DNA of 61,710 nt from Eubacteriales Family XIII. Incertae Sedis bacterium (lineage in GTDB: Bacteria; Bacillota; Clostridia; Peptostreptococcales; Anaerovoracaceae). Positions 1-61,710 of the stretch are shown here, in pieces. The stretch lies in the NCBI GenBank assembly GCA_031266795.1, contig JAISAI010000082.1, positions 1 through 61,710 of the forward strand, read 5' to 3'. The position numbers and the translations under genes were made by a program. Numbering within the stretch: position 1 is the stretch's first letter; every line of letters begins with the position of its first letter. The notes under the pieces are model-generated. The model worked only from the letters and a program-made list of their open reading frames with translations, was not told the DNA's origin and did not search any database.

Positions 1-1
1 A

Positions 2-217
2 ATCACGTTCAACGCGAACGGCGGCAAGGTGTCCGGCAAGTCAAAGCTCGTGAAGAGCATGAAGAAAGGGTCAAAGCTCGGCAAGCTCAAGACCCCCACG
101 CGCAAAGGCTACAAGTTCAGGGGCTGGTACACGAAAAAGACAAACGGTAAGAAGATCAGCGCGGGGACAAGGGCGGCAAGGGACGCCACCTATTACGCGT
201 ATTGGAAAAAGCGATAG
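2..217 (+). CDS. 3' end of a surface protein (5' end outside window) finishing in a Listeria-Bacteroides (Flg_new / InlB B-repeat) module
   Basis: The frame is open from the window edge. ITFNANGGKV...GYKFRGWYTKKTNGKKISAGT...ATYYAYWKK matches the G(Y/W)xFxGWY...LYAxW module repeated about 20 times in 45750-54032. Confidence 0.6.
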   Translation: MTFNANGGKVSGKSKLVKSMKKGSKLGKLKTPTRKGYKFRGWYTKKTNGKKISAGTRAARDATYYAYWKKR

Positions 218-297
218 CGGATACGTCAAGCGCCATAGAAATATGCTATATTATTAGAAGACGCCTAAATAGTATTCTATTTAAGGAGGTAAATGAT

Positions 298-1224
298 ATG
301 GCAATCACTGGTGTATTGAGGGCTGCTATGATGCAGTTGAGGGTCCTGGATCTCGAAACGTCGGTAGACTTCTATACTAAGGTCGTCGGCCTGTTTGAGG
401 TCGGCAGGACTTCCGACGGCAGGGTGCTGCTCAAGGGCTACGACGAGTTCGATCACCACTCCCTCGCGCTGCGGGGGGCCGAGGCGGCGGGCATGGACTT
501 CATGGGGTTCAAGGTGGCGTCCGACGCGTACCTCGACTACCTCACGGGCAGGACGAAGGAATTTGGATTTCCGACCGAAGATATACCCGCAAATTCCGAT
601 CAGCCCGGCGTGGGCCGCCGCGTATCCGTCAGGACGTCTACGGGGCATCGCATCGACTTCTTCGCGGACATCGAGGGATCCGATCCGAAGCCCAGTATAT
701 TGAATCCTGAAATCTGGACGGTGGAGCCCCGGGGAATCGGCGCGGCCGCGTTTGACCACGCGCTGCTCTTCGGCCCCGGCGCCGCCGAGACCGTGCGCTA
801 CTTCATGGAAGTATGTGGCTTCGCGCCGGTCGAGAAGGGCCTGCTGCCCGACGGCAACGCTTTCGTCACATGGCTCTCCTGCGCGAGCAGGACGCATGAC
901 GTCGCCATCCTCGAGTTCGAGCATCCCGGCAAGCTGCACCATGTGGCCTACAAGCTCGACAACTGGAACGACATCGGCCACGCAGCGGACATCATGACGA
1001 TGAACGAGGTCACGGTCGACGCCGGCCCGATGCGTCAAGGCGCTACAAGGGGACAGATGATATACTTCTTCGACCCCTCGGGGAACCGGCTCGAAGCATG
1101 CGCAGGCGGCTACGCGTACTATCCGGACATGCCGGTCCGCGTCTGGGACTTCGATCATATCGGCAAAGGCGCCTTTTATTACTCAAGGCGGCTCAACGAC
1201 AATTTCCTCAAAATCGTGTCGTAG
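298..1224 (+). CDS. catechol 2,3-dioxygenase (type I extradiol ring-cleavage dioxygenase, XylE-like)
   Basis: AAGGAGG lies 8 nt upstream of ATG 298. Blocks line up with XylE by eye: QLRVLD, GMDFMGFKV, FDHAL, HDVA, KLHHVA, IYFFDPSGNRLE. The His/His/Glu metal-ligand positions appear retained. Confidence 0.85.
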   Translation: MAITGVLRAAMMQLRVLDLETSVDFYTKVVGLFEVGRTSDGRVLLKGYDEFDHHSLALRGAEAAGMDFMGFKVASDAYLDYLTGRTKEFGFPTEDIPANSDQPGVGRRVSVRTSTGHRIDFFADIEGSDPKPSILNPEIWTVEPRGIGAAAFDHALLFGPGAAETVRYFMEVCGFAPVEKGLLPDGNAFVTWLSCASRTHDVAILEFEHPGKLHHVAYKLDNWNDIGHAADIMTMNEVTVDAGPMRQGATRGQMIYFFDPSGNRLEACAGGYAYYPDMPVRVWDFDHIGKGAFYYSRRLNDNFLKIVS

Positions 1225-1228
1225 GGTT

Positions 1229-1258
1229 ACTACTAAACGGCCGCGATCGTTTAGTAGT
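1229..1258 (+). terminator. perfect 11-bp stem-loop between the dioxygenase and hydrolase genes (weak terminator/attenuator or processing hairpin)
   Basis: ACTACTAAACG (1229-1239) pairs with CGTTTAGTAGT (1248-1258) across an 8-nt loop. It is followed by TTTCGATTT. Confidence 0.35.
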
Positions 1259-1288
1259 TTCGATTTATAATCAAGGAGATATGGGCAC

Positions 1289-2128
1289 ATGGCGAAGAAG
1301 AGGCCGGAGATCGCGAATTCTATCAGGACTGGCGGCTACAATACGAACTATCATGACGTCGGCAAGGGCAAGGGCGGGGACTGCCCGCTCGTGATGCTGC
1401 ACGGCTCGGGCCCCGGCGCCAGCGCCTACGGGGTCTGGGGCAGGAGCTTCCCGCTGCTCGGCAAGACGCGCAGGATCGTCGCGCCGGACGTAGTGGGCTT
1501 CGGCTACACGGACAGGCCCGAGGGGATCAAGTACGGGATGGACGTGTGGGTGGAGCAGGTGATCAATCTGCTCGACGCGCTGAAGATAAAGCAGGCCGAT
1601 CTCATCGGCAATTCGTTCGGTGGCGCGCTCGTGCTCGCGATGGCGGTCAGATACCCCAAACGCGTGCACAGGATCGTCCTCATGTGCTCAATGGGCACGA
1701 ATTTTCCGATAACCTACGGGCTGGACCGGGTGTGGGGCTATGAGCCCTCCGTCGAGAACATGAGGGAACTGCTCGGCATATTCAGCTACGATCACGGCTT
1801 CATCAACGACGACGTCGCGCGGGCGCGCTACGAGGCGAGCATACAGCCGGGGTTTCAGGAGAGCTTTCGCTCGATGTTCCCGGCGCCGCGCCAAGACAGC
1901 GTGGCCGCGATTGCGGGCGACGAGGCCTATCTCAACACGGTCAAACAACCGGCGCTCATATTGCACGGGCGCGAGGACAGGGTCGTCCCTCTGCAGAGCG
2001 CGCTGGACTTGGCGCGGGTCCTCGAAAACCCGGAGCTCCACGTGTTCGGCAAGTGCGGCCACTGGGTACAGGCCGAGCGCACGGAGGATTTCTGCCTGCT
2101 GGCCGAGCGATTCCTGTCGAAAAAATGA
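1289..2128 (+). CDS. alpha/beta-hydrolase, meta-cleavage product hydrolase (2-hydroxymuconate semialdehyde hydrolase, XylF/DmpD/BphD-like)
   Basis: GNSFGG nucleophile elbow, HGREDRVVP (Asp) and CGHWVQAE (His) form the triad. It sits directly downstream of the extradiol dioxygenase. Confidence 0.8.
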   Translation: MAKKRPEIANSIRTGGYNTNYHDVGKGKGGDCPLVMLHGSGPGASAYGVWGRSFPLLGKTRRIVAPDVVGFGYTDRPEGIKYGMDVWVEQVINLLDALKIKQADLIGNSFGGALVLAMAVRYPKRVHRIVLMCSMGTNFPITYGLDRVWGYEPSVENMRELLGIFSYDHGFINDDVARARYEASIQPGFQESFRSMFPAPRQDSVAAIAGDEAYLNTVKQPALILHGREDRVVPLQSALDLARVLENPELHVFGKCGHWVQAERTEDFCLLAERFLSKK

Positions 2129-2179
2129 GGGCGGAGAGCCTCTTGGAAATACGGGACAGGCCAGAGCGCGCCACGGCGC

Positions 2180-3481
2180 TTACAGCGTCGCGTCCTGGCT
2201 GAATATTATAAAGTTGACGGAGCTTCGCCATTCGCCGCCGCCCGGATCCACGACGCAAGCCTCTATCACGTACGAACCCTCACGGCCTTGCCCGGCAAGC
2301 TTGGCCATCGGCTCTTCTATCACCGCGCCCGTACCCGAGAAGAGTATGTCGTTCTTGTCCTCCTCCATGACGCGCCACGATACGTCGCCTTCGCTGTGTT
2401 CGCCCCCGATGACGGCTGAGTCCGGATTGACGTGCCCGCATGGGCAATCGCCGCCTGTGAACACTATCGGCAGATCGGGGTCCATGATGGCCGCCGGGGC
2501 TTCTATGGAGGGCGCTGCAATCTCCGCGGCGGATCCGTCCGCCGGCGGATAGGTAACGGCTGGCTGGACAGCGCCCGCAGCGGGAGCGGGGGACGTGGAA
2601 GGCAGAGCGGTATGGGGGGAGGAAGGATAGGGCTGGGTATCCGTAGCCACGGCGGAACCGGTTTTCGCAGGCCTGTCACCACCATCCGAATCCTGGGCTA
2701 CAGGAGTGTCACCCCCAACAGGCGGGGCTTCGCTCCCCCCGGGTTTATCAGAGCCATACGTTCCGCCTACGGCCCCATCCCCCGGCGCCGCGACATCCGC
2801 GACATACGCCGCGGGCGGGTATTCCCCGGCAGCGGGCTGAATCCGCGCCGGCGCCGGCCCGATCACGGGTATGGCCGCCAGCGAGGCGGCGGCCGATATA
2901 CACGTCGCCACAACGAGCATCTTCGTAGCTGCTGCTGCGGAAGCGGGCAGAGAGGCGGACGACGCCGGATTCACCGCCCCGGCGGCGTCCACAACATTGC
3001 CGTGGCCCGCGCCTATGCCCGCCGCCGCTTTCATACTCGACAGCAGGGGCTTTACCGAGTTCATCAAAAGCTCCACATCCGACTTTGCGACGAGGTGGTG
3101 CGCCTCACCTTGAAGCACTCCCGGAAGCAGCGCAAGTACGCCCGATTCCATCCCTGGCGCATATCTCATGTCCCCAACACGCATCTTCCCGACATCCCTT
3201 TCCTCTCTTTTCTCAGTATACCTTTCATACGCTTTCTTTATAGTCTTCTTCGCCCTCAGAATATTTGTTGATACCGTACTCACCGACACGTCCATAGCTT
3301 CCGCGATCTCAGCGTAGCTCATTTCGTCGTAGTAGAACATCAGTATCGCGTCCCTGCGCTTTTCGGGCAGGCCCGACACAATGCGAAGCAGCGTTTCCCT
3401 GTCGTCCGCGTCCTCCGCGTGGGCGTGCGGTATGGCGTCAAAATAGCCGCCAAGACGCGCAACATTTAGTAGGCGGAGCAA
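2180..3481 (-). CDS. sigma-70 region-4 (ECF-type HTH) fused to an anti-sigma-like TM segment, a Pro/Ala-rich linker and a C-terminal Ig-like domain; sigma region 2 is absent
   Basis: LPEKRRDAILMFYYDEMSYAEIAEAMDVSVSTVSTNILRAKKTIKKAY is a region-4 HTH. It is followed by the TM segment MLVVATCISAAASLAAIPVI. The ORF-track N-terminus (3482-3694) overlaps the ADH gene and is Arg-rich junk. Start guessed at TTG 3481; there is no ATG before the HTH. Confidence 0.55.
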   Translation of the reverse strand: MLRLLNVARLGGYFDAIPHAHAEDADDRETLLRIVSGLPEKRRDAILMFYYDEMSYAEIAEAMDVSVSTVSTNILRAKKTIKKAYERYTEKREERDVGKMRVGDMRYAPGMESGVLALLPGVLQGEAHHLVAKSDVELLMNSVKPLLSSMKAAAGIGAGHGNVVDAAGAVNPASSASLPASAAAATKMLVVATCISAAASLAAIPVIGPAPARIQPAAGEYPPAAYVADVAAPGDGAVGGTYGSDKPGGSEAPPVGGDTPVAQDSDGGDRPAKTGSAVATDTQPYPSSPHTALPSTSPAPAAGAVQPAVTYPPADGSAAEIAAPSIEAPAAIMDPDLPIVFTGGDCPCGHVNPDSAVIGGEHSEGDVSWRVMEEDKNDILFSGTGAVIEEPMAKLAGQGREGSYVIEACVVDPGGGEWRSSVNFIIFSQDATL

Positions 3482-3528
3482 TAATATGAGTGTAAGTCTG
3501 TGCCTAAGGCCGCCTGGCCTGTCCGGCG

Positions 3529-4725
3529 CTATCCCCGCGCGAGGCGGAATATCTCGCGGACGCCATCGGCGCCTATGTCCATGAAGCCCGGGATCAGACC
3601 GTCTTCGACGCAGCGCTCGGCTACGGCGCCATATTCGCCTTCGGGAATCCCGAGCTCTGCGAGCGTCACGGGCAGGCCGAGCGAGCGCAGCCACGACGTG
3701 AAGCGCTCTATGCCGTCCGCCGCCACCGCTTCCGCCTCGCCCATCTCCGGCTCGGCGTCGAACACGCGGACGCCGAAGTCGGCCACGCGCGCCACCTGAT
3801 CCGGCGTGCCGCGCCGCACCATGTATTTAAGATACGCGGGCATCATGACGGCGAGGCCCTCCCCGTGCGGGCAGTCGTAGTACGCGCTGAGTTGGCGCTC
3901 GAGCGCATGCTCGCCGCCCTTTCCGTCGCCTGCCCTGCCTATGCCCGTCAGGTCGTTGTGCGAGAACGTGGCCGTGAGCATGAGCTCGGCGCGGGCTTCG
4001 TAGTCGTCCGGGCGCGCTATCGCGACGGGCGCGTACCTCCTGACCGTCCGCATCGTGGCGACGCAGTACGCATCCCCGAGGTAGCTCGCGTAGTTCGTGA
4101 AGTATCTCATATATGTGTGCGAAAATATGTCGGACGCCCCCGCGGCGGTCTGCTTCGCGGGCAGCGTGTACGTGAGCTCGGGATCCATCACCGCGAAAAC
4201 GGGACGGCATACTTCCGGCCACATGAGGCCGGACTTTTTCCCTGTTCCAATGTCGTCGAGGAGTACGGTCGAGCCGCTCGTTTCGCTGCCCGCCGCCGCT
4301 ATGGTGTTGACCGCGCCGACGGGGGCCATGCGCTGCGGTTCCGTTCCATTATAATAGGCCCAGTATTCGCCGTCGTTCGCCATCGCGAGGGCTATCGCCT
4401 TGGCCGTGTCTATCGCGCTGCCGCCTCCGACGCCGAGATAAAAATCCGTCCCCTCCGCGCGGGCGAGCTCTATGCCCTTCTCCACGAGCGAGCGCCGCGG
4501 GTTTGCCTTCACCCCGCCGAGCTCGGCGAAGGCTATGCCCCCGTCGTTCAGCGCTTTCACGATGCGGCCATGCAGGCCGCTCCTCTTGATGCTGCCCGAG
4601 CCATAGACAAAGAGCGCCTTCGTACCGCCGTACTTTCGTATCAAGCCGGCGAGCCCGCCGAGCGCGCCCTTGCCGAAGGCTATCTCCGTGTACATATGAA
4701 AATTGAAATTCGAAAAATTCTTCAT
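3529..4725 (-). CDS. iron-containing alcohol dehydrogenase (butanol dehydrogenase / YqhD-like)
   Basis: GVGGGSAIDTAKAIALAM motif in a 398-aa protein. AAGGAGGGAT lies immediately upstream of the ATG. Confidence 0.85.
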   Translation of the reverse strand: MKNFSNFNFHMYTEIAFGKGALGGLAGLIRKYGGTKALFVYGSGSIKRSGLHGRIVKALNDGGIAFAELGGVKANPRRSLVEKGIELARAEGTDFYLGVGGGSAIDTAKAIALAMANDGEYWAYYNGTEPQRMAPVGAVNTIAAAGSETSGSTVLLDDIGTGKKSGLMWPEVCRPVFAVMDPELTYTLPAKQTAAGASDIFSHTYMRYFTNYASYLGDAYCVATMRTVRRYAPVAIARPDDYEARAELMLTATFSHNDLTGIGRAGDGKGGEHALERQLSAYYDCPHGEGLAVMMPAYLKYMVRRGTPDQVARVADFGVRVFDAEPEMGEAEAVAADGIERFTSWLRSLGLPVTLAELGIPEGEYGAVAERCVEDGLIPGFMDIGADGVREIFRLARG

Positions 4726-4892
4726 GATCCCTCCTTTTGCCTATGTTTATTTTATCACAGACGTAGGCATCACGCTGAAACGCTCAGTTGACAGCGGTGG
4801 TATCTACCGATATACTGAACCTGAGCAGGGTTGCGGCATTGTAGACGTTGCCGCTTGCCATGCTCAGCTGCGATATATCGGGAGGGAATCGG

Positions 4893-5192
4893 ATGCAAAT
4901 CACAACGTCAATCGACGAAAAGCTTACGACCTTATCAATCAGTGGCCGTATTGACACGAATACCAGCTCTACGCTGGAGGCTGAAATCACAAAGGCGCTC
5001 CAATCGAGCCGGGACTTGGTTCTGGACTTTGCCGATGTGGACCACGTCAGCAGCGCGGGCTTTCGCGTTCTCCTGATCGGGCAGAAGATGTCCGTGTCGA
5101 AACAAAGTTCAATGAAAATCATCAACGTCAGCGACTACGTGCGCGCCCTGTTTGATATGGTCGGGCTTCTGAAGGTTCTTATCATTGAGTAG
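4893..5192 (+). CDS. STAS-domain anti-sigma-factor antagonist (SpoIIAA/RsbV-like)
   Basis: GGGAGGGAATCGG precedes the ATG. The product is 99 aa. DFADVDHVSSAGFRVLL carries the conserved phosphorylatable-Ser motif. Confidence 0.75.
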   Translation: MQITTSIDEKLTTLSISGRIDTNTSSTLEAEITKALQSSRDLVLDFADVDHVSSAGFRVLLIGQKMSVSKQSSMKIINVSDYVRALFDMVGLLKVLIIE

Positions 5193-5294
5193 CCTTGATT
5201 ATATCGATAATATTCTTTAGTAAATATTTAACGTACGAAATCTATTCTGATGATATTATAATCGAGTATTGAAAAAGTTGTCGGGAACGCTGCC

Positions 5295-7334
5295 GTGGTT
5301 GCAGAGGGGGTGGACAATTTGAACAACAATATTCTATTACCATTTGAACGGAACAGATACTATCCCGGAAAGCTGCTCACGTCGACGGATTTTCTCGCTG
5401 AGCAGTCCTATCTCAGGAACAAGCGCACTTTTATAAACAGCTTGGTCTACGGTTCCGGCATCATCTGCGGCATGAGCGTCTACAATCTGGACGATACCTC
5501 GATCATGGTCGAGTCCGGCGTCGCTGTGGACGGGCTCGGTCAGGAGATCGTGCTCGAAAATTCCATAGTCAGGAAGCTGTCCGCGATAGACGGCTACAAC
5601 GACTTGAAAAGCAGCGATATATGTCTGTGTCTGCGCTACGGGGAGGAGGACGTCCAGCCCGTCTACGCGGTCGGGTCGCCCGATCGTGAGAGTGATTTCG
5701 AGATGAACCGGATTCGGGAGGGATGTACGCTCTTTCTCGTCGACGCGGACGCGTTGCCCGGCGAGCAGCGCATAGAGTCGGAATTTTTCAGCAGCGACGA
5801 CATCTACGCGGACGGCAATTTTTCGGCGACGCTGAGGATGCCGTCCTCCGTCCCTCGCGGCCGCCGCGTACGGGTCGAGCTTCAGGTGGAAAAGCTTTCG
5901 GATGAGGATCAGGCTTTCGCGCTCGCGGGCGTCTTTGGCGCTCCCGCCTTTACGGGTGAGGGAGGCGAGCATGAATTTCACGTGGATATTCCGGATATAT
6001 ATTTAAAAAAAGGGGAAGTGCGGAGCTTCAATTATTATATAGACGCCAAACAGGAGCCCTCCCCCGAGACTATGATTATCGCAAAACCGGAGGACGTGAA
6101 TATCACGGTCGGCGGCGAAACGCGGCACATGCAGAACAATGTGATGATTCGCCTCTCCATCGTGGATGAGGACACGGTGGACATCGTAGAGCGCGAGCTT
6201 GCGAAGGTGAGCTTGGACGCGCGCTCGTTCGGCGCGGCGCTGGACTACATCCGCTTGGCGGACATCACGATCGAACGCAGCAGCCATACGGTGATCATCA
6301 GCGGCCTGCGGGAGTCCGGTGTGAAATATTACATTCCTGTGATGGCGAACGCGGAGCTCAGACGAGCCTATGCCGCATGGTTTTCGGACGCGCCGGCGGA
6401 CCGCTTCGTCGGCGACCGGGGAGGCGGCAAGGCGTCCGCGTACCAGAATGTCCCCTACGAGCCGGTCTACTCGACGGGGGTCTGTGAGATTCCTCTCGGC
6501 ATAGAGGACAAGAAGGGGCGCATCTACTATTCGGGGGAAATCGTCCACGGGCTCGGCGCCGGCGATGTGCACGTCAGCGTCGGCATAGAATACTTGGCGC
6601 CCGACGAAAAGCTCGGCAAGCCCGCGCGCAACACGATATACGGCGATCCGAACATGTTTGACGACGGCGGCCTGCCCGTGCCGAGGGCGGATCTGGCCGT
6701 GCGCGTCATGAGCGAGCGCGGCAGCTTCATCGTGGCCGCCAAGCTCGCAAAGGCGACAAACCTCGTCGTGCTGCTCGTGCGCTGGACGGCTACGAGGCTA
6801 CCGAGCATGGAGGCGCATACGCTGATGACGCAGATCGCGAGCGACGCGGCCATCTCCCCGCTACAGCCTACGGTGGTGGTCGCGCCGAACGAAAGCCGCT
6901 TTATCGACGTGCGGTTCAAGAACATGGCGCCGTGCGCGCTCGAATACGAGTTGACGGAAAAGAAATCCGGCACGATCACACCCGACGGCATATACACGGC
7001 CTCAAACCGGGAGGGCGTTCATGAGATCCATATATTCAGCCCTGAAAACCCGTTCATATCGACCTATGCCTATGTGGTGGTGAAACAGAAAGACCGCACG
7101 GACGGGGAGTCGTGTGATGTGCGCGGAAGCGGCTGCGGATGTTTATCCCGACGTCTACTACACGACGGAAAGCATGACGTTGAAATGCGTCTCGTTGCTG
7201 TCGCACAGCGGAGTCAATTCCGTGTGGGCCTGCCGCGACATAGGCGCCGCGTCACAGCCGTGGTACACGTTGCTGTCGGTCTTCGATCGCGAAACGGCAA
7301 AAAAGATTCTCACCGCATTTCAGGACTCCGATAA
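5295..7334 (+). CDS. large soluble protein of unknown function with a C-terminal Ig-like module; first gene of the 33-kb array; 3' end doubtful
   Basis: Composition is protein-like up to about 7110 (...STYAYVVVKQKD). An Arg-rich run-on then overlaps the next gene by 218 nt. Start is GTG 5295 or a nearby TTG after GAGGGGG. No signal peptide or TM seen; family not recognised. Confidence 0.6.
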   Translation: MVAEGVDNLNNNILLPFERNRYYPGKLLTSTDFLAEQSYLRNKRTFINSLVYGSGIICGMSVYNLDDTSIMVESGVAVDGLGQEIVLENSIVRKLSAIDGYNDLKSSDICLCLRYGEEDVQPVYAVGSPDRESDFEMNRIREGCTLFLVDADALPGEQRIESEFFSSDDIYADGNFSATLRMPSSVPRGRRVRVELQVEKLSDEDQAFALAGVFGAPAFTGEGGEHEFHVDIPDIYLKKGEVRSFNYYIDAKQEPSPETMIIAKPEDVNITVGGETRHMQNNVMIRLSIVDEDTVDIVERELAKVSLDARSFGAALDYIRLADITIERSSHTVIISGLRESGVKYYIPVMANAELRRAYAAWFSDAPADRFVGDRGGGKASAYQNVPYEPVYSTGVCEIPLGIEDKKGRIYYSGEIVHGLGAGDVHVSVGIEYLAPDEKLGKPARNTIYGDPNMFDDGGLPVPRADLAVRVMSERGSFIVAAKLAKATNLVVLLVRWTATRLPSMEAHTLMTQIASDAAISPLQPTVVVAPNESRFIDVRFKNMAPCALEYELTEKKSGTITPDGIYTASNREGVHEIHIFSPENPFISTYAYVVVKQKDRTDGESCDVRGSGCGCLSRRLLHDGKHDVEMRLVAVAQRSQFRVGLPRHRRRVTAVVHVAVGLRSRNGKKDSHRISGLR

Positions 7335-8004
7335 AAATACGGACAAGCCGCCTTACATCCGCTCGTTCCTGCAAGGCGAGGAACTCTGCTTCCTGTTCCC
7401 CTATCACGCCGAGCGGCCCTTGGCGGAATTTGCGGAGGGGCAGATCACGACGCCGGCCGTGCGCGAGGCGATCTGCGTCAACCTCATCTTGGCCTGTTTG
7501 GAATCGCCCCTGCCGTGGCCCCTGCTCTTTCTCGCGTTCGATCAGGATAAGATCAACGTCGAAAAGGACAACGGCGTATTTCTCAGTACCACATTCGATC
7601 TGACGCAGCTGAATGCGTCGGTATCGGAGGCGGACTGCGTCGGGCGCTGCGCGGAGGTCATGCTGCGCATACTGCGCCTCAACCAGAAAAAGCGGCTGAA
7701 AAGCTATGAGCTTCTGAACCGAAAGGTGGAGCACGGCGCCTATACGCAGTTTTCCGAGGTCTATCACGACTTCAGGCTCACGGGCCTCAGGCGCAAAAAG
7801 CGTTTCAGGCTCTCGCTCATCAGCGCGTTTGTCGTCGCGCGCAAGGACATATTTTTCAGGATACTGCTCGTATTCAGCGTCGTATGCGCCGTGGTTGCGG
7901 CAGTAATGCTCATCAGTTATTTGGCCGTCGGCAGCTTCCCTCTGTTCAAACTGTTCGGGCAGAGCATGGACATGATCGGAACGGAACAGTTGAACGTGAA
8001 ATGA
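7117..8004 (+). CDS. tail-anchored membrane protein: ~245-aa cytoplasmic domain plus one C-terminal TM helix
   Basis: GGGGAG lies 7 nt upstream of ATG 7117. TM helix FRILLVFSVVCAVVAAVMLISYLAV lies near the C-terminus. Family not recognised. Confidence 0.6.
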   Translation: MCAEAAADVYPDVYYTTESMTLKCVSLLSHSGVNSVWACRDIGAASQPWYTLLSVFDRETAKKILTAFQDSDKNTDKPPYIRSFLQGEELCFLFPYHAERPLAEFAEGQITTPAVREAICVNLILACLESPLPWPLLFLAFDQDKINVEKDNGVFLSTTFDLTQLNASVSEADCVGRCAEVMLRILRLNQKKRLKSYELLNRKVEHGAYTQFSEVYHDFRLTGLRRKKRFRLSLISAFVVARKDIFFRILLVFSVVCAVVAAVMLISYLAVGSFPLFKLFGQSMDMIGTEQLNVK

Positions 8005-8011
8005 GGGTAAA

Positions 8012-17798: not shown

Positions 17799-19502
17799 AT
17801 GAACATGGCAGAATATTTATCACCTGGCATCTATGTTGAGGAATACGATTCTTCCCCACGCGCCATCGAGGGCGTAGGAACGAGTACGGCGGGATTTGTC
17901 GGTATCGCGGAAAAGGGGCCGACGGGCGGAGCGCCTGTGCTGGTCACGAACTTCGCGGAATACCTGAGGCAGTTCGGCGGCTATTTGAGCGTGCACACGC
18001 ATGGCGATTTTCGTTTCCTGCCCTACAGCGTGGAGCAGTTTTTCATCAATGGGGGCACGCGCTGCTATATCAGCCGCGTCATACCCGAGGACGCCGCGTC
18101 CGCTGTCGGCAAGGCGGGAGTCCTGACATTTACCGCAGCCAACGAGGGCAAGTGGGGCAACAAGATCACGGTGTCCTTCGTGGCGTCAAACCGCCGCAAA
18201 ATGCAGCTGCTCTCTGCCGAGGGCGAGAACGCGTACAAGGCGAAGACGGTCGTCGGCTTCAAGGAGGGCGATATCGTGACCTTCGACGGCGAAGTCAATC
18301 GCGTGGCGTCCGTCTTCGACGACGTCATCACCTTCGAGAACGCCTTTAGCGCGGATCCCGTGGACGACTCGCTCGTCCCGAAAAAGCTCGTCTACTCTTC
18401 CGAGATGGACGTGATCGTCCGCAGCGACGGCGTCGCGGAAGTCTACAACAGCGTCGACCTGAACCCGCCGTCCCTCGACTACATCGAACGGCGCTTCGCA
18501 CAGAGCGCGATCGTGCAGGTGTCCGCCGACACGACAAATGAGATCGCGTCGCCCGTCGCCGTGATATTCGGCGAGGGCGAAACGAAAGGCACGATCTCCT
18601 TTGAGGGCGGCAAGGACGGCACGATCGAGTCCGTGGACGCGGGCGTATTCATCGGCGTAGACAAGGGGCCCGGCAACCGCACGGGCATCGAGTCGTTCAA
18701 GGAAAACAACATCGTCAGCATCATAGCCGTGCCCGGAGTGACGATCCCCGAAGTCATCGTGTCATTGGTCGCCCACTGCGAGAACGAAAAAAACCGTTTT
18801 GCCGTAATAGACGCGCCCATCGACTTGGTGAAGACGGGCGATCTCGTCGAATACCGGGAGATCGTCGATTCGTCCTTCGCGGCGTTCTACCATCCGTGGC
18901 TGCAGGTGTATGACCGCCTCGCGCAAAAACCGGCGTTTGTGCCGCCGAGCGGCGCCGTGCTTGGCGTCTATTCGCGCTCGGACATCGAACGCGGCGTACA
19001 CAAGGCGCCCGCAAACGAGCCGGTCAGGTGCACGGGGCTCTCGACAAACTACACGGCGAAAGAGCAGGATATACTCAACCCGGCCGCCGTCAACCTCATC
19101 CGCGCCTTGCCCGGCCAAGGCATCCGCATTTGGGGCGCGCGTACGGCGAGTTCGGATTCGAACTTCAAGTACGTCAACGTGCGCAGGCTGTTCATCTACG
19201 TGGAGGAGTCCATCCGCTATTCGACGAACTGGGTCGTGTTCGAGCCGAACAACACCGACCTGTGGGGACGCGTCCAGATGACTATCTCGTCGTTCCTCGG
19301 CGGGCTTTTCTCGTCGGGTATGTTGGCGGGGGAATCCGCGGCGCAGGCCTACTTTGTGGAGATCGGCCCCACGACCATGAGCCGCGACGACATCGCGAAC
19401 GGGCGCTTGATCTGCAACATAGGGATCGCGCCTGTCAGGCCGGCCGAGTTTGTGATCTTCCGCGTGACGCAGTTCACGGCGGAAGCCGGCGGCGAGGAAT
19501 AG
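17799..19502 (+). CDS. contractile tail sheath protein (Afp2-4 / Cis2)
   Basis: N-terminus: AEYLSPGIYVEEYDSSPRAIEGVGTSTAGFVGIAEKGP. C-terminus: IRIWGARTASSDSNFKYVNVRRLFIYVEESI...VVFEPNNTDLWGRV. Confidence 0.92.
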   Translation: MNMAEYLSPGIYVEEYDSSPRAIEGVGTSTAGFVGIAEKGPTGGAPVLVTNFAEYLRQFGGYLSVHTHGDFRFLPYSVEQFFINGGTRCYISRVIPEDAASAVGKAGVLTFTAANEGKWGNKITVSFVASNRRKMQLLSAEGENAYKAKTVVGFKEGDIVTFDGEVNRVASVFDDVITFENAFSADPVDDSLVPKKLVYSSEMDVIVRSDGVAEVYNSVDLNPPSLDYIERRFAQSAIVQVSADTTNEIASPVAVIFGEGETKGTISFEGGKDGTIESVDAGVFIGVDKGPGNRTGIESFKENNIVSIIAVPGVTIPEVIVSLVAHCENEKNRFAVIDAPIDLVKTGDLVEYREIVDSSFAAFYHPWLQVYDRLAQKPAFVPPSGAVLGVYSRSDIERGVHKAPANEPVRCTGLSTNYTAKEQDILNPAAVNLIRALPGQGIRIWGARTASSDSNFKYVNVRRLFIYVEESIRYSTNWVVFEPNNTDLWGRVQMTISSFLGGLFSSGMLAGESAAQAYFVEIGPTTMSRDDIANGRLICNIGIAPVRPAEFVIFRVTQFTAEAGGEE

Positions 19503-19605
19503 GCCGCAAGGCCGGGTACTGAAGTCGCGGGCGCCTTTTCGCAAAGGCCAAGCGACGGAGAAGGACGCGCCCCATGGCGCGCCCTGAAGTGAAAGGAGAT
19601 ACAAA

Positions 19606-20160
19606 ATGGCATTTGGAACAACATCCGCGGCATACCAGCAGTCTACAGGCGCGGCATATCCGTTTACAAAGATGAATTTCGTCGTGTCCATCGGCGATTC
19701 GGGAAGCGGCGCCGCGTTCACGGAGATCACGGGTTTGGACGCGAACGTGGACGTGGTCGAGTTCAGGCAGGGCAATTCGAGCAGCTTGGCGCCCGTCAAG
19801 ATACCCGGCCTCGTCAAGCACGGGAACATCACCATGAAGTATGGCGTCACGACGGCGAGCGACTTCCGCAACTGGATCGCGGCCTGCATCGACTCGCAGC
19901 GCGGGCCCATACCGCGCACGGACATCCTGATAGAGCTCATCGATACGGTCAGCGCGGCGCCAAAGCAGATGGTGGACTCCGTAAGCGCGTCCGCGGAGGG
20001 CGGCATGATGTGGACGCTGACGGGCGCTTGGGTCACAAAGTATTCCGGCGTAGACCTGAACTCCATGCAGAGCGAGGTCGCGATAGAAACGATCGAGATC
20101 GCCTACGAGGAACTGACGACGATCCCGATGCCGACCGCGGCGGCGGCCGCAGCCGAATGA
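19606..20160 (+). CDS. tail tube protein (Phage_T4_gp19 family; Afp1/Cis1a)
   Basis: AAAGGAG RBS. FTKMNFVVSIGDSGSGAAFTEITGLDANVDVVEFRQGNS...GLVKHGNITMKYGV is the typical tube signature. Confidence 0.88.
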   Translation: MAFGTTSAAYQQSTGAAYPFTKMNFVVSIGDSGSGAAFTEITGLDANVDVVEFRQGNSSSLAPVKIPGLVKHGNITMKYGVTTASDFRNWIAACIDSQRGPIPRTDILIELIDTVSAAPKQMVDSVSASAEGGMMWTLTGAWVTKYSGVDLNSMQSEVAIETIEIAYEELTTIPMPTAAAAAAE

Positions 20161-20268
20161 TCCTAAGCCGCATCCGTAAGGAGAGCGGTGGGATAGTCTG
20201 TTTCTTGTTGAGCCCGGGCGGGCGTTCTCGCCCACCCGGGTGAAAGGAGAATTGAAGAGAGGCCAACG

Positions 20269-20631
20269 ATGCAAACTGTATTTGATTTTGAATTACCGAA
20301 GGGTTTTGTCGACGAGAACGGCGGACTGCACAAGCTCGGCAAGATGCGCCTCGCCACGGCGGGGGACGAGATCGGCGCTATGCGCGACCCGCGCGTCATC
20401 TCGAACCCCTCATACCTTTCGATCGTGGTGCTCGCGAGCGTCATCACGGAGATCGAGGGTATCCCGGCTGTGCCGGCAACGTTGATCGAGCGGCTGTATA
20501 CGGCTGATCTCGCGTATCTTCAGGACATGTATCAACGCATCAACGATATAGACCCTCCGACAATCACGGTCGTGTGCCCGGAGTGCAGCCATACGTTTGA
20601 GGCGCCGGTAAATTTTACACGAGAGGGATAG
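20269..20631 (+). CDS. small CIS-locus protein, phage tail-assembly-chaperone-like (Afp6 position)
   Basis: FELPKGFVDENGGLHKLGKMRLATAGDEIGAMRDPRV...LYTADLAYLQDMYQRIN. It occupies the chaperone position between the tube paralogues. Confidence 0.6.
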   Translation: MQTVFDFELPKGFVDENGGLHKLGKMRLATAGDEIGAMRDPRVISNPSYLSIVVLASVITEIEGIPAVPATLIERLYTADLAYLQDMYQRINDIDPPTITVVCPECSHTFEAPVNFTREG

Positions 20632-20651
20632 CGCTGTACCCGGAAGATGAG

Positions 20652-20834
20652 ATGTACAAGGAGATGTCGTTCATCTCATACTACTTCCACTGGGGGCGCG
20701 ACGAGGTCATGGCGCTCGACCATGCCGCCCGCAGGCGATGGTGCGAGGAAATCTCCGCCATCAACGCGGATCTCACTCCCTCCGAAGGCAAAGGCGGCAA
20801 AGAAGTGAGCATTACCGATATGCGCTTTAGCTAA
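20652..20834 (+). CDS. small conserved CIS-locus protein (YYFHW...RRRW motif); possibly made as a -1 frameshift extension of 20269-20631
   Basis: MSFISYYFHWGRDEVMALDHAARRRWCEEISAIN. Its frame is open from 20601, upstream of the ATG. Confidence 0.55.
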   Translation: MYKEMSFISYYFHWGRDEVMALDHAARRRWCEEISAINADLTPSEGKGGKEVSITDMRFS

Positions 20835-20867
20835 AGAGCAGTAACAGATAAAGGGAACGACGGTCAT

Positions 20868-21371
20868 ATGGCATATAATTTTACGTATAGAGACGCCACT
20901 ACGGGCAATTTTCTGGCGTTGAACAAGGGTATGAACCCGCTCGTGAACTACAATTTCATCCTTCGCGTGGAGGCCTTGTTCGATCTGCCGTGTAAGAGTG
21001 TGAAGAGCTTTACGCGCGAAAATGAATATGAACTGATTCAGGAGGGCGGGCGCAACGACTATGTCCACATGCGCCGCAAGCCGATCAGCAGGCCGTTCAC
21101 GCTCGAGGTCGAGCGCTATGTCGGCGTGGACTATCTCGACCCCCTGCCGAACGGCGCGGAGCCGGTACTGCCCATCATCCTGATCGTGTCGCGGCATCCG
21201 GACAATTTTGCCGATGTGAGCGCCTGGGCGCGCAACTACGCGTTCATGGGCTGCGTCGTCATGAAGAAGACTTACGGGGAACTGAACGCGGAACAATCCG
21301 GGCTGCTCGTCGACACGACGACGATCGCTTATCGCGAGATGGTATGCCTCGATATTCCGTTCGGCGGATAG
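20868..21371 (+). CDS. second tail tube paralogue (Phage_T4_gp19 family; Afp5/Cis1b)
   Basis: VNYNFILRVEALFDLPCKSVKSFTRENEYELIQEGGRNDYVHMRRKPISRPFTLEVERYV. Confidence 0.8.
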   Translation: MAYNFTYRDATTGNFLALNKGMNPLVNYNFILRVEALFDLPCKSVKSFTRENEYELIQEGGRNDYVHMRRKPISRPFTLEVERYVGVDYLDPLPNGAEPVLPIILIVSRHPDNFADVSAWARNYAFMGCVVMKKTYGELNAEQSGLLVDTTTIAYREMVCLDIPFGG

Positions 21372-21383
21372 GCTTGGAATGAT

Positions 21384-23741
21384 ATGATTACGGCGGGACG
21401 GCCTCTCAAACTGAATATAACGCGAGGGATGACCTTATTCACGCCGCCCTCCGCCGCGTGGTCCGACCTGTTCTACGAGCGGATCGCGGGGGGCTACGCG
21501 CTCATGGCGATGAACTTCACGCCGGAAAACATGCTCCTGCTCATGTACGCGCCGGCGACGGCGCCGATATACGGCGGCGGCATGACGAACCTCACGAACA
21601 TCGAGCACACGGAGTATGCACGAAACTACCTCCTGAATATCGTCAACAACGTCGTGAACAGGGTGTTGTTCATGGACGAGAGCCGCGCTACGTGGCGCGA
21701 CGAGGTCTATGTGTCGAACGTCCTGAGAAAGCTCGGGGTCACGGACGTAGACTTCTTCATGAGGGAAGCGCGTTCCGTCATGAACGATGGCAGGCAGACG
21801 TGGCGGCTCCTGAAGCTCTACCGCGAAAACGAGGGGCTGCTGCGTGAGGCCATGGAGCGCGAACGCGTGCGGGACGCCGCGCCCGCCACGGCGACGAAGG
21901 AGAAAGATGGAGCCCGTGCGGCGGAAGGGAGGAGCGCCATGCCCGCGGCGCTTCACAGCGAGATCATACGCCGGCTCCGGACATCCGAGATACTGTCGAG
22001 CATGAAGGCCTACGCCACGCGTACGCAGGATGCGCGCGTATCGAACTCTTTTGACCTGTCGGCGGCGGAGTTCGCCTTTATGCTGAACGCGGAAAACCTG
22101 TTTGAACACAGAAGTCGCGTGCTCGGCGGCGATGTGACGCTCGTGCACCGGCACACGAACGCGTACGAGACGGCGGACGCGCCGCCCGCGCCCGCGCGTG
22201 AGGACGACGCCGTGGGCCGCGCCGTCTGCGCCGCCATCATCAACATCGCGGAACACGCGGCCTTGACGCGCCTCAGCATGGCGCGGACGGAGGTAAACGT
22301 GCGCGTCGACCTCTCGCGGGCCTTGCCCGATGCCGCGCGGATCACGCTCGAACGCCTGAAATCGCACTACGCGGAGCGCGGCTACGCGACGTCCACGGAG
22401 CGGCTGTTTGAGAGCAGATTGGCGGAGCTTGACGCGTATGAATCGAGCGTGATCCGGCAGCTCGTTTCCGAAACGGAGCGCTTCATGCCCGCGGAACGGC
22501 TGCTTCTGGCGGAAGCGGAAAAGGGGCGCGTCGACGCGCGCGGGACGAAAGCCGGCTCGAAGGAGTACACGAAAGCCGTACGGGCATTCCACGAGGCGCA
22601 GTCGGAAATACAGCGTGAACGCGAGCGTATCGAGCGCATCGTCCGGCAGTCCGCGGCGCCCGGCGGCGGCGAAATGTTGCGCATATTCACGGAACGGGCG
22701 CAGGGCGCCCCGGCGCGTGAGCGTCCCTACGGCGATGTCCCGGATATGATAGAGAGCGTCACGGGATTCATACCGGGCGGCGCGGATCTGTCCCCGGAAG
22801 AGATGATCCACCCGCGTGAGGCGACGGCGCTTCGCGAGGAAGAGGGGACGGCCGGCGAAGCCGTTTCCGGCGGCGGCGCGGCGGCCGCGGGCGGTCTCGC
22901 GCGCGGCCTGAAAGAGGAGATGGACGCCTACGACAGGCGCAACAAGGAGGCGGCGCGGGCCTTGGAGGAACGCATACGTTCGTTGCGCGCGAACGCCGCT
23001 ACGCCGGGAGAAGACGAGCGCAGACGGTCGGCGCGGGAAGCCCTTGAGGCCTTGGACGAACCGGAAAAGCTCATGAACGCCCTGCTCGAAGGACGGCCGG
23101 ACGCCGCGCGCGGCGGCGCGGGCGCGCGGCCGCCGGCGCTTATGCTGCTGCTCGAGGCGGCGTCCCCCGGGGAACGGGCGCTCTACGAGCGCGTGATCAA
23201 CTATGTGCAGGGCGCGGGCGCTCTGGCAGGCGGCGCCGTGCGGCCTGTCAGCCCGCCTGCGTTCAACGCGGAAATCACCGAAATCCGCGAGCGGGACGCC
23301 GCAGAGATGAGACACATCGAACGTGAATACGCGGAACGCGGGGAGTTTGTCCGGGAGCGTCTCGAACGCGTAGCGGAGCGCGAGCGCACGGCGCCGCCGC
23401 GCGGGGAGAGAGCCTATGCCGGGCATCCGCGCCGCGGCGCGCCTATGGTTCACCGGCAACAGGAGCAGACGGGGCTGTCCGATGAGGACAGAGCGCGCAT
23501 CGCCGCAGAGATCGGGGGGCATACGCGCAGCGAGGTGACGACGCGGGAGACTATCCTGCGTGAACAGATGAACGAGACCGAAATCAACCGGGCCGTCAGG
23601 GAGGCGGAGGCCAAGAAAGCGGACGACATCGGCGAGATGATAAATCGCGCATTGGCGGTTCAGATGAACACGATCGCCGGGCGCGTATACCATCAGGTGG
23701 AACGGCGTTTGACGATGGAACGCGCCAGAAGAGGAAAGTAG
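21384..23741 (+). CDS. putative tail-length tape-measure protein (Afp14 position), 785 aa, Arg/Glu/Ala-rich helical
   Basis: Lies between the tube and tube-initiator genes. Composition is long, charged and low-complexity helical, with a conserved-looking tail: AGRVYHQVERRLTMERARRGK. Confidence 0.55.
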   Translation: MITAGRPLKLNITRGMTLFTPPSAAWSDLFYERIAGGYALMAMNFTPENMLLLMYAPATAPIYGGGMTNLTNIEHTEYARNYLLNIVNNVVNRVLFMDESRATWRDEVYVSNVLRKLGVTDVDFFMREARSVMNDGRQTWRLLKLYRENEGLLREAMERERVRDAAPATATKEKDGARAAEGRSAMPAALHSEIIRRLRTSEILSSMKAYATRTQDARVSNSFDLSAAEFAFMLNAENLFEHRSRVLGGDVTLVHRHTNAYETADAPPAPAREDDAVGRAVCAAIINIAEHAALTRLSMARTEVNVRVDLSRALPDAARITLERLKSHYAERGYATSTERLFESRLAELDAYESSVIRQLVSETERFMPAERLLLAEAEKGRVDARGTKAGSKEYTKAVRAFHEAQSEIQRERERIERIVRQSAAPGGGEMLRIFTERAQGAPARERPYGDVPDMIESVTGFIPGGADLSPEEMIHPREATALREEEGTAGEAVSGGGAAAAGGLARGLKEEMDAYDRRNKEAARALEERIRSLRANAATPGEDERRRSAREALEALDEPEKLMNALLEGRPDAARGGAGARPPALMLLLEAASPGERALYERVINYVQGAGALAGGAVRPVSPPAFNAEITEIRERDAAEMRHIEREYAERGEFVRERLERVAERERTAPPRGERAYAGHPRRGAPMVHRQQEQTGLSDEDRARIAAEIGGHTRSEVTTRETILREQMNETEINRAVREAEAKKADDIGEMINRALAVQMNTIAGRVYHQVERRLTMERARRGK

Positions 23742-23751
23742 GGAATCAGCC

Positions 23752-24522
23752 ATGGATTTTATGAGCGGCCTCGCCAGCGCCGCAGGAATGATCGAAGTCG
23801 CTAAGATCGTCGCGTTTGACCGGCGCGCTTCCGATAAGGACAAACCTCAATATTCCCCCGCAGCGATTGCGGGCGACATGCTGTCAGGCAAGCCCCCGGC
23901 GCCGACGCCGACCGACGCTAAGCGGCGTGAATATACTATCCAGTTCAATCCGAGCGAGCTGTCGATCGACGCGAACCGCGAGATAAAAAATATCACGGAT
24001 ACGCAGGCCGGGCCGGGCGCCCCTGTGACGGAAGGCACGCAGACGACCTCCCAAAATTCGTATGACCCGCCCACCATCACACTATCGACGCGCCTTGTGT
24101 TTGACGAGGTCAACCTGAGCGACGCCTTTGTCCAAGAGAATATCACTTCCCTGGCGTCCGCTTCCGCTGTCAAAGCGGGCGTTTCAAATGTCATGGCGGC
24201 GTTCGGCAAGGAATGGACCGTGCAACCCATCGTGGAAGGCTTCATCGGCGCGCTGCGCAATGACAAGACGCGCCTCATACGCTTTGAGTGGGCGGAATTT
24301 TACTTCACGGGTTGGCTCAATCACCTAAGCTGTGAATACGTGATGTTCTCGCCGTCGGGCAAGCCCATCCGGGCTTTCGTGAATCTGCGGCTCAAGTGCG
24401 ATCTGGATTCCGACAGGAACGGTTGGTTGGCGGACTACAAGAATATGTTCGGGCCTGACGCCGAAAAGATGCTTCCGGGAGTTTCGGGCGCGTTGCCCAA
24501 TCTGGGTAGCTTAGGATTTTGA
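23752..24522 (+). CDS. baseplate tube-initiator protein (Afp7-like N-terminal tube fold, no LysM), paralogue 1
   Basis: YTIQFNPSELSIDANRE ... FEWAEFYFTGWLNHLSCEYVMFSPSGKPIRAFVNLRLK. Confidence 0.7.
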   Translation: MDFMSGLASAAGMIEVAKIVAFDRRASDKDKPQYSPAAIAGDMLSGKPPAPTPTDAKRREYTIQFNPSELSIDANREIKNITDTQAGPGAPVTEGTQTTSQNSYDPPTITLSTRLVFDEVNLSDAFVQENITSLASASAVKAGVSNVMAAFGKEWTVQPIVEGFIGALRNDKTRLIRFEWAEFYFTGWLNHLSCEYVMFSPSGKPIRAFVNLRLKCDLDSDRNGWLADYKNMFGPDAEKMLPGVSGALPNLGSLGF

Positions 24523-24534
24523 AGGGAGACGAGG

Positions 24535-25290
24535 ATGGGTTTTTTTGATAAAATCGGAAGCGCGGCGGGGATGCTCGCCGGTAAAATCGAAAAGGCTGTG
24601 TTGATCGTTGACAGCACGGCGGAGAAAACGGATCCGGGCGGCGGCGCGGCGGGAGCTTCCCGCTTGGGCGCTGCGGCTTCGCTGCTCAGCTCAGCCGCTT
24701 CCGCCGGCGCTTCCGGAGGCGGCACGACTACGATCGAGGTTCAATTCAATCCGAATACGATCAGGATCGACGCAAACGCTGAGAGCATGAGGGCGAAGTA
24801 CATGCTCAGCCACGTGGAGGGCCTGCCGAACACGACAAATCGCGCGGCGTCCATCGTCCTCAACATAGATCTCATCTTCGACGCCGTCCAAAACAGCGAC
24901 GCTTTTCACGCTGACGGCCTGCGTCTTTCCGCTTCGGACATCGTTTCCCACGGGGGCGCTTTTATTGCCGGAAAAAAATACAGCGTGATGAAGCAGACGA
25001 ACGGCATGGTTTCCCTGCTCATAGGCATCCAATCCCCCGTCGAATTCAAATGGGGCGCGTTCTCGTTTTCAGGCATCGTTTCGGAGGTGCAGGCCAGATA
25101 CCTCATGTTTTCGCCGTCAGGGCATCCGATACGCAGCAAAGTTTCCGTGCGCATCGTACAGTCCTTGACTAAGGAAAAAGAGTTCCTGTATTGGGATAAC
25201 GCCTATAACAATTTTTTCGGCAGCGAAGATGTGCTCGCCGCGCACGCGAGGGACGCGTTACAGACGCAGCAGTCGTTTTTTAATCTGTAA
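24535..25290 (+). CDS. baseplate tube-initiator protein (Afp7-like, no LysM), paralogue 2
   Basis: TTIEVQFNPNTIRIDANAES ... FKWGAFSFSGIVSEVQARYLMFSPSGHPIRSKVSVRIVQ. It is collinear with 23752-24522. Confidence 0.7.
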   Translation: MGFFDKIGSAAGMLAGKIEKAVLIVDSTAEKTDPGGGAAGASRLGAAASLLSSAASAGASGGGTTTIEVQFNPNTIRIDANAESMRAKYMLSHVEGLPNTTNRAASIVLNIDLIFDAVQNSDAFHADGLRLSASDIVSHGGAFIAGKKYSVMKQTNGMVSLLIGIQSPVEFKWGAFSFSGIVSEVQARYLMFSPSGHPIRSKVSVRIVQSLTKEKEFLYWDNAYNNFFGSEDVLAAHARDALQTQQSFFNL

Positions 25291-25333
25291 TAGGGAGCGT
25301 TAGGATGTCAGTAATGAAAGGGATTTTTGAAAA

Positions 25334-26512
25334 GTGGCGTTGATGTCGGGCTTGCCGGGAGTGCTACCCGGAAGCGGCTCCGTTAAGTACGAGGAGCTGC
25401 ACAAAAAATACGGAGGTTTCGACCACCCGCAGGCGAAGATCGAGATAGACGGGGAGGTCTTTGCCGAGAAGCATACGACGATGATGATCAACGACATCTC
25501 CATTGAGCTGTCGAGCGGCTTTGAAGCGTCGATAGCGCGTTTTCGCATCTACAAGGTGTACAACCTGAAAACGTCCTCCTTTCAGTTTGAGGAAGTGAAA
25601 AGGCACGCCATCCTCGGCGTGTCTGTAAATGTATCGTTGGGCTATATGGGCGCCTTGGAGCCTGTGTTTACGGGCTTTATTGCATCGGTGGACTTCTGCT
25701 ACGATCCGGATTCGCTGCCCTATATCGAAATCACGGGTATGGACGCGAAGGGCGTCATGATGGCCTCCTCCCATGCCGCCCGGCTCAGGGCCAAATCGTA
25801 CGGTGAGGGTGTGAAAGAGATCCTGAGTCGAACGGCCTACAAAAAGATGCAGACGGCAAAAATCATCAGCGCCATTGACGTGTCAAATACGCCGGACATG
25901 AAGGCGGGCGGCGACACGGCCAGCGCAGAGACAATAGAGATGGTGTCGGAGAGCGATTACGAATTCATCATAAAGGCGGCGAAAAAATTCAACTTTGAAT
26001 TTTTCATCGAGCAGGGCAAGGTCATCTTTCGCAAGGCGCGCAGCGTCACAGCGCCGCTCATGGATCTGTCGCCGGGCAAGGGTATCATTTCCTTTCGCCT
26101 CGGCTACAGCCTGACCGGCATGGTGGAAGAGATCGAGGTGCGCGCGATGAATCCGGGCACGGGGAAAAAAGTGTCCGCCAAGGGCAAGTACAACCAAAAC
26201 TTGTCGACAGCGGGCAAGGCAAAGGCGCTGATCGGGGGCAGCAAACGCATCTACATCGATCCGACGGTCTTCACGCAGGAACAGGCGAACGCACGCCTCG
26301 ATTCACTCATGACGCAGATGTCCTATCGGCTCGGCACGATCGAGAGCGAGTGTATCGGTATTCCGGATCTCGTGCCGGGGCGTTTCGTCAACGTCAAGGT
26401 CGGCTCCCCCGGCGACAACAGCTTTTACCTTACGAATGTGACGCATGATTTTCAGAGTACGGGCGCATATAGGACGCGTATCACGGGTTCCGCGCCTTCG
26501 GTAAAGAAATAG
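25334..26512 (+). CDS. baseplate hub, phage late control gene D (P2 gpD) family
   Basis: PQAKIEIDGEVF...ISIELSSGFEASIARFRIY ... ECIGIPDLVPGRFVNVKVGSPGDNSFYLTNVTHDF. Start is GTG 25334 (or ATG 25343). Confidence 0.75.
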   Translation: MALMSGLPGVLPGSGSVKYEELHKKYGGFDHPQAKIEIDGEVFAEKHTTMMINDISIELSSGFEASIARFRIYKVYNLKTSSFQFEEVKRHAILGVSVNVSLGYMGALEPVFTGFIASVDFCYDPDSLPYIEITGMDAKGVMMASSHAARLRAKSYGEGVKEILSRTAYKKMQTAKIISAIDVSNTPDMKAGGDTASAETIEMVSESDYEFIIKAAKKFNFEFFIEQGKVIFRKARSVTAPLMDLSPGKGIISFRLGYSLTGMVEEIEVRAMNPGTGKKVSAKGKYNQNLSTAGKAKALIGGSKRIYIDPTVFTQEQANARLDSLMTQMSYRLGTIESECIGIPDLVPGRFVNVKVGSPGDNSFYLTNVTHDFQSTGAYRTRITGSAPSVKK

Positions 26513-26524
26513 GAGAAGGATACT

Positions 26525-27337
26525 ATGGCGCTTTACGACATCATAGACGAAATCGCGGGCAAGCAGATTACAAAGAGCGATACGGGGGATCCACGCGTCT
26601 ACGGCGCGATGATCGGCCTCGTCGCCGAGAACTACGACAAGGATATGCCGGGCCGCATATGTGTGACGCTTCCGGCGCGCGAAGACGATGCGAACAAGCT
26701 GCAGTGGGCGCGCGTCGCCCATCCGTCCGGCGGCAGCCTTTGGGGGCATTACTTCCTGCCCGAGGTCGGCGACCAGGTGCTCGTCGTGTTCGAGGGGGGC
26801 AACATTGAAAAGCCTTACGTCGTGGGCTGCTTGTCGAAGGACAAGGACGAATTTCTCAGTAAGTCGGTCGACAAGGACAATACGATAAAACACATCGTCA
26901 CGAGGCACGGGAGTGAACTGAAATTTGAGGATAAGGCCAAAGGAGAAGGAGATAAGGATAGTATCACGCTCACGACGGCCAAAACTCAGCATACGCTGAA
27001 ATTGGACAACGAAAACGGGCTCATCGAGCTGACGGACAAGGACGGAAAAAATTCGATCCGCATGAAGACGGTGGACGGCACGATGAACATCAAGGCTAAG
27101 AGCCGCGTCACGATAGAGGTGGGCAACGGGATCAAGCTCGTCATGAACGGTGAAACGGGCGCGGTCAGCCTCGACTGCAAGGAGCTGAACATCAAAGCGA
27201 CGCGGAAGCTGAGCGCGAAGACTGACGGTATGATGAAGGTGGACGCGTCGCAGATCGGGACGAACGCTTCGTCGATGTACAAGATAGAAAGCGGCGGCAT
27301 CGTAATGATCGGGGGCAGCCCGGTGAAGATAGGTTAG
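26525..27337 (+). CDS. central spike, gpV/VgrG-like OB-fold plus beta-helix (Afp8/Cis8)
   Basis: GLVAENYDKDMPGRICVTLP...WARVAHPSGGSLWGHYFLPEVGDQVLVVFEGGNIEKPYVVGCL, followed by short beta-helix repeats. Confidence 0.85.
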   Translation: MALYDIIDEIAGKQITKSDTGDPRVYGAMIGLVAENYDKDMPGRICVTLPAREDDANKLQWARVAHPSGGSLWGHYFLPEVGDQVLVVFEGGNIEKPYVVGCLSKDKDEFLSKSVDKDNTIKHIVTRHGSELKFEDKAKGEGDKDSITLTTAKTQHTLKLDNENGLIELTDKDGKNSIRMKTVDGTMNIKAKSRVTIEVGNGIKLVMNGETGAVSLDCKELNIKATRKLSAKTDGMMKVDASQIGTNASSMYKIESGGIVMIGGSPVKIG

Positions 27338-27350
27338 GAGAGGAGCAGGG

Positions 27351-27776
27351 ATGATGGCGAGAGCTGAGGATAACTCTTTTCTGGGCAGCGGCATGAAATT
27401 CCCGCCGCAAGCGAACAAGGCGACGGGCAGGTTTGCCGTGTCCTCCGGCGCGCAGAGCGTGAAGGAATCGGTCTACCTGATACTCATGACGTCGGTCGGG
27501 GAACGGCGCCTCTTGCCGGAGTTCGGGAGCAGCCTCGCGCGCTACGCCTTTATGGATATGACGCTCACGAACCTGAGCATGCTGCGCAACGATGTCATGG
27601 ATATCATCCTGTCGCAGGAATCGAGGATATCCGATGTCGAGGTCGCGGCCGACGCGGAGAGCAGGGACGACTGCGTCGTCATCAGCATCGCCTACAGGAT
27701 CGCCGAGACAAACGCCGTAGACAATCTCGTGTTCCCGTTTTATCTGAAGTCCACTTCTGAGGAGGCTGACGTATGA
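27351..27776 (+). CDS. baseplate wedge protein, GPW/gp25 family (Afp9/Cis9)
   Basis: FLGSGMKFP...SVKESVYLILMTSVGERRLLPEFGSSLARYAF. Confidence 0.85.
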   Translation: MMARAEDNSFLGSGMKFPPQANKATGRFAVSSGAQSVKESVYLILMTSVGERRLLPEFGSSLARYAFMDMTLTNLSMLRNDVMDIILSQESRISDVEVAADAESRDDCVVISIAYRIAETNAVDNLVFPFYLKSTSEEADV

Positions 27777-30700
27777 GCGGACGGGATGGGTACAAATTGG
27801 AGAGATACCTCATTGACCCGAGGCGCGCGGACGACCTGCTGGCCGAGATCGCGGCGCGGGCCGCTTCCTATACGCCGGAGTGGGTTTTTGACCCGAAAAA
27901 TCCGGACATCGGCTCCGTGCTCACTATCCTGTTCGCCGGGCAGATGTCGGGCAGCATCGACCGCCTGAACCAATTGGTGAACAAGTACCGCATGGAATTC
28001 GTCAACATGCTGAATGTCGGGCTGCTGCCGGCTTCCCCCGCTACGGGCGTCTGCGTGTTCGATCTCGTGCAGAATGTCGTGCCGGGCGTGGATATGCCGA
28101 GCGGGGTCAGGCTTCTTGGCTATGATGAGGAGGCGACGTCCGCCGTCGTGTTTGAGACCCTGTCGCATCTGCATGTGACGAACGCGTCCGTCTCCGATGT
28201 CGCCATGTCCTCATCCCATTTCGGAAAGATCATCCCCCTGCGCGGGACGGCTACGGCGGCGCGGCCCGCGTGGATACCGGCGCCGGCCTCCGGGGAGGAC
28301 AGCGAACAAGCGAACGACGCCATACGCCTGTTTGATTTCAGCGAAGAGGGCGTCGGGCAAAACGCGCTGCTCCTGTATCATGAAAACGCGTTTGACGTAC
28401 CGCCGCGCTCAAACGTGTTCGTCGAGGTTTTCGCGCCCGACGGCAAGCCGCTCGCAGATACCCTCGCTGATTCGTCGGCTTATCGCTGGAGCTATTTTGA
28501 CGGCGCGGGATTCACGCCGTTCACGGAGGCGGTGGATGTGGATGGCGTCCTCTCCCTGCGCAGGGACGGCGCGATGGAGAAGACGCCTATCCGCGGTGAC
28601 GTGGCATGCGACGTCGTGCGCGTCGACGCGGTCGGCCCGGTGAACGGCAGCCTCGATCTGGGGAACATCCTCATCCATTCGAGCGCCGTGGATACGCCTC
28701 CCGACTTCGCGAACAACAACGAAGCCGATCTACCTGTGGGCGAGTTCATGCCTTTCGGGAATACGGCGTCCCTCTTTGACGACTGCTATATCGGCAGCGA
28801 CAGCGTCTTTTCACACGATGGCGCTGAGATAACGCTCCGCTTTTCCCTGAGTTACCGGGACAAGCTCGTGACATTCACGCCGGAGCAAGAGGCGGCGGAC
28901 CTTAAGATCATCAAGCCGAAACCGAGGCAGATCGTCTTTACGACCGCACACACGCGCGCGGACAGGGTATCGGCTGAGTATTTCAACGGCACGGGGTGGT
29001 GCAGGCTGACGGGGGATGAGCAGTGGGCCACGATATTTGACGGCAGCGTGTCGGGGCCGGTGGAGCTGACGTTTACCTGCCCTCAGGGATGGGAGCCGAT
29101 CAGCATCGGCGCGAACACGGGCCGCTGCGTCAGGCTCCGCATTGAGAGCGCCGACAACTGTTACCTCCAGCCCTGCGTGCACCATATGCCGCTCGTTCAC
29201 GGGTTTTCGATTTCCTATGAGTATACGGAGAGCAAGAAGCAGCCCACCTATATGGAAAGGCTCAGCGGCGTTGAAACCGTCGACCTCACGCGCGCGATCG
29301 CCGGCGGCGTCCCCTTCACCGCTTTTGAGGCCTTCCCCTCCGTGGGCAACAATCTGTATATCGGCTTGGATAGCAAGCCCGGCGGCCGGCCGCTCAGCCT
29401 GTACTTCGCGTTGCAGGGCTCCGCGCGGCGCGCGGGCGTGCCCCTGCGTTTCGAATACTCGACGGGCAGGGGATTCACTCACATGCGCGTGGAGGATGGG
29501 ACGGACGGTTTTTCCAAGAGCGGCGTCGTCACATTCAACCCGGGCGACGACTTCACTTTTTTGGAACAGATGGGGCTGTCGCGCTGCTGGATACGAATCG
29601 TGGACGCGGAGGGCTTCTTTGACGAGGCGGGCAGATACCATCCCATAATCACGGACATCATTCCGAACGCCGTGGCGATCCACAATGTCCAGACGCTTGA
29701 TGAGGACGTCTTTTACGTGGACGAGGCCGCGCCGAATATGTCGTTCAGGCTGTCGTCCGACAATATCCTGTCAGCGGACGTCTATGTCAACGAGCGCAAC
29801 CTCCCGAAGCCCGTCATAGAAAAGATGATCGCGGAGGAACCGGAACGCGTGCGCGTGGAGTACGACGAGCGCGGGGAGGTGAGCGGATTTCATGTCCTTT
29901 GGAACGAAGTCGACAATTTTGACGGCTCGGCGCCGGGCGACAGGCATTACGTGATAGACCGTCTTCACAACACTATACGGTTTGGGGACGGTATCGGCGT
30001 ACGCATACCCGCCGCCTCCTCCGAGCCGGCATTCACCGTCCGCGTCAGGCGCTGCGACGGCGCGACGGGCAATCTTCCGGCCGGCTCCCTGACGGATCTG
30101 ATGGATCGGGTGCTCTACGTCGGCGACGTATTCAACCCCCTCGCGACGAGCGGCGGCAGCGACATGGAGAGCGTAGCGCTTGCCATGGAGCGCGTTTCGG
30201 GCGTCGTCAACTCCGGCGGCCGCTTGGTGAGCGAAAGGGACTACGAGCGCGAGACGCTGAACTTTTCCGAAATGATCGGGAGCGCGCGCTGCATCGTAGA
30301 GAGCCCGCTCACGCACGGGGAGTTTTCGCTGAACATCGCGCTGCTCATGCGCGACTACTTGGACGGCTCCTATTCGTTTGAAAACGTGCGCGACGGCCTT
30401 GTGGATAGAATCCGGCGGAAGTGCGAAGCGACGTTGACCGCCGACTGCATCCGGGTGACGGAGCCGACCTTTGTCCGCATAGATGTCGACGTATGGGTTT
30501 TCGAGCCGAACAAGAAGGCTCGATACGACACGGCGGCGTTGATCCGCGAGCGCGTCGCGGAGCGTCTCGATCCCTTGCCCCGCGAGGATGCGCGGGGTAC
30601 GATGTACGGGGGATGGCGTATCGGGGAAATGCCCGCGCCCGAGCAGATCGAGATCATGCTGTACGGCATATCCGGGGACGCGGTGATAAAGCGGTTTACG

Positions 30701-30817
30701 GCCACGGCGAATTACATCGACAAGAACGGTGAAAGGCGTTCGTGCGAGCTCAGCCGCCTGAAGCGCGAGCCGTTCATGGTAGGTGTGAACGGAAAACACA
30801 AGGTGCATTTCCTGTGA
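27773..30817 (+). CDS. large baseplate wedge protein, Baseplate_J/gp6-like (Afp11/Cis11)
   Basis: 1014 aa. SGGSDMESVALAMERVSGVVNSGGRLVSERDYERETLNFSEMIGSARCI is the Baseplate_J signature. ATGA overlap with the gp25 gene. Confidence 0.8.
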   Translation: MSGRDGYKLERYLIDPRRADDLLAEIAARAASYTPEWVFDPKNPDIGSVLTILFAGQMSGSIDRLNQLVNKYRMEFVNMLNVGLLPASPATGVCVFDLVQNVVPGVDMPSGVRLLGYDEEATSAVVFETLSHLHVTNASVSDVAMSSSHFGKIIPLRGTATAARPAWIPAPASGEDSEQANDAIRLFDFSEEGVGQNALLLYHENAFDVPPRSNVFVEVFAPDGKPLADTLADSSAYRWSYFDGAGFTPFTEAVDVDGVLSLRRDGAMEKTPIRGDVACDVVRVDAVGPVNGSLDLGNILIHSSAVDTPPDFANNNEADLPVGEFMPFGNTASLFDDCYIGSDSVFSHDGAEITLRFSLSYRDKLVTFTPEQEAADLKIIKPKPRQIVFTTAHTRADRVSAEYFNGTGWCRLTGDEQWATIFDGSVSGPVELTFTCPQGWEPISIGANTGRCVRLRIESADNCYLQPCVHHMPLVHGFSISYEYTESKKQPTYMERLSGVETVDLTRAIAGGVPFTAFEAFPSVGNNLYIGLDSKPGGRPLSLYFALQGSARRAGVPLRFEYSTGRGFTHMRVEDGTDGFSKSGVVTFNPGDDFTFLEQMGLSRCWIRIVDAEGFFDEAGRYHPIITDIIPNAVAIHNVQTLDEDVFYVDEAAPNMSFRLSSDNILSADVYVNERNLPKPVIEKMIAEEPERVRVEYDERGEVSGFHVLWNEVDNFDGSAPGDRHYVIDRLHNTIRFGDGIGVRIPAASSEPAFTVRVRRCDGATGNLPAGSLTDLMDRVLYVGDVFNPLATSGGSDMESVALAMERVSGVVNSGGRLVSERDYERETLNFSEMIGSARCIVESPLTHGEFSLNIALLMRDYLDGSYSFENVRDGLVDRIRRKCEATLTADCIRVTEPTFVRIDVDVWVFEPNKKARYDTAALIRERVAERLDPLPREDARGTMYGGWRIGEMPAPEQIEIMLYGISGDAVIKRFTATANYIDKNGERRSCELSRLKREPFMVGVNGKHKVHFL

Positions 30818-30851
30818 AAATTATTATCTTATATAATAGTAACGGAAGGGG

Positions 30852-32945
30852 TTGGCATTGCTTGATACTATAAATCTTTCAGACAAGACCTATGAGGAGA
30901 TTCTCGGCGAATCCATCGAGAAGATCCCTATGCTTACGGACGAGTGGACGAATTTCAACTATTCGGATCCCGGCATTACTATGCTGCAAAACCTCTCGGC
31001 CTTCACCGTCTTGCAGCGCGATACCATCAACACGGTGACGGACGCCGTGCGTCTGAAACTTCTCGCGATGCTCGGGTTTGAGTCGAATGAATACAGGGCG
31101 GCCGGGGTCTACCTGAGCGCGAACGGCGGCCTGTCGCTCATGGAGGGCGAGAAGCTCATGGCGGAGGACATCTGCTTCGAACCGGCGGGGCCGGTCGAAC
31201 TCAGCGATTGGGGGGTGAACGGGCTCTACTGCGAATATGGCGGCGAGGTTCGGGATATTACCTACGTCCAAGCGGGGGCTTCCGGGACGAGCGCGGCGGT
31301 GTTCGGGACGCCCGCGCGGTCAGGCGCTGCATTCTATGTGCTATTAGGCGACGTGCCCGATGAGAGGGAAAGCCTCACGCTCGCGGTGCGCATCATGAAC
31401 GACGAGGCGCGAAATCCGCTCGGCGACTCAAACCTGTCGCTCGCTACGCTGCGCTGGCAGTTTTTCACGCGGAGGGGATGGGAGGACGCCTATGCCGACG
31501 ACGGCACGCGCGGATTTCTCAAGAGCGGCTTCGTGCACCTCTCCGTCAAGGGCGCCGACAAAGCGCGGTATACCGTGAACGGCAACGACGGCTACGCCCT
31601 GCGCTGCATCCTGACGGACGAGGCTTACGACCTGCCGCCGAGGCTGCACTCCGTTACGGCAAACCTGTTCAAGGCCGTCCAAAAGGACAGCAAGGTGTCG
31701 ACGATGCCCTATCCCGGGAGACGTACGGTGGTTCTGAAAAACCGCCTGTGGATCAACGGCTACTATACGGTGTACTGCGATGAGGAGAACGACGGGGTAT
31801 ACCGCCGCTACGAGCCGTCCACGGGGAAGGACAAGCAGGGCCGTTACTATACGACGAAGCTAATCCCCGATGGCGTACAGATACGCTTTAGCCCCAAGCG
31901 TTTCGGCTACAGCCCTTGTACGAAGAAAAACGCCGTGCGCGTCGTGTGCTGCGACGCTATGAGCGCGGAGCACTTGACGCTTGGCAGGCTCATGGGGTAT
32001 GAGGGGCAGACGTTCGAGACGAAAGGCTTTTCGCAAATCCTGCCGGAGGGCTTTTGCCTGCTTGCCGAGCGGCAGCCGGTGAACGGCGCGTCCGAATTCT
32101 CATTCGTGTATCCGGACAGCACGGACAGCGGCATGTTCCGCTATGAGGCGCCTTCGAGCACGGGGCATATCCGGGTCAAGGACCCCGGCGGTATGGAGGG
32201 CTGCGTCATACATCTCGCCGGCTGCGCCGTGACGGAGGGCGCGCGCGGAAACATCCGGGCCGGGAACGTGTTCACGCCCACGCTCATGCCAAGGGAGGAA
32301 AAGCAAGCCGCGCCGCAGATCGTCAACGCGCTGGCCGCTTCAGGCGGGAGTACGCGCGAGGACGCCGAGCGGCTTCGGCTGCGCTTTCTCGCGGATCTGC
32401 GTACGCCCTCCGTGGCCGTCACCTTGGACGATTACGAGTACATCGTGCGGACTACGCCGGGCTTGTGCATCCACAAGGTGAGGGCCGTGGCGGATTCCGA
32501 AAAAAATCTCGTGCGCATCGCCGTGAAGCCTTACGGGGAGGACAAGCTGCCGACCTTGTCGCCGCTCTACGCAGAATACATCGGCAGGCATATAGACAAG
32601 CGGCGCATGATCGGTACAAGCATCGAGCTGGCGCCGCCCGTCTATATTCCCATCAACATCCACGCGGTGGTCTACTCCGCCGGCTACTATGAAGACGTCC
32701 GGGGAACGATCGAGGCCTTCCTTCGCGGGAAGCTCGACGGCGTGAACGGGGATATGCGTTTTGGGGCCACCATCTCGTACAACAGCCTGCACAGGAGAAT
32801 AGAGGCGCTCGACGCCGTGAAGTCGCTGTACGACTTCGACATAGCGCCGGCCGATTGGAGACACGCCCATCTCGAAGGCCCGGACATCATACTCGGGGAC
32901 GACGAGCTGTGCTGCCCGGGGCATTTTGAAATTGAAATAAGATAG
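30852..32945 (+). CDS. second baseplate wedge protein with a Baseplate_J-like module (Afp12/Cis12 position)
   Basis: TTG start after GGAAGGGG. N-terminus: YEEILGESIEKIPMLTDEWTNFNYSDPGITMLQNLS. Further in: ASGGSTREDAERLRLRFLADLRTPSVAVTLDDYEYIVRTTPGL. Confidence 0.75.
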   Translation: MALLDTINLSDKTYEEILGESIEKIPMLTDEWTNFNYSDPGITMLQNLSAFTVLQRDTINTVTDAVRLKLLAMLGFESNEYRAAGVYLSANGGLSLMEGEKLMAEDICFEPAGPVELSDWGVNGLYCEYGGEVRDITYVQAGASGTSAAVFGTPARSGAAFYVLLGDVPDERESLTLAVRIMNDEARNPLGDSNLSLATLRWQFFTRRGWEDAYADDGTRGFLKSGFVHLSVKGADKARYTVNGNDGYALRCILTDEAYDLPPRLHSVTANLFKAVQKDSKVSTMPYPGRRTVVLKNRLWINGYYTVYCDEENDGVYRRYEPSTGKDKQGRYYTTKLIPDGVQIRFSPKRFGYSPCTKKNAVRVVCCDAMSAEHLTLGRLMGYEGQTFETKGFSQILPEGFCLLAERQPVNGASEFSFVYPDSTDSGMFRYEAPSSTGHIRVKDPGGMEGCVIHLAGCAVTEGARGNIRAGNVFTPTLMPREEKQAAPQIVNALAASGGSTREDAERLRLRFLADLRTPSVAVTLDDYEYIVRTTPGLCIHKVRAVADSEKNLVRIAVKPYGEDKLPTLSPLYAEYIGRHIDKRRMIGTSIELAPPVYIPINIHAVVYSAGYYEDVRGTIEAFLRGKLDGVNGDMRFGATISYNSLHRRIEALDAVKSLYDFDIAPADWRHAHLEGPDIILGDDELCCPGHFEIEIR

Positions 32946-32978
32946 ACGCTACCCGCGAGTGATGGAAAGGAACGGTAT

Positions 32979-34088
32979 ATGGCTTCGGCAATCAAGAAAT
33001 ATCTCATAGGCGCCGCCCGTATGGAGCGGGCCTGTAAGGATGGCTTCGAGCTGACGCGGGACGAAGCGCTCGTCTCGGCGGGCCGGGACAGGAAAGCCGA
33101 AATATTCTTCGGCAAGATCGACGGCGTCCTCGAGGGCTGCCCGTGGGGCCGCTTTGCCTTTGACGTGGACGCCGAGGAAGATACGGTGTTCACCGTGCGC
33201 GTGATGGCTTCGGACGACCCGCAGCTCATACGGAACGGCGAGGCCGTGGACAGGGACGACGTCATGCTCGATCCGTCCGTGAGCGCGCGTGAGAAGCTGG
33301 CCGAGTTCAAGGCGTCGTCGTGGCGCGCGGAGGACGCGTCCGTTTACCGCGATATACTGCTGTACGGCCACTATGGCCGCTACCTGTGGATATACCTGAG
33401 CGCGCAGGGCGGCAAGGCGACGTTCTCCCACTTCAGGGCCTACGCGCCCGGCGACAATTTTCTTGGGACATTCCCCGAGGTATACCGCGAAGAGGGCTCG
33501 TTCTTTCACCGCTACCTGTCGATTTTCTCTTCTCTGTATAACGATCTGCAGGAGAAGATCGACTCCGTGGACGCCCTGCTCGATCCCGATACGGCGCCGG
33601 CGCCCTTGCTTCCGGTCTACGCCTCATGGTTCGGCATATCGTTAGACGGGGATTTGGTCGATGAGGCCCGATTGCGCGCGCTTCTGAAAAAGGTCCCGTC
33701 GCTCATCCGGAAAAAGGGTACGCGCGAGTCCATAGAGGAGCTCGTGGGCGTCTTCGTCGACGCGCCATTCTATATCGTGGAGCGCCAGACCGCGCTCAAG
33801 CACGCAAACGCGGAGAACCGCCGCATATTGGAACGACTGTACGGAGACGACCCGTTCAGCTTTACCTTGCTCATCGATCAGCTCCCGGATGAAAAGCTCC
33901 AACTGCGCCTCACGCGTCTCATAGAGCAGTTCAAGCCCATACGGATGAACATGCGCATCCTGTTCATGAGGGATAGCTCGACGCTTGACGGCGGCGCCAA
34001 TTTGGATTTGAACGCCGTCCTCGCTGATCCGTCGGAAGGCATGTTGGACAATGGCGCGGCGCTGAACGGTACGGAGTATTTGACATGA
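32979..34088 (+). CDS. phage tail protein I (P2 gpI-like) baseplate periphery protein
   Basis: FHRYLSIFSSLYNDLQEKIDSVDALLDPDTAPAPLLPVYASWFGISLDG...LLKKVPSLIRKKGTRESIEELVGVF. Confidence 0.75.
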   Translation: MASAIKKYLIGAARMERACKDGFELTRDEALVSAGRDRKAEIFFGKIDGVLEGCPWGRFAFDVDAEEDTVFTVRVMASDDPQLIRNGEAVDRDDVMLDPSVSAREKLAEFKASSWRAEDASVYRDILLYGHYGRYLWIYLSAQGGKATFSHFRAYAPGDNFLGTFPEVYREEGSFFHRYLSIFSSLYNDLQEKIDSVDALLDPDTAPAPLLPVYASWFGISLDGDLVDEARLRALLKKVPSLIRKKGTRESIEELVGVFVDAPFYIVERQTALKHANAENRRILERLYGDDPFSFTLLIDQLPDEKLQLRLTRLIEQFKPIRMNMRILFMRDSSTLDGGANLDLNAVLADPSEGMLDNGAALNGTEYLT

Positions 34089-34176
34089 GCGCGCCGGAAA
34101 GATCAGGTATTGTTTGCGGAGCGGGGCGACGCGGGGTGGCGCGGGGCGGCGCGAATGAAGAATCGAGGGAATGGAC

Positions 34177-34467
34177 ATGGCTGACGCCAATACCGGATTG
34201 AAGAACGGCAGGGGCCCCTCCGGCGCGGATCGCGACGACGACTTCGAGATCGAGATACGTATCGAGAAACCGGTCATCGATCCGATAGACCGGGCCGGCA
34301 ACATGTTCGACCGGGAGGCGCGGCGATATTCCGGCGGCATCAATACGGCGCAGTCCGTATTTTCCGGCCAAACGCTGTTCAACGCCACGCCTGAGAACGC
34401 AGGCTTGGATACGCGAAAAAAACAAGCAACGCCAAAGGAGCCTTATGGGACACATTCTGATAGTTGA
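34177..34467 (+). CDS. possible small disordered acidic/basic protein in the only sizeable gap of the CIS operon
   Basis: GAGGGA lies 6 nt upstream of ATG 34177. The predicted 96-aa product is low in complexity, and the ORF overlaps the response-regulator start by 23 nt. It could be non-coding. Confidence 0.3.
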   Translation: MADANTGLKNGRGPSGADRDDDFEIEIRIEKPVIDPIDRAGNMFDREARRYSGGINTAQSVFSGQTLFNATPENAGLDTRKKQATPKEPYGTHSDS

Positions 34468-35182
34468 AGACGACAAGGATCTGTCGGACATCACGACTAT
34501 CCATCTGACGGGCGCGGGCCATACGGTGCGCCAGGCCTTTCTGTGCGGGGAGGCTCTGGCTTTTATCGATACGGACTACTTCGATTGCGTGCTGCTCGAC
34601 ATCATGATACCGGACGGGACGGGTCAGGAGGTCTGCGACTATCTGCGCGACAGAAGCGCCTGCCCCATCATATTCGTGAGCTGCCTCGAGGACAGCGCAA
34701 CCATCGTTTCGTCGCTGGGCCGGGGTGGCGACGACTACGTGACGAAGCCCGTAAACTATGAGGAACTGATCGCCCGCGTCGAAGCCAACATACGCAGGTA
34801 CCGCGAGTCGCCCGGCAGCCACAGACGCGCCGAAAAGATTCGCCGCTTCGAGAGCTTTACGATAGACACGCTGCACAGGCGCGTGGTTTCCGGGGAACAC
34901 GAGCTCGATCTGACGCAGATCGAGTATGCGCTGTTGGAATATCTGTCAGCGCACGCGGACGACCTGATCCTGTACGACGATCTGTATAAAAACGTGTGGC
35001 AAAGCGACAGCCTCGGCAACTACAGCGCGCTGTTTGTACACGTTTCAAATTTGAAGAAGAAAATCGATCCCGACCACCTCGGTGTGATCGAAAACGTCCG
35101 GGGCGTCGGCTACCTGTTCACGGACGTGCGGAAAGAAGATACGGGGAAGATGCGGATATATGAGAGGAGAGGCAGGGTATGA
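34445..35182 (+). CDS. OmpR/PhoB-family response regulator (receiver plus winged-helix)
   Basis: ILIVEDDKD, DCVLLDIMIPDGTG (phospho-Asp), DDYVTKP. DNA-binding end: LTQIEYALLEYL...VHVSNLKKKID...IENVRGVGYLF. AAAGGAG RBS. Confidence 0.9.
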   Translation: MGHILIVEDDKDLSDITTIHLTGAGHTVRQAFLCGEALAFIDTDYFDCVLLDIMIPDGTGQEVCDYLRDRSACPIIFVSCLEDSATIVSSLGRGGDDYVTKPVNYEELIARVEANIRRYRESPGSHRRAEKIRRFESFTIDTLHRRVVSGEHELDLTQIEYALLEYLSAHADDLILYDDLYKNVWQSDSLGNYSALFVHVSNLKKKIDPDHLGVIENVRGVGYLFTDVRKEDTGKMRIYERRGRV

Positions 35183-37545
35183 GTTTTTTTTCGGAAGATT
35201 TCAAAGGGAAACCGTTTCCCGGCTATGAGGCGTATACGTCCGCGCTGTTCGCCTGTGTGGACAGGCAGCTGCATATGTATCTGAACGAGATGGGGGAGCT
35301 CTTTGCGTCGGAGCAGGGCGGGTTTAAGAATGTGCTCTATCCCGATATAGAGATCGCCCACGACCTGACGGAAAAGCACCTCATGGATTTTTCCGAAGAC
35401 GGCGCTCCGGGCGTTCCGGACAGCGAGGGCGCGAGTGGGGGAAATAATGAGGGCGGGCGCGCGGGTGCAGACGCGGAAGCGCATTCCGGCGCAGCGGAAG
35501 CTGAGGGCATAGACGACGAACTGGCGTCGCTGTTCGACGACTTTTCGAGCCAAGACGCGCCCGTGCAGCCGTCCGCTCCGTCCTTCGCCGTCGACACGTC
35601 CGAGCATATCGACACGCTCATGGACATGCTGCGCGAGCGGGCGGAAAAGACGGATCCGGGCAAGGTGGATATGCCGTTTTACCGGCTGTGCGGCGACAGG
35701 GGCTTTTCAAACTTCACGACATTCTGTTTCGCCTGCGCCGTCCTTTCGTCCACGCAGACGAACTACGCGTCCATATTTCAGGTCGTGAACCAGAACGGCA
35801 ACCTTTCGGCGCCGACGTTCGAGTCCGTGGCGCGCGTGTACTACGGGAAGGGGTTTTCCATCACGAGCGCCTCGTCCGCCATGTCGGAAGCGCTTGAACA
35901 GCTCCAGCATCTTTTCAGCCTGAACATCAACAGCGCCATGCCGTTCTCAACGCCGATTTCTCCGGACAAGCGCCTGATCGACTTTTTGTTCGGCCCGAAC
36001 CCGCGCCGCGTCGATGAAAACTATCGCCGTTTCCTTCGGCTCATCACGGACGATTCCGAGTTGGATCCGCTTATCGCGAACAAAGGCCAGCTCGATGCGA
36101 TCGGCATCTCTTCGGCGGACGGGACGCGCCTGTTCAATCTGTACGGCGACGAGGGCAGCGGGCGCAAATTCACGATACGGCATTTTTGCGCGGAACGCGA
36201 TATGGAATGCGTCAGTATCGACGGCGGCAAGTTGTTTGTCTACGACTTTTCGTTCGTTGAAAAAGCGCTTTGGGCAGTCAGCCGCGAGTGCATATTATTG
36301 AACGCCTGTTGCTGCTTAGACAATCTCTCGTACCGGGAGGAGGAGAAGGAGAAATTCTTCGGGTACATGGATCTCGCGTTCGGTAAGCTCATGGACAATG
36401 AGCACACGGTGTTTGCGTTGAGCCGCGAGAAGATGCCGTTCAAGGAAATGACGTCGGCCGAATACGCCCAGATCGAGCTGCCTACGCCGAACAACAGCGA
36501 GCGCGAGCAGCTGTGGCAGCACTACGCTCAGGGCTTCTCGTTTGACGACGACGTGGATCTGATCGAAATGGCCGCGAAGTTCCTGTTTACGGCGGGCAAG
36601 ATCAAGGGCGCGCTCCATATGAGCAAGGGCCTCGCGGCGATGGCGAAGACGGAGAAGATCGGGCGCGGCAGCCTGTTTGAGGCGTGCTACAATCAGATGA
36701 GCCACGAGCTGACGCAAAAGGCGACAAAGATCAAAGCGACGTACACGTGGGACGATATTGTCATGTCGCCCGACCAGCGTCAGGCGCTCGAATACGCCTG
36801 CGACCAGATGCGCTTCCGCAAACAGGTCTATGAGCAGTGGGACTACAATCGCAAATACCCGTATGGCCGCGGCTTGTCCGTCCTGCTGTTTGGCGCTCCC
36901 GGCACCGGGAAATCCATGTGCGCGCAGGTGCTCGCCAACGCGCTCAATCTCGAGCTCTACCGCGTTGACCTGTCGAAGGTGGTGGACAAATACGTTGGCG
37001 AGACGGAAAAGAGCATCTCCATGATCTTCCGCGAGGCGAAGAAGTGCAACGTCGTACTGTTTTTCGACGAGTGCGATACGCTCTTCGCCAAGCGCGCTGA
37101 CGACGGCGGAAGCAATCAATCGAGTAATAATAACAAGACAGCATTGTTATTACAGGAAGTAGAGGCCTATGACGGGGTGTCCGTGCTCGCCACAAACTAC
37201 AAACACAACATCGACCCCGCGTTTTTCAGGCGCATGAAGTTCATCGTGGAGTTCCAATTCCCCGATCCGGAGACCCGCTACATCCTCTGGAATACGACGA
37301 TCCCAAAAGGGACGCCTTTGGCGGAGGACGTCGACATCCGCTTCCTCGCGGACAAATTTGAGTTCGTAGGCGGCAACATCAAGAACTGCATTTTGAACGC
37401 GGCCTTCCTCGCGGCCGGCGACCCGGAGGCGAACGGAGAGGTGCATATGAGGCATTACCTCCTCGCGATCCGCTATGAATTTGTGAAAACGGGCAAGGTC
37501 TTTACGCGATCCGATTTCGAACCTTACGCTGATCAGGTGCTGTAA
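35179..37545 (+). CDS. CIS AAA+ ATPase (Afp15/Cis15-like)
   Basis: Walker A: LLFGAPGTGKSMCAQ. Walker B: VVLFFDECDTLF. A ~500-aa N-terminal region precedes the single AAA module. ATGA overlap with the response-regulator stop. Confidence 0.88.
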   Translation: MSFFSEDFKGKPFPGYEAYTSALFACVDRQLHMYLNEMGELFASEQGGFKNVLYPDIEIAHDLTEKHLMDFSEDGAPGVPDSEGASGGNNEGGRAGADAEAHSGAAEAEGIDDELASLFDDFSSQDAPVQPSAPSFAVDTSEHIDTLMDMLRERAEKTDPGKVDMPFYRLCGDRGFSNFTTFCFACAVLSSTQTNYASIFQVVNQNGNLSAPTFESVARVYYGKGFSITSASSAMSEALEQLQHLFSLNINSAMPFSTPISPDKRLIDFLFGPNPRRVDENYRRFLRLITDDSELDPLIANKGQLDAIGISSADGTRLFNLYGDEGSGRKFTIRHFCAERDMECVSIDGGKLFVYDFSFVEKALWAVSRECILLNACCCLDNLSYREEEKEKFFGYMDLAFGKLMDNEHTVFALSREKMPFKEMTSAEYAQIELPTPNNSEREQLWQHYAQGFSFDDDVDLIEMAAKFLFTAGKIKGALHMSKGLAAMAKTEKIGRGSLFEACYNQMSHELTQKATKIKATYTWDDIVMSPDQRQALEYACDQMRFRKQVYEQWDYNRKYPYGRGLSVLLFGAPGTGKSMCAQVLANALNLELYRVDLSKVVDKYVGETEKSISMIFREAKKCNVVLFFDECDTLFAKRADDGGSNQSSNNNKTALLLQEVEAYDGVSVLATNYKHNIDPAFFRRMKFIVEFQFPDPETRYILWNTTIPKGTPLAEDVDIRFLADKFEFVGGNIKNCILNAAFLAAGDPEANGEVHMRHYLLAIRYEFVKTGKVFTRSDFEPYADQVL

Positions 37546-37549
37546 CGAT

Positions 37550-38260
37550 ATGAGAAACGAAGACGATTCACTTAAAAAATATGTCAACGACCTGACGCAC
37601 AGCCTCCGTATGCCGCTGTCGATCATCATCGGCTACGCGGAGCTCTTGAAGCAGGGCCGCGTACCGGACGAGGCGACGCGCAGGCAGTACATCGGAAAGA
37701 TCTACGACCGGGCCACGTACATGAATGAGATACTCAGCAATTTCGTGTCCGAGACGGAGTTTGACCTCGGCGCGGATAACGTCGTCCGCGTGGCAGTCGA
37801 CGTCGTGGGGCTCATACGCGGCATCGCCGAAGACATGAAGCCGGTCGCGGAGGCGGAGGGCGTGCGGATCCGGGTCGAGAGCGAAGAGAAGAAGATCGAA
37901 GTCGAGTTGGACACCGTCCAATGGATGAAGATGTTCTACAATCTCGTGGACAACACGCTGAAATACAAGGGACGCAAGACGGACATCTGGATCACGGTGT
38001 CTACGGACGGGAACGGCTGGCTGCTCGTCGTCTTTCGCGACGAGGGCATAGGCCTCCCGGAAGCGGAGATAGCACACATCTTCGAACCTGATTACCGGGG
38101 CAGCAACAGCAGCGATGGGCACGGCTTCGGGCTGCATCACGCGAAGCATGTAGTGGAATCGCACGGCGGGGAGATTTCCGCAAAGGGCGGCGTCGGCAGG
38201 GGTCTCGGCGTCTACATACGCGTACCCGTCTCATCGCCCCGGGCGGAAAGGAGGCCGTAG
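37550..38260 (+). CDS. sensor-less cytoplasmic histidine kinase (DHp plus HATPase_c only, 236 aa)
   Basis: H-box: LTHSLRMPLSIIIGYAELL. N-box: VDNTLKY. G1: FRDEGIGL. G2: GHGFGLHHAK. No TM or sensor domain is possible because the ORF starts 4 nt after the ATPase stop. Confidence 0.85.
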   Translation: MRNEDDSLKKYVNDLTHSLRMPLSIIIGYAELLKQGRVPDEATRRQYIGKIYDRATYMNEILSNFVSETEFDLGADNVVRVAVDVVGLIRGIAEDMKPVAEAEGVRIRVESEEKKIEVELDTVQWMKMFYNLVDNTLKYKGRKTDIWITVSTDGNGWLLVVFRDEGIGLPEAEIAHIFEPDYRGSNSSDGHGFGLHHAKHVVESHGGEISAKGGVGRGLGVYIRVPVSSPRAERRP

Positions 38261-38647
38261 ATGGCGGTCTGCGCATGTACGGGAGCGAGCATGTTCTGCT
38301 CATTCGGCCTCGCGCCGTCCACCCTCAACGTGACGTCAAACCTAAAGGTGCTGACGTCCAAGCCCGCGGCGACCATCATGGACTTTCGGCCGATGGTCAA
38401 CATCCCGCCGTTTGGCATGTGTACGTCGCTCGCAAACCCGATGGTGGCGTCCGCGACGGCGGCGGCCCTCGGCGTGCTGACGCCCATGCCCTGCATCCCC
38501 AACACCATGGCCCCGTGGATCCCGGGCAGCCCCATGGTGATCATAGGGAATTATCCCGCCCTGTCAAGCACCTCGCAGCTGATCTGCGCCTATGGCGGCA
38601 TGATAAAAATCATCTCCCCCGGACAGATGAAGGTGCTTGTGCCGTAG
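38261..38647 (+). CDS. DUF4280 (PAAR-like) spike-tip protein
   Basis: CTGASMFCSFGLAPSTLNV...IMDFRPMVNIPPFGMCTSLANP...PCIPNT..PWIPGSPMVIIGNYPAL...LICAYGGMIKIISPGQ. The ATG directly abuts the kinase stop codon. Confidence 0.8.
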   Translation: MAVCACTGASMFCSFGLAPSTLNVTSNLKVLTSKPAATIMDFRPMVNIPPFGMCTSLANPMVASATAAALGVLTPMPCIPNTMAPWIPGSPMVIIGNYPALSSTSQLICAYGGMIKIISPGQMKVLVP

Positions 38648-38668
38648 GTGAGGGGGAGAAGCCCGCAT

Positions 38669-39301
38669 TTAACTGCTATGAAACCTCGTCCTCGCGTTGA
38701 TCGCGCGGACAAAAAATGTGACGCATATCATCGTCGCGGCGGCGATTGCCAAGACGGGTTTCGATGCGTTGTCGCCGCCTGACAGCGAAAACAGATACCA
38801 CACGCTGTCCTGCGGCACGCTCATCATGTTCATGAAAAAGTAGACGACGGAAACAAAATATCCGGCGATCGTATTGTCAAATATTCCGGCGATAAGGAAG
38901 CCGAGCGCACCGATGAAAAACGCGGTGGCGAAAGCGCCGAAGAGGTATTCGCAGACGGGGAAAACGCACCCGCGCGCGGACATGACACATACCAAGACGG
39001 CAATGATGAGCAGACAGATCAGCGAAGATAAAACCAATCGTATCACTATGGTTTTGCGGAACGAAAACGCCTTTGCCGCGATTACTTCCCGGACGCGCCT
39101 GTCCTGCTCGGGAGCGCACACGGACGTTATGAGGATAATGCCGGTCAATGAAACAAAGCGCTCCAAAAGAATGGCCGAAGCGTACCAATCGAGATGTCCC
39201 GTCCCTGCGAACAGTGAAACCGCCGCCGCAAACGCCGTCGCGACAAAGGCGGTTTTATAAAGAACGATCCTGAACTGGATTGCGATCAATCCTAAACACA
39301 T
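38669..39301 (-). CDS. ABC-2-type transporter permease-like membrane protein
   Basis: Six predicted hydrophobic helices. It is co-oriented and overlaps the upstream permease and ATPase genes. The start is uncertain (47-nt overlap if ATG 39301). Confidence 0.55.
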   Translation of the reverse strand: MCLGLIAIQFRIVLYKTAFVATAFAAAVSLFAGTGHLDWYASAILLERFVSLTGIILITSVCAPEQDRRVREVIAAKAFSFRKTIVIRLVLSSLICLLIIAVLVCVMSARGCVFPVCEYLFGAFATAFFIGALGFLIAGIFDNTIAGYFVSVVYFFMNMMSVPQDSVWYLFSLSGGDNASKPVLAIAAATMICVTFFVRAINARTRFHSS

Positions 39302-40637
39302 ATCTGATTTTCCCGATAACATCGATTCGGCCTTTTCTCTTTTGGCTGTACAGATAGGCGGATAGCAGCAGCAACGCGACGGCGAGAACAGAGTACATGA
39401 CGCGATTTACCGCCAAATCCCCCATGGATCCAGCTAAGGCCCCCCTCCCGCCGATGGTGTTGAACCTGACGATCAGCCCTGTTCCGAAAGGTCCGCCGAG
39501 CGCGTCCAAAGGCGTCACGATCAGGGTGATATAGCTCCAAACGAACTGGACGATGATAGCCGCCGGCGTGTCGGTCAGTATGGTAATGGCAAATCCGACG
39601 CTTGTAACGGTGAGGAGCGTCGGCAAAAGCCACGCCGCCTCGTATTTCAGAAAAGCGAGCGGGTCGACCGGCAACCCGTGCCCCCGGGCGAAAACGATCA
39701 ATTCTATCGTTGGGATGATAGATATAATAATAATGGGCAGTAATGTCATGACGACACAAGCGAGATACTTTGCCACAATGAGTTTGAGCGATGAAACGCG
39801 CCTCGGCATGATCAGTTCGTCGCCGCGCGCCCGCCTGTCACGCGTCATATAGTTCACGACGACAAAGATCGCGAAAAGCGCGATCACTATACCCATGTAA
39901 TCACAGAAATATCGGGCGTACGCGTTCGTTATCTTATCCTCATAGACGATGCTCCGGTATTCGGCGAGCCTATCTTCGTAGCCTGCCGGCCTTGAGGCAA
40001 ACAGCATGAGGTTTTTCTCGGCGTAGGGCGAGCCGCCGCCGATCAACTGATCCACCCGCCGCATGTATCGTTCAAACTCCTCATAGCTGATCTTTATCGG
40101 TATTTTTGAGCCGTAGTCCTCGTCCGAATTGGTCGCAAAGGGTATCGGCGTATCCAAGCCTTTGATCGACTCGCCAATTTCCGCGGGGGAAAGCCCCGTC
40201 ATATCGACGAGTATCCCGGCTATCTCATTTTGATCGTCACTCGGCGGCGTCGTGTGTTTCAGGAATCCCAGCGTGGAATAGTGGGTATACCTTCCCGCGC
40301 CCGCAGAATACATATACTCGGTCGCGAGCATGGCGCAGGCGTTCGGCATTGTCAGCTCGGGGATGACGACATTCTCTCTGCCGTAACTTTCCGGATCGCC
40401 CTGAGACGGAGAAATCAAAGGATTGGTTTCGGGGGCATAATTATAGCTGAATACGGTAAAACCGTCTTTGGCAGGAAAGCTGAACTCAATCTCCTCGCCG
40501 GTATCAACTTGTCTGATCTGATTATATAAATCAAACCCAAAATTCATGAAATAAAACACGACCACGATGACGACGAAAAGAAACCACGGGATGGTTTTGC
40601 GCACCGCCCTGCATTCCTTGAGGAACAGCCCCATCAT
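39255..40637 (-). CDS. ABC transporter permease with a large extracytoplasmic loop
   Basis: N-terminal TM, a ~230-aa loop, then 5 C-terminal TM helices. ATGA-type overlap with the ATPase gene. Confidence 0.6.
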   Translation of the reverse strand: MMGLFLKECRAVRKTIPWFLFVVIVVVFYFMNFGFDLYNQIRQVDTGEEIEFSFPAKDGFTVFSYNYAPETNPLISPSQGDPESYGRENVVIPELTMPNACAMLATEYMYSAGAGRYTHYSTLGFLKHTTPPSDDQNEIAGILVDMTGLSPAEIGESIKGLDTPIPFATNSDEDYGSKIPIKISYEEFERYMRRVDQLIGGGSPYAEKNLMLFASRPAGYEDRLAEYRSIVYEDKITNAYARYFCDYMGIVIALFAIFVVVNYMTRDRRARGDELIMPRRVSSLKLIVAKYLACVVMTLLPIIIISIIPTIELIVFARGHGLPVDPLAFLKYEAAWLLPTLLTVTSVGFAITILTDTPAAIIVQFVWSYITLIVTPLDALGGPFGTGLIVRFNTIGGRGALAGSMGDLAVNRVMYSVLAVALLLLSAYLYSQKRKGRIDVIGKIRYVFRIDRNPVQDRSL

Positions 40638-41347
40638 CCCTCACCGATAAGTTGCAGATAGGCTTCCTCGAGCGTGGCGCCGCCCTTTGTGAGACCTGTG
40701 ACGACCCCGTCGAAAACCACGGCGCCCTTGTCGAGAATGGCGAGATGGTCGCAGAGCTTTTCGACGTCCTCGACAATATGGGTGGAGAGAATGACGATGC
40801 GGTTTTCGGCCATATCGCCGAGCATGGCGCGAAAGCGTACGCGCTCGACAGGGTCGAGTCCGGAGGTAGGCTCGTCGACAATCAATACGGCGGGGTTGTG
40901 AATGATGGCCTGCGCCATGCCGAAGCGGCGCTTCATACCGCCGGACAACGCGCGAATGCGTTTCCTCCTCTCGTCGAACAAATTGACGCGGTTCAGTAGC
41001 TCGGGAATTCGCTCTTTTCTGACGTCCCGGCTCACGCCGGAGAGCAGGCCCAAATAGTCCAGCGCTTCATCGACGAACATATTGGGATAAAAAGAAAACT
41101 CCTGCGGCAAATACCCGATCAACGGGCGAAGCGTTTTTGTCTCGGAAATATCCGCCCCGCAGACCGTCGCCATGCCGCCGGTTTTGGGCAACAAGGTAGC
41201 GAGTATCCGCAGCAAGGTCGTTTTCCCCGCCCCGTTCCGGCCAAGCAAACCGAACACGCCCGGCCCGATCTTCAGCGAAACATCGTCGAGGGCAAGGAAT
41301 TTGCCATACCGCTTGGACAATCCGTCAGTAATTATTTCAATGTTCAT
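40634..41347 (-). CDS. ABC transporter ATP-binding protein
   Basis: Walker A: GLLGRNGAGKTT. Signature: LSGGMKRRFGMA. Walker B: LIVDEPTSGLD. Start set at MNIEIITDGL rather than the ORF-track start. Confidence 0.9.
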   Translation of the reverse strand: MNIEIITDGLSKRYGKFLALDDVSLKIGPGVFGLLGRNGAGKTTLLRILATLLPKTGGMATVCGADISETKTLRPLIGYLPQEFSFYPNMFVDEALDYLGLLSGVSRDVRKERIPELLNRVNLFDERRKRIRALSGGMKRRFGMAQAIIHNPAVLIVDEPTSGLDPVERVRFRAMLGDMAENRIVILSTHIVEDVEKLCDHLAILDKGAVVFDGVVTGLTKGGATLEEAYLQLIGEG

Positions 41348-41523
41348 TTTGAGATGATTTTCAGTATATCCACCACTTAATGTATCAACCCTTACACCGC
41401 GCCGGATTCCGTAAGGAGTCATGGGGCTGAGTTCTTGTTAACTTTTCTTTGGTTAGCACCATCAGTATACCATAGGCAAGGGGGATAATCCGAATCCGCC
41501 TTGCCTATCCGTTCAATCCTCTA

Positions 41524-41580
41524 ATGATTTACAGGTTGATGGAGGCGACTGAATACGAAGTGTTGAACTATTTTCTGTTG
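41524..41580 (+). repeat. orphan copy of the first ~56 nt of the GNAT gene (52/56 identical to 42587-42642)
   Basis: ATGATTTACAGGTTGATgGAGGCGACTGAATACGAAGtGTTGAACtATTTTCT versus ATGATTTACAGGTTGATtGAGGCGACTGAATACGAAGcGTTGAACgATTTTCT. The frame then decays. Confidence 0.8.
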
Positions 41581-41642
41581 CCACTTTGTTGCTGCCGTTT
41601 TGTAGTTAGTCTCATATCTTCATCATATTACGTTCAATATAA

Positions 41643-42353
41643 TCATCCATACATGACAATTCGAAAGACAAAAATCAGGAGCAAATGTACGGGATAAATA
41701 GCGTAGAATATATACTTATTAAGTTTCAGATGAGTGTTGGTATGTACATATATAAACGGCAAGGCGAGAATTGCGAAGAATTGTTTGTCGATTCCAAAGT
41801 CTTGAAGCATTATAAAATCGCCGGGGAGTTCCAAACACATCCAGGCGAGAACGAGCACGAAAGAAAGCCATCTTTTGTTACGAGTCAAATAAAAGATTAC
41901 AAATAAAGCAAGCCCGTTGACACCATAATCCAAACCAATGAACAATTCTACCGCCACTACCGGCAAAATCAACCACCAACGTTTTTTCAGATCTTGTATA
42001 GCCAATAAAATCAACAATCCCGCAATCAGTGTGAAAAAGATATTCAGGTTCAGCAAATTATTTGGAAAACTGATTGAGTTCGAACGAAGCGCCCATGGGT
42101 AAATCAGTTGTGAAATGACTCCGAACACGAGCAGGCGCATAAGGTATCTTTTTATATTTCGCGTGTACAAAAATCCTACTACAATACAATACGCAAACAG
42201 AGGGAAAGCAATACGCCCAACGATTGAAAGGACTACATTGTCCGGAAAGAAAACTTTGCCAACATGATCTAAAACCATGCTTATAACAGCAACTATTTTG
42301 AGGAAATCCGTGTCAGTATTTTGTCTGATTTTCGGAGATTGATTCATCGCCAT
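41643..42353 (-). CDS. TraX family membrane protein
   Basis: FLKIVAVISMVLDHVGKVFFP...GRIAFPLFAYCIVVGF in a polytopic protein. The local DNA is AT-richer. Confidence 0.8.
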   Translation of the reverse strand: MAMNQSPKIRQNTDTDFLKIVAVISMVLDHVGKVFFPDNVVLSIVGRIAFPLFAYCIVVGFLYTRNIKRYLMRLLVFGVISQLIYPWALRSNSISFPNNLLNLNIFFTLIAGLLILLAIQDLKKRWWLILPVVAVELFIGLDYGVNGLALFVIFYLTRNKRWLSFVLVLAWMCLELPGDFIMLQDFGIDKQFFAILALPFIYVHTNTHLKLNKYIFYAIYPVHLLLIFVFRIVMYG

Positions 42354-42586
42354 CCTACCACGTCAATCTATTGTGCATACAATTCAGTTATTCTATGCGA
42401 TAATTCAATGGGAAGCAAGTGGCATTCCGCATTTTGATAAGCAGGAACATCCAATGCCCTTCTTTCAATGTCAACGCAAACTTTTTGAGACCTTCGTGAT
42501 TGATCATCGGTTGTATAATTTAAAGGTATAATAAATGATAAGAAAAACATCGCATTGAAAGATGATGACACGTGAGGGTATGCCGG

Positions 42587-43108
42587 ATGATTTACAGGTT
42601 GATTGAGGCGACTGAATACGAAGCGTTGAACGATTTTCTCTATGAGGCAATCTTTATTCCGGATGGGGCGGAACCGCCGCCGCACGACGTGATTCTTACG
42701 CCGTCGCTCAATCATTACATCAAAGACTTCGGGCGAGTGGGCGACTGCTGTTTTGTATGCGAAGACGGCGGGCAAATTGTCGGCGCGGCGTGGTCTCGCA
42801 TTCTCGATGAACCGGAATGCAGAGGCTACGGCAACATAGGCGGCGGCATTCCGGAACTGGCCATCTCCGTCCTGCCGGAGTACCGTAACTGCGGAATAGG
42901 GACAAAACTACTCAACCGCTTGCATAGCTCGCTCAGCGCGGAGGGCTACGAACGAATCTCTTTGTCTGTCCAAAAGGCCAATCCCGCGCTTCGGCTGTAC
43001 GAGCGTAATGGGTATGAGACAATCAAAGCGCAGGATGAAGAGCTCATCATGGTCAAGCATCTGGGCTTGTGCTCCCGCCTTTCTGCTTGCACTCGAACAC
43101 TTCAGTGA
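42587..43108 (+). CDS. GNAT family N-acetyltransferase
   Basis: [10 protein letters not shown]...[55 protein letters not shown] (acetyl-CoA binding motif A). Confidence 0.85.
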
Positions 43109-43295
43109 TCGGAACGCCAAACACGCCCGCTATGCGGAACGCCAATTCCAAAGACGGCGTATATTTCCCTGCCTCCAACGCGATAATGGTCTGTCTTGAA
43201 GCCCCCGCCTTTTCCGCCAATTCGAGCTGCGTCATCTCGTCAGCGAAGAAACGAAGCCGACGGATATTGTTTGTGATAATCAGTTTCCTACCCAT
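43053..43295 (-). CDS. XRE-family helix-turn-helix transcriptional regulator (short, YozG-like)
   Basis: [59 protein letters not shown]. Confidence 0.85.
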
Positions 43296-43779
43296 TATGA
43301 ACGCCCCGCTCATAGAGATAGGCGGCCACCAGACCCTCGGCAACCGAACTCGCAAGGTACGAGCCGAACAGGATATGAAGCGCATATATTACTGGACAAC
43401 CTGTCGCAATCACGATAAGCGCGGCGATGAATCCAACACCCACGAGGATATATCCAATGTGTGCCGATTTCAAATTGATTAGTTTGTCCATTTCGTCATC
43501 GTACATTTCTGAGGAAACAATCCTCTCGATTTCTTTGTCATCAATGCCTGTTTCCCTCACTGCGGTTGAAACGGAGTAGACAATCTGGAGGATAATTTGA
43601 ATAACGATTTGTAAAACGACGCCGATGCCGATGAATATCAATATTGCGACCGCCCAACTTTTCAGGTCGTTTATTCCGGGCGCCTTGTTTCCCGTCACGT
43701 ATATCAAGTAGATGACTGCGAGAATCATACTTGCTACTACGCTGACAAGCGTTTTCGTTTTTTTTGTGCTGTAAGCCAT
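43288..43779 (-). CDS. small polytopic membrane protein co-transcribed with the XRE regulator
   Basis: Four hydrophobic helices. 8-nt overlap with the regulator start. Confidence 0.6.
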
Positions 43780-44073
43780 GGTGCTCTCCTTGTATAGTAA
43801 TCATTAAGGCAGAATCATCTGCCTACAGCCGATAACGACCTGACAAGCATCAAGTGAGAGATCTGATCATAGCAAACGATCTGAACCACACTGATCAGTA
43901 GCGCCGCATTCGTTCCCGAACCGTCCGGAGTATCGCATCTCCGTATCAAGTACGTCTCGAAGCATAGCGAACAAAGGTGTACCGATGCTGTCTTGCCGGA
44001 GCAACGCACCGGGCCGTTATCGGCAACAAGGCATCTTTCGATGCCCACAATTCATTGTCTTGTGCAACCAGTA

Positions 44074-44082
44074 TGAGATAAT
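44074..44082 (+). promoter_or_regulatory. extended -10 box TGAGATAAT upstream of the IS110 leader RNA
   Basis: A TGnGATAAT match. It ends ~10 nt before the first leader stem (44093). Confidence 0.4.
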
Positions 44083-44092
44083 GAACCTAACA

Positions 44093-44224
44093 GGTAGAGG
44101 GCGCTGTTGGCCTCCTTGAAGCAGCGACTTCGTACGAAAGGGTAGCGCCTCTGCCTTGCGGGTGAATGCGAATGAGCTGGATAGCGCGAGACGTTCAATA
44201 TCTAACAAGGTTGTATTCCGCAAG
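44093..44224 (+). ncRNA. putative IS110 bridge (seek) RNA: two adjacent internal-loop stem-loops
   Basis: Stem 1: 44093-44105 pairs with 44144-44155 (12 bp, one bulged G, one GU). Stem 2: 44155/56-44161 (CTTGCGG) pairs with 44218-44224 (CCGCAAG). There is no ORF here, and it lies 47 nt upstream of the transposase ATG. Confidence 0.45.
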
Positions 44225-44270
44225 CAGCAGAGGGTTTGGCTCTACCGTGTTAAGGAAAGAGGTGGTATCC

Positions 44271-45482
44271 ATGTATTACTGCGGAATCGACATTGCCAAA
44301 CGCAAACACGAGGTATCGGTCATTGACGAAGCCGGACATCTTCTGTCCAAGAGTTTCCCGATCGACAACTCTGCTGATGGTGCAGCTGTGCTGTTCGGGT
44401 TTTTCTCTGAGAACGGGATGGATAAATCCGATGTGCTGATTGGGATGGAGGCGACCGGCCACTACTGGCTGTCGCTTTATTCCTATCTTACGGAATCGGG
44501 TTGTGACGTCAAGGTCATCAACCCAATCACGTCTGACGCTTTCAGAAAGATGTATATCCGGCAGACAAAGAATGACTCTAAGGACTCTTTCGTCATTGCC
44601 CAGATCATGCGTTTCGGTGAATTCAACACCACCGAACTTTCCGAAGAAAACGTTATTGCTCTCAGGCAGCTCTCGCGATATCGCCTTTGCCTTGTCGAAA
44701 GCGTGGGGGATTGCAAGCGCCGCATCATCGCGCTTCTTGACCAAGTGTTCCCGGAGTATGCAAGCCTTTTCTCGGACACGTTCGGCGTGACATCGCTCGA
44801 GATCCTCACGAAATACCAGTCGCCCGAGGACTTGGCCAAGGTTCCGACGAAACGCCTTGCGGCATTTCTCTCCAAGGCGAGCAAAGGCCGCTTCAAGGAC
44901 GAGAAAGCCCGTGAGCTCAAAGCCGTTGCCAAAGGGTCTTTTGGCGTCGCCTTCGCCAAGGATGCGTTCGCATTCCAGATCAAGCAACTGGTAGACCAAC
45001 TCGTGTTCTTGGAAGGTCAGATTGCGGATTTGGAGAGCGAGGTCAATGTACTGATGAAGTCGATAGGCTCACCAATCACGACGATTACGGGTATTGGCCC
45101 CGTTCTTGGCGCCGCCATTCTCGGAGAGATCGGTGACATTAAGCGTTTCGACCATCCGTCGAAGCTCGTGGCGTTCGCGGGGCTTGACGTCAAGGTCGTG
45201 CAATCCGGCGAGTTCACAGGTACGCAGGGCAAGATGTCTAAGCGGGGTTCTCCCTATCTGCGGCGCGCTATCTGGCTCGCTGCCAATGTCGCGGCTTTTA
45301 GTGACCCGACAATGTCGGAATATTACCAGTCGCTCAGAAAACGAGGTAAACACCATCTCGTCGCCGTCAGCGGCGTCGCCCGGAAGATGTGCAACGTCAT
45401 CTTTGTCATCCTTTCGGAAAACAAGGTCTATGATCCGCACCACCCGCGCCCAGAGAACCATCCTGGTTCCACACGAACGTAG
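44271..45482 (+). CDS. IS110 family transposase/recombinase
   Basis: AAGGAAAGAGGTGG RBS. N-terminus: MYYCGIDIAKRKHEV. C-terminus: ITGIGPVLGAAILGEIGDIKRFDHPSKLVAFAGLDVKVVQSGEF.G..GKMSKRGSPYLRRAIWLAA. Confidence 0.92.
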   Translation: MYYCGIDIAKRKHEVSVIDEAGHLLSKSFPIDNSADGAAVLFGFFSENGMDKSDVLIGMEATGHYWLSLYSYLTESGCDVKVINPITSDAFRKMYIRQTKNDSKDSFVIAQIMRFGEFNTTELSEENVIALRQLSRYRLCLVESVGDCKRRIIALLDQVFPEYASLFSDTFGVTSLEILTKYQSPEDLAKVPTKRLAAFLSKASKGRFKDEKARELKAVAKGSFGVAFAKDAFAFQIKQLVDQLVFLEGQIADLESEVNVLMKSIGSPITTITGIGPVLGAAILGEIGDIKRFDHPSKLVAFAGLDVKVVQSGEFTGTQGKMSKRGSPYLRRAIWLAANVAAFSDPTMSEYYQSLRKRGKHHLVAVSGVARKMCNVIFVILSENKVYDPHHPRPENHPGSTRT

Positions 45483-45540
45483 GGTCATTATCTCAATATT
45501 CGGTTGCCAAGGTTCGTTTATTGCATAAGCGGATATGATT

Positions 45541-45546
45541 TGACAT
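45541..45546 (+). promoter_or_regulatory. orphan consensus -35 box TTGACA in the IS110 right end (candidate half of a junction promoter)
   Basis: Perfect TTGACA about 60 nt after the transposase stop. It faces the 3' end of a convergent gene, so it has nothing to drive in the linear arrangement. Confidence 0.35.
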
Positions 45547-45749
45547 ACGCTTTTTGCCGTTATTCATTTCCTACAACTTTTTTTCATTTGCCTCTTGACT
45601 TTTCATAGCTGGTCTTCCGTGTAGTGCCATACGAGATAAAGTATACACAAATCAGCGGGAAAGAGTATGGGTTTTCCCTGTACAAATTATTAAGATTTTC
45701 ATAAGGCTCAATTTACAATTGCGAGTCTGTTATTTCACGCGGGTGTGGG

Positions 45750-48700
45750 CTATGATCTTCTTGCTATTATCGTCGCCGCTATCTGCGCGGCCAATATTAT
45801 CGCGAAGTATATTGTGTGGCTGTTTATGAGCGCCCAGGCGCCGTGTATGCCCTCTATGGCTAAGTATAGGATTGCCCCGAGGGCGCCCAGGGCTACCACT
45901 ACCGGCAGGAGCCATCTTTGGTATCTTCTTCTCCTTGCGTTCAGGGCCATGAATACCGCTATCGCTATGCCGGCTGCCATCAGGAGTATGTTTGCGAAAG
46001 ACATATCCTCTTGGCTGCCCCTGCCGTTATCGTCCTCGCCCGCCGCTGCGTTGCCTCCATTCGTATGCCACTCGGACTCGTCGCCGCCTATGTTGTCTGC
46101 GCCGTTCTCTCCGTATGCGTCTCCATCGCCCGATACGCCGCCTATGCCGCCGTCCGCGATACCGCCCGTTCCGTCGCCTGTGGCTCCGCCCGTGTTCGCC
46201 CCGCTGCCTCCGGCGTTGTCGCCGCCGCTTGAACCGCTTCCAGAGTTGTCTTTGCTCTTGCCGCTATCCTTGCCGCTATCGCTATCGTTATCCTTGTCGT
46301 TATCCTCATCCTTGTCCTTGTCATCATTACTACCGCTACCGCCACCGATCTTCTCCGTCCACTTCGCGTACAGCGTGAGGTCGCTTAACGGCATTGTGCT
46401 TGTGGCGAAGTCCCACTCCGCCCCGGGGCTGCATGCGGCGTCCGTAAACCAGCCCCCGAATGTCCATCCCTTATCCGATGGCTGCGTGGGCGTGGGGATC
46501 TTTCCCCCGTATTGCACCGTCATGGCGGCCGGCGCGGGGGCGCCGTGCCCGTTCAGGCTGAAGTACACCTTGTAGGGTATAAACGACCACTTCGCGTACA
46601 GCGTCTGGTCGTGGCCGGGCATCGTGTCCGTGTCGAAGTCCCACTCCGCCCCCGGGCTGCACGCGGCGTCCGTATACCAGCCACCGAAGATACAGCCCGT
46701 CTCGGACGGCTGCGCGGGCTCGGCTATCCTGGCGCCGAATACCACGCTCTGCGGGGCCGGGGCCGGCGAACCGTGACCTTTCATGTCGAACGAGGCCGTA
46801 AACCCGCCTATCGTCCACTTCGCGTACAGCGTCATGTCCTTTGACGGCACGGTGTGCTCCATGAAGTTCCAGCGCCCGCTCTTGCAGAGCTCGTCCGTGT
46901 ACCAGCCTCCGAAGACGTAGCCGTCCTGATAGGGCTGCGGCGGCGCGGGGATCCTCGCGCCGAAGCCGGCTTTCACTGCGGCCGGGGCGGGTTTGCCGAA
47001 GCCGCCCGTGTCGAAGCTGATGTAATACTGGTTCAGCGTCCACTTCGCGTAAAGCGTCATGGGGGCAGTAACGGTATCAGTCTCAAAGACCCACTTTTGC
47101 CCCTCGCTACACACCGCGTCCTTGTACCAGCCCCTGAAGGTCCAGCCCTCCTCAGTTACGCTCGGTTCGGGCTCGTCGAGCCACGGCGCGCCCGGCTCTA
47201 CCCACGCGGTATCCGGCGCCTTGCCGTGCCCGTTCACATCGAACGTCACCTCGTATGCCTTGTCGCTGTGCCATCCCGCATAGAGCGTGACGTTTCTCGC
47301 CGGCATCGTATGCGTGGCGAAATCCCACGGCTTTTTCAGTGACATATCACCGTACCAGGCCGTGAATGCCCAGCCTGTATCCGCTGTAGGCGTTGCCTGC
47401 GTGAGCAGCGCGCCGTAGGTGACGGCAGTATAGGGCATGTCCGCAGCGGCGTGCCCGTTCAGTTCGTAGCCCACTTCATATATATGCTGGAGCCACTGCG
47501 CGTATAGCTTTATGGCGGAGTCCGTGACCTGGTGGTTCGTGAAGTCCCAGCGCGCGTCGGGCGTGCCGATGGCGTCAAGATGCCATGCACTGACGTACTG
47601 GCCTTCAGCCGTGGCATTCGGCTCGCTCACCCAGTCGTCCGGCATGAGCCACTGCGTGGCCGGCTTCGTCAGCGCAGACGGGTCCCCTACGAAGCCGCCC
47701 TGCGTCGTCGCGTTCAGGTCGAAGCTGGCTTCTATGCTGCCTTCAGCCACCCACAGCGCCGAGAGCATGAGCTGTCTGACAGCCGGGGCCGTATCGGTCG
47801 AAAAGTCCCACGGCCCGTATCCGTCCGCCATGTACCAGCCCTTGAAATCCCAGCCCGGCGCGCTCGGCGCGGCTGGCTCCGTGAGCTTGTCGCCGGGATT
47901 CACTATGGCGAGATCGATCTCGGCGCTCTTGCTACCCGTGTCGAAATACACCGTGCACGGCGCTACGGCCCACTTCGCGTACAGTGTCATGGGGATGTCC
48001 ACGCGCGCTCCCGCGAAGTCCCATTTCTGGCCGGGCGTACACTTCGCGTCCCTGTACCAGCCGCCGAAGTCATACCCTGCCGCTTCGGGCGCGGGACTCG
48101 GCTCAGGCACGAGCCCATCGGGCAGCACCCATGCGGAGCCTATGACCGCCGGGCCCAGGAGCGTGGCCCCTGCCGGCAGGTTCGGGTCGAACATGACCTT
48201 GAGGCTGCTGTCATTGCGCCATCCGGCGTACAGCGTCAGATCGTCCTTCGGCATCGTGTCGTTCGCGAATATCCATCGGCTCTTAGCCGCCTTATCGCGG
48301 TACCAGCCGAGGAAGGTATAGCCGAACGCTTTCGGCGCGGTTTCCGGTTCAGTAATGATATAGCCGTAGATGGCGCTGTATGACGCGGGCTGCGGCGCGG
48401 GCGTCACTCCATCAGGCCCGTTCAGGTCGAAGCTGACCGTATACGGCACGGCTGTCCACTTCGCGTAGATGGCCGCTCCGCCATCCGGCACGGGCGTCGC
48501 TGTACCCTCGCCGTCAAATATCCATTCATTGCCGCCCGTACACGCCTTGTCCTTGTACCAGCCGCCAAAGCCGTAGCCATCGGCGTGGGGCTCTTCGGGC
48601 CTTGTCACATATTCTCCCGGCTCAAGCCATTGGTCGTCCGGCACGGGCTCGCCGCGCCTGTTCATGTTGAAGCTCATGCGCACAGCCGTCTTCGAGCGCC

Positions 48701-51700
48701 AGCCCGCATACAGCGTCAGGTCGCGGCCGGGCATCGTGTCCGAGGCAAAGCTCCACCTCTCCTTCGTCGCGCCTTGGTCTTTGTACCAGCCGAGGAATAG
48801 GTAGTCACTATCAGTCGGGGCAGGGTCAGGCCTCGCGACAGGGGTCTTAAATGTCACGTCTTCCTGCTTCACAGGCTGCGGGCTGCCGTGGCTTTTCAGG
48901 TCGAAAGCCACATCGTACTTCCCTATGGCCCATTTCGCGTACAGCGTCATATTCTTATTCACCACGTCATTATCGAAATCCCACTCATCCGTACACGGCT
49001 TGTCCTTGAACCAGCCTGCGAAGGTGTAGCCTTCTGTCGCCGGATCCTCGGGTCTGTGTACCGTCGCGTTCTGGCCTACGATATTCGTGAATGACTGCGA
49101 CGGGGACGTCAACTCATCCTCTCTGACGCCGTTCAGGTCGAAGGTCACGGTGTAGCCGTCGAATACCCATTTCGCCCACAGCGTCATATCCCTCGGCGGT
49201 ACTTTGTCCGTCGTGAAGCTCCACGGATAGACTCCTTCTTTATCCTTGTACCAACTGCCGAAGCTGTACTCCGCTTCGTCCGAGTATGGTTCGGGGATGA
49301 TGGCGTAGTAGTTTAGCGTCGTGCCGGGCATGGCCCCTATGGCCGCCGGCGTGGCCTCGCCGTGCCCGTTCAGGTTGAAGTCCACGGTGACGGGCGTGGA
49401 CGCGCGCCAGCCCGCATGCAGCGTCAAGTCATCAGCCGGCATCGTGTCCGCCGCGAAATCCCACTCATCCGTGCACGCCTCATCGCGGTACCAGCCCGTC
49501 AGGTCATAGCCCGCGGCGATCGCTGCCGGAGAGGGCTCTGTGATCTTCCCCTCGAAGGCGATCGTCACAGGCTCCGGCGCGGGCTCCGCGTCTTTATGCC
49601 CGCTCAGATCGAACGTCACTATGTAGTCGTTCCGCGTCCAGTGCGCGTACGCCTTGACGCCCTCCTCCGTGACTGTCTTATCGTTGTCGGGGGGACCGTA
49701 TTTCTCGCTCTCCTCGAAGTTTGTGTCTGGGTACCAGCCTTCCACTGTAAAGCCCGCCTCTGTGACGTTCGGCGCGTAGTCAAGGAGGGCGGCGCCGTGC
49801 GTCACGCTGACTGTCAGGCTCCGCGGTTCCGGGCCATTGCCCTCCCAGTCGAATGTCACGGGGTAGTGGTTCAGGCTCCACGAAGCGTACAGCTGCACCG
49901 CGTTCGTGACGATGCCGCCGCCACTTCCCGTAGCCCACGGGTTCAGTAATTCCGCCTCGAAGTACCAGCCCTCGAATGTGTAGTCGACAGGAAGGCCATC
50001 CGGCGTGGTAGCCGGGACGGCCTCACCAAACGGCACGTATATCGCCTCCGGCGATGTGCCGTGACCGTTCGCGTCGAAGGTCACGAGGCTCGCCGCGTAG
50101 CCGCCCTGGCTCACGACGAGATGCTCCACCGCGTCCGCGCTCAACACTATATTGTCGTTGTAGAGCATGCCGCCGTCCTCTACGGCGACCTTTCCTTTCC
50201 CGTTATCTATGAGTCCCGCGCTCTTCAGCTCGCCTTTGTCCTCTATCTGGAGCGTTAGGCCTGCGGGGATTGTCAGGCTGTCGTCTAGCCCGAGCTCCGC
50301 CCTATAGCCCATGGAGCAGTCCGCCCGCAGCGTGATGCCTACGCCCGCCTCTTCCGCTTTTGCGGCCGCGAATGCCTCGTCGAGCCGCCCGTAGTGGACC
50401 GTGCTATTGCCCGAGACGACCCAGGCCGCCTCCGCTTCGCCGTCTTCAGTCCATACGGCCTCAAACACCGTCTCTTTCGTGATATGCTCGAAGGCCTCGC
50501 CAGGCTCATAGGTCCGCTGGTCGCCGCCGACCTCCTGCCAGCCCGCGAATGTGTGGCCTTCCCACGCGAGCGTACCGCTGCCCTCAAGTGTGGCCGCTCT
50601 GCCCGAAAGGTACCGACCCGCGTCTACAGGCGGCAGGCTTCCATCGTCCTCATCGCCGGTCCCCGTATATATTACTGTAAAGTAATCCGCCTTTGCCGTC
50701 CGGTTTTCTGAAGAGAATTTGACCGCTTTGCCTATGTCCCCGCCGCCCACGCTCACGGCGTAGCTCTTGGCGTTGTCCATCTGGCCGACCAGCTCGTACA
50801 GGCCGACGCCTTTGTTCAGCATGGGCAGCGCGTCGCCGATGCCCGGAGTCAGGGCCACGTCTCCGATGTCCGCTAGGCCGCCGTTCAGATACGTCTCGAT
50901 CTTGGCAGTGTAGAACTCAATGTCTTTCGGGAGCTCGCCGGACTTGAAGGAGGCCGTCTCGCCTGTGTCGTCCCCTCCCACGAGGATCATGTATACCGTT
51001 TCATCCTTGTCCTTAAAGTCCGTCAGCCCGTACACGCCCTCGGACTGCTTCGCCAGCGGGATGTCCTGCTTTCCGGAACCATCCGGCGCTTTGAGCGTCA
51101 CATCGCCGAGTTTGTCCGACGGCTCGCCATCGAGCGTTGTCTCCACGCGCACGGTATACCGGTTCACTTCCGCCGTGTTCCCGACACCTCCTGATGAGAA
51201 AGCCACGGTCTCGCCCGAATCCTCGCCGTCCACTATGATATGCCATTCGGCGGCCTGGTCGCCGTTGATGCCATTCACCTGACGTGTGAGCGTGTAGACG
51301 CCCGGGCTGTCCGGCGTGAGCGAAAGCTTATCGTCCCCTTTCTTCAGGACGAGCGTGTCAACGTCCGCCGGCTCGTCGTCCAGGTTTGTCCCTACCTGGA
51401 CGGAATAGAAGTAGATGGACGACGGGGCGGGATTATCCGAAAACGACACGTCAACGTACGTATCCTTGCCGTCCACATAGACGTCGTAGCCGCCGGGGAC
51501 CGTGGCGCTGTCCGCAGTGTATGAGTATTCCCCGTCCACTTCTTCGTCCATGAGCGTGAACTTGCGGTCGCCGCCCTGGTACAGCTCTACCCTGTCCATG
51601 CTACTTAGCGCGCCGTTCAGGTACGTGTGCACGGACGTCTTCCAGTATGCTTTTTCAATGGTGAACGCGCCCAGGGATATGATGAGCCACTCTGAGTCGG

Positions 51701-54032
51701 CCATCGAGCCCTGCGGCTCTATCCACTCCGCCGTCAGCGTCACGTTGCCGTAAGTTTTCTGGTCGGCGTCAACAAGGCCTACTACCTCGGCCGACGCATA
51801 CTCCGTGCCGGCCGCAAAGCCGGGGCCGCTTCCTTCTTTGCCCGTGACTTTCCATCTGTAGAATATGAGGTTGGCGTCATCGCCGGTCGGCACGGGCGCC
51901 GCCGCGAGCTTGGTATCCGCTTCCTCTATCGTGTATTTGCCGGTGGGAAGCTGCCCCTCCACTTGCCTGCCGTCGGCGTTGTAGGTGATATCATAGTTGA
52001 CCAGCTCCCAGATGGCGTAGCGGTTTACCGTGGCGTTGTTAGTCGTCGAGAGGTTGTAGTAGGCCTCCCCGGCGGCGTACCCGCTGCCGGCGTTCCACGT
52101 GTCGCCCCAACGCAGGAATTTGTAGCCCGTGCGTGAGGGCGCATTCGCGTATTTGTAGGATGTGGTGTTGCCGTACTCCCTATCCGTGTCTGTGGACAAG
52201 ACGGTCGTGTCGGACTGTGTGTGGTTTTGGTAGTACCTCACGTTGTATTTGATGGGGATCCAGTGGGCGTAAAGCCTTGTGGTACTGTTTGTATACCCCG
52301 TCGTCGATGTGCCGGTTACCATGCGGCCTGTGTTGTTCACGCGCTGTTCGCCGCCCAAAGCGGCCGTCCAGTAGCCGTCGAAGATATATCCCTGCTGCGT
52401 AGGCATGGTGATCTGGTTGCCGGAGGAAGCTGAGCCGATTTGCGTCGTCGCCCCGCTGTTCGAGTACCAGCCTGTGTTGTACTTCTGGTAGATGTTGTCC
52501 TGGCCGTTCTGGCCGCCGTTTTTGTCCAAGATGAGGGTGTAGGTGATCGCGTTCCAGATGGCGTATATAGTCTGGGGGCCGGTGGCGTTTTTGTATTCGC
52601 CGCCCGGGGAGTAGGCTGTGCCGTTGTTGTTTCTGCTCGTGTTCCAGCGATCGAAGTTGTAGCCCTCCAGCGCGGGCTGGGCGCTTGAGACGTACTGGTT
52701 TGGGACGCTGCTCGTCTGGTACGTGGGCTGCGTATCAGGGCTCGGCATGCCCGTGACATTCTTGGGGGCGCCGTCCGGCTTGCCATCGTTGTAGGTGAGC
52801 GTCCAGGTCGTGAGGGTGCTGCGCGTCGCTATATTGCCGTTGCCTTTCACGAGTTCGCTTATACGGGCGTCCAGGGCTACGTAGACATTGCCGCCTCCTC
52901 CGGCCGTGCCGACGGTCGCGCTGCCTTTGCCAGATTCGCCTCCATAGATGAGACCGGAAATATAAGTGCCACCTTGCCCGACTCGCGTACCGACGCCGGA
53001 TTCTCCCAAGCCGGATATTCCTTTGCCGCCCGTGCCGCCCGCAGCGGTCGGAAACCAATCGGAATGATAACCTCCCGAACCGTAAACAGCACGGCCACCC
53101 GCGCCGCCTCCTCCTCCACCCGCGCCACCCGGGCCGCCGGAGCCGATGTTTGCGGCCGAGCCGCCACTGCCGCCGCCTCCGCCGCCCGCTCCGCCTGCGG
53201 CATAAAAATTATTCGTAACTTCAAGCTGTGCATTCTTACCATAGACGCCGCCATCGCCGTCGATGTCCGTGGAGCCGCCGGCAGTCGCCGACACTGTTAC
53301 ACTATCCAGTACATACAGTTTTCCAGACGTATTGCTGTTGTTGCCTTTGCTGCCATCCTGACCGTTGCCGCCGTTGGCAGAGGAGCTTGTATTGCCCGGG
53401 CCTCGCGTCGCGGGAATGCCCCCCCCGCCGCCGTTGCCACCCGAGCCGCCCGGGGTACCGATGCCGGCGCCCGCGCCGCCGCCGCCCACGCCGCCGGCGC
53501 CGCCGACGCCAGCTATCCAATCGTCATACACTCCGGGTTCCCACCTAATGTCTCCCTCGCCTCCATTCCCTCCATTTCCCCCGTTGCCGCCCGCACCGCC
53601 CGTGACGTTCAGCGTGCCGCCGCCTCGGATGTAGAGCGTGACGTTGTCCGGCAGGAGTATGCCCGCGCCGCCGCCCATCTGGCCGTTGCTCGCGGCGCCG
53701 CTTACGTTCAGCGTCCGGCCCGCCGGTATATAAAGGACGACGGATCCCGAGCCGTTTATCGTGATACCGTTGCCGCCCGCCGTGTTGTTCGAGATCGTCA
53801 CCGTAGTGGCGTTCACGCGATAGCCGGGGCTGGGGTCGTTGGTGTTGGCCGTCATGGTCGCGCCGGTCGTGGAGCCATTCAGCGGGGTGTAGCCTTCCCA
53901 GTATTCCGCGGCCTCCGAGCGCCCCGGCAGGAACATGAATATCCCCGTGAACGCCATGACGAGCGTCAGGGCGCCGACGAGCACGCCTCGGGGGTGCGTG
54001 CGGAGAAAAGAGCGAATTGCCCGGCTTTGCAT
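45750..54032 (-). CDS. giant (2760 aa) cell-surface protein: signal peptide, Gly-rich head, ~20 Flg_new (InlB B-repeat) modules, YxVxV beta-modules, D/K/N/S-rich spacer, C-terminal TM anchors
   Basis: Start is set at ATG 54032 (GGAG 8 nt upstream; MQSRAIRSFLRTHPRGVLVGALTLVMAFTGIFMF signal). GYTFAGWFKD...WDF...MTLYAKW recurs throughout. The tail AGIAIAVFMAL...LLPVVVALGALGAILYLAI...YFAIILAAQIAATIIA is hydrophobic. Confidence 0.85.
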   Translation of the reverse strand: MQSRAIRSFLRTHPRGVLVGALTLVMAFTGIFMFLPGRSEAAEYWEGYTPLNGSTTGATMTANTNDPSPGYRVNATTVTISNNTAGGNGITINGSGSVVLYIPAGRTLNVSGAASNGQMGGGAGILLPDNVTLYIRGGGTLNVTGGAGGNGGNGGNGGEGDIRWEPGVYDDWIAGVGGAGGVGGGGAGAGIGTPGGSGGNGGGGGIPATRGPGNTSSSANGGNGQDGSKGNNSNTSGKLYVLDSVTVSATAGGSTDIDGDGGVYGKNAQLEVTNNFYAAGGAGGGGGGSGGSAANIGSGGPGGAGGGGGGAGGRAVYGSGGYHSDWFPTAAGGTGGKGISGLGESGVGTRVGQGGTYISGLIYGGESGKGSATVGTAGGGGNVYVALDARISELVKGNGNIATRSTLTTWTLTYNDGKPDGAPKNVTGMPSPDTQPTYQTSSVPNQYVSSAQPALEGYNFDRWNTSRNNNGTAYSPGGEYKNATGPQTIYAIWNAITYTLILDKNGGQNGQDNIYQKYNTGWYSNSGATTQIGSASSGNQITMPTQQGYIFDGYWTAALGGEQRVNNTGRMVTGTSTTGYTNSTTRLYAHWIPIKYNVRYYQNHTQSDTTVLSTDTDREYGNTTSYKYANAPSRTGYKFLRWGDTWNAGSGYAAGEAYYNLSTTNNATVNRYAIWELVNYDITYNADGRQVEGQLPTGKYTIEEADTKLAAAPVPTGDDANLIFYRWKVTGKEGSGPGFAAGTEYASAEVVGLVDADQKTYGNVTLTAEWIEPQGSMADSEWLIISLGAFTIEKAYWKTSVHTYLNGALSSMDRVELYQGGDRKFTLMDEEVDGEYSYTADSATVPGGYDVYVDGKDTYVDVSFSDNPAPSSIYFYSVQVGTNLDDEPADVDTLVLKKGDDKLSLTPDSPGVYTLTRQVNGINGDQAAEWHIIVDGEDSGETVAFSSGGVGNTAEVNRYTVRVETTLDGEPSDKLGDVTLKAPDGSGKQDIPLAKQSEGVYGLTDFKDKDETVYMILVGGDDTGETASFKSGELPKDIEFYTAKIETYLNGGLADIGDVALTPGIGDALPMLNKGVGLYELVGQMDNAKSYAVSVGGGDIGKAVKFSSENRTAKADYFTVIYTGTGDEDDGSLPPVDAGRYLSGRAATLEGSGTLAWEGHTFAGWQEVGGDQRTYEPGEAFEHITKETVFEAVWTEDGEAEAAWVVSGNSTVHYGRLDEAFAAAKAEEAGVGITLRADCSMGYRAELGLDDSLTIPAGLTLQIEDKGELKSAGLIDNGKGKVAVEDGGMLYNDNIVLSADAVEHLVVSQGGYAASLVTFDANGHGTSPEAIYVPFGEAVPATTPDGLPVDYTFEGWYFEAELLNPWATGSGGGIVTNAVQLYASWSLNHYPVTFDWEGNGPEPRSLTVSVTHGAALLDYAPNVTEAGFTVEGWYPDTNFEESEKYGPPDNDKTVTEEGVKAYAHWTRNDYIVTFDLSGHKDAEPAPEPVTIAFEGKITEPSPAAIAAGYDLTGWYRDEACTDEWDFAADTMPADDLTLHAGWRASTPVTVDFNLNGHGEATPAAIGAMPGTTLNYYAIIPEPYSDEAEYSFGSWYKDKEGVYPWSFTTDKVPPRDMTLWAKWVFDGYTVTFDLNGVREDELTSPSQSFTNIVGQNATVHRPEDPATEGYTFAGWFKDKPCTDEWDFDNDVVNKNMTLYAKWAIGKYDVAFDLKSHGSPQPVKQEDVTFKTPVARPDPAPTDSDYLFLGWYKDQGATKERWSFASDTMPGRDLTLYAGWRSKTAVRMSFNMNRRGEPVPDDQWLEPGEYVTRPEEPHADGYGFGGWYKDKACTGGNEWIFDGEGTATPVPDGGAAIYAKWTAVPYTVSFDLNGPDGVTPAPQPASYSAIYGYIITEPETAPKAFGYTFLGWYRDKAAKSRWIFANDTMPKDDLTLYAGWRNDSSLKVMFDPNLPAGATLLGPAVIGSAWVLPDGLVPEPSPAPEAAGYDFGGWYRDAKCTPGQKWDFAGARVDIPMTLYAKWAVAPCTVYFDTGSKSAEIDLAIVNPGDKLTEPAAPSAPGWDFKGWYMADGYGPWDFSTDTAPAVRQLMLSALWVAEGSIEASFDLNATTQGGFVGDPSALTKPATQWLMPDDWVSEPNATAEGQYVSAWHLDAIGTPDARWDFTNHQVTDSAIKLYAQWLQHIYEVGYELNGHAAADMPYTAVTYGALLTQATPTADTGWAFTAWYGDMSLKKPWDFATHTMPARNVTLYAGWHSDKAYEVTFDVNGHGKAPDTAWVEPGAPWLDEPEPSVTEEGWTFRGWYKDAVCSEGQKWVFETDTVTAPMTLYAKWTLNQYYISFDTGGFGKPAPAAVKAGFGARIPAPPQPYQDGYVFGGWYTDELCKSGRWNFMEHTVPSKDMTLYAKWTIGGFTASFDMKGHGSPAPAPQSVVFGARIAEPAQPSETGCIFGGWYTDAACSPGAEWDFDTDTMPGHDQTLYAKWSFIPYKVYFSLNGHGAPAPAAMTVQYGGKIPTPTQPSDKGWTFGGWFTDAACSPGAEWDFATSTMPLSDLTLYAKWTEKIGGGSGSNDDKDKDEDNDKDNDSDSGKDSGKSKDNSGSGSSGGDNAGGSGANTGGATGDGTGGIADGGIGGVSGDGDAYGENGADNIGGDESEWHTNGGNAAAGEDDNGRGSQEDMSFANILLMAAGIAIAVFMALNARRRRYQRWLLPVVVALGALGAILYLAIEGIHGAWALINSHTIYFAIILAAQIAATIIARRS
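46359..47057. repeat. in-frame tandem coding repeats of 225-228 bp (Flg_new modules) at the 3' end of the giant gene
   Basis: CCACTTCGCGTA(C/A)AGCGT recurs at 46359, 46587, 46815 and 47040. Diverged copies recur further upstream through ~50 kb. Confidence 0.8.
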
Positions 54033-54104
54033 GAATGGACTCCGGGACGTACCCGGAGTGACGGTATTTTTTGTGCCTCTGTCATGGGCTTGCATTTCTT
54101 TGTC

Positions 54105-54168
54105 ATTGCGGGCCTGACCCGCAATCTCATGCACTGTTGTTTGGAGATTGCGGCTCGGAGGCCGCAAT
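54105..54168. repeat. inverted pair of REP-like palindromic elements in the gap between the two surface-protein genes
   Basis: GTCATTGCGGG-CCTGA-CCCGCAATCTC (54105-54125 core) and GAGATTGCGGC-TCGGAG-GCCGCAATGAC (54147-54168 core). Each has a perfect 8-bp stem. The second is the reverse-complement version of the first. Confidence 0.7.
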
Positions 54169-54261
54169 GACGAAAGTGCCCTTTTTATTCCCATCATTAA
54201 AAACTCTTTCACGATAGATTTTATTCCCATTATCATCTTCATCGTATCGCCCTCCCCCTCT

Positions 54262-61710: not shown

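Follow-up and report, generated by a model that had tools for sequence, protein, structure and literature searches.

We consider it on balance probable that the histidine kinase (HK) and response regulator (RR) encoded at the 3' end of the contractile injection system (CIS) cluster described here constitute a two-component system dedicated to that CIS, which was inherited together with its Afp15-type ATPase and activates the operon in which the pair itself is encoded. The window, by which we mean the whole stretch of DNA that was analysed (61,710 nucleotides), was compared with related loci of Clostridia, and these comparisons support the view that the two-component system belongs to this CIS lineage as a component conserved under selection and is no passenger.

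Gene order and coding junctions at the 3' end of the array

The array closes with four genes on the + strand. The first (34445-35182) encodes the RR, an OmpR/PhoB-family response regulator of 245 aa with the Pfam domains Response_reg (residues 4-113, E 2e-20) and Trans_reg_C, the winged helix (residues 152-225, E 1e-15). Its receiver pocket is complete as read from the sequence (D9, D10, D52, S79 and K101) and is conserved in the family alignment; full-length PDB matches are DrrD, RegX3, MtrA and KdpE, and no NCBIfam equivalog cut-off was reached. The second gene (35179-37545) encodes an AAA+ CIS ATPase of 788 aa, classified as Afp15-type from its Pfam AAA domain (residues 568-693) and from the alignment of residues 321-773 with Afp15 of pADAP (29.9% identity, E 1e-46, tblastn), the annotated neighbours of the latter being a CIS tape measure and a DUF4255 gene. 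The homology extends approximately 250 residues N-terminal of the AAA module, and the cluster includes sheath, tube, baseplate, spike and Pvc16-like genes, both features being shared with Afp15/Pvc15; in pADAP, however, Afp15 is flanked by the tape-measure and DUF4255 genes and signalling genes are absent, whereas the window ATPase is bracketed by the RR and HK. The third gene (37550-38260) encodes the HK, a soluble, sensor-less HisKA-type kinase of 236 aa (Pfam HisKA and HATPase_c), and the fourth (38261-38647) a PAAR-like spike-tip protein of 128 aa with a Pfam DUF4280 domain at residues 6-122 (E 1e-33, 116.6 bits). The tip protein scored 54.7 bits against the NCBIfam IglG-like model, below the cut-off of 200, and no solved structure was found for it by sequence match.

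The RR stop codon (TGA) and the ATPase start codon (ATG) overlap in the ATGA at 35179-35182; the ATPase stop codon (TAA, 37543-37545) is followed by the four nucleotides 'cgat' and then by the HK ATG at 37550; and the HK stop codon (TAG, 38258-38260) is directly followed by the DUF4280 ATG at 38261. The order RR-ATPase-HK-DUF4280 and the three junctions given in the preliminary description thus agree with the coordinates. The stoichiometric co-expression of HK, ATPase and tip that had been deduced from these junctions is not supported by them, since near-abutting or overlapping junctions are the rule over the whole 33-kb gene array and are not peculiar to these four genes. On the + strand between 33800 and 38647 neither a promoter nor a terminator signal was seen. 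A convergent ABC-2 transporter (38669-41422, other strand) lies directly downstream of DUF4280.

The region 34089-34444, formerly regarded as an intergenic target of the RR, mostly codes for a small conserved protein of 98 aa (34171-34467, + strand), whose frame overlaps the start of the RR gene by 23 nt, and it holds no operator-like site. Homologues of the small ORF adjoin the ATPase gene, just upstream or downstream of it, in approximately 30 related loci (phmmer, 24-54 bits), and the small protein would thus appear always to accompany the ATPase; no Pfam or NCBIfam match was obtained for it. Upstream on the same strand (16352-34088) are located genes for Pvc16_N, sheath, gp19-like tube, two CIS_tube, Phage_base_V, gp25, two Baseplate_J and Tail_P2_I proteins, preceded by a conserved six-gene membrane module (5319-16334). 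The CIS of Bacillota have been reported to be akin to the haloarchaeal T6SS-like CIS (PMC11566945), and this kinship together with the membrane module hints at an envelope-anchored CIS.

The kinase and the conservation of the pair

The HK is composed of a HisKA domain (residues 9-65, E 9e-10) and a HATPase_c domain (residues 123-227, E 8.5e-22). Its acceptor, His17 in the motif LTHSLRMPLS, falls on the H-box in alignments with HK853 and with every CIS-linked kinase, while the N, G1, F and G2 boxes (NLVDNTLKY, DEGIGL, IFEPDYRG and GHGFGL) are present and conserved in relatives. Only 16 residues precede His17, and neither a hydrophobic segment nor any membrane helix was found in the window HK, as opposed to the two helices that characterise intramembrane-sensing kinases. 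Since the ATPase gene takes up the frame upstream, a longer HK is impossible; the earlier reading of a 236-residue kinase without a sensor is borne out. The DHp-CA core of HK853 of Thermotoga maritima is matched from end to end by residues 9-228 (chain residues 21-248, E 4e-23 for PDB entries 2c2a and 3dge; the best entry was 4jas, 1.9e-24). The whole window HK therefore resembles the cytoplasmic HK853 construct in being a DHp plus catalytic core; natural HK853, in contrast, has a membrane sensor part where the window gene product is the core alone, and its H-box reads H-E-L-R-T-P as against H-S-L-R-M-P in the window. By NCBIfam score the catalytic core is PhoR/WalK/VanS-like. The nearest relatives of the protein are CIS-linked HKs (92-175 bits), compared to scores of at most about 103 bits for the best other database kinases among the matches listed, the genomic context of which is unchecked.

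In most related loci the orthologous kinases carry two N-terminal membrane helices, a minimal loop and a coiled-coil linker, as judged with a simple hydropathy window. Linker apart, this is the organisation of the intramembrane-sensing HKs of Firmicutes (LiaS/BceS-like), in which two membrane helices are joined by a loop of less than about 25 residues; the window HK differs from these in lacking both helices and linker, and its core is HisKA. Neither a transporter nor a LiaF-like gene was found as a conserved partner of the CIS-linked kinases. The window HK is a derived, truncated and relocated form of the two-membrane-helix CIS-linked kinase, and its sensor-less state is a clade-specific truncation, not the design of the family. 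The ancestral kinase would have possessed a two-helix membrane anchor with a minimal loop and would have been divergent from the RR-ATPase genes, as it still is in most relatives, while in the termite-gut Family XIII-like clade the HK would have shed its anchor together with the coiled-coil linker and come to lie between the ATPase and tip genes. With anchor and linker lost, the input of the HK may be a protein partner or simply its own abundance.

Homologues of the ATPase number in the hundreds in Clostridia (60-79% identity), and the survey set comprised 80 Clostridial loci, taken at species level, that encode such a homologue. In 34 of these 80 loci the ATPase gene is immediately preceded by that of an orthologous OmpR-type RR, with an ATGA-type 4-nt overlap in the window and in seven of those relatives; both HK and RR are found within 10 kb of the ATPase in approximately half of the loci, the HK being divergently transcribed in 28. 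The two genes adjoin the ATPase in all gene-order permutations, and the pairing of HK with RR is evident as gene linkage across approximately 40 loci. Six independent contigs, two of them complete and four fragments, keep the order ATPase-HK-DUF4280 or RR-ATPase-HK-DUF4280, with an HK identity of 51-81% and dS > 1 between the window and the loci sharing its order. Among the loci with the RR directly upstream of the ATPase, by contrast, the HK is mostly divergent. The recurrence of the system in this survey shows that it is not an accidental insertion. A recent horizontal insertion of the pair was considered separately and was rejected on account of the lack of a compositional (GC) break between the four genes and their surroundings and of the spread of orthologues through the ATPase family. 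Furthermore, dN/dS is 0.12-0.25 for HK and RR, similar to the ATPase, and both are thus under purifying selection.

The closest sibling loci lack both HK and RR, and decayed remnants of the two genes were sought in the pair-less loci and none were found in the contig parts examined. In three siblings without the two-component system DUF4280 directly follows the ATPase. As close siblings do without such a system, the pair is dispensable for building the machine. In the Lachnospiraceae, loci of the lineage carry a STAS/RsbW-like/PP2C partner-switching set. The survey shows one CIS lineage that has repeatedly rewired its signal input, the variants being a two-helix kinase, a soluble kinase as in the window, the lack of any two-component system, and a partner-switching set.

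In canonical HisKA domains, an acidic residue after the His and a Thr or Asn four positions on serve the autokinase and phosphatase chemistry. Both positions are atypical throughout the CIS-linked kinase family (H+1 is Ser and H+4 is Met in the window), for which reason the activity of the HK cannot be taken for granted. The HK might be catalytically weak, a scaffold or a phosphatase-less remnant, with the RR driven by cross-talk or acetyl phosphate or acting independently of phosphorylation, and its unusual H-box, the N-terminus cut to 16 residues before the His, the weak Shine-Dalgarno sequence before its start and the siblings devoid of the whole system would all fit such a state. However, the atypical H-box is common to full-length two-helix members and is thus a trait of the family instead of a sign of decay, no damage is seen in the N, G1, F and G2 boxes, the dN/dS values are low, and of the six related contigs one has a split gene while the reading frame is preserved in the others; we consider this explanation unlikely.

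It is also conceivable that the sensor-less HK is held or released by a component of the CIS and so reports the state of assembly or of the envelope to transcription, the proposed partners being the N-domain of the ATPase, the small 34171 protein, the tip, the STAS protein (4848-5192) or the HAMP membrane protein. The HK has no input domain, and a protein partner is the usual alternative, as is known from accessory-regulated kinases; additionally, HK and RR hold to the ATPase through every rearrangement, more tightly than to any structural gene, and in many relatives the HK gene is directly upstream of membrane-module genes on the same strand. Against this, none of the 120 best matches listed for the ATPase is fused to a kinase or receiver domain, close gene spacing is common to the whole operon, and a cytoplasmic assembly cue cannot have been the original input of the family if the ancestral kinase was membrane-anchored. 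Such control, with the partners named, is in our estimation quite unlikely. Feedback from structure to expression is known for flagella and type III secretion; we know of no such case for contractile injection systems, and a kinase that is sequestered or activated by the ATPase, the small 34171 protein, the tip or the membrane module, and so serves as an assembly checkpoint that turns completion, firing or failure of the machine into transcription of the whole cluster, via RR phosphorylation, is a proposition that we would rate as distinctly improbable.

A candidate operator ahead of the membrane module

PhoB of the PhoR-PhoB system acts by class II activation from the pho box, in which tandem 11-bp direct repeats replace the -35 element. 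The region 5193-5294, which had been named as a target of the RR, does carry a candidate operator of this kind, formed by two 11-bp direct repeats, CTTTAGTAAAT and ATTTAACGTAC (5215-5236, + strand), at the -35 position. They are followed after 17 nt by an extended -10 element read from the sequence (TGA-TATTAT, 5251-5259, + strand, overlapping a TATAAT at 5257-5262). No -35 hexamer accompanies this promoter (5251-5262), and a consensus scan of the + strand there returned no complete sigma-70-type promoter. The core of the repeats is of the type TTTAG-N6-TTTAG (5216-5231), the window half-sites being TTTAG and TTTAA, and the pattern TTTAR-N6-TTTAR has a single match in the 61.7-kb window against 0.10 expected. 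The likeness to the PhoR-PhoB system lies in the combination of a HisKA kinase with a winged-helix RR and in 11-bp-periodic direct repeats that immediately precede a promoter lacking a -35 but possessing a good -10; on the other hand, the window RR and HK score far below the PhoB and PhoR cut-offs with no equivalog match, the half-site is TTTAG instead of CTGTCAT, and the operator described here is predicted from sequence.

The window repeat agrees in geometry with sites in 16 other RR-carrying loci and occupies the position orthologous to theirs, and relatives share the spacing of repeats, 17 nt and TGnTAtaAT. Of the 18 RR-carrying loci, 17 have the repeat with its extended -10 ahead of the first membrane-module gene, as against none of three RR-less loci, a count that is small, ignores kinship and concerns a pattern drawn from the same loci; the RR-less, repeat-less loci include the two closest siblings. 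Two Family XIII-type loci fall outside this count, one of which (L211) has a repeat-like element of the same geometry while the other (L210) has none. With a score of 16.2 the window repeat is the best weight-matrix match in the window, although it is degenerate compared to the family sites (training sites scored 20-39) and its margin over shuffled sequences (15.3 or less) is marginal. The next matches, of 13-14 bits, are in AT-rich DNA at approximately 41.3-42.5 kb beside the transporter and are no better than shuffles. The RR family is strongly conserved, including the recognition helix, in an alignment of CIS-linked RRs; the recognition helix of the window RR deviates from the family consensus (SALFVHVSNLKKK versus RTVMVHISNLRKK). 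In public metagenome contigs, two of the 120 listed matches to TTTTAG-NN-AATCTTTAGAAA are CIS loci, chance matches in AT-rich sequence (median GC 0.32) having overwhelmed the scan, and the genes downstream of an orphan repeat in one related locus revealed no informative domains. A further motif, TTGCAAT, seen by eye in several HK/RR intergenic regions, was dropped, as the window has three matches against 5.6 expected and the locus none.

The first gene after the operator (5319-7334, + strand) heads the co-directional array that runs to 38647. It encodes a membrane-module protein with a CIS13-like N-terminus (77.5 bits against NCBIfam CIS13_fam, below cut-off) and one predicted membrane helix (residues 477-495); homologues of this gene begin at the TTG.

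Proposed control of the cluster

On the basis of these observations, we propose that the HK phosphorylates the OmpR/PhoB-type RR on Asp52 and that the phosphorylated RR would bind the tandem 11-bp repeats at 5215-5236, which would stand in for the -35 element of the extended -10 promoter in a PhoB class II-like manner and so turn on the membrane-module gene at 5319. The remainder of the cluster, including RR, ATPase, HK and tip, is probably switched on as well, since the approximately 25 genes that follow all point the same way with little space between them, and neither a terminator nor a promoter was seen ahead of the tail end. The system would thereby amplify its own synthesis, and such positive feedback may result in all-or-none expression. 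In a weight-matrix search of divergent loci the tandem repeat was mostly missing from the 260 nt upstream of the RR; there is thus no support for an RR that acts directly on the divergent RR-ATPase promoter, and such autoregulation is not a trait of the family; for this reason self-activation in the window rests on an assumed read-through of 33 kb.

The pair might instead be the regulator of a neighbour, for instance of the convergent ABC transporter (38669-41422), much as in those peptide-sensing modules of Firmicutes that are linked to transporters, in which case its place at the close of the CIS cluster would be fortuitous. The transporter is directly downstream on the opposite strand, ABC ATPase genes are found within a few kb of the HK in four related loci, and transporter-coupled sensing typically employs kinases in which a minimal loop joins two membrane helices. 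However, an ABC ATPase is near the HK in a minority of loci and at variable distance, unlike the conserved linkage of HK/RR with ABC genes in Bce-like modules; no ABC genes are found beside the two complete loci of window type; the adjacency of RR and ATPase is kept in 34 loci whatever else is near; and the best operator-like site of the window heads the CIS array, all of which renders this explanation very unlikely. Control at the protein level, in which phosphorylation-dependent binding of the RR to the ATPase would gate loading or assembly, might explain the translational coupling of the two genes, with the RR directly upstream in 34 of 80 loci and the 4-nt overlap shared by the window with seven relatives, but is highly improbable given that the winged-helix domain of the RR is complete and its recognition helix strongly conserved, that a tandem-repeat promoter element to match co-occurs with the RR, and that RR-ATPase fusions are lacking among the 120 best ATPase homologues listed.

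The preferred reading, that of a CIS-dedicated two-component system acting on transcription, has a partial precedent. A regulator of GerE/LuxR type, in some cases preceded by a histidine kinase, has been described beside eCIS loci (Geller et al. 2021, PMC8213781), and the window likewise has a kinase and regulator pair beside a phage-tail-like injection cluster as its proposed controller. The window RR differs in being of OmpR/PhoB type, joined to the ATPase gene and inside the operon, and the kinase in being soluble and minimal, in a lineage of gut Clostridia. The notion that the arrangement is undescribed thus holds for this gene arrangement but not for kinase-regulator pairs near eCIS as such; a literature search for OmpR-type or ATPase-linked two-component systems in CIS returned only the GerE/HK mention and T6SS papers.

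A CIS-dedicated HK/RR pair is useful and is no new class of system. The CIS of gut and termite-gut Clostridia are widespread and, in the literature searched, uncharacterised, the timing of their expression included. A dedicated RR with a predicted operator provides a concrete handle on the cluster, and the operator also defines a regulon. A phosphomimetic or over-expressed RR could switch the cluster on, either in the host or in a heterologous system, and the varied signal inputs of the lineage represent a natural experiment on the control of such weapons.

Organisation of the injection cluster

A complete phage-tail-like contractile injection system (CIS) cluster lies on the plus strand of the window. 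It is headed by a STAS gene (4848–5192, +) and continued by a six-gene membrane module (approximately 5319–16334, +), among whose products are a HAMP protein, a MORN protein and a TolC-like coiled-coil protein, and by genes for Pvc16_N, sheath, tube proteins, two CIS_tube proteins, a Phage_base_V spike, gp25, two Baseplate_J proteins and Tail_P2_I (16352–34088, +). The final five genes encode a small protein (34171–34467, +), an OmpR-type response regulator (RR; 34445–35182, +), an AAA+ ATPase (35179–37545, +), a histidine kinase (HK; 37550–38260, +) and a DUF4280 tip protein (38261–38647, +). The coordinates and junctions reported in the preliminary description are all correct: the RR and ATPase genes share ATGA (35179–35182), a 4-nt gap precedes the HK gene, and the TAG stop codon of the latter abuts the ATG of the tip gene (38260/38261). 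No GC break was found in the window at these last four genes. Residues 321–773 of the ATPase, which is of the Afp15 type, align well past the AAA core with Afp15 of the Serratia plasmid pADAP (29.9% identity, E = 1e-46). The RR retains D9, D10, D52, S79 and K101 and a full winged helix. The tight junctions had been taken to indicate stoichiometric co-expression; however, 4-nt overlaps and gaps of approximately 10 nt occur along the entire CIS cluster, and such junctions are therefore no argument for a stoichiometric complex.

Several additional features of the cluster were observed. The 98-aa ORF at 34171–34467 (+) overlaps the RR start by 23 nt, has no family match and adjoins the ATPase gene in approximately 30 related loci, just upstream or downstream; it looks like a putative, unrecognised partner of the Afp15-type ATPase. 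Most related loci with flanks long enough to cover the corresponding region also encode the STAS protein, at a variable position: its gene heads the cluster in the window, where a near-consensus promoter (TTGACA-17-TATACT, 4788–4816) precedes it, ends it in L005 and L007 (two close relatives), and follows DUF4280 or Tail_P2_I in most of the related loci. The product of 5319–7334 (+), with one membrane helix and an N-terminus resembling the NCBIfam CIS13 family, exceeds its homologues by some 70 residues in length, and approximately 220 nt of its frame are shared with the longest ORF of the following gene (7114–8004, +), which may reflect a start-codon question or a frameshift. The 796-aa membrane protein encoded at 8012–10402 (+), conserved along with the membrane module, comprises an N-terminal helix, an outside domain of approximately 300 residues, a cluster of membrane helices, a HAMP domain and approximately 310 final cytoplasmic residues without a family match, and is a possible candidate for signal input.

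The cluster is closely preceded, on the opposite strand, by a gene (2180–3694, −) for a 504-aa protein whose sigma-70 region 4 domain is limited to the N-terminal third and which may be a sigma/anti-sigma fusion. Downstream are an IS110-family transposase gene (44166–45482, +) and two genes (45750–57810, −) for very large proteins of 2830 and 1182 aa made of Listeria-Bacteroides (Flg_new) repeats; GC content drops to 0.45–0.52 across 41–46 kb. The convergent ABC transporter beside the cluster end is not a conserved neighbour in the related loci.

The kinase–regulator pair and its relatives

Eighty species-level genome loci with an ATPase homologue were fetched with flanks limited to 10 kb, many of them MAG contigs; genes were called as longest ORFs and annotated by phmmer with the window proteins. 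The ATPase has hundreds of homologues in Clostridia (60–79% identity), and the window HK has just four close relatives among the matches listed by the protein search (54–81% identity), all on short metagenome contigs that each keep the ATPase–kinase and/or kinase–DUF4280 adjacency. The order of the last five genes is complete, with an equally placed short HK, in two termite-gut 'Family XIII' MAGs (L006 and L007), and to this extent the RR–ATPase–HK–DUF4280 arrangement proved to be shared; the equally close siblings L005, L008 and L010 (ATPase 74–76% identical), in contrast, have the order small ORF, ATPase, DUF4280, STAS, with RR and HK absent and no remnants detected by tblastn in the contig parts covered.

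Beyond this group, an orthologous RR lies directly upstream of the ATPase in 34/80 loci, extending to Oscillospiraceae, Gracilibacteraceae and some Lachnospiraceae MAGs, the junction being an ATGA overlap in seven and a gap of roughly 10–50 nt in most others. In 28 loci the HK gene lies immediately ahead of the RR gene in divergent orientation, and the orders ATPase–HK–RR and RR–ATPase–STAS–HK also occur; through all these permutations the pair stays beside the ATPase. Aligned with one another, the RRs prove to be a single, highly conserved family. CIS-linked kinases score 92–175 bits against the window HK, as compared to approximately 103 bits or less for the best of the remaining kinases listed from the database, whatever their genomic context. 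The dN/dS values of HK and RR (0.12–0.25) are similar to that of the ATPase, although rough, with dS near saturation. The view that the pair is no accidental insertion was thus upheld: homologous loci clearly carry it, and the HK–RR pair is a long-standing companion of the Afp15-type ATPase, maintained by selection.

The window HK corresponds to the DHp-plus-catalytic core of HK853 (query 9–228 versus chain 21–248), has no hydrophobic segment by hydropathy, and cannot be longer since the upstream DNA is taken by the ATPase gene. Orthologous kinases are mostly 313–345 aa in length, with two N-terminal hydrophobic helices (called by a simple hydropathy window) approximately 10 residues apart and a coiled-coil linker of approximately 35 residues ahead of the H-box; two N-terminal helices with a short separation are the architecture of intramembrane-sensing kinases. 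In L009 and L011, termite-gut Oscillospiraceae whose ATPases come closest among those from outside Family XIII, the helices are gone while linker and divergent position are kept; in the window clade the linker is also gone and the gene stands behind the ATPase; the L065 and L080 kinases likewise lack predicted helices. By domain comparison, the window HK is a derived form of the CIS-linked kinase family. The reported absence of a sensor consequently applies to the window protein and not to the design of the system, as most orthologues have helices and losses differ by clade, making it one of several outcomes. Furthermore, the H-box is atypical family-wide (H-[S/E/T/Q/N/G]-L-R-[M/I/V]-P), without the acidic residue that directly follows His and the Thr/Asn at the fourth position beyond it, both of which canonical HisKA enzymes use. 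Being common to full-length members, this is a family trait rather than decay, and HK activity is not to be taken for granted.

The confirmed gene arrangement had been interpreted as an assembly checkpoint, in which the HK would sense CIS assembly state or a cytoplasmic cue and feed back through the RR. This interpretation is partly supported, but the checkpoint itself seems improbable. Lacking a sensor, the HK would either be regulated by a protein partner or act by its own level. No kinase or receiver domain is fused to the ATPase among the 120 best homologues listed.

The Lachnospiraceae relatives L050–L084 (e.g. L051, 1238–9954) have no RR; between STAS and ATPase they carry genes for an ABC-type ATPase, a dCache-HAMP-SpoIIE (PP2C) phosphatase, an RsbW-like HATPase_c_2 kinase, a kinase-like protein with two membrane helices and an SH3 protein, by predicted domains a partner-switching set that replaces the two-component system. 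Additionally, many loci (L009, L011, L018, L028, L034, L036–L038 and L051–L084) carry a second ATPase gene, for an AAA+ paralogue of approximately 700 aa (210–310 bits to the window ATPase); the window has one ATPase only. A TTTAG repeat lies ahead of this second gene in L038 and of a near-identical second ATPase copy (1066 bits) in L043.

A candidate operator and proposed regulation

Upstream of the first membrane-module gene, the relatives share the element TTTTAGAAAAT-CTTTAGAAAAA, two direct repeats with an 11-bp period followed, after 17 nt, by an extended -10 (TGnTAtaAT) with no -35; tandem repeats in place of a -35 are the geometry of activation by PhoB-type regulators. A search of 1.45 Mb of related loci for the strict pattern TTTAR-N6-TTTAR gave 41 sites, mostly at this place and in a few cases before the small-ORF–ATPase unit (L021), the RR gene (L023, L028), the HK gene (L030) or the second AAA gene (L038, L043). 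The window has exactly one occurrence (5216–5231; expected 0.10), within a tandem repeat (5215–5236) at the orthologous place, with the same 17-nt spacing to TATTAT (5254–5259) and a TGA before it. This repeat is degenerate (weight-matrix score 16.2 versus up to 15.3 in shuffles), and the recognition helix of the window RR deviates from the family consensus. The element is present in 17/18 RR-carrying loci with a visible membrane-module upstream region and in 0/3 RR-less ones (L049, and L085 and L086, contigs of siblings L005 and L010), a co-occurrence with a probability of 4/1330 or approximately 0.003 by a simple hypergeometric calculation that treats loci as unrelated and uses a pattern drawn from the same loci. 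In divergent loci it is mostly missing from the 260 nt upstream of RR. The suggested RR target at 34089–34444 was not borne out, being mostly coding sequence of the conserved small protein (34171–34467).

Where the window has tandem TTTAG repeats, L086 has an imperfect palindrome (CAGATAATTCGCAAT...ATTGCTGAATTATCTG, approximately 5735–5770) upstream of the homologous gene, which suggests a putative site of a different regulator. In L023, an element of approximately 25 nt (AGTAAAGTTTTAGGGNTTACAGGGTACT) lies upstream of the membrane-module and regulator genes alike (approximately 5342–5500 and 6650–6700) and the regulator has a differing recognition helix, RTLAVH; this may represent regulator/operator co-variation.

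From these sequence patterns we lean towards the pair being a dedicated CIS regulator that would act at 5215–5236. The HK would phosphorylate the RR, which would then bind this predicted operator and activate the promoter ahead of the membrane module. All genes across 5319–38647 are co-directional with short gaps, a consensus scan found no plus-strand promoter before RR, and terminator-like hairpins occur at chance level only, suggesting that the RR and HK genes probably lie at the tail of the transcript that they activate; a positive-feedback loop would result.

Comparison with known regulators

Type VI secretion is a familiar case of two-component control. A GerE/LuxR protein adjoins 25.8% of eCIS loci, 9% of these having an upstream kinase, proposed as a two-component system (PMC8213781). 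The present system is most likely a locus-encoded two-component regulator of a CIS, already known as a kind, but differs from the GerE/LuxR-type regulators in its OmpR/PhoB-type regulator, in an RR gene that is joined, over a large lineage of Clostridia, to the gene of the Afp15-type ATPase, and in its minimal soluble kinase (window clade) and predicted operator. The arrangement had been thought undescribed: no OmpR/PhoB-type RR joined to a CIS ATPase gene was found in the literature searched, although kinase/GerE pairs beside eCIS were already catalogued (PMC8213781). The pair offers a testable switch for the uncharacterised, widespread injection systems of gut Clostridia.
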